A DNA stretch of 32,000 nt from Opitutales bacterium (lineage in GTDB: Bacteria; Verrucomicrobiota; Verrucomicrobiia; Opitutales; PNEW01), in NCBI GenBank assembly GCA_965219535.1, contig CBDCNV010000001.1, forward strand, positions 720,001-752,000. The letters are read 5' to 3'. The notes below the pieces were generated by a model. It had not been told where the DNA came from. It did not search any database and saw nothing but the letters and a program-made list of their open reading frames with translations. How positions within the stretch are numbered: the stretch's first letter is position 1; every line of letters starts with the position of its first letter. Shown one piece after another: positions 1 to 32,000 of this stretch. Both the position numbers and the translations under genes were made by a program.

Positions 1-51
1 CGTATGATAATCACCAATGGGTATGAATATCCCGACACTTGAAATAGCAAA

Positions 52-612
52 CTACTCGGTCGTTTCAGAAGGGACCTCCGCTGTCGCCGCTTCTTGATCT
101 TCAAAGGCTGAAATAGACTCAGGTGTAGGAAAGGGTGCGGTGGGCCAATCCTGTGGCGGTACCCAGGGAGACTCATTTTCCCCAATTTCGTCAGGTCTCC
201 CTGGAGGTAGTATACCATCGGCTCTCGCCTTGGTGTAAATATAGAGATCGGTAATTTGTTTATCATCGAGCAGGACATTCCATGCCTGCATCCCTTTTTT
301 CGGTCTTCCTTCTCGAACGGTATGGAGGTATTCCTCGTAACTTAAAACCTTGATGGAATCCCTCAGATTGACCGCTATTGTGCTTCCAAGCGCATCGAGC
401 CCGTGACAGCGGTAACAATAAACATGCCACCATTTCCAACCACTGTAGATGCGCTTATATACTTCATCAGGTGCGGGCATAGTGGCATTATTCGCAGCAT
501 CCTTATCTTGAGCGAAAGCAATCCCCGCCCATAGAGCAGATGTAATGTAAATTAATCCGCACACTGGGATCCACCTTGTATAGCTGTTACCGCTTTTGAC
601 CTTAAATGCCAT
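52..612 (-). CDS. xoxG: Periplasmic mono-haem c-type cytochrome, XoxG-like (likely electron acceptor of XoxF)
   Basis: 186-aa ORF with a hydrophobic signal-like N-terminus (IPVCGLIYITSALWAGIAFA) and a single CxxCH haem motif (CYRCH). The segment YIYTKARADGILPPGRP fits methanol-metabolism cytochromes. It starts 20 nt after the xoxJ-like stop and is co-oriented with xoxF. Confidence 0.75.
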   Translation of the reverse strand: MAFKVKSGNSYTRWIPVCGLIYITSALWAGIAFAQDKDAANNATMPAPDEVYKRIYSGWKWWHVYCYRCHGLDALGSTIAVNLRDSIKVLSYEEYLHTVREGRPKKGMQAWNVLLDDKQITDLYIYTKARADGILPPGRPDEIGENESPWVPPQDWPTAPFPTPESISAFEDQEAATAEVPSETTE

Positions 613-632
613 CGCTCGGCCCCTTCAGCTTT

Positions 633-1457
633 TTAGTTAATCGGGATAAGCGGTACTCCATAATCTTCCAGGATCTTTTTAATTTCAACGTGCTTTCTTA
701 CCAGGATCTCTTCCAATTGTGCTTTGAACACATGTTCTCCATGTCTGACCCCCATGCATATCTCATACGTGAATGGCAGATCATTTTCACCTGATGGAAC
801 AGGGACTATCTTTAGTGGTGTCTTTTGTGCCTTGGCAAAATATCCACCAATCGGCCCCCATACGACGGCGACATCAATATCCCCTTTTACCACCGCATCA
901 ATTATCGTGCTTGGAGGGTTGTTTTCAGAGTAAAAGGTATCATACCCGACCACATTTTCTACTATTCCTCTTCGCCCTAATTCATGAACTGGAGGTGGAT
1001 TCATGTAGTCGTTGCCTAGTAAATGGACGCCGATTTTTAAATCCTTCAGAATGGGGTCATCCAAGGTATTAATCTCATATCCTTTGCCTTCAGGATATAC
1101 AAATACGTAGCTCGATCGGTAGTAAGGCTTAGTCCAGCTGACCAAATCATAACCTTTGGGTACTCCCATCACGACGTCGCATCGCGCTTCCTTGAGTGTG
1201 GCCTTCATCGTGTTCCTGATGAAACCTCTTCTTTGTCCCCACCAGACATAACTGGGGGTGGTTCCCAGTTCTTTAGCTATTAAATCCGCAATCTTATTCT
1301 CAAAGCCTTCTAATTGTTTGTTAGACAATGGGAAGTTCATAGAGTCTGCGCCAACTCTAAACGAGACAACTTCATCGCTACTCAGGGTATTGGCCGGTAT
1401 TAAAATAGGGTAGAAGAGAAGGATTAACGCGCTAATACTGAAAATTCTAATAACCAT
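633..1457 (-). CDS. xoxJ: Quinoprotein-dehydrogenase-associated periplasmic substrate-binding-like protein (XoxJ/MxaJ family)
   Basis: 274-aa ORF with a signal peptide. Motifs FRVGADSMNFPLSN, EGFENKIADLIAKELG, WGQRRGFIRNTM, CDVVMGVP, KPYYRSSYVFV and DVAVVWGPIGGYFAK match my recollection of the MoxJ/XoxJ SBP family. It lies between xoxF and xoxG. Confidence 0.8.
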   Translation of the reverse strand: MVIRIFSISALILLFYPILIPANTLSSDEVVSFRVGADSMNFPLSNKQLEGFENKIADLIAKELGTTPSYVWWGQRRGFIRNTMKATLKEARCDVVMGVPKGYDLVSWTKPYYRSSYVFVYPEGKGYEINTLDDPILKDLKIGVHLLGNDYMNPPPVHELGRRGIVENVVGYDTFYSENNPPSTIIDAVVKGDIDVAVVWGPIGGYFAKAQKTPLKIVPVPSGENDLPFTYEICMGVRHGEHVFKAQLEEILVRKHVEIKKILEDYGVPLIPIN

Positions 1458-1580
1458 ATTTTTGCCCTGTGAATTTAAAATTGGATAATAAAGATGCGAT
1501 ATTTTAAAAATATTGTTTCGTTAAATGTAACAGAAATTTATCCCCACTTACACAAATTGCAATTCATGTAAGATAGGTCC

Positions 1581-1648
1581 TCTTCTTTTCGTAAAAAGAA
1601 GATATGTTGGAAGTTATAGGCTCTGATGGTTCGAAGTTTTTTCGAACC
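1581..1648 (-). promoter_or_regulatory. Two intercistronic stem-loops between xoxF and xoxJ
   Basis: Hairpin 1: 1581-1589 tcttctttt / loop cgta / 1594-1602 aaaagaaga (9 bp). Hairpin 2: 1628-1635 ggttcgaa / loop gtttt / 1641-1648 ttcgaacc (8 bp), starting 19 nt after the xoxF stop. Neither is followed by a clear U-run on the minus strand. Confidence 0.35.
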
Positions 1649-1666
1649 TCAATAATACCATTTCAC

Positions 1667-3397
1667 TTAAAGCGAAAATACAGTGAGAACACCGCCGAGG
1701 TTGCTGATACCTTCTACATCAGCGAACGCACCTAGTGCTCCAAGCCCTGCAGTGGGATCCTCACCACCTATTCCCGCGGCGGCTCCGATCCCAGCCCATC
1801 CGCCAACACCTGAGAGAATAGCTACATACTGCTTGCCGTTGCGTTTGTAGGTAATGGGATTTCCGATAATACCTGATGGCGTCTTATACTTCCACAAGAC
1901 TTTGCCTGTTTTGGCGTGGACTGCTTTAAACCAGCCTTCCATAGTTCCGTAGAATACGACGTCAGTAGCGGTTACAAGACTTCCGCCCCAGGCGGCCAAA
2001 TTCTCTTTGATGCCCCATACTTTTTCACCTTTTACCGCATCCCAGGCAATGAACTCGCCGCGATTGCCGCCGGGTCCCGGAAACATGCGGACGATAGCAC
2101 CAACATAGGGTTGCCCCGCTTGGTACTTAACTTCGACACCTTCATAATCATTGCCGACATTGTTTGTTGGCACGTAAAAGAGACCCGTTTTTGGGGAGTA
2201 GGAAGCCGGTTGTTGATTCTTGCCTCCCATCGCGCCGGGAAATATGTTCTTTGTGTTTCTCATCGAAGAAGTCCGCTTCTTCGGATCTTCGATCGGTCGA
2301 CCGGTTTTCATGTTTACACCGGTTGCCCAATTAACATGCACGAATGGCTTCGCTACCAGTAACTCTCCCGTGTCGCGGTCTATCGTGTAACCGAAGCCAT
2401 TGCGGTCAAAGTTTACCAGTACTTTTCTTGTTACTTCATCAAACTCTAGTTCGGCGAGAATGTTTTCGTTCACTCCGTCGTAGTCCCATGCATCGTGAGG
2501 TGTTTTCTGGTAAGCCCACTTGGCAATTCCTGTATCGGGATCACGTGCAAAAATCGTCATCGACCACTTGTTGTCACCGGGACGCTGGTCGGGATTCCAG
2601 CTACCGGGGTTTCCCGTGCCGTAGTAAAGTAAATCCATCTTCGGATCGTAGGTGTACCAACCCCAGGTAGTGCCACCCCCTCTTTTCCATTCATCACCTT
2701 TCCATGTCTCTACGGATCCGGGAAAGCCGACTTCTTCCTCCGGCCCCGTGCTATACATACGCCATACTTGCTCACCCGTATTGATATCATTGGCGGTGAC
2801 AAATCCACGAACACCGAACTCACCACCACTGATGCCCGTGATCACCTTATCTTTTACTACGAGGGGTGCTCCTGTTATGGTCATTCCTTGACGGAAATCA
2901 CCTTGCTTAACTTTCCAAATTTCATTCCCCGTTGCAGCATCTAAGGCGACCACATGGGTGTCCAATTGGGTAAGAAAAATTTTGCCCTCTGCGTAGGCAA
3001 CCCCGCGGTTTACCGTGTCACAGCATGCGACGGGGATTACTTCTTCATTTTGTTTCGGCTTATATCTCCATTTGATGGGCGCGCCCTCTTTATTTAAATC
3101 CAAAGCGTAAACAATATTTGGAAAGGGGGTGTGAACGTACATCGTGTCGCCAACTACCAGCGGTGCCCCTTCGTGTCCGCGCAATACTCCGGTCGAAAAC
3201 GACCAGACGGGTTTCAGTTTTTTGACCGTCCAGGCATTAATTTGATCGAGTGTACTATAACGGGTGCCGGCATAATCCTTGCCCGGTAAGGCCCATTGGG
3301 TGTCATCTTCTTGAAGTGCAAGTAACTCGTCATTAGCCCGGGTGATGACCGGCAGAGCGATTGTAACGATCATTAAAACTACGCATATCCTCTTCAT
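1667..3397 (-). CDS. xoxF: PQQ-dependent methanol dehydrogenase, lanthanide-dependent XoxF type
   Basis: 576-aa ORF with a signal peptide followed by NDELLALQEDDTQWALPGKDYAGTRYS. It has the vicinal Cys pair (PVACCDTVNRG) and the motif HDAWDYDGVNE, whose Asp two residues after the catalytic Asp marks Ln-dependent enzymes. The C-terminus (GVGGWAGIG...VFSL) is typical. A GAGAGGA ribosome-binding site precedes the ATG. xoxJ and xoxG lie downstream. Confidence 0.9.
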   Translation of the reverse strand: MKRICVVLMIVTIALPVITRANDELLALQEDDTQWALPGKDYAGTRYSTLDQINAWTVKKLKPVWSFSTGVLRGHEGAPLVVGDTMYVHTPFPNIVYALDLNKEGAPIKWRYKPKQNEEVIPVACCDTVNRGVAYAEGKIFLTQLDTHVVALDAATGNEIWKVKQGDFRQGMTITGAPLVVKDKVITGISGGEFGVRGFVTANDINTGEQVWRMYSTGPEEEVGFPGSVETWKGDEWKRGGGTTWGWYTYDPKMDLLYYGTGNPGSWNPDQRPGDNKWSMTIFARDPDTGIAKWAYQKTPHDAWDYDGVNENILAELEFDEVTRKVLVNFDRNGFGYTIDRDTGELLVAKPFVHVNWATGVNMKTGRPIEDPKKRTSSMRNTKNIFPGAMGGKNQQPASYSPKTGLFYVPTNNVGNDYEGVEVKYQAGQPYVGAIVRMFPGPGGNRGEFIAWDAVKGEKVWGIKENLAAWGGSLVTATDVVFYGTMEGWFKAVHAKTGKVLWKYKTPSGIIGNPITYKRNGKQYVAILSGVGGWAGIGAAAGIGGEDPTAGLGALGAFADVEGISNLGGVLTVFSL

Positions 3398-3598
3398 TTT
3401 ATTCCTCTCTTCTTATTTATTTATAAACTTTTTCATCTAAAAGCGGGATTAGTTAACTGTTTTGCTTGAGCCTTTATACTGTCAAGAAAATTCAAGCTTT
3501 TTCAGCGTGTAAAATGAATCCCCCTATCTTTACTAGTCATTCATTATTAAAAACTTAGCTTTGCGTTATGAGCGTAGAGGGTCTTTCACTTCTCGAAA

Positions 3599-5698
3599 TT
3601 ACAGGCGCCAGCGCAATCCCACCGTGGCCATGATCGGTGCGCCAATCGATATGAGACCATTCGACGCTTTTCCGGTTTCAAATTCGGTATCCAAAAAATT
3701 CTCAATTGAAGCAAACCCTTCTATTTTTTTGTTAAATTTATAAGAAACGTAAAAATCTAAAACCGTGTAGTCTTCAAGTTCCAGGGTATTGAGATCGTTT
3801 TCATACTGGCTGCTGGTGTAACGGAGCTGCAGACTGTTTGTCCACTTCGGAATAGGGTTCCAGGTCAATGAGAGATTCATCATGTGTTTCGGTGACTGCG
3901 CCAGGCGATTATTTTCCAGCCCCAACTGAACCGGGCTCTCTGTGATTTCCGAGTCACTGTAGAGGTAACTCGCGGATAACCGCCACTTCTCATTGGGTTT
4001 CCATGAAGCATCCAGCTCGAGTCCGCCGACGCGAACCTGGCCGAGATTGTGCCGCTGGCGACAGGTACCTCCATTGGGGACGAAGCCACAGGGATCAACC
4101 GGACCCGGGCCGAAACCCAGCGTGACGTTGGCAATGGCATCATCGAGGTAATTCAGGAAATACGTCAGACGGAAAACAAAGTCGTCATTTGGCTGAAACT
4201 CTATCCCAGCCTCTCCACCATATAAACGCTCCCGTTCAAGCTGCGGATTCGCTTCAGTAATATCGACGCGTACACGGAACGGGCGATAAAATTCGTTGAG
4301 CGTGGGTGCGCGAAATCCCGTGTAAAGTGCACCGCGGGCGCGCAGTTGATCATTGAAAAGGTAATTCGCGCCGAGGCGAAAATTCCCCACCCATTCATTG
4401 CGATCCAGAAATTGATCGTCGCGAAGAATCTCTCCATTCACCAGATTAGTTTCTTTTCTCCTCCCATTTTCAAGGCTCCAGTAATCGGCGCGCCCGCCAA
4501 AGACCAGGTTGAGTGCGGGGGATACTTCCCAGACATCTTCAAGAAAGAAACCGACTAAGGTCTGTTCGCCGCCGGCATTTCTTTCACGGTTAAAAAATGT
4601 ATCGGTAAAAAAGTATCGTTCATTCGTTGCCCCCTCTACTTTACGGGCGTCCACACCGGCTATAAGTTGGTGTCCTTTTACTGTCTTCAGATTTATTACC
4701 GCGTTCGCACCCCAGGCTTCAGCGGGAACATCGAATTGTTCAAGGGCGGGGTTTTCTGAATCGCGATCCGCGTTTACCGATGTGAACAGATTGCGAAAAT
4801 CACGATTTTGATAATAGACCTGTGCCTGCCATGAAGTATCATTGCTCTGGCTTGAGCCGTTTAGACTAATGCTCGCATCGTATGCTTCAGAATCATTGGC
4901 GGCGAGAGGTGTTCCATTGCCACGCTCTTCATTGAAATAAGACGCATTGAAAACAAGGGTGTTATTATCCGTCAAGCGCCAGCGAATACCGCCTTTGATT
5001 AACTCTGCTTCAGAAAAAGCGTCTCTATCAATTGGCCCTCTTTGATCCGCGCGCAAGACGGGATAGCCGTCTGTTGAAAATCTGTTCGCCGTAATGAAGA
5101 CATCGAGGTCATCAGAGGATTTCTGAGTGACAAGGCTGATATCTGAAGTCCCCCTGTTTCCCCCTGAGGCTTCGATAAGTGCAAAGTCTTTTTCCGGTTT
5201 TCGTGAGAACAAGTGAATCACCCCACCGAGTGCTGCGTTTCCCCACGGTCCGGCGCCGCCACCACGCATCATTTCAACGCCCTCAACGCTGCTTACCGGT
5301 AGGCGGTTCCAGTATACCCAGCCCCCAAATGGATCATTGAGCGGTATTCCGTCAAGTAAGACTAATGTTCTTCCCGCTCCATTGGGACCAAGATTGCGCA
5401 AACTAACACCCTGGGTCGTCGGATGCGCAACTCGGCTGCTGCTTCTTCGAAAAAGGCTGAAACCGGGGATGCTTCTTAAAGCGTCATCCAATCGACGCTG
5501 AGGGGCAGTTTCAATAAAGTTGCGTTCGAGAAATTTATCATCGAAAGGGTTTTCCCATTGATCCATCGAGTAGCGACGACCGATGACCTTTAATTCGGAT
5601 ATATTGACAATCTCCGACTGGCAAAAAAGAGGAGTGAGAACCAGGGCTATTAAGAAATAAACTAACCTACTTACAAGTTTGAGTAGGAATAATTGCAT
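3599..5698 (-). CDS. TonB-dependent outer-membrane receptor, substrate unknown
   Basis: The maximal ORF runs to 5746. The ATG at 5698 (MQLFLLKLVSRLVYFLIALVLTPLF) gives a more plausible signal peptide. Plug-domain motifs are present (FSLFRRSS..., GVSLRNLGPNGAGRTLVLLDGIPLNDPFGGWVYWN, MRGGG). A long beta-barrel-like, Gly/Asn/Tyr-rich region follows, with a FRAPTLNEFY motif. The last residue is Leu rather than the usual aromatic. Confidence 0.85.
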   Translation of the reverse strand: MQLFLLKLVSRLVYFLIALVLTPLFCQSEIVNISELKVIGRRYSMDQWENPFDDKFLERNFIETAPQRRLDDALRSIPGFSLFRRSSSRVAHPTTQGVSLRNLGPNGAGRTLVLLDGIPLNDPFGGWVYWNRLPVSSVEGVEMMRGGGAGPWGNAALGGVIHLFSRKPEKDFALIEASGGNRGTSDISLVTQKSSDDLDVFITANRFSTDGYPVLRADQRGPIDRDAFSEAELIKGGIRWRLTDNNTLVFNASYFNEERGNGTPLAANDSEAYDASISLNGSSQSNDTSWQAQVYYQNRDFRNLFTSVNADRDSENPALEQFDVPAEAWGANAVINLKTVKGHQLIAGVDARKVEGATNERYFFTDTFFNRERNAGGEQTLVGFFLEDVWEVSPALNLVFGGRADYWSLENGRRKETNLVNGEILRDDQFLDRNEWVGNFRLGANYLFNDQLRARGALYTGFRAPTLNEFYRPFRVRVDITEANPQLERERLYGGEAGIEFQPNDDFVFRLTYFLNYLDDAIANVTLGFGPGPVDPCGFVPNGGTCRQRHNLGQVRVGGLELDASWKPNEKWRLSASYLYSDSEITESPVQLGLENNRLAQSPKHMMNLSLTWNPIPKWTNSLQLRYTSSQYENDLNTLELEDYTVLDFYVSYKFNKKIEGFASIENFLDTEFETGKASNGLISIGAPIMATVGLRWRL

Positions 5699-5910
5699 GA
5701 TGTGTGACATTCGCAAATATTTGAACAAGGGAACTATAAACATCATTTGAAGTGAAAATGTAAAGATTATCCAATAACTGCAGTTGAAGCATGGACCACT
5801 GCCAACCGATCTCCATGATAAACTTGATAAATTAGGTAAAGTATTTCCGGGGCTTTACGGTAGTGATTATTAATTGAATAAAAAAGTGACATTCAGCCTA
5901 TTATTCATGT

Positions 5911-6498
5911 ATGAATTCAGTTATGAATTTCATTGATCAGGTAATGGAGCTGTTCGCTAAGTACGGCGATAGGGTCTATCTTGGAGAAGCGGTCACTCAG
6001 AGGGAACATGCCTTGCAAGCCGCGACACTTGCGGAAAAGCGAAATGGATCGGCAAGCCAAATAGCTGCAGCTCTGCTACACGACATTGGACATATAATAA
6101 ATGCTTCCGAGTCGGACGCGGCGGAAAGTTTATATGCTGATAATGCTGATGACCTCCACGAAGTGATTGGATATCGCTGGTTAAGCGCGCACTTTGGCCC
6201 GGAAGTTTCCGATCCGGTAAGGCTTCATGTTCCCGCAAAACGCTATCTTTGCGCCGTTGATGAGGATTATATTAATGTATTGTCCAAAACTTCCGTAAGA
6301 AGCCTGCATGACCAGGGCGGGCCCATGTCCTCAGACGAGGTGAAAGCGTTCGAGTCGGAACCTTATGCCACCGATGCCGTAGCGGTTAGACGTTGGGACG
6401 ATGGAGCAAAAGTGCCCAATCTGGAAACCCCTGACCTCACACATTTTCGTGCCTACCTCGAGACTGCTTTCAACAATTCTTCTCATAGCAGTGAATAG
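5911..6498 (+). CDS. HD-domain protein, PhnZ-like (phosphonate-degradation-associated HD/diiron oxygenase family)
   Basis: 195-aa ORF. The N-terminal pattern YGDRVYLGEAVTQREHALQAATLAEK...AAALLHDIGH carries the HD motif and resembles PhnZ-type HD proteins. No phnY-like gene is adjacent. Confidence 0.55.
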   Translation: MNSVMNFIDQVMELFAKYGDRVYLGEAVTQREHALQAATLAEKRNGSASQIAAALLHDIGHIINASESDAAESLYADNADDLHEVIGYRWLSAHFGPEVSDPVRLHVPAKRYLCAVDEDYINVLSKTSVRSLHDQGGPMSSDEVKAFESEPYATDAVAVRRWDDGAKVPNLETPDLTHFRAYLETAFNNSSHSSE

Positions 6499-6534
6499 TA
6501 ATACTGTAACTAAACAAAATAGTAAGAAACCATC

Positions 6535-6807
6535 ATGCCTAAATATGTAATTGAACGTGAAATCCCGAATGCGGGAGCATTATCAGCTCAGGAATTGAAA
6601 GAAATATCTCAGAAATCTTGTGGTGTTCTAAACGACATGGGACCCCAAATCCAGTGGCTTCAAAGCTACGTGACAGATGACAAAGTCTACTGTGTCTATA
6701 TCGCGCCGGATGAGGCTGCGGTTCGCGAGCACGCAGAACGCGGTGGTTTTCCTGCCGACAGTGTTTCAGTGATTAGGTCCGTCATTGATCCAACAACTGC
6801 CGAATAG
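6535..6807 (+). CDS. DUF4242-family small protein
   Basis: 90-aa ORF. MPKYVIEREIPNAG...QWLQSYVTDDKVYCVYIAPDEAAVREHAERGGFPADSV matches the DUF4242 pattern as I remember it. Confidence 0.65.
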   Translation: MPKYVIEREIPNAGALSAQELKEISQKSCGVLNDMGPQIQWLQSYVTDDKVYCVYIAPDEAAVREHAERGGFPADSVSVIRSVIDPTTAE

Positions 6808-6823
6808 TCGGTTATTTTTTTTT
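6799..6823 (+). terminator. Weak intrinsic terminator candidate between convergent genes
   Basis: Short stem of 4-5 bp (g)ccga / loop atag / tcgg(t), with the TAG stop codon in the loop. It is followed by t-a-ttttttttt (9 T, 6815-6823). The T-run overlaps the stop codon of the convergent TPR gene. Confidence 0.35.
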
Positions 6824-8060
6824 AAAGACTGTCCATTGCTTGTTGATACAAAGCCAGCTGGGCGCGGATATAATTGGCAAGGTCGTAATCCTTTTCAGCG
6901 GAAGCCAGCGTGACAGCTTTTTCCGCGTACCCTACAGCTTTTTCGTATTCGCCGGCCGCAGAGTAAATGGTAGCCAGGGTATTAAGGATCATTGCGTTAT
7001 TGTAACCGGAAATTATAGAAGCGCGCTCGGCGAGTTGTATAGCAGTTTTGACATCGCGTATTTCCGGGTCCGGGTGTGTGGCCAGAATATATGCCATCCC
7101 GCTCAAGGGCCCGATCATGTTTTTGTTTGCGACCTGTCGAAAATGCCCGAGCGCTTCTGTAAGTTTGCCCTGTGAGTTGAGGACGTTTCCAAGATTGGCG
7201 TGCGCCTGATCGAAATCGGGCTGGGATTTCAGTGCCTGACGGAAATGTGTGATCGCGTCATCCAGCTTTCCTAACGATACATAAACAAGGGCAAGATTAT
7301 TGTGTGTTTGTGCATCGTCTGGTTCCAGCTCTAACGCATGCTGATAGTGAGCGATCGCCAACTCAGGCTTGCCCTGCTTCGTATGGGCATTCGCCAGGTT
7401 GTTATAGGCTTCACGGTATTCGGGATCGAGTTCTATTGCTTGAGTAAAATGAGCGATCGCCTCGTCCTCTCTGCCACTTCTATTAAGGATAACACCCAAA
7501 TTGTTGTGCGCTTGAGCGTAATCGGGATCACTCTTTAACGCCTGCTCCAGGTGAGAGACAGCTTTATCCAGCTTACCCTGTGACTTCAAAGCGATCGCCA
7601 GGTTGTTGTGCGCTTGAGAGTAGTCGGGATCGATCATCAATGCCTGTTGAAAGTGGGTGATTGCTGCCTCAACTCGTCCCTGTGAATTAAGGGCTGTAGC
7701 TAAATCGTTATGGGCTTGGCTATACTCGGGATCTATTGCCAGCGCCCGACTTAAATGATCGATCGCTTCATTTATATTTCCTTCTGACTCGAAGGTAATG
7801 CCGAGAAAATAGTGTGTTTTACTGGAATCTGGATTTAATTCTAATGATCGCTGAAGCACCGCGACTCCCTTCTCAATCTGACCCCGGTTTACCAGGCGCT
7901 CACCTTTTATTGCTAGTGAGTGGGCGTCAATCGTCTCGGTGGATACCGTCTGCTTTAATTGATGAACGCCGATGGACATCATTACGATTAACGGGGTGAG
8001 CCCAATGACTACCGCGATAACCGTGAGGAGAATGCTATTTGATCGTTTTGATTCTGACAT
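6822..8060 (-). CDS. Membrane-anchored tetratricopeptide (TPR) repeat protein
   Basis: 412-aa ORF with an N-terminal TM helix (ILLTVIAVVIGLTPLIVMMSIGV). At least seven consecutive 34-aa TPR units follow, with a recurring D-P-D/E-Y-x-Q-A-H-N-N-L-A...G-K-L-D-x-A-I-x-H-F-x-Q-A-L pattern (residues about 47-312). Confidence 0.9.
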   Translation of the reverse strand: MSESKRSNSILLTVIAVVIGLTPLIVMMSIGVHQLKQTVSTETIDAHSLAIKGERLVNRGQIEKGVAVLQRSLELNPDSSKTHYFLGITFESEGNINEAIDHLSRALAIDPEYSQAHNDLATALNSQGRVEAAITHFQQALMIDPDYSQAHNNLAIALKSQGKLDKAVSHLEQALKSDPDYAQAHNNLGVILNRSGREDEAIAHFTQAIELDPEYREAYNNLANAHTKQGKPELAIAHYQHALELEPDDAQTHNNLALVYVSLGKLDDAITHFRQALKSQPDFDQAHANLGNVLNSQGKLTEALGHFRQVANKNMIGPLSGMAYILATHPDPEIRDVKTAIQLAERASIISGYNNAMILNTLATIYSAAGEYEKAVGYAEKAVTLASAEKDYDLANYIRAQLALYQQAMDSL

Positions 8061-8103
8061 CGAGGTGGATTCTATTTACCAGCTCCTGTTAATATATTTA
8101 TCG

Positions 8104-9183
8104 CTAACGAACCTGGCCCTTTCTAACTGACCAGATAAATCCATCGTACCAAAAATGCATAATTGAGACGACGAGCAATATCGAAGCCATCGTTCGGGTC
8201 GATAGCTGCAGGGTATCCAAATATATTGTATGCCAGATACCAAAACTGATACCGGTCAATATGAAAATAGATAATGCGATCTGTCGTCCACCCCGATACT
8301 GACTTAGGCGAAAAAACGAAGTAATGTTTTTCTGCTCCATGTGCCAGACGATAAAAAAATACTGCCAGGCGTGAAAAAAGTTCATCACAAAGAATGCTTC
8401 ACCAAATGAATTGAATCCCCAGCAAGTAATCGAGACGAGAGCGAGAATGGCGTAAAGAAATACCTTTTGATAGGAGACCTTGTAGCCTCGTTGGCTGAGT
8501 CTCCAGTATGCGTAGAAATAATAAATAAAAAAGAACATACACAGGGTAAGAATGCTGTATGTGAGGAATTGACTGTACTCACCGGTAGCTGGGACCCACT
8601 CAAAAAATGGTTTCTCAAGATCAAGATACTGCTCCAACTGTTCTTGATTAATCATCAAATGAGAAACCAGGGACACTCCGGCCAGGATGGGTCCGGTATA
8701 GAGTATTATATTAAGAACCCAATCGAGACGTCTGCCCATCAGCGCATCGTTGCCTTTTCTGGCGTCATAAATACGTCCAATACCAAAGGTCTGTAGGCTC
8801 GAATGATAAACATCCCACCAGATGCCAATAACTGCAACTATTGCCAGCAGCCATACCGAAAAGCTGACGGCCGCGAATAGCGCGAGCGGAACTATTGTGA
8901 AGCGCCACTTGTAGAGTTTGAATATTTTGGGATTCAGGTGACTGCGGAAAAATACGATAAATAAATGTGAAAAGATGATGACATTGATAAAAGCAATCGC
9001 TAATGATTTATCATCGATCGAGGTGACGCCTTCCGTTAAGGGAAAGGACAGCAGGGGACTCGTCTTGAAAGGGATAAATACCAGTATCGCTACGAGTGGT
9101 GCCGCAATCAGGAATATCGTGTCTCTTATTGGACCCGCAATGTAACTACTCGACGTTTTATTCACAGATTGAGCCATGCCCAA
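8104..9183 (-). CDS. Polytopic inner-membrane protein of unknown function (about 9-10 predicted TM helices)
   Basis: 359-aa ORF, strongly hydrophobic throughout. His/aromatic motifs sit in or near TM segments: FSHLFIVFFRSH, WWDVYHSSLQTFGIGRIYD, FFHAWQYFFIVWH, MHFWYDGFIWSVRK. It lies 43 nt upstream of the TPR gene and is co-oriented with it. I do not recognise the family. Confidence 0.6.
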   Translation of the reverse strand: MGMAQSVNKTSSSYIAGPIRDTIFLIAAPLVAILVFIPFKTSPLLSFPLTEGVTSIDDKSLAIAFINVIIFSHLFIVFFRSHLNPKIFKLYKWRFTIVPLALFAAVSFSVWLLAIVAVIGIWWDVYHSSLQTFGIGRIYDARKGNDALMGRRLDWVLNIILYTGPILAGVSLVSHLMINQEQLEQYLDLEKPFFEWVPATGEYSQFLTYSILTLCMFFFIYYFYAYWRLSQRGYKVSYQKVFLYAILALVSITCWGFNSFGEAFFVMNFFHAWQYFFIVWHMEQKNITSFFRLSQYRGGRQIALSIFILTGISFGIWHTIYLDTLQLSTRTMASILLVVSIMHFWYDGFIWSVRKGQVR

Positions 9184-9319
9184 TTAAAATTTTAAGCGGA
9201 TATGCGTAAAAGCGTGAATGCGGTAACGCGGATAGCGCTAGGATGATCTTGTATCCCGCATTTTGCGTCCTGGATCCTCTACCAATCGCCAATCTAAAAT
9301 CGGCATTTAGCAATCGAAA

Positions 9320-9775
9320 TCACTTCCAACTTGCCTGGACCATCTTGCACACGGCTTTCAGGACGGAACGCCGATAAATCAATCCGACGACTTTATTGTC
9401 ATCAACAACAGGATAACAATAGAAATTATACTTCGTAAATAATTCTATCGCTTCATGGATATCAGAAGTCGATTGGACGGGTATAATCTTTTTAGACATG
9501 TAATCGCGCACTTTGCGTGGTTGATCATTGTAATACTTCATGTCCATCTGTAATTTCAAACAGTCTTTTTCTGATAAAAACCCCACCGCTTCATTTTTCT
9601 CATTAATAACCGGGGCTCCAGAAATCTTCTTTTTTATTAACGTTTTTGACGCCTCATCGATATCCATGTCCTCGGTAAAGTAGGGAAATACCTTAAGCAT
9701 GATATCCTTTACTAAAATCTCCTGGGTTTTTGATTTTTTGACGTCTTTAAAAATATTTGGTGTATAATTTACCAT
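9320..9775 (-). CDS. CBS-domain pair protein
   Basis: 151-aa ORF with two CBS-like units (VKDIM...ISGAPVINEKNEAVGFLSEKD and VRDYMSKKIIPV...YCYPVVDDNKVVGLIYRRSVLK). Confidence 0.75.
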   Translation of the reverse strand: MVNYTPNIFKDVKKSKTQEILVKDIMLKVFPYFTEDMDIDEASKTLIKKKISGAPVINEKNEAVGFLSEKDCLKLQMDMKYYNDQPRKVRDYMSKKIIPVQSTSDIHEAIELFTKYNFYCYPVVDDNKVVGLIYRRSVLKAVCKMVQASWK

Positions 9776-9989
9776 TTGAATCCTCCCTTACCTGAATTTA
9801 ACTCTCAATAATCTCGTGATACAGATGAAATGTAATGCCCCCCAGTATAACTGTCAAATCATAGAGTTTAATGAAAATGGATTATTGCCCTTTACTCATC
9901 CTCGACCTCACTATTATCCATTATTCTCGATTTAGCTTATAAATTATGGCTTAAATTTGAGATCAACATTTGTAGTAAAAGGAATCAGG

Positions 9990-10820
9990 ATGGCTAAAAA
10001 AAAAGTATTATTAACAGGAGCAGCGGGACGAATTGGAAACGCTTGCCGGAAAAATTGGGGAGATCATTTTGATCTTCGTTTGCATGTTTATACCGAGGAT
10101 CAGAAACCTGATGGTGAGGGAGAGGTAATCGTTGGAGCCTGTGAAGATTTTGAAATAATGAAACAAGCGACCGAGGGAGTTGATGCGGTCGTTCACCTCG
10201 CTGCTATACCCGGCGAAGACAGTTTTCACAATATTCTTCAATCCAACATCGTTGGTATTTATAATGTCTTAGAGGCGAGCCGACTCAATGGGGTAAAGAG
10301 AATCGCCTTTGCCAGCACCAATCACACCACTGGGGCCTGGGAGATGAATGGAATTCAAGCCAATCCTGACATGCCGCCGCGCGCGGATTCCTTTTATGGG
10401 GCATCAAAAGTTTATGGAGAAGTGTTGGGACGCTTATATGCTGATAAACATGGTATTGAATTTGTGGCACTGCGTATTGGTAACGTAAACGATAAAAACC
10501 GTCCTCTGAACATACGAGGGATATGGATGTGGATCAGTCATCGGGATATCGCTGAGTTATTTCGCCTTGCAATCGACACCGAGGAAATCCAGTTCGCTAT
10601 TGTCTATGGGGGTTCTGATAATCCGAATAGCTGTCTCGAGTTATCATCGGCGCGCGAAATCCTGGGTTTTAAACCGCAAGACAGTGTAAAGGATTATCTC
10701 GGCGAATTGCCGCCGGATGTTGTTGCCAAACATGAATCTACTGTCTGGCAGGTTATGGATAAGGGCACCGGCTTTAACGCGAAAGAAGAGTGTGATCCGA
10801 AGGCATGGCCTGAATGGTAA
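9990..10820 (+). CDS. NAD-dependent SDR of the epimerase/dehydratase family, uronate dehydrogenase (Udh)-like
   Basis: Rossmann motif VLLTGAAGRIGN directly after the ATG at 9990 (AAGGAA upstream). The track ORF starts at a TTG at 9957. Catalytic YGASKVYGE (YxxxK) is present. The blocks VHLAAIPGEDSFHNILQSNIVGIYNVLEA, FASTNHTTG, ALRIGN and WISHRDIAELF parallel Agrobacterium Udh as I recall it. Confidence 0.75.
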   Translation: MAKKKVLLTGAAGRIGNACRKNWGDHFDLRLHVYTEDQKPDGEGEVIVGACEDFEIMKQATEGVDAVVHLAAIPGEDSFHNILQSNIVGIYNVLEASRLNGVKRIAFASTNHTTGAWEMNGIQANPDMPPRADSFYGASKVYGEVLGRLYADKHGIEFVALRIGNVNDKNRPLNIRGIWMWISHRDIAELFRLAIDTEEIQFAIVYGGSDNPNSCLELSSAREILGFKPQDSVKDYLGELPPDVVAKHESTVWQVMDKGTGFNAKEECDPKAWPEW

Positions 10821-11039
10821 CGAACGAGATAGCCTGATAAAATACCACTACGGAGCCAAGTTCCTCCTACGAGGCAGGGCCAACACTATTCGCATAAGCT
10901 GTATCACCAGCTTTCGTTCGCTAAAATAGTGGTGTGTGACGATAATAGTATGGGTCAATTAGCGGCGATAAATTTGACGAAGGTGTAAATATGGAATATA
11001 ATAATACCTCTTCTCAATAGAGGCGCTCAATTATCATCT

Positions 11040-11489
11040 ATGACTAAGAAATTTTATATAATTGAAGACGAAGAGGCCGTACGTATTTCGTTATTTGCTA
11101 TCATTGACGATTTTTTGGATGACTGTGAAGTCGTTGGTTATAACGCGAACGGTCAGTTGGGGATTAATGAATGTTTAGCATTAAAACCTGATCTCGCGAT
11201 TGTAGATATCAGGCTGGCCGATGTTAATGGTATAGAAATCCTTCATATCATTAAAAAGAGAGATCCTGAGATTAAGGTGATTATCCATTCAGGGTTTTTA
11301 GATCTGAATACGGTGAAGCTCGCTTACAATGGTGAGGCTGACGGAATCATTGAAAAACCAGTGTCTTTAGATGAATTTAAGACAGCTGTAGAAACTATAT
11401 ATGCAGGCGACCAGTACTATAGCCAGGGAGTTTTAGAAAAATTACTCCAGTATCATACCGTGCCACCATTTGTGCGAATTAAACACTAA
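11040..11489 (+). CDS. Stand-alone response-regulator receiver protein (NarL-like receiver plus linker, no output domain)
   Basis: 149-aa ORF with an acidic N-terminal pocket (IIEDEE), phospho-acceptor Asp in LAIVDIRLADVNG, Ser in IIHSG and Lys in IEKP. The C-terminal AGDQYYSQGVLEKLL resembles the NarL/FixJ linker, but the ORF stops before any HTH. Confidence 0.8.
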   Translation: MTKKFYIIEDEEAVRISLFAIIDDFLDDCEVVGYNANGQLGINECLALKPDLAIVDIRLADVNGIEILHIIKKRDPEIKVIIHSGFLDLNTVKLAYNGEADGIIEKPVSLDEFKTAVETIYAGDQYYSQGVLEKLLQYHTVPPFVRIKH

Positions 11490-11492
11490 CCA

Positions 11493-11512
11493 TCCCACAT
11501 CGCTGTGGGGTA
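11493..11512. terminator. Hairpin between convergent genes (possible bidirectional terminator)
   Basis: atcccaca / loop tcgc / tgtggggt forms an 8-bp stem with one G-U pair. It lies in the 45-nt gap between the response-regulator stop and the RraA-like stop. No U-run follows. Confidence 0.3.
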
Positions 11513-11534
11513 GTTGTCCAGGTATAACCTACAG

Positions 11535-12209
11535 CTATTCGTTTAATCCCAATGCCTGGAGGTAATCTTCCCCGTCATCCCATTTCTTGAAGATTGCTTC
11601 TTCTTCATCCAGGACTTCACGCGCTGCTGTGATCACCGCTGGTGCATCCTTAACCGGGCAAAAAACAATACCGTCAACATCGGCAACAACCAGCTCGCCC
11701 GGTTGGGCAATCACACCACCGATGCTAACTGCTATTTCCGCTTCTGCGCCGACATAACCTTCGGGTAATTTGGGGATGACAAAGGAGTCGGCTGAGATGG
11801 TGCGATGAAACATTTGCATCCCCTGCTTAGTTACATCGACAATGTCGCGGATCGGACCATCAATGATCACACCCGTAAGTCCAGCGTGAACAAATGATCT
11901 GCTCGCTCCTCCGCCAAAGGGTGAACGTAGACCAAGTCGAGACTCGGCTACAAGAACAGGTGAAGCTGCTGTCTTTGCCTGCTTGAATGCATTGGCAAAC
12001 GCATATTCACGGGGGGGTGTCGGTTCTTCAGGAAAAAAATCTAGCAGTAGGGTTACAACCGTGCCCGCGATGCTTTTGTTCGGAATCAGGGGACGTAGTG
12101 AAGGATCGACTATTCGAGGGGGCAATCCCAGTCTCTGCATGCCGTCGGCAATAAAGGGTGATCCCAATTTACGAAAGATTTCAATGATTTCTTCAACCGT
12201 CATTTCCAT
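11535..12209 (-). CDS. RraA-family protein (RraA / HMG-CHA aldolase / oxaloacetate decarboxylase-like fold)
   Basis: 224-aa ORF. GGGASRSFVHAGLTGVIIDGPIRDIVDV and VSIGGVIAQPGELVVADVDGIVFCP fit RraA-like family motifs. Confidence 0.7.
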   Translation of the reverse strand: MEMTVEEIIEIFRKLGSPFIADGMQRLGLPPRIVDPSLRPLIPNKSIAGTVVTLLLDFFPEEPTPPREYAFANAFKQAKTAASPVLVAESRLGLRSPFGGGASRSFVHAGLTGVIIDGPIRDIVDVTKQGMQMFHRTISADSFVIPKLPEGYVGAEAEIAVSIGGVIAQPGELVVADVDGIVFCPVKDAPAVITAAREVLDEEEAIFKKWDDGEDYLQALGLNE

Positions 12210-12360
12210 TTATTTTCTATATCACTATTAGTCCTTCCAGAAGACAAGCGCAATGTTGCTATAAGGTGGATAAGTCTAACAGCTGATGGATTGAGGAATC
12301 TTTAGGGTTGTGAACTTGGATTGACATCTTTAATCCCTGCTTAAACTTTACACAACTGAT

Positions 12361-13257
12361 ATGAGTGATAACGGAGGCGGAAAAGGAAAAAGTGGAATAG
12401 CAGTTTATGCCCTGTCCGATATTCACTTGGATAACGAGGGCAATAAACCGTGGTTTCAAAAACTTTTAAACGATAATTATGCCGACGACACACTCATCCT
12501 CGCCGGTGATGTAAGCGACGACCTAGAACTGCTCAGGGAAACTTTAACCGCACTCCGCGGTTTGTTTAACGAGGTCTTTTTTGTGCCGGGCAATCATGAA
12601 TTGTGGATTAACCGAAGTGATTGTGATGATTCATTGAAGAAATTCTGGCAGATTATAGATCTGTGCAATTCACTGAATGTTAATACCCGCCCGGCAAAAG
12701 TTGGCGGCGGGGAAAATGGAAAAGGTGTCTGGATATTACCGCTTTTTTCCTGGTACCGGAAACCTGAAGAAAGTGATAAGAGCTTATATCATGAAAAACA
12801 AGGAGATGATCCGACTTTGGAAATGTGGTGCGATACCCATTATGTGAAGTGGCCTTCTTTCAAAGAACAGGGTTCAGCGGCAGAGTACTTTCTTCATCTC
12901 AATGAAAAACAGGTCCCATCGAGTTTCGATGCCCCGGTAATTTCTTTCAGTCATTTTTTGCCTCGAAGGGACCTTATATTCAGCACGCAGGAGGAAAGAA
13001 AAATGAACGGGGTGATATTAAAAGATCCTCACCCGGCTTTTAATTTCAGCCGGGTCGCTGGGTGTTCAGGTCTGGAAGAACAAATAAGAAAGTTTGGCTC
13101 GATCATTCATGTCTATGGTCATCAGCATCGCAATAGGCACCGCATGGTCGATGACATACTTTATATCTCACATTGTCTCGGATCACCTTTGGAAAGACAA
13201 AATCATCTGCTCGGAGGAGATATGAAGGGCCCCAAATTAATTTGGGAGGAAAAGTAA
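12361..13257 (+). CDS. Calcineurin-like metallophosphoesterase
   Basis: 298-aa ORF with the ordered phosphoesterase motifs SDIHLD, ILAGDVSD, PGNHE, SHFLP and YGHQH. Confidence 0.8.
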   Translation: MSDNGGGKGKSGIAVYALSDIHLDNEGNKPWFQKLLNDNYADDTLILAGDVSDDLELLRETLTALRGLFNEVFFVPGNHELWINRSDCDDSLKKFWQIIDLCNSLNVNTRPAKVGGGENGKGVWILPLFSWYRKPEESDKSLYHEKQGDDPTLEMWCDTHYVKWPSFKEQGSAAEYFLHLNEKQVPSSFDAPVISFSHFLPRRDLIFSTQEERKMNGVILKDPHPAFNFSRVAGCSGLEEQIRKFGSIIHVYGHQHRNRHRMVDDILYISHCLGSPLERQNHLLGGDMKGPKLIWEEK

Positions 13258-13382
13258 AATGCTTTTTTTAGATTTACCGTAAGGGGTATGACAGAAGCCT
13301 AAAGCTTACGCATTTGCCTTTTAAGAGGTTTAATATTATAAAAAACGAGTTATTTTCTAATATTTATCAAAGTCGGGCGTTA

Positions 13383-13400
13383 TTACCCTTATAAGAGTAA
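13383..13400. promoter_or_regulatory. 18-nt imperfect palindrome upstream of the DUF4139-like array (possible operator)
   Basis: ttacccttataagagtaa pairs at 8 of 9 positions about its centre and ends 35 nt upstream of the ATG at 13435. I noticed no second copy. Confidence 0.2.
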
Positions 13401-13434
13401 TTTTTAAGCTACTGATAATTTAACATTTTTTATC

Positions 13435-14802
13435 ATGATTAAACGAACGAGTAAGAGCATTTACGGGGTTGTGCGGGTCCTGGTTCTATTATGTTTTATT
13501 GCCGGCATCGCCGAGGCGATGGTGGATCTGGTAACACTGCCCAACCGGGAGAGTGTGCAGTTGACGATCTATAACTCCGCGGACTTGACCCTGGCGCAGG
13601 AAAAAAGAGGCCTGACCTTATTGGAGGGGATGAATGAGCTGCAGTTTTCCTGGGCGAATACACTTATCGATCCTACGAGTTTAGAAATGCTCCCACAAAA
13701 GAATGCCGGATCGATTGATATCTTTGATCTGACCTTTCCGCCGCGGGTGAGAAACCTTGGGTTGTGGAATATCAAAAGCGGAATGAGCGGGAAGGTACCG
13801 GTAGAGATCAGCTATTTAACGAGCGGACTTTCGTGGAGAGCATTTTATTTAGGTACCCTGACTACGGATGAGAAGGAGATGAGACTCAAGGGGTACGTGC
13901 GGGTGACAAATAACAGTGGAGAGGACTACGAGAACGCGCAAGTGAGGTTAATCGTAGGGAAGGTGCACCTTATCGACCAGATAGCTCAGTTGGCACAGCA
14001 GCAGTATCCTTACGGTCGACCGGGTTATGAAATTTACGGTGGAGCAGTTGCGCCTCAAAAGGCTTCAGGAAATAAAATGATGCGAATGATGAATGCCGCG
14101 GCAATGGACGCCTCTGTAGCCATGGAACAGGCCCCAAAGCAAGTCGTTAAAGAGGGTTTGAGTGAGTATTTTCTCTACACCATAGAGGGGACGGAAACGA
14201 TCCCCAATGGCTGGTCAAAACGACTGCCGAGCTTTGATACGGCAGGTGTGCCGGTGGTCAATCTCTACAAGTACGAAGAGGAGCGGTATGGCAGGGGAGT
14301 CTTGCGGTTTTTAAGTTTCAAGAATGATGAAGAACATAAATTGGGCGAGACGCCCATCCCGGGAGGGATGATCAAGGTCTTCCGCTCGGTGAATAAAGAA
14401 AAGAACCTGAGCTATGAGGGACAGTCAAATTTCAAATACATCCCGGTAGAAGAAGATGTGGAATTAAACCTCGGAGCGGTGCAGACCGTGGTCGTGGAGC
14501 CGACCCTCATGGAGTATCACACGGAGAACTACCGCTTTGACCGTTGGGAGAACATCAGCGGCTGGGATGAAGTGAGAGATTTTAAAGTAGAGATCAAGAA
14601 TACAAGGGAGATACCTATAAAAGTGGAAATACAGAGAAACTTTAATACCACCTATTGGAAGATAAAGAACAGTGGAGAGTTTGGGAAGTATGAGAAATTG
14701 GATGTCGACACCGTGAAATATACCCTGGAACTGGGGCCGAAGTCACAGAAGACATTGAATTATGTCCTGACAACCTTTCACGGCACGCGAGCAGAAATTT
14801 AA
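13435..14802 (+). CDS. Secreted/periplasmic DUF4140-DUF4139 (MuiA-like, TIGR02231-like) protein, paralogue A with a Met-rich central cassette
   Basis: 455-aa ORF with a signal peptide ending AEA. The N-terminal block (VQLTIYNSADLTLAQEKRGLTLLEGMNELQFSWANTLIDPTSLEM) fits the DUF4140 pattern. The C-terminal block (YFLYTIEG..TIPNGWSKRL..., LRFLSFKNDE..LGETPIPGGMIKVF..., ELNLGAVQTVVV, EIKNTREIPIKVEIQ...YTLELGPKSQKTLNYVL) fits DUF4139. The family call is from memory of the consensus, not a search. Confidence 0.7.
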   Translation: MIKRTSKSIYGVVRVLVLLCFIAGIAEAMVDLVTLPNRESVQLTIYNSADLTLAQEKRGLTLLEGMNELQFSWANTLIDPTSLEMLPQKNAGSIDIFDLTFPPRVRNLGLWNIKSGMSGKVPVEISYLTSGLSWRAFYLGTLTTDEKEMRLKGYVRVTNNSGEDYENAQVRLIVGKVHLIDQIAQLAQQQYPYGRPGYEIYGGAVAPQKASGNKMMRMMNAAAMDASVAMEQAPKQVVKEGLSEYFLYTIEGTETIPNGWSKRLPSFDTAGVPVVNLYKYEEERYGRGVLRFLSFKNDEEHKLGETPIPGGMIKVFRSVNKEKNLSYEGQSNFKYIPVEEDVELNLGAVQTVVVEPTLMEYHTENYRFDRWENISGWDEVRDFKVEIKNTREIPIKVEIQRNFNTTYWKIKNSGEFGKYEKLDVDTVKYTLELGPKSQKTLNYVLTTFHGTRAEI

Positions 14803-14828
14803 TTAAAAATATATTGGGAGTTTAAATA

Positions 14829-15965
14829 ATGAAAACAATCAAGCGGTTATATAGTATTATCACACTAACAGGAATCATCTCCGTTTTTGCGGCAACCGCG
14901 GAAGCGAGAATAAAATTAGTCGCATTGCCGGAGCGCGCAACGACGATAATCAGACTCGATAATCCTCAGTTTACACTTATTGAGGAGGAGCGGGTTTTAA
15001 CCCTGCAGCGCGGAATCAACAAGGTGGATTTTTCCTGGAATGGAGTGAGTATCGACCCTGATTCCATCCGCCTTGCGATATTAACCCATGCCAAGGATGT
15101 AACCTTACTGAATGTCAGTTATCCACCTAATGAAGCCGCCCTGGTATGGGAAATCAGCAGCGCGGGTGCCTGGGAAGAAAAAGTAAGAGTGAGTTATTTG
15201 CTTTCGAATATCGACCGACTAATTACCTATAAAGCCCTCGCGGATAAGCAGGAATCTGAAGTCGATTTTAAAAGCCATCTTATCCTTCGTAATTTCTCCG
15301 GTGAGGATTTTGAACACGCGCGTGTGCTCCTGGACTATGGACAGGCTTTCGAACGGGGAATAAATCATGAAGAGACAAAACAGCTCTTATTTTTATCGGC
15401 CGGCAAGGTGCCGATACAAAAAGTCTGGAAGTGGGATGCCGCGATCCAGGCTTGGGATCCGGAAAAAATAAATCAGAATGTAGGGATTCCCGTCAGCTAT
15501 AAAATTACTAATGACGATGAAAGTCGTTTGGGGGACAATGCTCTTTGGGGTGGAAAAGTAAGGGTATACCAGGAAGATGGTCACGGCAGTACTATTTTGC
15601 TCGGTGAAGATGCTGTCGGTCTGACGCCCGTTGGCGAGGATATGGAAGTTTATATCGGTGATAGTCGGGATATAGTCGTTACGCAGCGCAAAATGTTAGA
15701 CCGTAAAATTAATATACGCTATAATTCGAATAGACATATCGTCCTTTATGATAATGAAGAGCAGATTACGACGAAGATCGAAAACTTCAAGGATTCGGAA
15801 GCCTTATTGACTTTAGTCCAGCACATTCCGGGGGAATGGGAGATGAAAAGGTCGACTTTAAAATATTCTCTTAAGAATGCGAATACCCTCGAGTACGAAA
15901 TTGCTTTAGCTCCCAATAGTGAAAAAGAGCTTAAGTTTCACTATGTTCGTAAGAATATCCGCTGA
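14829..15965 (+). CDS. Secreted/periplasmic DUF4139-like protein, divergent paralogue B lacking the central cassette
   Basis: 378-aa ORF with a signal peptide also ending AEA and a GGGAG ribosome-binding site. It aligns by eye with A: IKLVALPERA../VDLVTLPNRE.., FSWNGVSIDPDSIRL/FSWANTLIDPTSLEM, RNFSGEDFEHARVLL/TNNSGEDYENAQVRL, and an ALAPNSEKELKFHYV/ELGPKSQKTLNYVL tail. It starts 26 nt after A and ends 24 nt before A'. Confidence 0.7.
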   Translation: MKTIKRLYSIITLTGIISVFAATAEARIKLVALPERATTIIRLDNPQFTLIEEERVLTLQRGINKVDFSWNGVSIDPDSIRLAILTHAKDVTLLNVSYPPNEAALVWEISSAGAWEEKVRVSYLLSNIDRLITYKALADKQESEVDFKSHLILRNFSGEDFEHARVLLDYGQAFERGINHEETKQLLFLSAGKVPIQKVWKWDAAIQAWDPEKINQNVGIPVSYKITNDDESRLGDNALWGGKVRVYQEDGHGSTILLGEDAVGLTPVGEDMEVYIGDSRDIVVTQRKMLDRKINIRYNSNRHIVLYDNEEQITTKIENFKDSEALLTLVQHIPGEWEMKRSTLKYSLKNANTLEYEIALAPNSEKELKFHYVRKNIR

Positions 15966-15989
15966 AGGTAAAATTTAAAAAGTAAAGTT

Positions 15990-17330
15990 ATGCGATCAAT
16001 AATAACGACAGGTTTGTGTATTGCCATGATCGTGGCATCTGCCGAAGCGAAGGTGGATCTGGTAACGCTACCCAATAGGGAGAGTGTGCAGTTGACAATC
16101 TACAACTCCGCGGATCTGACCCTGGCGCGGGAAAAGAGAGGGCTGACCTTAATGGAGGGGATGAACGAGCTTCAGTTTTCCTGGGCGAACACACTTATTG
16201 ATCCCACAAGTCTGGAAATGATCCCCCAAAAGAATGCCGGGTCGATAGATATCTTTGATCTGACTTTTCCTCCGCGCGTGAGGAACCTGGGGCTGTGGAA
16301 TATTAAAAGCGGGACGAGCGGAAAGGTACCGGTAGAGATCAGCTATTTAACAAGCGGACTTTCGTGGAGAGCATTTTATTTAGGAACTCTCTCTACGGAC
16401 GAAAAGGAGATGAGACTGAAAGGGTATGTGCGCGTGACGAACAACAGCGGAGAGGACTATGAAAACGCGCAGGTGAGGTTGATCGTGGGGAAGGTGCACC
16501 TTATTGACCAGATAGCCCAGTTGGCGCAGCAGCAGTACCCTTACGGTAGACCGGGTTACGGAAGGTATCCGGAATCTTCATCAGAATTAAGAAAGAAAGA
16601 AGTTTATGAGATGAAAGTAGGCTTGATGGATCTTGAAGAAGATTACAATGGGCGAAGAGATCAGAAAGATATCGTTAAAGAGGGCTTGAGTGAGTATTTT
16701 CTCTACACCATAGAGGGGACGGAAACGATCCCCAATGGCTGGTCAAAACGACTGCCGAGCTTTGATACGGCAGGTGTGCCGGTGGTCAATCTCTACAAGT
16801 ACGAAGAGGAGCGGTATGGCAGGGGAGTCTTACGGTTTTTAAGTTTCAAGAATGACGAAGAACATAAATTGGGCGAGACGCCTATTCCGGGAGGGATGAT
16901 CAAGGTCTTCCGCTCGGTGAATAAAGAAAAGAACCTGAGCTATGAGGGGCAGTCGAATTTCAAATACATCCCGGTAGAAGAAGATGTGGAATTAAACCTC
17001 GGAGCGGTGCAGACCGTGGTCGTGGAGCCGACGCTGATGGAGTATCACACGGAGAACTACCGCTTTGACCGCTGGGAGAACATCAGCGGTTGGGATGAAG
17101 TGAGAGATTTTAAAATCGAAATCAAAAATACGCGGGAGATACCGGTAAAGGTGGAAATCCAGAGAAACTTTAACACCACCTATTGGAAGATAAAGAATAG
17201 TGGAGAGTTTGGGAAGTATGAGAAAGTGGATGTCGACACCGTGAAATATACCCTGGAATTGGGACCGAAGTCACAGAAGACATTGAACTATATCCTGACA
17301 ACCTTTCACGGCACGAGAGCAGAATATTAA
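15990..17330 (+). CDS. Secreted/periplasmic DUF4140-DUF4139 (MuiA-like) protein, paralogue A' with a charged central cassette
   Basis: 446-aa ORF. The mature sequence is nearly identical to A, with about 12 substitutions outside the cassette. The signal peptide is unrelated (MRSIITTGLCIAMIVASAEA), as is the 37-aa central cassette (GRYPESSSELRKKEVYEMKVGLMDLEEDYNGRRDQKD). Confidence 0.7.
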   Translation: MRSIITTGLCIAMIVASAEAKVDLVTLPNRESVQLTIYNSADLTLAREKRGLTLMEGMNELQFSWANTLIDPTSLEMIPQKNAGSIDIFDLTFPPRVRNLGLWNIKSGTSGKVPVEISYLTSGLSWRAFYLGTLSTDEKEMRLKGYVRVTNNSGEDYENAQVRLIVGKVHLIDQIAQLAQQQYPYGRPGYGRYPESSSELRKKEVYEMKVGLMDLEEDYNGRRDQKDIVKEGLSEYFLYTIEGTETIPNGWSKRLPSFDTAGVPVVNLYKYEEERYGRGVLRFLSFKNDEEHKLGETPIPGGMIKVFRSVNKEKNLSYEGQSNFKYIPVEEDVELNLGAVQTVVVEPTLMEYHTENYRFDRWENISGWDEVRDFKIEIKNTREIPVKVEIQRNFNTTYWKIKNSGEFGKYEKVDVDTVKYTLELGPKSQKTLNYILTTFHGTRAEY

Positions 17331-17649
17331 AAAGAGAGAGTTTTCGCACTTACCTGTGTTCATTTGATAGAGGTTTACTCTGTATATACTAATTAAATCT
17401 CATGCCCGCGTAAAGTAATCTGATCTTATCTGCGAGGTCACCCCTTTGTCATTGCGAGGATCCAGCACCTGCTGGAGACGAAACAATCCAGGCAAACGTC
17501 TATTGAGTAAAATTAATCGATAGATTTCAAAATGTTCAATAGATGTATAGTCACGGTAATAACAAAGCATAACGTGCTGTTGTTAATCTTAAAATAGGCC
17601 ACGACCGTGGAATCTCTGCTATTTAAGGTAAGTCCTCGCGAGTCATTAT

Positions 17650-18942
17650 TTAATGTAAGAACATCCCGGCGACACAGGCGGTCATGAGACAGGCCACCAT
17701 TCCTCCTATCATCGCTCGCAGGGCGAGGGTGGCGAGGTTACTGCGTTGATTGGGTGCCAGCACCGCGATACCACCGATCTGAATACCGATTGAACCAAAA
17801 TTAGCAAAACCGCATAAGGCATAGGTGGCAATCATCACCGTTCTTTCATTCGTCAGTATTTCTCCATCAACCATCTTATCGAGTGAGATGAAAGCGATAA
17901 ATTCATTGAGCACCATTTTTTCACCGAGCAGTTGGCCAATCAGCAGCAGATTTCCCGACTCAATGCCGATGATCCATGCCACGGGGGCAAATAATAATCC
18001 GAAAATAAACTGCAGGTTTAATCCTTCAAACCTGCCATCCGTGAACTCGATGATTACAGTATTGAGACCGGTCCAGGAACCGATCCAGTTTAGCGTGATG
18101 TAATTAATCATTGCGATCATCGCGATGAATACGAGGAGAATGGCCCCGACATTTAACGCCAGCTTGAGGCCCTGTGTCGTCCCACTCGCCGCCGCGTCAA
18201 AGAGATTGCAGCCGATTTTTTCTCTGCTCACCTTTAATTCGTGATCAATGGCTTCCGTTTCGGGTAAAAGGAGCTTGGCGCAGAGTATCGCCGCCGGCGC
18301 CGAGAGAATGGATGCGGTGAGTAAATGTTTTCCAATCATCACCTGTCGTTGCGGATCGTCACCGCCAAGAATGGATATATAAGCTACAAATACTCCTCCC
18401 GCGATCGTCGCCATTCCCCCGGTCATCAGGCAGAGGATCTCGGAGCGCGTCATATCTTTTAAATAGGGCTTCACCATCAGTGGCGCTTCCGTCTGTCCGA
18501 TAAATATATTCGCTGCCGCGGCGAAACTTTCCGCTCCCGATAAATGCATCGTACGCTGCATGATCCAGGCAAACCCGTAAACGATTTTCTGAAGCAGACC
18601 CAGGTAATAGAGCACCGAGGTAAAAGCGGAAATGAATATTATGGATGGGAGCACTTTGAAGGCAATGACCGCTTCGTATGAAGTGTCCGATGCTAATTTA
18701 CCAAAAATAAACCGGGACCCTTCATTGGAAAACTCAAGCAGTCGGATAAAAAAAATCGAAACTCCCTCGAGAGCGCTTTCGATCGGCGGGACCCACAATA
18801 CCAGTGCAGCGAGTATTATTTGAAGCAGTACACCCGCCGGAACCAACCGCCAGTTGATCGCCTTCTTTTTTTCACTCAACAAGCAGCAGAACCCTATCAA
18901 CAGGACCAAACCCAACAGACTGCGAAATACATGCCATCCCAT
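17650..18942 (-). CDS. nupC: Concentrative nucleoside transporter, NupC/CNT family
   Basis: 430-aa polytopic ORF with an N-terminus typical of NupC (FRSLLGLVLLIGFCCLLSEKKKAINWRLV). It also shows the motifs SEILCLMTGGMATIAGGV and ALCGFANFGSIGIQIGGI. Confidence 0.88.
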   Translation of the reverse strand: MGWHVFRSLLGLVLLIGFCCLLSEKKKAINWRLVPAGVLLQIILAALVLWVPPIESALEGVSIFFIRLLEFSNEGSRFIFGKLASDTSYEAVIAFKVLPSIIFISAFTSVLYYLGLLQKIVYGFAWIMQRTMHLSGAESFAAAANIFIGQTEAPLMVKPYLKDMTRSEILCLMTGGMATIAGGVFVAYISILGGDDPQRQVMIGKHLLTASILSAPAAILCAKLLLPETEAIDHELKVSREKIGCNLFDAAASGTTQGLKLALNVGAILLVFIAMIAMINYITLNWIGSWTGLNTVIIEFTDGRFEGLNLQFIFGLLFAPVAWIIGIESGNLLLIGQLLGEKMVLNEFIAFISLDKMVDGEILTNERTVMIATYALCGFANFGSIGIQIGGIAVLAPNQRSNLATLALRAMIGGMVACLMTACVAGMFLH

Positions 18943-19104
18943 CTTGGCAACCTACCCAGAAAATCCCTCTTACGACAACTATAGAAAACACATGCTTGTT
19001 TTTTGTGGATAACCCTTTGCTCTCACTTGCTAAAACAGAACTTTTTCATTCATTGAAAAATATGAGCTGTTCTTATTTCACTGAATTTTACTGGGAGGAT
19101 TGAA

Positions 19105-19695
19105 ATGAACTATCACCTATTACCGTCTAATATCCTGGATGCGAATGTTACCTATCACCGCTCTGACCATTCCACTTACAGCCCGGTAAATATGGATGAT
19201 TCCGCTCTTGAAGTGATGACCGATTTTAAGAAAGTTACTGCTATCACTATTTCTCCCTGGGAGTCGATCGAGACCGCGAACCAAAGGATGATCCAGAGGG
19301 GTATTCGCACGCTTTTTGTCGTTGATGTTCATGACTACCTGGTCGGACTCATTACCGCTTCTGATATTCTGGGCGAAAAACCCATACAATATATTCAGAG
19401 CTTTGGCGGACAGCGCAAAGATATCACCGTCGAAGACATCATGGTTTCCCGGGAAAATATAGAAGTGCTCTCACTGAGAGACGTGAGTCATGCGCGGGTA
19501 GGGGATATCGTAGAGACCTTAAAACACGCTGAGCGTCAACACGCCCTCGTCGTCGATGATCAGGAGTCGAATAATGAAAATAGGGTCAGGGGTATATTTT
19601 CCCTCACGCAAATTGCCCGTCAGCTTGGTATTGATATCCAAATTTATGAGCTCGACCATACCTTCGCCGAAATTGCCCAGATAACTCAGGGGTAA
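19105..19695 (+). CDS. CBS-domain pair protein with an N-terminal extension
   Basis: 196-aa ORF preceded by a GGGAGGA ribosome-binding site. Two CBS units are visible (ALEVMTDF...IRTLFVVDVHDYLVGLITASDIL and VEDIMVSR...HALVVDD...VRGIFSLTQIARQLG). Confidence 0.75.
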   Translation: MNYHLLPSNILDANVTYHRSDHSTYSPVNMDDSALEVMTDFKKVTAITISPWESIETANQRMIQRGIRTLFVVDVHDYLVGLITASDILGEKPIQYIQSFGGQRKDITVEDIMVSRENIEVLSLRDVSHARVGDIVETLKHAERQHALVVDDQESNNENRVRGIFSLTQIARQLGIDIQIYELDHTFAEIAQITQG

Positions 19696-19725
19696 AGACT
19701 TAAAATTGTTAAATGGCGAGCAGAA

Positions 19726-20484
19726 TCACCATTTATTAGATTGGCGAAGCTGACCACCTCGTTTTGCGAAAGCGAAATCTGCCTGTCCTAATGCGCCATC
19801 AAGGGGCCTTCTTTGGAATTCAGTAAAATCATAAAAATCATATCCGCGTTCATGCATGAAATAAAAACAGTCCGCAGTTATTGGCATCTTTTCCATGTAG
19901 GGATAAAGAGAAGTCTCCATGATGAAGAGTTCTGTTTTTCCGAAAAGTGACTGCGCGCCCTTGAGGGCCTCGAGTTCATACCCCTGAACATCCAATTTGA
20001 CGAGGTCAGGAAAAAAAGAATCCCGGTTTTTCAGTAGATCATCGATGGTAACGATCTTCGTTACTCTTTGCGTGCCTTGTTTAATTTTATCCTCGTCAAT
20101 TTGAGGTAGAAAGGATGATCCTTGAAGATCTTCCCATATCGTCTGCACTAACTCTCCGCTTTCCTTTCCAGCTCCCGCTTGGACGTAATCCAGGTCTTCA
20201 CGTCCACTACAGAGTTCTTCAAGAACAGTTTTCATTTCAACCTGCGGTTCAATCATGAGAACCTTTGCATCCGGAAAAACTGATTTCACCATTTTCGTCC
20301 AGTTCCCACTGTTTGCCCCTACATCAATGATTCCGCGAGGATTGAATCCCCGCGCTGAAACGTCTTCAAGAAAAAGCTTAGTTTCGCCTATTGGCCGTGA
20401 TTCAGAGCCGGGTTTTATGTTACCTTGAATTCTCTTAATCTCGAATCCGAGTTTTCTTAAGGTCTTTTTGATTAATTGTTTCAT
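19726..20484 (-). CDS. FkbM-family SAM-dependent methyltransferase
   Basis: 252-aa ORF. IIDVGANSGNWTKMVKSVFPDAKVLMIEPQ fits the FkbM-type SAM-binding block. LVKLDVQGYELEALKGA is the typical FkbM motif. Confidence 0.75.
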   Translation of the reverse strand: MKQLIKKTLRKLGFEIKRIQGNIKPGSESRPIGETKLFLEDVSARGFNPRGIIDVGANSGNWTKMVKSVFPDAKVLMIEPQVEMKTVLEELCSGREDLDYVQAGAGKESGELVQTIWEDLQGSSFLPQIDEDKIKQGTQRVTKIVTIDDLLKNRDSFFPDLVKLDVQGYELEALKGAQSLFGKTELFIMETSLYPYMEKMPITADCFYFMHERGYDFYDFTEFQRRPLDGALGQADFAFAKRGGQLRQSNKW

Positions 20485-20754
20485 TCATTTCTTAAGTATT
20501 CCAGGTTACGTCTACATATCTGATGTTTGGGTATCCTATTATTTCAATCAAGAGGTACAAGAGAATTAAAAAATGCGCTTGCAAAAGCTGATGAGTTGAA
20601 AGAATGCAAGCCCGCGAACCTAAAAGTTTTAAAAATGTCAGTAACGAGACCCGCATTCGCGGGACACCATTGCCAATGCAGTTTCTGCTACCTATCTACA
20701 GTCCTCTCAGCTGATAATAAATTCTCTTGTATTAAAAATCAATTGTGCAAACCG

Positions 20755-21405
20755 TTAAAGATCGAAGAGATTTTGGTAACGGTTTTTTCCTAATAAAGAG
20801 AGAAACAATTTTACCAGAATTAAATCAATCTTACTGACGCTATTCGTTATCGGATTTCCTTTTGTAGCGCTATCACCCTTTTTGGGAATTCCCGACGACG
20901 GGTCTGAGTAGAGGGTAATGCTTGTTTTTTTGTGATGATTGTAATTTTGTAAAAATTCGTGTGCCCTTACCTCGTCTAACTTCAAGAAGCGGGCAAGCGC
21001 TAAAACACTCTGTTCTGGTTTGGTTATTAAATCATCATATTTAATAAGCAGTTTGGGTTCTTCCCATTCGTCATAGATGTTCAGTATCTTGATATATTCC
21101 CAGAGAGCCTTAAGTGAAAAGTTGCCGATTTGTCGCCGTATTACTATAGTAGGTGAACGTGTTAACAAGATAAGGTTGTTACCCTCTCGAAAATCAATGT
21201 CATCTCCATGGCTTTTGTATAAAACAGGAGGAGCGTCTGGAGTGACATGATTTAAAGGATTTTCTGCGAGGGTGTTCTTGAAAAGTGGAATATCTCCGGG
21301 ATTGGAAAGGCAGCCCATGGTTGGTCTGCTGGATATATATTCTGCAATATATCGTACCCAGCTGTTGCCGCTTCGGGGGTAGGAAAGTAAATAGGTTTTC
21401 ATCAA
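20755..21405 (-). CDS. Sulfotransferase-family protein (PAPS-dependent)
   Basis: 216-aa ORF with a 5'-PSB-loop-like SYPRSGNSWVRY, YKSHG, a 3'-PB-like LILLTRSP, and the common sulfotransferase tail block IKYDDLITKPEQSVLALARFLKL. Confidence 0.7.
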   Translation of the reverse strand: MMKTYLLSYPRSGNSWVRYIAEYISSRPTMGCLSNPGDIPLFKNTLAENPLNHVTPDAPPVLYKSHGDDIDFREGNNLILLTRSPTIVIRRQIGNFSLKALWEYIKILNIYDEWEEPKLLIKYDDLITKPEQSVLALARFLKLDEVRAHEFLQNYNHHKKTSITLYSDPSSGIPKKGDSATKGNPITNSVSKIDLILVKLFLSLLGKNRYQNLFDL

Positions 21406-21669
21406 GCTTTTTTATCGAGAAGAAAATTCCTGATTTTAAAATATAACCATTCCGGAAATAATAGAAATTTATTTTTCTCTTAAGTCAGTCAATATTACCC
21501 ATCGCACTAGTGTTTACCTCTGATTTTTTTGTCTGCTGAAATTGTAAGAAATTCAGATGCAATGATTACCAGCTGCCCTCAAGCTTGGTGAAAGCGATCC
21601 CTATCTGTCCTGATCATCCAGCAGAAGGTCTTCTTAGAATTTCAATAAGATCATAAAATTCTATTACCT

Positions 21670-22794
21670 TCAGGATTGCTGAGGTGAATCCTGGTCCAAT
21701 CCCACATTGAGCGGCCGCTTGGGATCGCCCGCAAGATAGAGCGTCTGGGTGGGGAAGGCGAATTCAATACCCTCCTCATTAAAACGGCGGAAGACTTCCT
21801 TGTTGAATTTTTCTGTAAATTCCAGGTAGGCAAAGAAGTCAGGCGGGTGATACCAGTATAAAACAATTATATTTAATGAAGCGTCATTAAATTCATTAAA
21901 GAATACACGGGGTGGTTTTTCTTCGTTCATCCCCTCGTGGTTATCCAGAAGCTCTTTGAGTATATCGATTGCACGATCCAGTTTTTCTGACGAGGTGTCA
22001 TAGGTGACGGTTATATTGGCGACACGCTTGATAAAAGGACGTTTGCCAATGTTCTTAATAAATTTATTCGCCAGTTCACCATTGGGAATGGTTACAAGAT
22101 GACCATCCAGGGTGCGAATTTTCGTCGAGCGCAAGCCTACATCTTCGACCGGTCCGTCAAAACCGTCGACGACTATCCTGTCACCCAGCTCGAATGGTTT
22201 ATCCGTGAAAATTATAAGCGACCCAAAAAAGTTTTTCAGCGAATCCTGGGCGGCGAGGGCGATCGCCAAACTACCTATGCCCAGACCCGCGATAATCGAG
22301 GTAATGGGTTTGTCACTTAATATCTGGGCGATCTGCACTAAAACCAGAATAACAATCGTTATGCGCAGGCACCGGCGCACCACCGGAACCATCATGTCGT
22401 CCAGTTTGCTATCACTCTTTTCCGCCAGACGTGCGAGTAAGGCGTGAGGAACATCGACTAACCAGTAAATGGCGTAACCGAAGGAGACGACGAGGAGCAG
22501 GTCAGCGAGGGTGACTAATAATTCATGTATTCCTTCACTCAGGACTAAGATCGGAATTCCAAGGGATATGCCGAAGGCTGCAGCAAGTAAGATTACCGCG
22601 CGTGCGACGGCATTCACAGCTGCCGCGGCCATGGGCCTGTCCTGCGCTTCGAATTTTTGGGCTATTCTAAGTAAGATGAATTTGGCAAACCTTCCGATAG
22701 CCAGGGCAATCAGGAGCATAATGAAAAGAGCGGCAATACGCCAAAGCTCGTTCTCAGCAAATTTTATCTCAGTAAATTCTGTCCAAAAATCCAT
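21670..22794 (-). CDS. Small-conductance mechanosensitive channel (MscS family)
   Basis: 374-aa ORF with N-terminal TM helices. The MscS core is present: AQDSLKNFFGSLIIFTDKPFELGDRIVVDGFDGPVEDVGLRSTKIRTLDGHLVTIPNGELAN. Confidence 0.88.
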   Translation of the reverse strand: MDFWTEFTEIKFAENELWRIAALFIMLLIALAIGRFAKFILLRIAQKFEAQDRPMAAAAVNAVARAVILLAAAFGISLGIPILVLSEGIHELLVTLADLLLVVSFGYAIYWLVDVPHALLARLAEKSDSKLDDMMVPVVRRCLRITIVILVLVQIAQILSDKPITSIIAGLGIGSLAIALAAQDSLKNFFGSLIIFTDKPFELGDRIVVDGFDGPVEDVGLRSTKIRTLDGHLVTIPNGELANKFIKNIGKRPFIKRVANITVTYDTSSEKLDRAIDILKELLDNHEGMNEEKPPRVFFNEFNDASLNIIVLYWYHPPDFFAYLEFTEKFNKEVFRRFNEEGIEFAFPTQTLYLAGDPKRPLNVGLDQDSPQQS

Positions 22795-22944
22795 TGTCGT
22801 TCCTCATCCCTAGTTGAAGGTTTTGATTAGTTAAAGATAAACAAGCAGTTTTCAAATAAAAAAACATTTTTCATCTTCAATAGGGGATTAGATGACGTTT
22901 GCCTTAATCGCACCATCAATTATGCCGAATAAATAATCATACCC

Positions 22945-23262
22945 TTGATTAAGAATCGGAAAGTTAAGGCAAATGATCGGCAGCTGCTCTGGTTGCGCCT
23001 CGCCGGCCAATCCGCATACAAGGCAAGTAATTTAGCGAGTATTTCCGGTGTCTCGATACGACAGCTGGAACGTTATTTCCAGGAGGACTTCGGAAGCAGT
23101 CCCCGAGTTTGGCTGAACGAGCAGCGCATGATTGCCGCCCGTCAGTTATTAACCGAGGCTGAATCCGTGAAAGCCGTGGCTTACGATCTCGGCTTTAAAC
23201 AGTGCTCCCATTTTTGCCGCGAGTTCAAACGCTACCACGGCATCAGACCTTCGGAAGTTTGA
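22945..23262 (+). CDS. Single-domain AraC/XylS-type transcription regulator (MarA/SoxS-like, DNA-binding domain only)
   Basis: 105-aa ORF starting at TTG, with no in-frame ATG nearby. Two HTH units are visible: ASISGVSIRQLERYFQEDFGSSP and VKAVAYDLGFKQCSHFCREFKRYHGIRPSE. No ligand-binding or dimerisation domain is present. It lies 106 nt upstream of the secreted-protein genes. Confidence 0.75.
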   Translation: MIKNRKVKANDRQLLWLRLAGQSAYKASNLASISGVSIRQLERYFQEDFGSSPRVWLNEQRMIAARQLLTEAESVKAVAYDLGFKQCSHFCREFKRYHGIRPSEV

Positions 23263-23367
23263 ATAATAAATCAATTATATTCCGTTTGTCGCCGAGAGAT
23301 AACAATTGGCGAGATTAGATAATCGTTCTGAATTGTTCGCTAGCTCAATTCCTATTTGTTAATTGTC

Positions 23368-25014
23368 ATGAGGTGTTTCCAATCATGGCTGCTCGGCAAT
23401 GTTATTACTTTTTGTGGTATTCAATTTTTGTACGCACAAATCACGCCGCCTTATCTCACAGACTTTGAAGGTAGTGAAGGTTATAGTCTTGGTGATTTAA
23501 ATGCACAAAATGGATGGGTTCGTAACCAGGGTCAGGCGATAATTAATTCAGGAACTGCTTTTTCAGGGGACAATTTCGTGGCCTTGGTTGCGAATAACCC
23601 ATTTTCGCAAATCAGCATTTTGTTTAATAGCATGGGGGGTGATGAGATTAACTTCGTTGACTTTTATCTTAAGCCGAAAGCGGGTGATATTTTAAATATT
23701 GAAGAGCTTGTCGATTCAGAGGGTGCACTCATTAGCTTTATCAAAGCAGGTTCAGAAGGTGAAGTTTACGTATTCAATGGTGATGGTGCAGGTAATGGTG
23801 AATGGCTCACGACAAATACAAACAACAGTCTGACAATCGATGATATATCACAAAATTGGCTACACTTGACTGTAAGGCATGAATTTAATGAGAAGATTTG
23901 GGATCTTTATGTAGATGGCACGATTCAGGCAATTAACCTTGGACTCATTGATGATGCAGCCACCTATTTAAATGAATTCGTCCTCATGGGGGATCTAATA
24001 GCGGACGTAAATTTTGATTTGTTTTCTCTAACTACTACAAACCCGTTATTCATTGATGCGGATAATGACGGAATCGATGACGCTTATGAAAATATTTACG
24101 GATTAAATACCTCGCTCAACGACAGAGATCTTGATCCCGATGGAGATGGGTTATCAAATATTGAAGAGTTTTTGTATAGCACCTTTGCTGATAATCCGGA
24201 TTCGGACGAAGATAGTGTAAGTGATGGCGATGAGATCCATCTGAATAGAGATCCTCTTCAGTTTGATAGTGTAATAATACAAGCTGACTCAGACTTAGAT
24301 GGACTAGTGACTGATGATAGCCATTCGTCAGACATAACTTCACAGGGTGTCGTCACAAATACGGGAAACGCTGTTATTCATGCGGTCGTTAGTGGTGAAG
24401 AAGGTGAGCTCAAATCTGTAGTCATGAGCGGTAAGGGAACAGTTGAAATTGAAGTGATTAATGAACCAGCTAGTACAATAGCTTTCTACTCATTTGTATT
24501 TACGCCTTCCGTGAGCGAGAATCCTGCGGATCATACGATGCTCAATGTAGCAGGGGCGGTAACAGCATATCCGTGGTACGATAATTTGGATAATGTCACC
24601 TCAGGGCATATAAAAGCTAAGAGTGGTGTTAGCGGTCTCGATTGGATTAGCTCTGGTATATTCTATGGTCTCAAGGATTACGGGGAATCAAAAGTTCCAT
24701 TGCACTTTATGTTGCGACTGGATGAAGAACAGGGAGTTTGGGATCTGTTTATCCAGGATAAACTTTGGTTAGCGGATATTCATTACATTCCTGGTGACGA
24801 TAAAATAATTATCACTTCAGGATCTGAATACCCGACGACTCTGAGAGAGTTAATCATCACTGAAAGTAATCCCCTTTTTGAAGACATCAATAAAGATGGG
24901 CTTCCCGACAGTTTCGAGATCGAACAGGGGTATAGTCCAACCGCCAATAACCGTCATGCTCTCATGCCAGGGGGAACGATGACATTACTGGATTACTACC
25001 TGAACTCTATGTAA
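23368..25014 (+). CDS. Secreted protein with two LamG/ConA-like modules and thrombospondin-type-3-like acidic Ca-binding repeats
   Basis: The ATG at 23368 gives a signal peptide (MRCFQSWLLGNVITFCGIQFLYA/QI); the track ORF begins at a TTG at 23356. Asp-rich repeats are present: DADNDGIDDAYE, DRDLDPDGDGLSNIEE, DNPDSDEDSVSDGDE. There is an internal duplication marked by ...WDLYVDG...TTNPLFIDADNDGIDD and ...WDLFIQD...ESNPLFEDINKDGLPD. The LamG assignment is an impression only. Confidence 0.65.
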   Translation: MRCFQSWLLGNVITFCGIQFLYAQITPPYLTDFEGSEGYSLGDLNAQNGWVRNQGQAIINSGTAFSGDNFVALVANNPFSQISILFNSMGGDEINFVDFYLKPKAGDILNIEELVDSEGALISFIKAGSEGEVYVFNGDGAGNGEWLTTNTNNSLTIDDISQNWLHLTVRHEFNEKIWDLYVDGTIQAINLGLIDDAATYLNEFVLMGDLIADVNFDLFSLTTTNPLFIDADNDGIDDAYENIYGLNTSLNDRDLDPDGDGLSNIEEFLYSTFADNPDSDEDSVSDGDEIHLNRDPLQFDSVIIQADSDLDGLVTDDSHSSDITSQGVVTNTGNAVIHAVVSGEEGELKSVVMSGKGTVEIEVINEPASTIAFYSFVFTPSVSENPADHTMLNVAGAVTAYPWYDNLDNVTSGHIKAKSGVSGLDWISSGIFYGLKDYGESKVPLHFMLRLDEEQGVWDLFIQDKLWLADIHYIPGDDKIIITSGSEYPTTLRELIITESNPLFEDINKDGLPDSFEIEQGYSPTANNRHALMPGGTMTLLDYYLNSM

Positions 25015-25032
25015 CCGTTGCTTATTTTCACA

Positions 25033-28000
25033 ATGAACTGCTTCATAAGATCGATAATATCCACGTTTTCAAAACATTGGGATCATTGGAGAATACCCTG
25101 TATTTCAATATTAATTGCGTTTACAGGATTAATACAGGGATTAAATGCGGCAAACCCTAGTGCCAGTCTGTCGGTCAGCAAGAGTAGACCTAAACGTGGT
25201 GAAACAATTACACTTTCCGGAAATTATAGGGATAGTGATGGAAATCTAAAAGCGGCTACTATCCGTAATCTGGGATCCGGAAATAAATCAGGCTCTATGA
25301 GTGCTTTTCCCAGCATTGGTGCTGCTGGTGAAAGATTATCAGGAAGTAGAGATTCAATCTCACGAAGATTTACCATCCCCAGAGGAGCGAAACTCGGTAC
25401 TTACACTTTTCGCACTGAAGTAGTAGATAAAACATCAGGTTCTGCTATTAGATGGAGAACCGTTAGTGTCCAAAATAATAAGCCTACGGTCAGTATATCC
25501 GTTTCCAAAACCACGATTACTGAAGGAGGATCGGTTACAGCAACTGCATCGGCACGTGATTCAGACGGATCGATTAAACAGGTATCTTTTTTTAGGGATG
25601 GATTATTACACAAGACAGATAAAAGTGCTCCCTACAATTATACTTACCGACCTGCAGGTGTAGGAAAACACAGGTTTCAGGCCTCTGCAGTGGATAATGA
25701 GGGACAGTCTAGAAATTCTAATGTTGTTTATGTTAATGTGAATCCAAAGCCCAATGCAAATCCTGTTGCTGCACTATCTGCACCCAGTAATCCCATGCGG
25801 GGAGAAACTATTTCCCTCATTGGAAGTTACACAGATATAGACGGTAATCTCTCCTCTGCCACCATTCGCGATCTAGGATCGGGACAAAATTCTGGAAATA
25901 GAGGAACATTCCCAAGTATCGGATCTGCCGGAGAATCTATTTCAGGTGGATCAGATTCCATTCAACGGAATTTTACCATCCCAGTAGAAATCCCACTTGG
26001 AATATATACTTTTCGGACTGAAGTTGTGGATACAAAATCAGGCTCAGATATTAAATGGAATTCTACTAACGTCATAAATAATAAACCTAGTGTGAGTTTA
26101 TCCCTTTCAAAGACAACGATCACAGAGGGTGGTTCAGTAACCGCAAGAGCGACAGCAAGTGACATAGATGGGGCGATTAATAGGGTGTCATTTTTCCGTG
26201 ATAACTTTTTACAGGCTGTCGATACAACGGCTCCATTTAATTATACTTATACTCCTCAGGGAACGGGCTCACGAAAATTTCAAGCTTCTGCTTTTGACAA
26301 TGATGAAGGGAGTTCTACTTCCAATATTGTAACCCTTATAGTAAACCCACGGCCAAACCTACCGCCCGTAGCTTCTCTTTCTGTGGACAATTTAACCCCT
26401 GAAGCAGGGGAACAAATTACAATAACGGGAAGCTATTCGGATGCAGATGGCAATCTCCAAGCTGCTACCATACGTGATCTAGGTTCAGGGGATCTTTCCG
26501 GAGACATAAGTGATTTTCCTAGTATCGGTGCTGCAGGCGAGTCGGTAACCGGTAGTAGTGATTCTATACAACGCAATTTTACTATCCCAGTTGGAACACC
26601 AAACGGACCTTATATATTCAGAACCGAAGTAACAGATTCCGAAGGAGCTAGTGATATTGTATGGACGATGGTTAACGTCAGCACTATTCCGCCCGTGATT
26701 ACTTTAAGTATTCCTTCAACAGCTTTTGAAGGAAGTACTGTTCCCGTGGAAATTACAGCTACTGGGTCCAGCTGGAATATTGAAGATATTATAATATACC
26801 ACAACGGGAACAATGTTGGAAACTTCTCTAATCTCCCTGCGCAATACAGTTACACTAACGCAGCACTCGGAACACATAGTTTTCAAGCTACTGTAATTAA
26901 GAAATTCAATAAGAGCGTTTCCTCAAACACCGAAAATTTAACCGTCACTGCGGCACCGCTTGTCAGTATATCGAGCTCATCGCCAGCAACAACCCTGAAT
27001 AACGCTGTAATTTTGAATGTTGATGTTAGTAAAGGTTCTGTTGACAAAGTTAAACTCTATCGTGGGGGGAACCTTGTTAGCATAGACACCTCTTTACCCT
27101 ATTCATTTACGGACACACCTTTTACTGTCGGCATTTACGATTATTTTGCTCGGGTTGTTTTTACCGATGGAAGTATAGTCGAATCTAGCTCGATAAATAT
27201 CGAAGTTGTCGACAATGAAAATGAAATTTGGTCGGACTTCAATAATGATGGCTATTTAGACTTGGAACTTGCGGTTATGGAAAAGCCGATTCTATTGGGA
27301 ACTTCAGGTTCGCTCTTAATAAACGGTGTTGAACTTAGAATAGACGAAGTTCCATTAGATGTATTTGACCCTAATACAGGAAATATAGGAATAGAAATTG
27401 TTCCTCTTACAACTGTTGGTTTTGATATACAGCAGGGTTACACTTACAGAGTGCAATACCAGGATGTATTAGATCCAATCTCTCCCTGGATAGATTGGAG
27501 CCCTGCTTTACCCCAAGCAGGTGGATCTGAAAATAGGATTCTATGGTGTGACTATGAAAACTTATGGGTTAACTGGAGCAATATACCAGATTTTTTCCGA
27601 GCTATCAGATTAGGTGGACCTTCTTCTGTTATCGGTCAACCGTTATCAGCGGACATTAACGGCGATGGCAAAGATGAAATTATTAACGAGGTAACTGCAG
27701 GAGCATTATCAATAACTGGTGATCTCGTAGATATCATTGTTTCACTACCGATAAGTATAACTGGTCATCAATATCGACTGCAAATATGTGTCGGTGATGA
27801 AGCATGGGCTGATGTTATTGGAGTAAGTCCTGTAATAGGGAACGGTGGAACAGTATCCATATCCACCGAAATTCAATCAGACATACTGGCAATCTCGAAG
27901 TTTCGATTTGTTAATTACGATGTTGCCGTTCCAAAAGTTGAATTCGACGACCCGGAAAAAGTGAATAAGAAAAACATTGCAACAGTCCTCCCTTGGCCAG

Positions 28001-28791
28001 TAGCCAAATCGGCATCCCTAATTTGGGATCCATCGCAAACAGTCGATTTGGCTTATTATCTAACTCCAGACTCCGATGAATCTAATATAGACTGGAAAGT
28101 AAATGACAATGTTGTAGGATCCAGTGTTTATAATTACGGATTTGAACCCTTAAGTGATGAAATTAATGAATTTAATATCGAAGCGGTACATCTAAATGAT
28201 GATAAAATATTTGATAGAATGATATTAGTAATTATTCCACGATCAACACCTACAAAGTATAATAATTGGGTGAATGATAATGTGGATATTAGTTGGATCA
28301 ATGATCTACCTGCAGTGTATTCTACTCTCGCTACAAATAGTGTTGATCCAGAACCGGATATTACTGTTTGTAATCCACAAAGATGGCAATCGGTTGATTC
28401 TCTTGATAAAGAATATCATCCCTTTGCCTCTTACGAGATGCGTTCCGAGAATATTAACGGTCATGGTCACCAAGCCTGTTATAATATAAATGGAAACTTG
28501 ATTGTTGATGGGGTATCTGCAGGAACAGCTGACTTTAGTCATCCTGATAATTTTATATTATCGCCCACCCACTTAGAAGCAGATGTTAGACCATTTATAT
28601 GGGCAGCGCAACTGGACGGAAATCCCGTTCAAGGTACACCTGGACCCACTTCAGCACCAAATGATCTTTCTCATCCTATAATGTACCAAGGTCACCCAGG
28701 TTCAAAATTGGATACTTATTTAGCGCTTCGGCCCATCTACGCGGATAACCCCGTTATTGAAGGAAATTGTGTGCCAGTTCCAATTGATTGA
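25033..28791 (+). CDS. Large secreted/surface protein with tandem Ig-like modules and an uncharacterised Cys/His-containing C-terminal module
   Basis: The ATG at 25033 lies 18 nt after the previous stop; the track ORF starts at a TTG at 25018. A signal-like segment (ISILIAFTGLIQGLNA/ANPS) is present. Three bi-domain units of about 200 aa follow, plus a fourth Ig-like domain of the (V)xF(F/Y)xDG...D..APY.Y.Y....G.H.F.A.A.DN type (Big_7-like). Also present are DINGDGKDEIINE (FG-GAP/Ca-loop-like) and a C-terminal region with YHPFASYEMRSE, GHGHQACYNING and RPFIWAAQLDG. Confidence 0.75.
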   Translation: MNCFIRSIISTFSKHWDHWRIPCISILIAFTGLIQGLNAANPSASLSVSKSRPKRGETITLSGNYRDSDGNLKAATIRNLGSGNKSGSMSAFPSIGAAGERLSGSRDSISRRFTIPRGAKLGTYTFRTEVVDKTSGSAIRWRTVSVQNNKPTVSISVSKTTITEGGSVTATASARDSDGSIKQVSFFRDGLLHKTDKSAPYNYTYRPAGVGKHRFQASAVDNEGQSRNSNVVYVNVNPKPNANPVAALSAPSNPMRGETISLIGSYTDIDGNLSSATIRDLGSGQNSGNRGTFPSIGSAGESISGGSDSIQRNFTIPVEIPLGIYTFRTEVVDTKSGSDIKWNSTNVINNKPSVSLSLSKTTITEGGSVTARATASDIDGAINRVSFFRDNFLQAVDTTAPFNYTYTPQGTGSRKFQASAFDNDEGSSTSNIVTLIVNPRPNLPPVASLSVDNLTPEAGEQITITGSYSDADGNLQAATIRDLGSGDLSGDISDFPSIGAAGESVTGSSDSIQRNFTIPVGTPNGPYIFRTEVTDSEGASDIVWTMVNVSTIPPVITLSIPSTAFEGSTVPVEITATGSSWNIEDIIIYHNGNNVGNFSNLPAQYSYTNAALGTHSFQATVIKKFNKSVSSNTENLTVTAAPLVSISSSSPATTLNNAVILNVDVSKGSVDKVKLYRGGNLVSIDTSLPYSFTDTPFTVGIYDYFARVVFTDGSIVESSSINIEVVDNENEIWSDFNNDGYLDLELAVMEKPILLGTSGSLLINGVELRIDEVPLDVFDPNTGNIGIEIVPLTTVGFDIQQGYTYRVQYQDVLDPISPWIDWSPALPQAGGSENRILWCDYENLWVNWSNIPDFFRAIRLGGPSSVIGQPLSADINGDGKDEIINEVTAGALSITGDLVDIIVSLPISITGHQYRLQICVGDEAWADVIGVSPVIGNGGTVSISTEIQSDILAISKFRFVNYDVAVPKVEFDDPEKVNKKNIATVLPWPVAKSASLIWDPSQTVDLAYYLTPDSDESNIDWKVNDNVVGSSVYNYGFEPLSDEINEFNIEAVHLNDDKIFDRMILVIIPRSTPTKYNNWVNDNVDISWINDLPAVYSTLATNSVDPEPDITVCNPQRWQSVDSLDKEYHPFASYEMRSENINGHGHQACYNINGNLIVDGVSAGTADFSHPDNFILSPTHLEADVRPFIWAAQLDGNPVQGTPGPTSAPNDLSHPIMYQGHPGSKLDTYLALRPIYADNPVIEGNCVPVPID
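25150..26958 (+). repeat. Three tandem coding repeats of about 600 nt (25150-25755, 25756-26358, 26359-26958)
   Basis: Each unit begins (A/L)-N/P-P-x-A-x-LS. Each contains RGETI(T/S)L.G.Y.D.DGNL..ATIR(N/D)LGSG...FPSIG(A/S)AGE...DSI.R.FTIP...G.YTFRTEVVD, followed by NNKP(T/S)VS(I/L)S.SKTTITEGGSVTA.A.A.D.DG.I..VSFFRD. Units 1 and 2 are clearly closer to each other than to unit 3. The similarity is at protein level; the DNA has diverged. Confidence 0.85.
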
Positions 28792-28814
28792 GGCTTTTAA
28801 AATGATCTATTCGT

Positions 28815-29687
28815 ATGAAAATCAGTAGAAAAATCTCTTTTTTTTATGGAGTAGGCGCAGTCATTATTCTCGTCGTAACTGCCTATCTTATATTTTGGGT
28901 TTATAAAAAAGAGGATGGGTATCACGTTAATAATATAATGGCCAAAACTGAATCAATTCCTAACGAAGAATCACGAAATGTTATAAGTGATATTAACCTG
29001 ATGAATCCCATCTATGTAAAAATTGCTAATACAGATTTTCCCGTTGTTGTAGAAGATGGCAACTATTCAGAGGAATTAATAAATACAGCTCTTGATGATA
29101 TCAATTTGGTCTACTCTCAATTAAAGGAATACTACATTGGATATAGTACCAATAAAAAGAGCTTTCAAATAAACGGTAATACAATTCAAACTAATGTTTC
29201 TTTTAACAGAGGAAATCAGGATCTATATGGGCCTCGAATATTTTCAGAATCTAACTTTGGCTATCTACTAGAAGTTAATGGTAATCATCAGCTTATTCTT
29301 TCTAATTCATTAATGAATGAATATCAAAAAGCATTGCTATTTAAAGAATCGAATATAGAGGAAATTATAAAACTCGATAGCTTTATTCAATATATAAACC
29401 AGCTTGAAAATATAGGTAGTTTAAGCGACGTCGAAGTAAAGGATCTCTTTTATTTTATAACTCCTCACTTAACTTCAATTAAAATAGAGAAATTAAGAGA
29501 AAACGCAGAAATGCTTGTACACTACAAAATTCGAGAGCCTAGTATTTTAGAATTTTATTATTTGAATCCAAATGATGATAATAAGATACTAGTAAGTGAA
29601 ACCCTATTTTTAAATCGGGAGAGTAACGAAGTAATAAGTGAAACCAATTTAGGGTATGTAGACTCGAAATGGCAACTTATATATTGA
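28815..29687 (+). CDS. Membrane-anchored hypothetical protein (ORFan), very AT-rich
   Basis: 290-aa ORF starting 23 nt after the giant gene's stop. It has one N-terminal TM helix (ISFFYGVGAVIILVVTAYLIFWVY). The composition is Asn/Ile/Lys/Glu-rich with no motif I recognise. One 60-nt line counted by hand (29281-29340) has 15 G+C. Confidence 0.6.
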   Translation: MKISRKISFFYGVGAVIILVVTAYLIFWVYKKEDGYHVNNIMAKTESIPNEESRNVISDINLMNPIYVKIANTDFPVVVEDGNYSEELINTALDDINLVYSQLKEYYIGYSTNKKSFQINGNTIQTNVSFNRGNQDLYGPRIFSESNFGYLLEVNGNHQLILSNSLMNEYQKALLFKESNIEEIIKLDSFIQYINQLENIGSLSDVEVKDLFYFITPHLTSIKIEKLRENAEMLVHYKIREPSILEFYYLNPNDDNKILVSETLFLNRESNEVISETNLGYVDSKWQLIY

Positions 29688-29807
29688 TACTACTTGACCC
29701 CTTTTATGTACCATCTCTACTTCAGCGAAGATGCTAGGAACCATCTCGTTAAAGAGAGTGGTCAGCCGCCGTCGTTCTGCAATAGCCTAACTATGGGGAA
29801 ATAGATC

Positions 29808-29993
29808 GGGTCATGTCTTGACTATTGACTATATACTGCTGCGATAATTTCTAATTTGCATGGTACGTTAATTACACCCATAGCAGGGGGTCAACCGGCA
29901 AGCGCAAGTCAGTTTGTGAAGCGAATGGAGTTGAAAAGAGGCGAGTTGTGGAAGAAGAGAGAAAAGATATTGTCAAGAGTCAAGACATGACCC
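29808..29993. repeat. 22-nt terminal inverted repeats enclosing 142 nt (MITE-like element or long-stem structured RNA)
   Basis: The left arm (29808-29829) is gggtcatgtcttgactattgac. The reverse complement of the right arm (29972-29993) is gggtcatgtcttgactcttgac, giving 21 of 22 matches. The element lies in the gap between convergent genes at the edge of the AT-rich block. No flanking target-site duplication is obvious. Confidence 0.6.
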
Positions 29994-30032
29994 CATTTTA
30001 TTACCTTTTATAACAAAAGTGAATAACTTACA

Positions 30033-31316
30033 CTATTGTTCTGCATGGCTAATGGAATCTGGATCTCCAAGTTCTTTGAGTAGCTCGTACTGGGGCTCGT
30101 TCCCCTGATCTCGACTAGTAAAAAAATTGAACATCAGGATGCCATCCACACCATCTAAGTAAAGCTGCTCAGCTATTTTCTTATAATTTGCGACTTCGCG
30201 TTCAACTTCTATAGAAGCATATAGCGGCAAGTCGTCTGGAAGTAGTCCACGATACTCTCGGACTGGTAGTGGAAAATTGTTGTGGAGGTAGTGTGATACC
30301 ACCAAGAAATCCACGAGACCTTCTTGTGCCCAGGTGATTGGGTCAAGACCGATCCCAACATTCTGTTCCGGACGTGCCATGATGCGAGCCGAAAGGAGAA
30401 GAGGCCGTCCACTTTTCTCAGCCACCTCTAAACTCATGTCGCGAACCTCTCGCATCCAGTTGGTCATGGTTGGCAAGTATTTCCCCTCTTCTCCATATTT
30501 GAAGAATACAGGAAATCGTTGGAAATCAAGTTCGAGACCATCGATATCGTATCGTTCTAAACACTCTCGCAATTGATCGAGTCGGCGTTGCCGAACTTCG
30601 GGTATCGCAAAATTTAACCCACCTGCAAGCCATTTCCCGACGATTGGATTCGTGCGAGGCCCAAGAATCTCGGTGTGTAGATTGCTAAGCGCATCTCCCT
30701 GTTTTCCGACGCGCCAATCTGCGTGCTCTCTCCAAAAATGTGAAATTATCAATTGCTGAGAAAACCCTTCTGGATTGTCCGCCCCATGCACTTCGTTGAC
30801 GCGAAAGGAAATAAACACCTCCATGCCCATTTTTTTTGCGCGCTCAATGATTATTTGTAATGGATCATGACCCATGTCGACTAAAGTTTTGAGATTAACG
30901 GCTGCCCTAGTGGTCCCTGGTTTCTTAGAGGCCTCGTCCTTAATCCGGTTCCTTATAGATGGTTCTTCTTCGTCGCCGAGCATTCGCGCATGTTTGCTTG
31001 GAAAGTTCATTACCATTCCAACGTTTGGTGATATGCAAAACGTTGTGACGCCAGCATTCGCAACAGCATCGATATCGCTATGGAGATCTTCGGGCTTCAT
31101 CGGTGGGCGCTGAGCAACAAACATGTTGCCGGCATCGCTGTTGTAGATGAAGCGTCGCTGCTGAGATGAGTCATCTGCCCATGCAGATGAGCGTACGATG
31201 CCTGACAAAAGGATAGCTATAATCAAACAAAAACCAGTAATGGTTGGGTAATACCGAAAGACATACAGGACAAATTTACTTTTGGTGACATTTATCAATG
31301 CAATTTTCCTTCTCAA
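30033..31316 (-). CDS. Secreted TIM-barrel glycoside-hydrolase-like protein (uncharacterised family)
   Basis: 427-aa ORF with a signal/anchor segment (ITGFCLIIAILLSGIVRSSAWA). RFIYNSDAGNMF, MEVFISFRVNEVHG, IDGLELDFQRFP and DFLVVSHYL suggest alternating beta-strand/acid residues of a (beta/alpha)8 hydrolase. The function is a guess. Confidence 0.5.
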   Translation of the reverse strand: MRRKIALINVTKSKFVLYVFRYYPTITGFCLIIAILLSGIVRSSAWADDSSQQRRFIYNSDAGNMFVAQRPPMKPEDLHSDIDAVANAGVTTFCISPNVGMVMNFPSKHARMLGDEEEPSIRNRIKDEASKKPGTTRAAVNLKTLVDMGHDPLQIIIERAKKMGMEVFISFRVNEVHGADNPEGFSQQLIISHFWREHADWRVGKQGDALSNLHTEILGPRTNPIVGKWLAGGLNFAIPEVRQRRLDQLRECLERYDIDGLELDFQRFPVFFKYGEEGKYLPTMTNWMREVRDMSLEVAEKSGRPLLLSARIMARPEQNVGIGLDPITWAQEGLVDFLVVSHYLHNNFPLPVREYRGLLPDDLPLYASIEVEREVANYKKIAEQLYLDGVDGILMFNFFTSRDQGNEPQYELLKELGDPDSISHAEQ

Positions 31317-31648
31317 TCAATCCAATAAATGTCCGTTTGAGCCTTAACGGCTATGGTAGCGTCCGCGTTGATTCAATGGAGGACCGGGGTTCTTGAGAGA
31401 TGTGATAGCGAGCCGTCCTTACTGACAGGCCATATACCCACTTTAAGACCCAAAAAGACAAGGGCAATCATCAAAATAATATAAATCTCAAATATTCGTA
31501 TCACCTTTGTTGCAGCACAGAAATAAATTTGTCAGCTGAGTTAAGCAAGGAAAATTTGTGAGAAGAATCTCAACTTTGGAACTCGCGGAATAGTAAGAAA
31601 TGAAAGCTCTTTTGCGTCAGCACGGAGCTTGTTAAAGCAAGTAACTTA

Positions 31649-31885
31649 TTACTTCTTCACTCCTAAACCATCCAGGACCTGTTTAGACATTTTACAGATC
31701 ATGGTATAAGCTGGATCGTAAACATTCCCCATGTCATATTCTACCACTTGTCCCATAAGAATGTGCGCGGATCGTGTGCTGAGGCCATAATCTTCCTCAA
31801 ACCAACGCACCATTTCAGTCGTCGCGTGTTCGACGCATTGATCAAGAGGGCAGGCAGGAAGAATAGTGTATGTGTGTGAGTTTTT
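31649..31885 (-). pseudogene. 5'-truncated remnant of an acetamidase/formamidase (FmdA/AmdA family) gene, C-terminal ~70 codons only
   Basis: My own minus-strand translation gives an open frame of 78 codons ending at TAA (31651-31649): KNSHTYTILPACPLDQCVEHATTEMVRWFEEDYGLSTRSAHILMGQVVEYDMGNVYDPAYTMICKMSKQVLDGLGVKK. The pattern matches the C-terminal helix/strand region of FmdA_AmdA proteins as I recall it. An in-frame stop at 31886-31888 and AT-rich non-coding DNA lie upstream. The only in-frame Met leaves 54 aa, which is why the ORF is absent from the track. Confidence 0.45.
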
Positions 31886-32000
31886 TCATCAATCCTCGTC
31901 TTCGTCCTCTTTGGCTTTTAGCTATATCTATAAACGTATATTTTATAATATTACTTTTGTTCTATTTCGTAAGTACTAACAGGGACAAAGAAGCAGACGC

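Follow-up and report, generated by a model that had tools for sequence, protein, structure and literature searches.

The locus described here raises the question of what cargo is carried by a TonB-dependent receptor whose gene stands directly upstream of xoxF. It belongs to a marine Opitutales bacterium (genome 94.5% complete, in 2 contigs) and was analysed within a stretch of 32,000 nucleotides, termed here the window. XoxF requires two cofactors, a lanthanide and PQQ. A previous interpretation of this DNA (the 'sequence-only reading') took the linkage to xoxF to indicate a lanthanide importer, and named iron, copper and cobalamin as alternatives. The functional tie to xoxF has held up, and a lanthanide is still a possible cargo; it is, however, not the best supported one, that place now being occupied by PQQ, the XoxF cofactor that the earlier alternatives had omitted. 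The features to be discussed are the following (window positions, unless a contig is named):

3599..5746, minus strand: TonB-dependent receptor gene (Plug and barrel domains, AlphaFold2 model, matches to solved structures)
5576..5599, minus strand: codons of a TonB-box-like motif, SELKVIGR (identified by eye in the translation), following a hydrophobic, signal-peptide-like stretch
5747..5774, minus strand: 28-nt block immediately 5' of the receptor start codon, kept in relatives of 79-91% identity
3398..3598, minus strand: receptor-xoxF spacer, 201 nt (terminator scan, alignment of relatives)
3464..3497, no strand assigned: inverted repeat GCTTGA-N22-TCAAGC in the spacer, its core nearly invariant in four relatives
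1667..3397, minus strand: xoxF, lanthanide-type PQQ methanol dehydrogenase, 576 aa (717 bits to TIGR03075, the PQQ methanol/ethanol-family dehydrogenase profile; D-Y-D motif)
633..1457, minus strand: xoxJ, periplasmic binding-protein-like partner (TIGR03871, 286.8 bits, above cut-off)
52..612, minus strand: xoxG, c-type cytochrome (profile searches)
G000:C1:718696-719949: Peripla_BP_6 binding protein, continuing the module beyond the window (profile searches)
G000:C1:717705-718709: TIGR03866 / YncE-like propeller, likewise beyond the window (profile searches)

The genes are read from the minus strand in the order receptor, xoxF, xoxJ, xoxG. The earlier description of a receptor of roughly 700 residues, co-oriented with xoxF and about 200 nt from it, proved accurate (715 aa and 201 nt), and the linkage to xoxFJG is likewise genuine: the closest solved structures to the xoxF product are those of XoxF (6oc5, 4mae and 6dam), its WDYDGVNE segment contains the extra aspartate of the lanthanide enzymes, and xoxJ and xoxG follow. 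At the end of the putative operon, the binding protein is TIGR03863-like (123 bits, below the cut-off of 414) and the propeller scores 357 bits against TIGR03866 (above the cut-off of 287). Both resemble components of the Lut and Ped clusters, which are linked to lanthanides, and this likeness favours a lanthanide cargo and speaks against PQQ.

No terminator-like site was found in the 201-nt spacer, and the inverted repeat within it could serve xoxF as an operator or promoter element; the repeat occurs as a single copy genome-wide, so that no regulon can be derived from it. Upstream of the receptor gene, a promoter scan returned one weak sigma-70-like site (5927-5900). In RNA contigs from two metatranscriptome libraries, pieces of xoxF and two short segments of the receptor gene are represented, and none of the contigs spans both genes.

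Relatives of 79-91% identity share the gene order, and distant lineages show receptor-xoxF synteny in three further arrangements. The host genome (4.47 Mb) contains about 11 receptors and 2 dehydrogenases of these types; given these small numbers and the conservation in relatives, the adjacency exceeds chance. Genome comparison lends good support to a functional tie of the receptor to xoxF.

The membership of the receptor in the TonB-dependent transporter superfamily (an N-terminal plug in a 22-stranded beta-barrel) is clear. Profile searches identified the Plug domain (PF07715, 54.6 bits) and the TonB-dependent barrel (PF00593, 167 bits), the AlphaFold2 model (mean pLDDT 85.6) places the plug within the beta-barrel, and solved transporters (BtuB, FyuA, FecA and PqqU) match that model with Z scores of 34-41 over 530-600 aligned residues. 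SELKVIGR aligns with the N-terminal consensus of the receptor family, L-x4-VTAxR, a putative TonB box as judged by eye. The real start may be Met17 at position 5698, which would give a protein of 699 aa, because 699-aa relatives begin there.

The fold itself does not name a cargo, since fold searches score all TonB-dependent transporters alike. Structural Z is highest for BtuB and FyuA (41, versus 35-37 for PqqU), Foldseek ranks PqqU first (E 4e-36) by a marginal lead, and an ESM Atlas search returned generic names only. The top NCBIfam matches are to generic subfamilies of haem, siderophore and B12 receptors, and homologues are labelled in their sources as cobalamin or Fe receptors. Together with the Z scores for BtuB and FyuA, these matches would suit import of a different nutrient (iron-siderophore, haem, cobalamin or copper) by a receptor whose gene is no more than a neighbour of PQQ enzyme genes, serving, for example, their cytochrome c partners. 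Such a cargo is nevertheless judged quite unlikely. The scores lie far below the cut-offs for haem (TIGR01785, 133.8 bits versus 316.85), siderophores (TIGR01783, 123.7 versus 223.5) and cobalamin (the BtuB profile TIGR01779, 110.5 versus 599.7), which speaks against a place among those receptors. The reported lack of a cobalamin riboswitch or obvious Fur box was also borne out: an Rfam scan returned nothing at the gathering threshold window-wide, nor at E<=1 in 3300-6000, and a search for E. coli-type Fur boxes that tolerated up to 3 mismatches was negative, the consensus being that of E. coli and possibly not that of this phylum.

More informative than the fold is the company that the receptor's relatives keep. 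Sequence comparison suggests a place for it in a widespread and as yet uncharacterised family of receptors, with members in Verrucomicrobiota, Acidobacteriota, Methylomirabilota, Latescibacterota, Myxococcota and some Alphaproteobacteria. Culturable carriers include Azospirillum sp. RU38E, which has two XoxF-like genes and no pqqC, as well as Niveispirillum lacus and Myxococcus. Neighbours were counted within a 6-kb radius at 181 loci with a full-length family member, 79 of these loci being less than 9 kb long. A gene for a PQQ alcohol dehydrogenase lies within that distance at 14 loci and a GSDH-type gene (six-bladed, PF07995) at 52, such that some PQQ enzyme fold stands beside the receptor at 66 of the 181. 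In the family tree, the dehydrogenase-linked receptors are scattered (the 11 rows require at least 8 changes), and the clade holding the window receptor, of 38 rows, mixes 6 that are linked to alcohol dehydrogenases with 10 that are linked to GSDH enzymes. So recurrent and rearranged a linkage to two PQQ enzyme folds would be unexpected for a general iron or B12 receptor, and it favours PQQ, because PQQ is what the two unrelated folds beside the family have in common.

The same neighbourhoods bear on whether the receptor is instead an importer that brings light lanthanides (free or chelated) into the periplasm for XoxF, functionally analogous to LutH or LanA and drawn from a different receptor family, a reading that is put forward only tentatively. 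Both XoxF and the second PQQ dehydrogenase of the host carry the lanthanide aspartate, as do 11 of the 12 alcohol dehydrogenases adjoining family members (D-x-D motif), which tells against PQQ. The remaining enzyme, at locus L032, is of the calcium type (D-F-T), and Myxococcus sp. 1LA possesses the receptor and GSDH enzymes without an eight-bladed PQQ dehydrogenase; both cases argue against the metal. Among the family-bearing genomes, 57 of 77 encode GSDH. Many six-bladed PQQ enzymes are predicted to bind lanthanides too (2026 preprint, 10.64898/2026.07.10.737718), and the GSDH link is therefore compatible with a metal cargo as well.

The case for PQQ begins with the needs of the host, whose genome encodes two D-x-D (lanthanide-type) PQQ alcohol dehydrogenases and two GSDH-type enzymes. 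Neither PqqC nor PqqE was found above profile cut-off in this genome, and because both are absent the bacterium is predicted to be a PQQ non-producer, unable to make the cofactor for itself. A weak pqqC-like match is the CADD folate protein adjoining folP/folK, and a weak pqqE-like match is an AhbD-like radical SAM enzyme. The genome also contains no PqqU equivalog, with no receptor above 51 bits (NF041535). A literature search on PQQ uptake in Opitutales or Methylomirabilis found nothing.

Across genomes, the presence of the receptor tracks the absence of pqqC. PqqC is encoded in 4 of the 77 genomes that carry the receptor family and absent from 73. When dehydrogenase-bearing genomes of two phyla are pooled, the receptor occurs in 23 of 24 without pqqC versus 4 of 14 with it (Fisher p = 2e-5, with genomes counted as independent and kinship ignored). 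Among 301 sampled Verrucomicrobiota, 8 have the alcohol dehydrogenase: the receptor is present in all 3 of these that lack PqqC and in none of the 5 that possess it. Those five are methanotroph-like (G209 has 3 pmoA copies). Most Verrucomicrobiota are in any case without pqqC, and this, like the neglect of kinship, counts against the PQQ reading. Among 126 sampled Acidobacteriota, the receptor accompanies the dehydrogenase in 20 of 21 genomes without PqqC and in 4 of 9 with it (4 of 8 if G675 is excluded, an unpublished genome with PqqC and the dehydrogenase and without the receptor), and it is found in 24 of the 30 dehydrogenase-bearing genomes versus 10 of the 96 others. Overall, the family occurs in 34 of 126 Acidobacteriota (about a quarter) and in 27 of 301 Verrucomicrobiota. 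This distribution is difficult to reconcile with a lanthanide importer, which would be missing from all five PQQ-making, strictly lanthanide-dependent methanotroph genomes and from five of the nine PqqC-positive Acidobacteriota. The four Acidobacteriota that have both pqqC and the receptor count against PQQ.

Comparison with known lanthanide receptors yields a similarly divided picture. LutH of Methylorubrum extorquens AM1/PA1 (PMC7391723, PMC12482762) resembles the window receptor in being TonB-dependent and in having a genetic tie to the function of XoxF, and the lut cluster unites periplasmic binding-type and exported proteins with LutH, much as the window module does with its own receptor. 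That cluster also contains lanmodulin and ABC membrane components, whereas no ABC ATPase, permease, EF-hand protein (lanmodulin) or small 120-aa partner was found near the window receptor, which weighs against the metal. LutH-type receptors have been reported to be PqqU-like and to neighbour pqq genes, and a cluster of PqqU-like receptors holds the characterised lanthanide receptors (10.64898/2026.07.10.737718); the window family, in contrast, does not resemble PqqU and occurs mostly where pqqC is missing. When the window receptor was compared by tblastn with PqqU-like receptors of a verrucomicrobial methanotroph (L211, L212) and of Alphaproteobacteria (L192-L197), similarity was absent or marginal, again to the detriment of a lanthanide cargo. 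These PqqU-like receptors are probably LutH-like, a status taken from the literature, and as proxies standing in for the LutH and LanA sequences they argue against orthology of the window receptor to either. A search of 251 alphaproteobacterial genomes with E. coli PqqU, covering 20-kb contexts, revealed no lanmodulin-like EF-hand protein and no clear lut cluster. LanA of Methylotuvimicrobium buryatense 5GB1C, a TonB-dependent receptor required for the lanthanide switch according to the literature, is reported to be largely confined to Gammaproteobacteria and differs in distribution from the window family, whose members lie in the groups listed above. To the credit of a lanthanide cargo, the rest of the host genome encodes no PqqU-like or LutH-like receptor, so that some other receptor must import the metal.

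A closer parallel in cluster content is provided by the xoxF3 clusters of Acidobacteria and Gemmatimonadetes, which have been drawn with a TonB-dependent receptor together with xoxF, xoxG/J, a YncE-like propeller and cytochrome oxidase genes (Voutsinos et al. 2024, PMC10875860, Fig. 5). These clusters are of the same kind as those of the window family; the likeness is one of cluster content only, and no cargo was assigned to their receptors.

E. coli PqqU (YncD; PDB 6v81, 9c4o), which imports PQQ in a TonB-dependent manner, shares superfamily and overall fold with the window receptor at 23% identity, and the window receptor scores 60.6 bits against the PqqU equivalog profile NF041535, versus a cut-off of 1200. 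The PqqU signature consists of Tyr/Phe/Trp99, Arg304 and Arg365 (PMC12124388). In alignments by BLASTP and hhalign, one of these three positions is retained: Arg304 corresponds to receptor Arg328, an invariant residue of the family. Three residues are missing from the family where PqqU has Tyr99, and Asp382 stands opposite Arg365. The strand register is uncertain at 23% identity, and the published signature would not call the window receptor a PQQ transporter; this, like the generic nature of the fold likeness, counts against PQQ. On the other side, pqqU of E. coli adjoins the gene for the YncE propeller, and a YncE-like propeller belongs to the window module too. Carriers of PqqU and carriers of the window family are also alike in possessing PQQ enzymes and mostly lacking PQQ synthesis. 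The family is much commoner in Acidobacteriota and Verrucomicrobiota than PqqU, for which the published counts are 17 and 5 genomes, respectively (PMC12124388). The receptor is proposed as a functional counterpart of E. coli PqqU that lies outside the PqqU family.

Taken together, the lack of PQQ synthesis in the host, the position of the family beside GSDH-type enzymes and its tracking of pqqC absence suggest that PQQ is a more probable cargo than lanthanide metal. An even chance seems a reasonable estimate that PQQ or a PQQ-metal complex is what is imported for the periplasmic PQQ enzymes. With similar, middling confidence, the receptor can be viewed as an outer-membrane transporter, dependent on TonB, through which periplasmic PQQ enzymes receive a scarce cofactor, most probably PQQ, either free or metal-bearing. 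Under such a model, a bacterium that makes no PQQ would capture at its surface PQQ released by other microbes; energy from TonB would open the plug and admit the cofactor to the periplasm; and it would there be loaded into apo-XoxF and the host's other PQQ dehydrogenases, possibly with the assistance of XoxJ, the binding protein and the YncE-like propeller. A more elaborate variant, considered unlikely, is that the PQQ already bears a lanthanide ion when imported, so that a single step delivers both cofactors of XoxF. Such a cargo would account for a family that follows both the absence of pqq genes and the presence of lanthanide-type enzymes, and foreign PQQ would then act as a lanthanophore for PQQ-auxotrophic bacteria.

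Few alcohol dehydrogenases of soil and sea are as abundant as the XoxF-type enzymes, and many carriers of the latter in Acidobacteriota, Verrucomicrobiota and Methylomirabilota are unable to make PQQ. In the survey of PqqU, few representatives of these phyla had that receptor, and their source of PQQ was left open (PMC12124388). If PQQ is indeed imported, a second receptor family, unrelated to PqqU and found in almost every sampled dehydrogenase carrier that is auxotrophic for PQQ, would fill that gap in PQQ acquisition. If the cargo is instead the metal, the family would add a new class to the lanthanide receptors, distinct from the LutH and LanA types. Under either cargo, it would indicate that cofactors are cross-fed within marine and soil communities.

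The receptor gene adjoining xoxF belongs to a co-oriented unit that, with two genes added past the window's first base, comprises six genes.

Features of the receptor-xox locus (window coordinates, except for the first line, which refers to contig C1 of the window's own genome, G000)
G000:C1:717705-719949, before window position 1, same strand as the xox genes: Peripla_BP_6 binding protein and TIGR03866 propeller
52-612, minus: xoxG
633-1457, minus: xoxJ
1667-3397, minus: xoxF, 201 nt downstream of the receptor gene (TIGR03075, 717 bits)
3464-3497: inverted repeat GCTTGA-N22-TCAAGC in the receptor-xoxF spacer, nearly invariant in four relatives
3599-5746, minus: TonB-dependent receptor gene (ORF of 715 aa; Plug domain and TonB-dependent barrel)
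5911-6807, upstream of and divergent from the receptor gene: PhnZ-like HD protein and DUF4242/SCO4226-like protein

The sequence-only reading had described a TonB-dependent receptor of about 700 residues, some 200 nt from a co-oriented xoxF, and the measured values (715 residues, 201 nt, same strand) agree. The closest solved relatives of the xoxF product are the XoxF structures 6oc5, 4mae and 6dam, and its motif WDYDGVNE includes the lanthanide aspartate. Past xoxG, the binding protein resembles TIGR03863 weakly, and the propeller is YncE-like and matches the ‘PQQ-dependent catabolism-associated’ family with 357 bits; this continuation holds no ABC ATPase or permease genes, and a PhyH-type dioxygenase comes after it. 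The inverted repeat, which may serve xoxF as operator or promoter, occurs once in the whole 4.47-Mb genome. Upstream, the PhnZ-like oxygenase scores at the cut-off of TIGR03276 (214.5 bits), with neither phnY nor a phosphonate transporter nearby; its pairing with DUF4242 is kept beside the receptor at three loci (L112, L114 and L115; 79-91% identity), one of which, from a close relative, carries about 2 kb inserted between the PhnZ-like and receptor genes (L115:5906-8001). Most of xoxF, and two short parts of the receptor gene, are represented among contigs of two metatranscriptome libraries (90-99% likeness); none of these contigs joins the two genes, and carried-over DNA may have contributed to them.

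The case for a functional link between receptor and XoxF is strong. With about 11 genes for such receptors and two for PQQ alcohol dehydrogenases in the genome (4.47 Mb, 2 contigs, 94.5% complete), adjacency by chance should be rare. Synteny in relatives, proposed earlier as a check, extends to the whole order: on metagenome contigs with receptors 79-91% identical, DUF4242 and PhnZ-like genes stand divergently to receptor-xoxF-xoxJ-xoxG-binding protein-propeller. At 48-50% identity (L001, L116) the receptor lies at the opposite end, after the propeller; Chthoniobacterales-like genomes have it once more ahead of xoxF-xoxJ (the gap in L004 is 204 nt); and where identity falls to 36%, receptor and xoxF of a soil clade are divergent neighbours. 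Such linkage in rearranged forms argues for a functional tie over inherited gene order. A TonB receptor and a YncE-like propeller likewise appear in a published figure of xoxF3 clusters (Acidobacteria and Gemmatimonadetes; Voutsinos et al. 2024, PMC10875860, Fig. 5), in a paper that leaves the receptor's cargo undiscussed.

An AlphaFold2 model of the receptor (25 homologues; mean pLDDT 85.6) displays a plug followed by long beta-hairpins, and matches every solved TonB-dependent transporter with Z of 34-41. After the hydrophobic N-terminus comes SELKVIGR, a stretch resembling a TonB box; the true start may be at 5698, because relatives of 699 aa begin at the equivalent of Met17. Searches around the gene for a riboswitch, Fur box or terminator were all empty, in keeping with the earlier remark that no cobalamin-riboswitch core or obvious Fur box was seen in 5747-5910. 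The iron and cobalamin alternatives raised at that time lose ground, since the protein's matches to B12, haem and siderophore receptor families all score far below cut-off; import of an unrelated nutrient is improbable.

Nor is the protein a PqqU: it is 23% identical to the E. coli receptor and scores 60.6 bits against an equivalog cut-off of 1200, the position of aromatic residue 99 falls within a deletion, Asp382 stands opposite Arg365, and Arg304 (the invariant Arg328 here) is the sole signature residue kept. Characterised lanthanide receptors have been reported as PqqU-like, with neighbouring pqq genes, and the lut cluster of M. extorquens includes LutA, LutB and the receptor LutH. PqqU-like receptors of methanotroph genomes and Alphaproteobacteria resemble the window protein marginally or not at all; judged through these stand-ins, orthology to LutH or LanA appears unlikely.

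Clustering of neighbours at 80 genome loci carrying members of the receptor's family identified, as the commonest neighbour, not XoxF but the six-bladed GSDH-type PQQ dehydrogenase (PF07995), in many cases as a fusion with cytochrome c. When divergent GSDH queries were added and 181 loci with a full-length receptor were recounted (79 of them shorter than 9 kb), a GSDH-type gene lay at most 6 kb away in 52 and a PQQ alcohol dehydrogenase in 14. Dehydrogenase-linked receptors are scattered over a FastTree phylogeny of 139 non-redundant sequences (11 rows, requiring at least 8 changes), and the window's well-supported clade of 38 contains 6 linked to alcohol dehydrogenases and 10 to GSDH. The family forms a widespread branch of the TonB-dependent transporters, uncharacterised and tied to PQQ enzymes; as it stands beside two unrelated periplasmic folds, its cargo should be common to both: PQQ or their metal. 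In a Latescibacterota locus five tandem GSDH-type paralogues lie directly downstream of the receptor (L010:12014-20710), with a distant PQQ propeller at 20755-21843, and in four loci of Thermoanaerobaculia/‘Multivorans’ (L017, L019, L022 and L025, about 11900-13700) a topoisomerase VI subunit B gene directly follows it, an odd pairing.

Between these two, PQQ, possibly metal-loaded, is the best-supported reading, at roughly even chances, and lanthanide import, as proposed from sequence, is a serious rival of distinctly lower probability. The binding protein and TIGR03866 propeller resemble the periplasmic parts of Ped/Lut systems affecting lanthanide use; E. coli pqqU itself adjoins yncE, however, so that a propeller neighbour fits both readings alike. 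A D-x-D motif is present in 11 of 12 alcohol dehydrogenases adjoining family members, and many six-bladed PQQ enzymes are predicted to bind lanthanides too (2026 preprint), for which reason the GSDH link is not decisive. Against a lanthanide cargo, the dehydrogenase adjacent to the receptor in L032 has the calcium-type motif D-F-T, and the family's presence tracks the absence of pqqC, a dependence that would not be expected of a metal importer.

Among 77 family-carrying genomes, PqqC occurs in 4 and GSDH in 57. Across 301 Verrucomicrobiota genomes (completeness at least 85%) the family was found in 27, PqqC in 5 and an alcohol dehydrogenase in 8; the five with PqqC are methanotroph-like (2.2-2.5 Mb; one, G209, has three pmoA copies) and all lack the family, whereas all three PqqC-negative dehydrogenase bearers have it. 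GSDH is present in 24 of the 27 carriers versus 47 of about 274 non-carriers. In 126 Acidobacteriota genomes (including the unpublished G675) the corresponding counts are 34, 9 and 30, with the family in 24/30 dehydrogenase carriers versus 10/96 others and, among those carriers, in 20/21 without PqqC versus 4/9 with it. The sole exception, G697 (3.9 Mb, single contig), has at least 10 PQQ alcohol dehydrogenase genes and neither PqqC nor the receptor. Pooling the dehydrogenase carriers of both phyla gives 23/24 without versus 4/14 with PqqC (Fisher p = 2e-5, which overstates the case because kinship is ignored), the direction that a PQQ importer predicts.

The window's own genome lacks both PqqC and PqqE. 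Its best matches to PqqC (77 bits, cut-off 240) and PqqE (123 bits, cut-off 381) are, respectively, a CADD folate protein adjoining folP-folK and a radical SAM enzyme resembling AhbD, and the PqqU equivalog is absent, yet it encodes D-x-D alcohol dehydrogenases and GSDH-type enzymes, two of each; judged from this gene content, the organism must depend on scavenged PQQ. Its second alcohol dehydrogenase (6990-8675 within L207, which is G000:C2:1344000-1360000; D-W-D) precedes genes for a dihaem-type cytochrome and for a galactonate dehydratase, with no receptor gene nearby. The cultured alphaproteobacterium Azospirillum sp. RU38E (L217, L219) encodes two adjacent XoxF-like proteins (809 and 762 bits) and a family receptor and lacks PqqC, a combination that makes it handy for testing the cargo. 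If that cargo is PQQ, the family would constitute a second, non-orthologous PQQ uptake system.

Follow-up and report, generated by a model that had tools for sequence, protein, structure and literature searches.

In the sigma-E and AlgU systems, a membrane anti-sigma factor and a soluble periplasmic partner are encoded in one operon (RseA-RseB, MucA-MucB). MuiA-like members of the DUF4139 family have a long central coiled-coil. SbrR of P. aeruginosa is not known to carry a DUF4139 domain, nor muiA to be linked to sbrIR. In the OMV proteome of T. forsythia, a DUF4139 protein is abundant. A review places transcription of the P. aeruginosa DUF4139 gene muiA under the ECF sigma factor SbrI, with induction by envelope stress (PMC10418997), and MuiA is biofilm-induced and influences swarming (PMC7603352). 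The initial annotation of the locus described here placed it in a family without known mechanism or defined biochemical function. This holds in part only, since the control of P. aeruginosa MuiA by SbrI provides a functional context (PMC10418997).

Here, we analysed 32 kb of an Opitutales genome (hereafter the window, the whole stretch at its full length), in which three genes of this superfamily follow each other:

13435..14802, + strand: gene A (455 aa), A-type DUF4139, Sec-exported, pre-B position (ORF; PF13598; tree)
13435..13518, + strand: signal peptide of A, residues 1-28, ending GIAEA before M, its sequence unrelated to the A′ signal peptide
14829..15965, + strand: gene B (378 aa), B-type family, Sec-exported (ORF; hhalign; AF2; orthologues)
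15990..17330, + strand: gene A′ (446 aa), A-type DUF4139, Sec-exported, post-B position (ORF; PF13598; AF2)

The layout first described is correct throughout: three co-oriented ORFs of 455, 378 and 446 aa on the + strand, with spacers of 26 nt (A-B) and 24 nt (B-A′), signal peptides ending in AEA at residues 28 (A), 26 (B) and 20 (A′), and mutual homology. The outer copies, at 88% amino acid identity, deserve the description as near-identical except in the signal peptide and in a central loop of ~39 aa. B shares 29% identity with A or A′, and the two families are related in profile-profile comparison (hhalign probability 99.7%, E 6e-27), B being homologous to the A type but without a hairpin and loop region of ~80 residues. 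B had been regarded as a highly divergent middle copy; we find instead a separate ancient family, as conserved as the A type, with ~68% identity across phyla.

The assignment by HMM stands for the DUF4139 superfamily and falls for the other two models. A and A′ score 46.7 and 49.1 bits against PF13598 (DUF4139; gathering threshold 31.8 bits), with only ~150 of the 205 HMM positions aligned, whereas B, at 23.4 bits, lies below the threshold and joins the superfamily through hhalign. Against TIGR02231 (mucoidy inhibitor MuiA; cut-off 112.6 bits) A reaches 42.9, B 21.1 and A′ 36.7 bits, and we rejected MuiA-subfamily identity because all three fall short. DUF4140 (PF13600) has no match at E<=1 in A, B or A′. 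None of the PADLOC anti-phage defence models matches the three proteins at E<=0.01. In the B homologue of one related locus (L005), and only there, DUF4140 gives a weak 17.2-bit match (cut-off 27).

The AF2 model of A′ (pLDDT 76) comprises an N-terminal beta-sandwich, a helical hairpin and C-terminal beta domains, with pLDDT below 50 in the variable loop region. That of B (pLDDT 78.8), likewise multi-domain, is all-beta and lacks the helical hairpin of the A type. Compared with the MuiA-like proteins and their coiled-coil, the A type has a short variable hairpin and B has neither. The best solved-structure match of both models, over the full length, is the lumenal domain of the eukaryotic oligosaccharyltransferase subunit Ost1/ribophorin I (A′ vs 6s7t_E, E 2e-5; B vs 6c26_1, E 7e-4), at TM-scores of only 0.14-0.22, rmsd above 22 Å and 8-10% sequence identity; a sequence-profile signal to Ost1/ribophorin I was not found, and TM-scores reach at most 0.23 over all solved structures. 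We take this likeness between models and structures as a possible lead on domain architecture only. The three proteins would be periplasmic, built of tandem beta-sandwiches and serving in binding or as scaffolds; no catalytic domain is recognisable in them, and an N-x-S-G-E-D motif region is conserved.

A and B form two separate families, both ancient and each ~70% identical across MAGs of the PVC superphylum. A′ has more than 7,900 homologues at ~70% identity, and the B orthologues of PVC and Omnitrophota MAGs are ~68% identical. The 41 full-length B genes occur singly, never two at one locus. An A-type gene lies directly 3' of B in all 40 loci testable downstream and 5' of it in 34 of the 36 testable upstream. 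The window order follows this rule, with a single B, an A-type body before it and an A-type gene directly after. The A-B-A triplet, for which a survey of related genomes had been proposed, is conserved in relatives, and far more widely than could be foreseen from the sequence alone: the order of A before B and at least one A-type gene after it is kept down to ~40% identity. In two large groups of the tree the pre-B and post-B genes fall in separate clades. This organisation suggests that B and an A-type partner act as an obligate pair.

In 13 loci, the first gene of the array is a long form of 574-650 aa that abuts or overlaps an ECF sigma gene. The sigma genes match Sigma70_r2, r4_2 and Sigma70_ECF, and TIGR02937 at 106.8 bits (cut-off 42.9). 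In the long first genes, HxxxCxxC and a TM helix stand before a linker and a complete DUF4139 body of A type, and 17 of 18 N-extended representatives at 50% clustering have this whole architecture. Curated anti-sigma models match them weakly (zf-HC2 18.2 bits, NF052375 23 bits). The long first gene encodes a zinc-type anti-sigma factor with an A-type DUF4139 periplasmic domain and is translationally coupled to the ECF sigma gene. The full operon then reads ECF sigma, anti-sigma::DUF4139, B and one to three secreted A-type genes. A strict GTCAACC-N16-CGTYTA motif lies ~50 nt 5' of the sigma gene in 6 loci, with a seventh (L034) carrying a GGTCTA variant, and the motif also precedes solitary A-type genes in L007, L011 and L012; chance would give ~0.05 strict matches in the 1.76 Mb scanned (a back-of-envelope figure assuming equal base frequencies). 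One MAG, CSMAG_1316, contains both a sigma operon (L041) and two of these solitary genes (L007, L012) sharing the promoter motif.

The window differs from these loci at each point. A has no HxxxCxxC domain or TM helix before its DUF4139 body and starts instead with the 28-residue Sec signal peptide. The tree sets the anti-sigma bodies apart as one clade and groups A with the post-B copies of its own lineage. Neither the 32-kb window (Sigma70 domain, ORFs of at least 120 aa) nor the loci of close relatives, 17-21 kb in length, contain a sigma gene. The window contains no strict match to GTCAACC-N16-CGTYTA, and a scan allowing 3 mismatches gives 8 matches, against 5.4 expected, none of them on the + strand 5' of A. 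Its flanks are as follows:

13258..13434, + strand: intergenic region 5' of A, presumed promoter region, without ECF-type motif, ~95% conserved in the close relative L002
17331..17649, no strand: non-coding stretch, in close relatives the site of a fourth copy, A″ (446 aa), and of a 114-aa membrane ORF

The upstream neighbour of A is a metallophosphoesterase gene. We consider the ECF sigma/anti-sigma::DUF4139 operon to be the probable decisive context of the window array, which appears to be a sigma-less derivative of it. The sigma-linked form may itself be derived and not ancestral, since sigma-less arrays are common, including one locus (L066) and a whole clade at ~40% identity.

In our preferred reading, at a probability of about 0.55, the window array is an effector arm uncoupled from its ECF envelope-stress module, and a sigma-less derivative of an ancient PVC-wide operon. 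Within it, the identity and ancestry of the array are very probably right; the mechanism is tentative, and we doubt it more than we trust it. Where the operon is complete, its sigma factor appears to drive transcription of both that operon and additional dispersed A-type genes from GTCAACC-N16-CGTYTA, so that the membrane sensor would be a paralogue of the secreted products under its control. The soluble paralogues might engage the anti-sigma factor through its homologous sensor domain, or else share its envelope ligand, and would thereby gate its regulated proteolysis in an RseB- or MucB-like manner. We infer this sensor-guard role of the soluble paralogues entirely by analogy. The likeness of the full PVC operon to RseA-RseB and MucA-MucB is one of logic only: a relationship of sequence or fold is absent, and in the PVC operons the sensor domain and the soluble proteins that would presumably interact with it are paralogous. 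In the window lineage, sigma gene, anti-sigma N-terminal domain and promoter are all missing, position 1 is occupied by an A-type copy, secreted and partly homogenised with A′ by gene conversion, and the array would be an effector arm running without a dedicated sigma switch.

A role in envelope stress, as in the case of SbrI/SbrR-MuiA of P. aeruginosa, would fit this preferred reading by analogy. Like that system, relatives of the window array have an ECF sigma factor, its gene and an ECF-type promoter standing before A-type genes. Yet, the window proteins score below the MuiA cut-off, which makes it a distant precedent, the PVC operons fuse the DUF4139 body to the anti-sigma factor and add B and one to three A-type copies, and the version in the 32-kb window has no sigma gene. 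One might speculate further that the anti-sigma factor contributes its periplasmic DUF4139 domain as an integral subunit to a putative hetero-oligomer with secreted B and A-type paralogues, an idea that we rate as unlikely. If it were true, the cell would directly monitor the assembly or occupancy of an envelope structure with a sensor paralogous to its own output, and sigma-less arrays such as that of the window would amount to a structural version that runs freely. This would represent a new logic of ECF signalling, based on self-recognition between a sensor domain and effector domains paralogous to it, and a first mechanism for the large DUF4139 family.

A heteromeric assembly of the array proteins, with exchangeable components as initially proposed, is plausible in itself, and an alternative of some weight, though a doubtful one, is that it stands free in the periplasm or at the surface, with A and A′ exchangeable around B and sigma signalling unrelated. 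The invariant adjacency of B and a following A-type gene, the single copy of B beside a variable number of A-type genes, the frequency of sigma-less A-B-A arrays and the paralogue-specific loops kept between orthologues (see below) all agree with such an assembly. But it takes no account of the anti-sigma factors that form gene 1 in 13 loci, coupled to an ECF sigma gene, or of the ECF promoter that solitary A-type genes share. It is also tempered by the varying copy numbers in the syntenic slot of the window array, namely one gene in L067, three in the window and four in L002 and L006. The lone gene of L067 is of A type, B being missing, and gene 1 of L006 is interrupted by an in-frame stop. 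Hence, the locus can do without B and without any given A copy, which counts against our preferred reading as well.

These same differences in copy number, and the stop in L006, would be expected if the A-type genes were dosage-type tandem duplicates, functionally equivalent and drifting in number through unequal recombination and gene conversion, with no special significance in their order around B. Arrays of up to six A-type genes (L014) point the same way, as do the conversion tracts between copies, which lie next to the variable loops:

14029..14145, + strand: variable loop of A, paralogue-specific, Met/Ala-rich, EIYGGAVAPQKASGNKMMRMMNAAAMDASVAMEQAPKQV; kept by the L002 orthologue, no alignment possible with the loop of A′
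14146..14504, + strand: gene-conversion tract, A side; 7 differences from A′ in 359 nt, dS 0.09
16560..16673, + strand: variable loop of A′, paralogue-specific, charged, GRYPESSSELRKKEVYEMKVGLMDLEEDYNGRRDQKDI; nearly identical in the A′ orthologues of L002 and L006
16674..17032, + strand: gene-conversion tract, A′ side; from nucleotide identity with A and the L002 copies

In the ~360-nt block directly 3' of the loop, A and A′ are 98% identical in nucleotides (dS 0.09). Over alignment columns 901-1100, about the second half of the tract, A′ is 96-98% identical to A of the window and of L002 and only 85-91% identical to the A′ of L002. The block marks a recent event of gene conversion. Outside it, in columns 29-198, A and A′ differ by 54 synonymous and 6 non-synonymous changes (dS 0.74, dN/dS 0.02), which bears out the initial count, for the N-terminal halves, of one nucleotide in nine and six amino acids. 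The accompanying claim that both A copies are under selection is also upheld: all three genes are under strong purifying selection, with dN/dS against orthologues of 0.11 for A (L002) and 0.06 for A′ and a range of 0.03-0.17 over the array copies, and decay (dN/dS near 1) was not found. The loops and signal peptides of A and A′ are paralogue-specific, kept between orthologues and spared by homogenisation. Simple redundancy of A and A′ is therefore unlikely, as first argued, and the A-type copies may differ in function through their hairpin loops. Together with the separate pre-B and post-B clades and the gene order maintained to ~40% identity, this leaves functionally equivalent duplicates as a quite improbable explanation.

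It is highly improbable that the operon is split rather than uncoupled, with a cognate ECF sigma/anti-sigma pair elsewhere in the genome still controlling the window array. CSMAG_1316 shows that such control in trans occurs, its solitary A-type genes having the promoter of its sigma operon. Against this, the motif is absent 5' of A, where even the degenerate matches, at chance level in the window, do not occur on the + strand, and the close relatives' loci share with the window the lack of a sigma gene.

That the proteins are adhesin-like or glycan-binding beta-sandwich proteins exported for surface attachment or polysaccharide foraging is barely credible: Foldseek matches include pilins and MSCRAMM-type adhesin domains, some A-type homologues have extra C-terminal domains (e.g. 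the LamG-like tail of P0242, seen by eye) and some loci have glycoside hydrolase or lyase genes close by, but ~70% identity across phyla is atypical of substrate-adapted binding proteins, Pfam shows neither a CBM nor an adhesin domain in A, B and A′, CAZyme genes are not a constant neighbour from locus to locus and no solved structure exceeds the TM-score given above.

The 3' flank can be compared with the longer array of L002. There, A′ and A″ alike match positions 17201-17362 of the window with their 3' ends, and positions 17445-17798 correspond to 11220-11600 of L002. The A″ of the close relatives has a loop variant of its own.

The triplet of DUF4139-type genes is real, and it is of more interest in context than alone; the window holds a reduced form of an operon found more completely in other genomes. 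The initial annotation had the positions, sizes and shared orientation of the three ORFs exactly right, including the spacers of 26 nt between A and B and of 24 nt between B and A′:

13435-14802, + strand: A, ORF of 455 aa; signal peptide ends in AEA at residue 28
14829-15965, + strand: B, ORF of 378 aa; signal peptide ends in AEA at residue 26
15990-17330, + strand: A′, ORF of 446 aa; signal peptide ends in AEA at residue 20

All three N-termini are Sec-type signal peptides with the AEA end already noted in the annotation. The mutual homology that it had claimed also stands: A and A′ are 88% identical in protein sequence, B is 29% identical to either, and hhalign joins the A-family and B-family profiles at a probability of 99.7% (E 6e-27). 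In this alignment B lacks about 80 residues equivalent to A′ residues ~169-252. The family assignment fared less well. Assignment to DUF4139 holds for A and A′ (46.7 and 49.1 bits, Pfam cut-off 31.8) and fails for B (23.4 bits), and none of the three matches DUF4140 (cut-off 27 bits). Membership of the MuiA family has to be abandoned, since A, B and A′ score 42.9, 21.1 and 36.7 bits against a TIGR02231 cut-off of 112.6. PADLOC gave zero matches for the three proteins, which puts a defence-system reading out. Rfam had no matches within window positions 12000-19000, and generic scans for sigma-70 promoters and terminators gave chance-level hits only.

Both families are widespread. Significant homologues of A′ number more than 7,900, and the best of those outside its own lineage are ~70% identical over the full length; an A-type profile matches 3,961 representatives at 50% clustering (E<=1e-3). 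The orthologues of B form a family of their own at ~68% identity, with members from MAGs labelled Planctomycetota, Omnitrophica and Kiritimatiellia. A survey of homologous loci, with one genome per species, returned 60 loci. On the planctomycete side these come from Phycisphaerae, Sedimentisphaerales, 'Pirellulales' and Planctomycetaceae; the others are from Verrucomicrobiota, Lentisphaerales, Victivallales, Kiritimatiellae, one Aegiribacteria MAG and one Gammaproteobacteria MAG. The nearest genome (OY829953.1, 94% identity) is labelled Opitutales bacterium. To judge from these comparisons, both families are ancient and highly conserved. It is unusual for exported proteins to share ~70% identity across Planctomycetota, Verrucomicrobiota, Kiritimatiellota, Lentisphaerota and Omnitrophota, and this points to strong structural constraint or horizontal spread. 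Some secreted A-type proteins are extended at the C-terminus by additional domains of ~170-250 aa (P0242, P0084, P0019, P0260, L024 4742-6697, L045 11931-13889); the tail of P0242 looks LamG/ConA-like by eye and P0260 has acidic repeats. Another homologue, P0247, has a large insertion within the N-terminal domain.

The order of the genes is conserved as well. When the ORFs of all loci were classed by phmmer and tallied, we found 41 full-length B genes, at most one per locus, and one to six A-type genes per locus. The order of the triplet recurs in relatives: an A-type gene lies immediately 3' of B in 40/40 testable cases and 5' of B in 34/36, the two exceptions (L037 and L039) being B-A pairs. 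Hence, B with an A-type gene after it is the smallest conserved unit, and the commonest arrangement is A, B, A, at times with one more A. The heteromer of A, B and A′ proposed in the initial annotation is compatible with these data. Clustering of neighbouring genes in 65 loci gave no universally conserved flanking family other than the sigma gene described below, so a fixed accessory partner, such as a transporter or an enzyme, is out.

Sequence-profile searches found no solved relative in the PDB. In its AF2 model (pLDDT 76, pTM 0.60), A′ divides into three regions:

A′ residues ~30-166: N-terminal beta-sandwich
A′ residues 170-238: helical hairpin whose disordered tip is the variable loop; low confidence
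A′ residues 239-441: C-terminal beta domains

The model of B (pLDDT 79) is all-beta like that of A′, with the hairpin missing. Foldseek against the PDB places Ost1/ribophorin I first for both models (E 2e-5 for A′, 7e-4 for B), followed by generic beta-sandwich proteins; with TM-scores of at most 0.23, the likeness to Ost1/ribophorin I may serve as a lead only. An N-x-S-G-E-D motif is invariant across both families. The structure and family analysis of A′ and B gave no catalytic-domain signal, and a role as adhesins or in glycan binding is a minor possibility.

The window and a number of other genomes differ at the start of the operon. In 13 loci the first gene is longer (574-650 aa) and is preceded by an ECF sigma gene of ~196 aa, usually with an overlap of 4 nt. 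The sigma gene matches Sigma70_r2, r4_2 and Sigma70_ECF, and scores 106.8 bits with TIGR02937 (cut-off 42.9). The long protein (e.g. that encoded at L005 4852-6699) consists, in order, of an H-x3-C-x2-C motif (e.g. 'HLEGCxxCR'), a transmembrane helix, a low-complexity linker and a complete A-type body that begins 'PPFAPASAIELVTLPRR'. Its scores with curated models are weak (zf-HC2 18.2 bits, NF052375 'anti-sigma factor' 23 bits). About half of the best full-length representatives at 50% clustering are N-terminally extended, and 17/18 of the extended ones inspected show this four-part signature. Upstream of the sigma genes we found the motif GTCAACC-N16-CGT(C/T)TA, whose AAC and CGT elements are typical of ECF promoters. 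When both strands of 1.76 Mb of sequence were searched with a regular expression, it turned up at the positions below; about 0.05 strict matches are expected by chance, by our own estimate assuming equal base frequencies.

Positions of the motif in homologous loci
L005 4194, L015 55, L026 4302, L028 6046, L041 4814, L061 4806: before the sigma gene, ~50 nt from its start
L034 2437: before the sigma gene, GGTCTA variant
L007 3917, L011 7444, L012 5354: directly 5' of solitary A-type genes

One MAG is the source of L007, L012 and the sigma operon L041. In L011 the motif precedes a chimeric ORF (7603-8706, 367 aa), in which an A-type signal peptide and the first ~12 mature residues (…AKVDLVTLPSRDT) are joined to unrelated sequence, and then a full A-type gene. 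As the motif stands before sigma genes and solitary A-type genes alike, the A-type genes look like members of this sigma factor's regulon. The motif could serve to define the regulon genome-wide.

In the window, no ORF contains a sigma domain and the motif is absent; with 3 mismatches allowed, matches are as frequent as expected by chance, with none 5' of A. Where the long forms have their anti-sigma domain, gene A has a signal peptide. When 109 A-type bodies were placed in a neighbour-joining tree, those fused to an anti-sigma domain fell into a separate clade and window A clustered with the post-B copies of its own lineage (those 3' of B), which indicates, on tree topology, that gene 1 was replaced or that the copies evolved in concert. 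Another sigma-less triplet, L066, lies in an unrelated genomic context, and its gene-1 loop resembles that of window A. A whole clade of loci at ~40% identity has short pre-B genes (5' of B) that form a clade of their own. Several upstream regions of this sigma-less clade (L044-L063) share 'TCTAACCAAACGG' near a divergently transcribed 165-aa gene; this sequence may be a different promoter or operator. In the clade, 9 loci have a gene for a ~1600-aa Ser/Thr kinase ~2 kb upstream.

The best-supported account is that the window would encode the effector arm of an ECF envelope-stress module from which the sigma/anti-sigma switch has been lost. In the array, an obligate B+A pair would be joined by another A-type variant whose loop differs. 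Control of the array in trans is a minor possibility. In the full system the soluble paralogues might control the release of sigma by engaging the homologous anti-sigma sensor domain or the same envelope ligand; we infer this by comparison with RseA-RseB and MucA-MucB, and because sensor and products are paralogues. The effector-arm account has a precedent. In P. aeruginosa the ECF sigma factor SbrI, held by the anti-sigma SbrR, drives muiA, and SbrI and MuiA are induced by osmotic shock, D-cycloserine and CtpA over-expression, i.e. an envelope-stress response (review PMC10418997). Some PVC relatives of the array likewise have an ECF sigma gene and an ECF-type motif. MuiA is also more abundant in biofilms and affects swarming (PMC7603352), and OMV preparations of Tannerella forsythia contain a DUF4139 protein in abundance (PMC10682907). 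Otherwise, DUF4139, DUF4140, PF13598 and TIGR02231 receive incidental mentions only in the literature searched, and DUF4139 is unmentioned in the main text of the ECF re-classification paper. Neither anti-sigma::DUF4139 fusions nor the B family turned up in the literature searched, that main text included. For DUF4139, a large family without a mechanism, an isolated triplet becomes a defined, widespread and conserved operon, made up of a B+A pair, hairpin loops specific to each paralogue, an ECF sigma factor whose promoter can be recognised and an anti-sigma sensor domain homologous to the secreted products. It connects MuiA under SbrI/SbrR, the sole member studied by experiment, with a general relationship between ECF sigma factors and DUF4139.

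Compared codon by codon, A and A′ fall into four zones. Their signal peptides have no sequence relationship. The N-terminal half differs by 54 synonymous and 6 non-synonymous changes (dS 0.74, dN/dS 0.02). Then come the loops:

14029-14145, + strand: variable loop of A, ~39 residues, Met/Ala-rich, unalignable with the loop of A′
16560-16673, + strand: variable loop of A′, charged, unalignable with the loop of A

The ~360-nt block directly past the loop has just 7 differences (dS 0.09) and reads as a recent gene-conversion tract; dS rises to 0.40 in the C-terminal part beyond it. The loops are kept between orthologues and differ between paralogues, and A″, a fourth A-type copy of a close relative, has its own variant. 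Conversion homogenises the A-type bodies and spares the loops and signal peptides. Measured against the orthologues in L002, a locus of a close relative, A has a dN/dS of 0.11, A′ of 0.06 and B of 0.03; together with the orthologue-conserved loops, this shows that every copy is under purifying selection, and the earlier claim that both A copies are maintained by selection is borne out. Many hairpin loops of the family are rich in Met, Pro and Ala (6 Met in the 39 residues of window A, 8 Met in L037), reminiscent of Met-rich Cu(I)-binding or hydrophobic-peptide-binding segments.

Gene number is more fluid in the syntenic slot, bordered by a metallophosphoesterase gene on one side and a NupC-type transporter gene on the other:

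L002 and L006 (close relatives): A-B-A′-A″ (A″ of 446 aa) and a predicted membrane ORF of 114 aa; compare L002 9345-11451
Window: A-B-A′; in place of A″ and the small ORF, 17331-17649 holds 319 nt of non-coding DNA
L067, 7001-8746: one A-type gene with an A′-type loop and a membrane ORF of 116 aa; no B

L067 shares the synteny of CBS, epimerase, RraA and metallophosphoesterase ... NupC genes, and has a phage-type integrase gene ~4 kb upstream. Its A-type gene is not a recent A/A″ recombinant, being ~80% identical in nucleotides to all copies throughout. Window positions 17201-17362 match the 3′ ends of both A′ and A″; there is no clear support for window A′ as an A′/A″ deletion hybrid, its structure being a mosaic of conversion tracts and not a single breakpoint. 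In L006 (7445-8812, OY829953.1) the orthologue of A has one in-frame stop at a family-invariant Trp (LGL*SIK) and is otherwise 95% identical; the stop could have arisen very recently by nonsense mutation, or be an error of the long-read assembly. Slot contents of 1, 3 or 4 genes, and this stop, argue against strict indispensability of any one copy here. Pure redundancy of the A-type copies is unlikely.

Other genes of the window deserve mention. A three-gene cluster (23356-29687, + strand) has ORFs of 552 and 290 aa, without Pfam match, flanking a 1257-aa protein in which four Big_7 Ig-like domains are accompanied by weak signals for FG-GAP and MG2, and is probably an operon for a large surface protein. 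A 359-aa ORF without any Pfam family (8104-9183, - strand) adjoins a TPR protein (6822-8060) and has counterparts of 357-366 aa in L001 and L002, also without Pfam match. Finally, the - strand at 52-5746 carries clustered genes for a cytochrome c with a cbb3-type domain, a solute-binding-like protein, a 576-aa PQQ-dependent dehydrogenase and a 715-aa TonB-dependent receptor; as a module they may oxidise alcohols or sugars in the periplasm.

Follow-up and report, generated by a model that had tools for sequence, protein, structure and literature searches.

The genes that we call A and A' are best explained as old tandem paralogues whose conserved cores have been homogenised by gene conversion, each keeping its own fast-evolving linker. 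We put the probability of this reading at about 70%. The two genes lie on either side of a third one, B, in the window, i.e., the whole 32 kb stretch of DNA that was analysed. A, B, and A' are co-oriented and separated by intergenic gaps of 26 nt (A-B) and 24 nt (B-A'). Their neighbours in the window include a response regulator, an RraA-like protein, a metallophosphoesterase, a nucleoside transporter, CBS-domain proteins, a PQQ dehydrogenase, and a TonB-dependent receptor, among others. Scans for promoters, terminators, and Rfam families were uninformative. The features of the locus are:

13435..14802, + strand: gene A, ORF of 455 aa, exported DUF4139 protein
13435..13518, + strand: signal peptide of A, 28 aa, ends in AEA, paralogue-specific by alignment
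13522..14028, + strand: N-terminal core of A, orthology kept, without recent conversion in the window genome
14029..14142, + strand: linker of A, residues 199-236, family-typical Met/Ala-rich type
14074..14118, + strand: predicted helix in the A linker, residues 214-228, KMMRMMNAAAMDASV (DSSP on the AF2 model)
14146..14565, + strand: gene-conversion tract, A side (from the density of A/A' differences)
14829..15965, + strand: gene B, ORF of 378 aa, paralogue without the whole insertion
15990..17330, + strand: gene A', ORF of 446 aa, exported DUF4139 protein
15990..16049, + strand: signal peptide of A', 20 aa, ends in AEA (alignments)
16560..16670, + strand: linker of A', charged type, clade-specific
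16674..17093, + strand: gene-conversion tract, A' side, the recipient (from the density of A/A' differences and orthologue identities)

Outside their linkers and signal peptides the proteins A and A' are about 97% identical, with non-synonymous differences at five of the 169 codons of the N-terminal core (N-core) and at five of the 218 codons of the C-terminal core (C-core). This bears out the view of the earlier note that the two share a scaffold and differ essentially in this one insert. The insert corresponds to residues 199-236 of A (EIYGGAVAPQKASGNKMMRMMNAAAMDASVAMEQAPKQ, 38 codons) and to 37 codons of A' (GRYPESSSELRKKEVYEMKVGLMDLEEDYNGRRDQKD), in frame in both genes. Its coordinates, peptides, and in-frame edges were exact on rechecking, as was the count of six Met within 17 residues of A, which include MxM and MxxM spacings. 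The signal peptides also differ between the two genes, as had been noted: they align as 28 residues in A versus 20 in A', both ending in AEA.

No similarity between the two linkers was detectable in the protein sequences (global z=0.17, p=0.41; local p=0.50) or in the nucleotide sequences (global p=0.14; local p>0.9). The third residue of both segments is a Tyr (YEIY in A, YGRY in A'), conserved clade-wide. We rejected the derivation of one linker from the other via compensating frameshifts, for which alternative-frame scores were marginal (p about 0.02, uncorrected, four tests) and the local nucleotide comparison gave p>0.9. Direct homology between the two linkers was also set aside, being undetectable pairwise, with a profile-level signal that is strong for A and weak for A'.

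A, B, and A' belong to a very large family of exported DUF4139 beta-sandwich proteins in PVC (Planctomycetes-Verrucomicrobia) bacteria. A and A' match the Pfam profile PF13598 (DUF4139) with 46.7 and 49.1 bits, above the gathering cut-off of 31.8. B scores below it (23.4 bits) and aligns with A end to end (29% identity), with a gap across A residues about 176-236. All three are below the cut-off of 112.6 bits of the NCBIfam model TIGR02231 (MuiA), scoring 42.9 (A), 36.7 (A'), and 21.1 (B). By these profile scores they belong to the DUF4139 superfamily as distant relatives and fall outside the MuiA subfamily. All three carry Sec-type signal peptides ending in AEA. There are more than 8000 relatives of A among the matches listed, at about 70% identity and mostly labelled Planctomycetota, Phycisphaerae, or Sedimentisphaerales, and B shares about 65-72% identity with most of the 120 listed relatives of other lineages. 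The family spans Planctomycetota, Kiritimatiellota, and related phyla, with identities across phyla of about 65-70%. Searches of the literature on DUF4139 returned incidental mentions only, and a sequence search of the solved structures (PDB) found no match to A.

The AF2 model of A, built on a diverse alignment of 129 sequences that included B and the anti-sigma subfamilies, has a mean pLDDT of 84.5 and is all-beta, with three sandwich-like blocks (an alignment of 65 sequences, all about 70% identical, gave a pLDDT of 49.9). Its sole poorly defined part comprises residues 175-245, which loop out between the first beta block and the second. This part includes a conserved helix (181-187), the invariant YPYGRPG, the variable linker, and the start of the invariant KEGLSEYF strand. 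Within the linker, the model places a helix at residues 214-228 with low confidence (pLDDT about 51-66). The low-confidence region of the model and the missing insertion in B agree with the earlier placement of the segment between beta-sandwich domains. Foldseek searches with the model gave Ost1/ribophorin I, a luminal beta-sandwich subunit of the eukaryotic oligosaccharyltransferase, as the best match across almost the entire length (E 2.6e-6 to 1.9e-4, probability 0.97-1.0), with TM-scores of just 0.14-0.19 and 8-10% sequence identity. On the model, this match is a resemblance of fold, from which we draw no functional inference.

The two flanks of the linker are unequal at the DNA level. A and A' differ at 59 positions in the 507 nt before the linker versus 11 in the 420 nt after it (Fisher p=7.6e-8). 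The N-core, upstream, has 88.4% nucleotide identity, with 53 synonymous and five non-synonymous codon differences, whereas the first 420 nt downstream have 97.4%; the corresponding dS values are 0.73 for the N-core and 0.20 for the C-core. The N-core of A is closer to its orthologue at the syntenic locus L001 (94.2%) than to A' (88.4%). The tract of A' after the linker is 95.0% identical to the L001 orthologue of A and 90.5% identical to its own L001 orthologue, which points to conversion from A into A'. In discrete tracts, A and A' thus show the higher identity between paralogues than between orthologues that characterises concerted evolution.

The same was found in other genomes. At L081 the N-cores of A and A' are 98.6% identical in nucleotides and the three C-cores are 97-98% identical, versus 86-90% to the orthologues of the window and L001 (86-89% for the N-core), and despite these homogenised cores the linkers stay of three types (A, A', and A''). 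At L034, from Phycisphaerae, the C-cores share 95.8% identity inside the genome versus about 83% across genomes, and the type of linker follows the position of the gene. A similar within-genome homogenisation was observed at L016. Cores were at least 90% identical in 10 of 42 within-genome pairs, in which the identity between linkers (median 0.21, maximum 0.36) was in all ten cases no better than that of random linker pairs (median 0.22, 95th percentile 0.37). Homogenisation of the cores with escape of the linker is, as judged from these comparisons, the rule in the family.

The order A-B-A'-A'', with recognisable A-, A'-, and A''-type linkers, was found in three syntenic relatives (L001, L002, and L081, of which L002 is OY829953.1, labelled as an Opitutales MAG). 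The A' linker is conserved in these three and at a fourth syntenic locus, L080 (z=16.7 against the L080 protein), and the A-type signal peptide is kept in the orthologues of L001, L081, and L080. By these alignments both linker types predate the split from the three related genomes. The sharp in-frame edges of the linker, which the earlier note had taken as the mark of a complete cassette swap, are more simply attributed to the extreme purifying selection on the cores and to the limits of conversion tracts. The swap itself was not upheld: both types are old, and no donor copy of either linker was found in the 32 kb window, where blastn-short and tblastn matched the linkers themselves only. Silent donor cassettes of the pilE/pilS type and the template of a diversity-generating retroelement (DGR) were rejected because there is no second linker copy within the window; no reverse transcriptase was found among the window ORFs scanned.

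We computed dN/dS values by the Nei-Gojobori method. In the cores they are 0.01-0.08 in the clade of the window and 0.02-0.19 in other lineages. The values between orthologous linkers are 0.38-0.43 for A and 0.11-0.59 for A', and about 1, i.e., almost neutral, for A''. In other lineages, 12 of 13 pairs of linkers gave 0.17-0.75. Most comparisons of orthologous linkers are therefore in the range 0.11-0.75, with a few pairs at 0.75-1.2. Between A and A', the linker dN of 0.76 is about three times what is expected from a dN/dS of about 0.3 at a dS of 0.73. A duplication more ancient than the partly homogenised flanks indicate would fit this excess; a burst of change early on or an actual replacement may also have contributed.

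Between YPYGRPG and PKEIKKEGLSEY, no two types of relative examined share one sequence: this part varies in all of them. The position is thus a hotspot of diversity, as had been anticipated, since it is variable in every family member that was aligned. Its other properties are narrowly distributed. In 122 proteins, the linker has 33-42 residues (median 36) and is enriched 4.2-fold in Ala, 3.9-fold in Met (6.3% vs 1.6% elsewhere), and 2.9-fold in Pro; Cys is absent, and there are 12 His in total. The layout by position is also conserved: Pro-rich ends, a basic centre (28-33% Lys+Arg), and then a part with about 10% Met and 22-28% Ala. Amphipathicity exceeds that of shuffled controls in 79% of the linkers (mean z=0.76). 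The possibility of an unconstrained disordered linker of random length and sequence, named in the earlier note, therefore holds in part: sequence is hypervariable everywhere, whereas length is tight and orthologues conserve sequence.

To place the linkers of the window within the family, we used an HMM profile built from 110 distant members, with the clade of the window left out. The A linker scores 13.8 bits (z=5.7), a value reached by none of 200 shuffles. The A' linker matches weakly (3.7 bits, z=2.7), and the A'' linker reaches 0.4 bits. The Met fraction of the A linker is at the 97th percentile of the family, and the A' linker has the family maximum of charged residues (fraction 0.49), with an Ala+Pro fraction at the 1st percentile. 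In sequence, the A linker is a typical member at the Met-rich end of the family and the A' linker a compositional outlier. Pairwise similarity between the A linker and the linkers of first-position A proteins of Kiritimatiellales and Omnitrophota is marginal (p 0.02-0.22), and we therefore refrain from calling the linker types orthologous across such distances.

Tandem paralogues that evolve in concert except in a variable region are known, such as the flaA/flaB flagellin genes of Campylobacter and the opa genes of Neisseria with their hypervariable regions. As in these systems, the conserved parts of A and A' are more alike within a genome than between orthologues, tracts are mosaic, and the variable segment keeps the identity of the copy. 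Unlike in these systems, the variable part of A and A' is short (about 38 residues), of fixed length and set compositional layout, and mostly under purifying selection. A and A' belong to an uncharacterised family, and no sign of antigenic or phase variation was seen.

Related loci often include regulatory genes. In 47 of them the cluster is headed by a longer A-like protein, with an N-terminal zf-HC2 anti-sigma motif, a transmembrane helix, a spacer, and an A-like body that has its own linker. The motif HxxxCxxC is present in 42 of the 47 proteins, and of the 43 loci whose upstream DNA was long enough, 39 have a gene encoding an ECF sigma factor directly upstream. Canonically, the genes run sigma, anti-sigma, B, and then one to three A genes; in Pontiella the order is anti-sigma, A, B. 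No sigma or anti-sigma gene was found in the 32 kb window, nor at its syntenic loci L001, L080, and L081. [quoted passage not shown] The 39 loci resemble this envelope-stress module in tying an exported DUF4139 protein to an ECF sigma/anti-sigma pair. They differ from it in that the PVC anti-sigma itself bears an A-like DUF4139 ectodomain and is accompanied by two to four further paralogues. The window departs further from the module, with A-B-A' lacking a sigma or anti-sigma gene nearby and A scoring far below the MuiA-model cut-off.

We propose the following account, in which A and A' are old tandem paralogues of an extremely conserved exported DUF4139 beta-sandwich protein. The comparisons show that their cores are under very strong purifying selection and have been homogenised repeatedly by gene conversion in each genome. 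The insertion of about 38 residues between the first two beta domains evolves 5-10 times faster at fixed length and layout, with each paralogue retaining its own linker type across species. We consider this evolutionary part (constraint of the cores, conversion, and escape of the linker) to be probably correct, judging from the sequence comparisons. The linkers were never homogenised in any genome examined despite conversion on both sides, which suggests that selection maintains distinct linkers for a paralogue-specific function. The functional part, in which the linker acts as a contact arm in an envelope assembly, is put forward tentatively. The linker would be a flexible surface arm. Through its short amphipathic helix, each paralogue would have a contact or position of its own in a putative hetero-oligomeric envelope assembly of A, A', and B. 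In most lineages, the A-like ectodomain of the anti-sigma factor may join this assembly, and so couple its state to the ECF sigma factor.

Several observations weigh against this account. As L080 demonstrates, this position can lack both the A-type linker and B, and the A'' linker is almost neutral. Sequence heterology alone can block conversion tracts without selection, and the A/A' linker dN is about three times that predicted by the current constraint. On the functional side, oligomerisation and linker contacts are conjectural, the helix of the AF2 model has low confidence, and the window is without a sigma or anti-sigma gene.

A more specific version of the function seems unlikely, though of the other readings it fares best. 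The linker would be a selected address tag, with a helix that is Met-lined in A and acidic in A' and that sets the partner or the position in a lattice; the anti-sigma factor, with a decoy A-like domain, would read the assembly. The Met-bearing half of the A-type linker is conserved as G-x-K-[LM]-M-R-x-M-N...M-D-A-x-x-A-M-E-x-A-P-K-Q. Met216, 219, 224, and 230 of A (offsets +3, +8, +14) are kept in orthologues and are on one face of the helix predicted by the model, and Met215 and Met218 are replaced by Leu, Ser, or Val. In a stronger form of this proposal, the Met stripe would bind Cu(I) or a hydrophobic ligand and A would be a sensor subunit.

We find it improbable that one paralogue gained its linker by recombination with another family member, from another cluster or genome, through crossovers in the cores. 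The syntenic locus L080 is the best argument for it: this locus has a single gene, with a long A-type signal peptide and an A'/A''-type linker, and no B, which shows that recombination within the cores can bring together a signal peptide and a linker of different types. L080 may be either a crossover deletion between cores or an ancestral state. Such an exchange would also fit the profile similarity of the A linker to distant lineages, the clade-specific A' linker, and a linker dN above the prediction from the dS of the flank. Yet the window holds no donor, both types are already fixed in four related genomes, the pairwise matches of the A linker to distant linkers are marginal (p 0.02-0.22), and resetting of flank divergence by conversion explains the excess divergence equally well.

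We give the same low weight to a functionless disordered spacer, in which A and A' would differ by neutral drift only. This would account for the hypervariable sequence in every lineage, the low pLDDT at the linker, the dN/dS of about 1 of A'', and the lack of similarity between the A and A' linkers. It does not account for the dN/dS below 1 in most orthologue comparisons, the narrow length range (33-42 residues), the conserved distribution of Pro, basic residues, Met, and Ala along the linker, the amphipathicity above shuffles in 79% of the linkers, or the persistence of distinct types with conversion on both flanks.

Even less probable is diversifying selection by phages or predators on the linker as a surface epitope, as in the central region of flagellin. 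Its appeal lies in a hypervariable, exposed segment between conserved cores, in the several tandem copies (relatives have one to three A-type genes), and in the few pairs with dN/dS of 0.75-1.2. Most orthologue comparisons give instead 0.1-0.4, and a structural role is the better match for a linker of fixed length and positional composition; exposure on the cell surface is itself an assumption.

The earlier note had linked the Met-rich segment to the binding of Cu(I) or Ag(I) and to the sensing of oxidants. Like the Met-rich inserts of CueO, CopA/PcoA, CusF, and PcoC, A is exported and has Met residues clustered locally on a predicted helix. In its favour are the six Met in 17 residues with MxM/MxxM spacings, the four Met that are conserved on one face of the predicted helix, and the Met fraction at the 97th percentile of the family. 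Unlike these proteins, A has no copper-protein domain, nearly no His partners, and no copper genes nearby: DUF4139 is the sole Pfam match in A and A', with no copper-oxidase, CusF, or CopC domain, and no copper or silver genes were found in the 32 kb window. This reading is hardly credible, since Met is enriched family-wide in Ala/Met/Pro-rich linkers that have no Cys and 12 His in 122 sequences, Met215 and Met218 are replaceable by Leu, Ser, or Val, and an Ala/Met hydrophobic face of a helix is simpler.

A striking mosaic is thus explained without a new mechanism, by known evolutionary processes acting on an uncharacterised protein family. For annotation, the case is a caution that local richness in Met does not equal copper binding. 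It also highlights a very large set of exported proteins that are extremely conserved and uncharacterised. The linker of 38 residues is the only paralogue-specific part that survives repeated conversion, and hence it is the obvious place to probe subunit specificity.

The number of A-type genes, which encode exported DUF4139 proteins, ranged from one to three per locus among close relatives. The third copy, A'', was missing from the window (17331-17650) and was carried by the syntenic loci L001, L002 and L081 (compared at L001:13998-15713 and L002:10002-11342). Also missing from the window was the gene of a 114-116-aa membrane protein, present in L001 and in a further syntenic locus, L080. The latter has a sole DUF4139 gene (L080:7001-8365) and no B; this gene joins an A-type signal peptide with a linker (the hypervariable segment between the beta domains) of the A'/A'' type. 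This single-gene arrangement is either ancestral or the product of a deletion by crossover. In L081, the orthologue of A (L081:7001-8362) has a stop after codon 383, resulting in ORFs of 383 aa and 69 aa. Since the coverage of this contig is about 3x, the split may stem from faulty assembly and not mark a pseudogene.

An ECF sigma factor gene heads the cluster in most relatives and is followed by an anti-sigma factor gene. The anti-sigma factor combines a zf-HC2 motif, a transmembrane helix and an extracytoplasmic domain, which is a complete A-like DUF4139 body and has a linker of its own. It was found in three loci of the wider family, listed here, and in 39 further loci:

L011:2352-4771, anti-sigma factor with A-like DUF4139 body
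L028:2166-4615, anti-sigma factor with A-like DUF4139 body
L064:4054-5976, anti-sigma factor with A-like DUF4139 body

We found no description of a zf-HC2 anti-sigma factor with an A-like DUF4139 ectodomain in searchable papers.

Near-identical family members occur in MAGs labelled, by their record titles, as Pirellulales, Thorarchaeota, Desulfatiglandales, Aegiribacteria and Omnitrophota. Binning or taxonomy errors, or else horizontal transfer, probably account for some of these assignments.

Elsewhere in the window, positions 23356-29687 hold a series of large genes with sparse or no annotation: ORFs of 552 aa and 290 aa had no Pfam match, and the 1257-aa protein encoded between them contains Big_7/Ig-like repeats.

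The top structural matches (Foldseek) of the AF2 model of A (13435-14802) were Ost1/ribophorin I subunits of the eukaryotic oligosaccharyltransferase, with E-values of 2.6e-6 to 1.9e-4, yet TM-scores of only about 0.18. Within residues 176-198 of A (13960-14028), a segment absent from B, the helix DQIAQLA and the motif YPYGRPG are nearly invariant family-wide. Both are nevertheless modelled by AF2 with low confidence (pLDDT about 52-62), as would fit a segment that folds only upon binding a partner.
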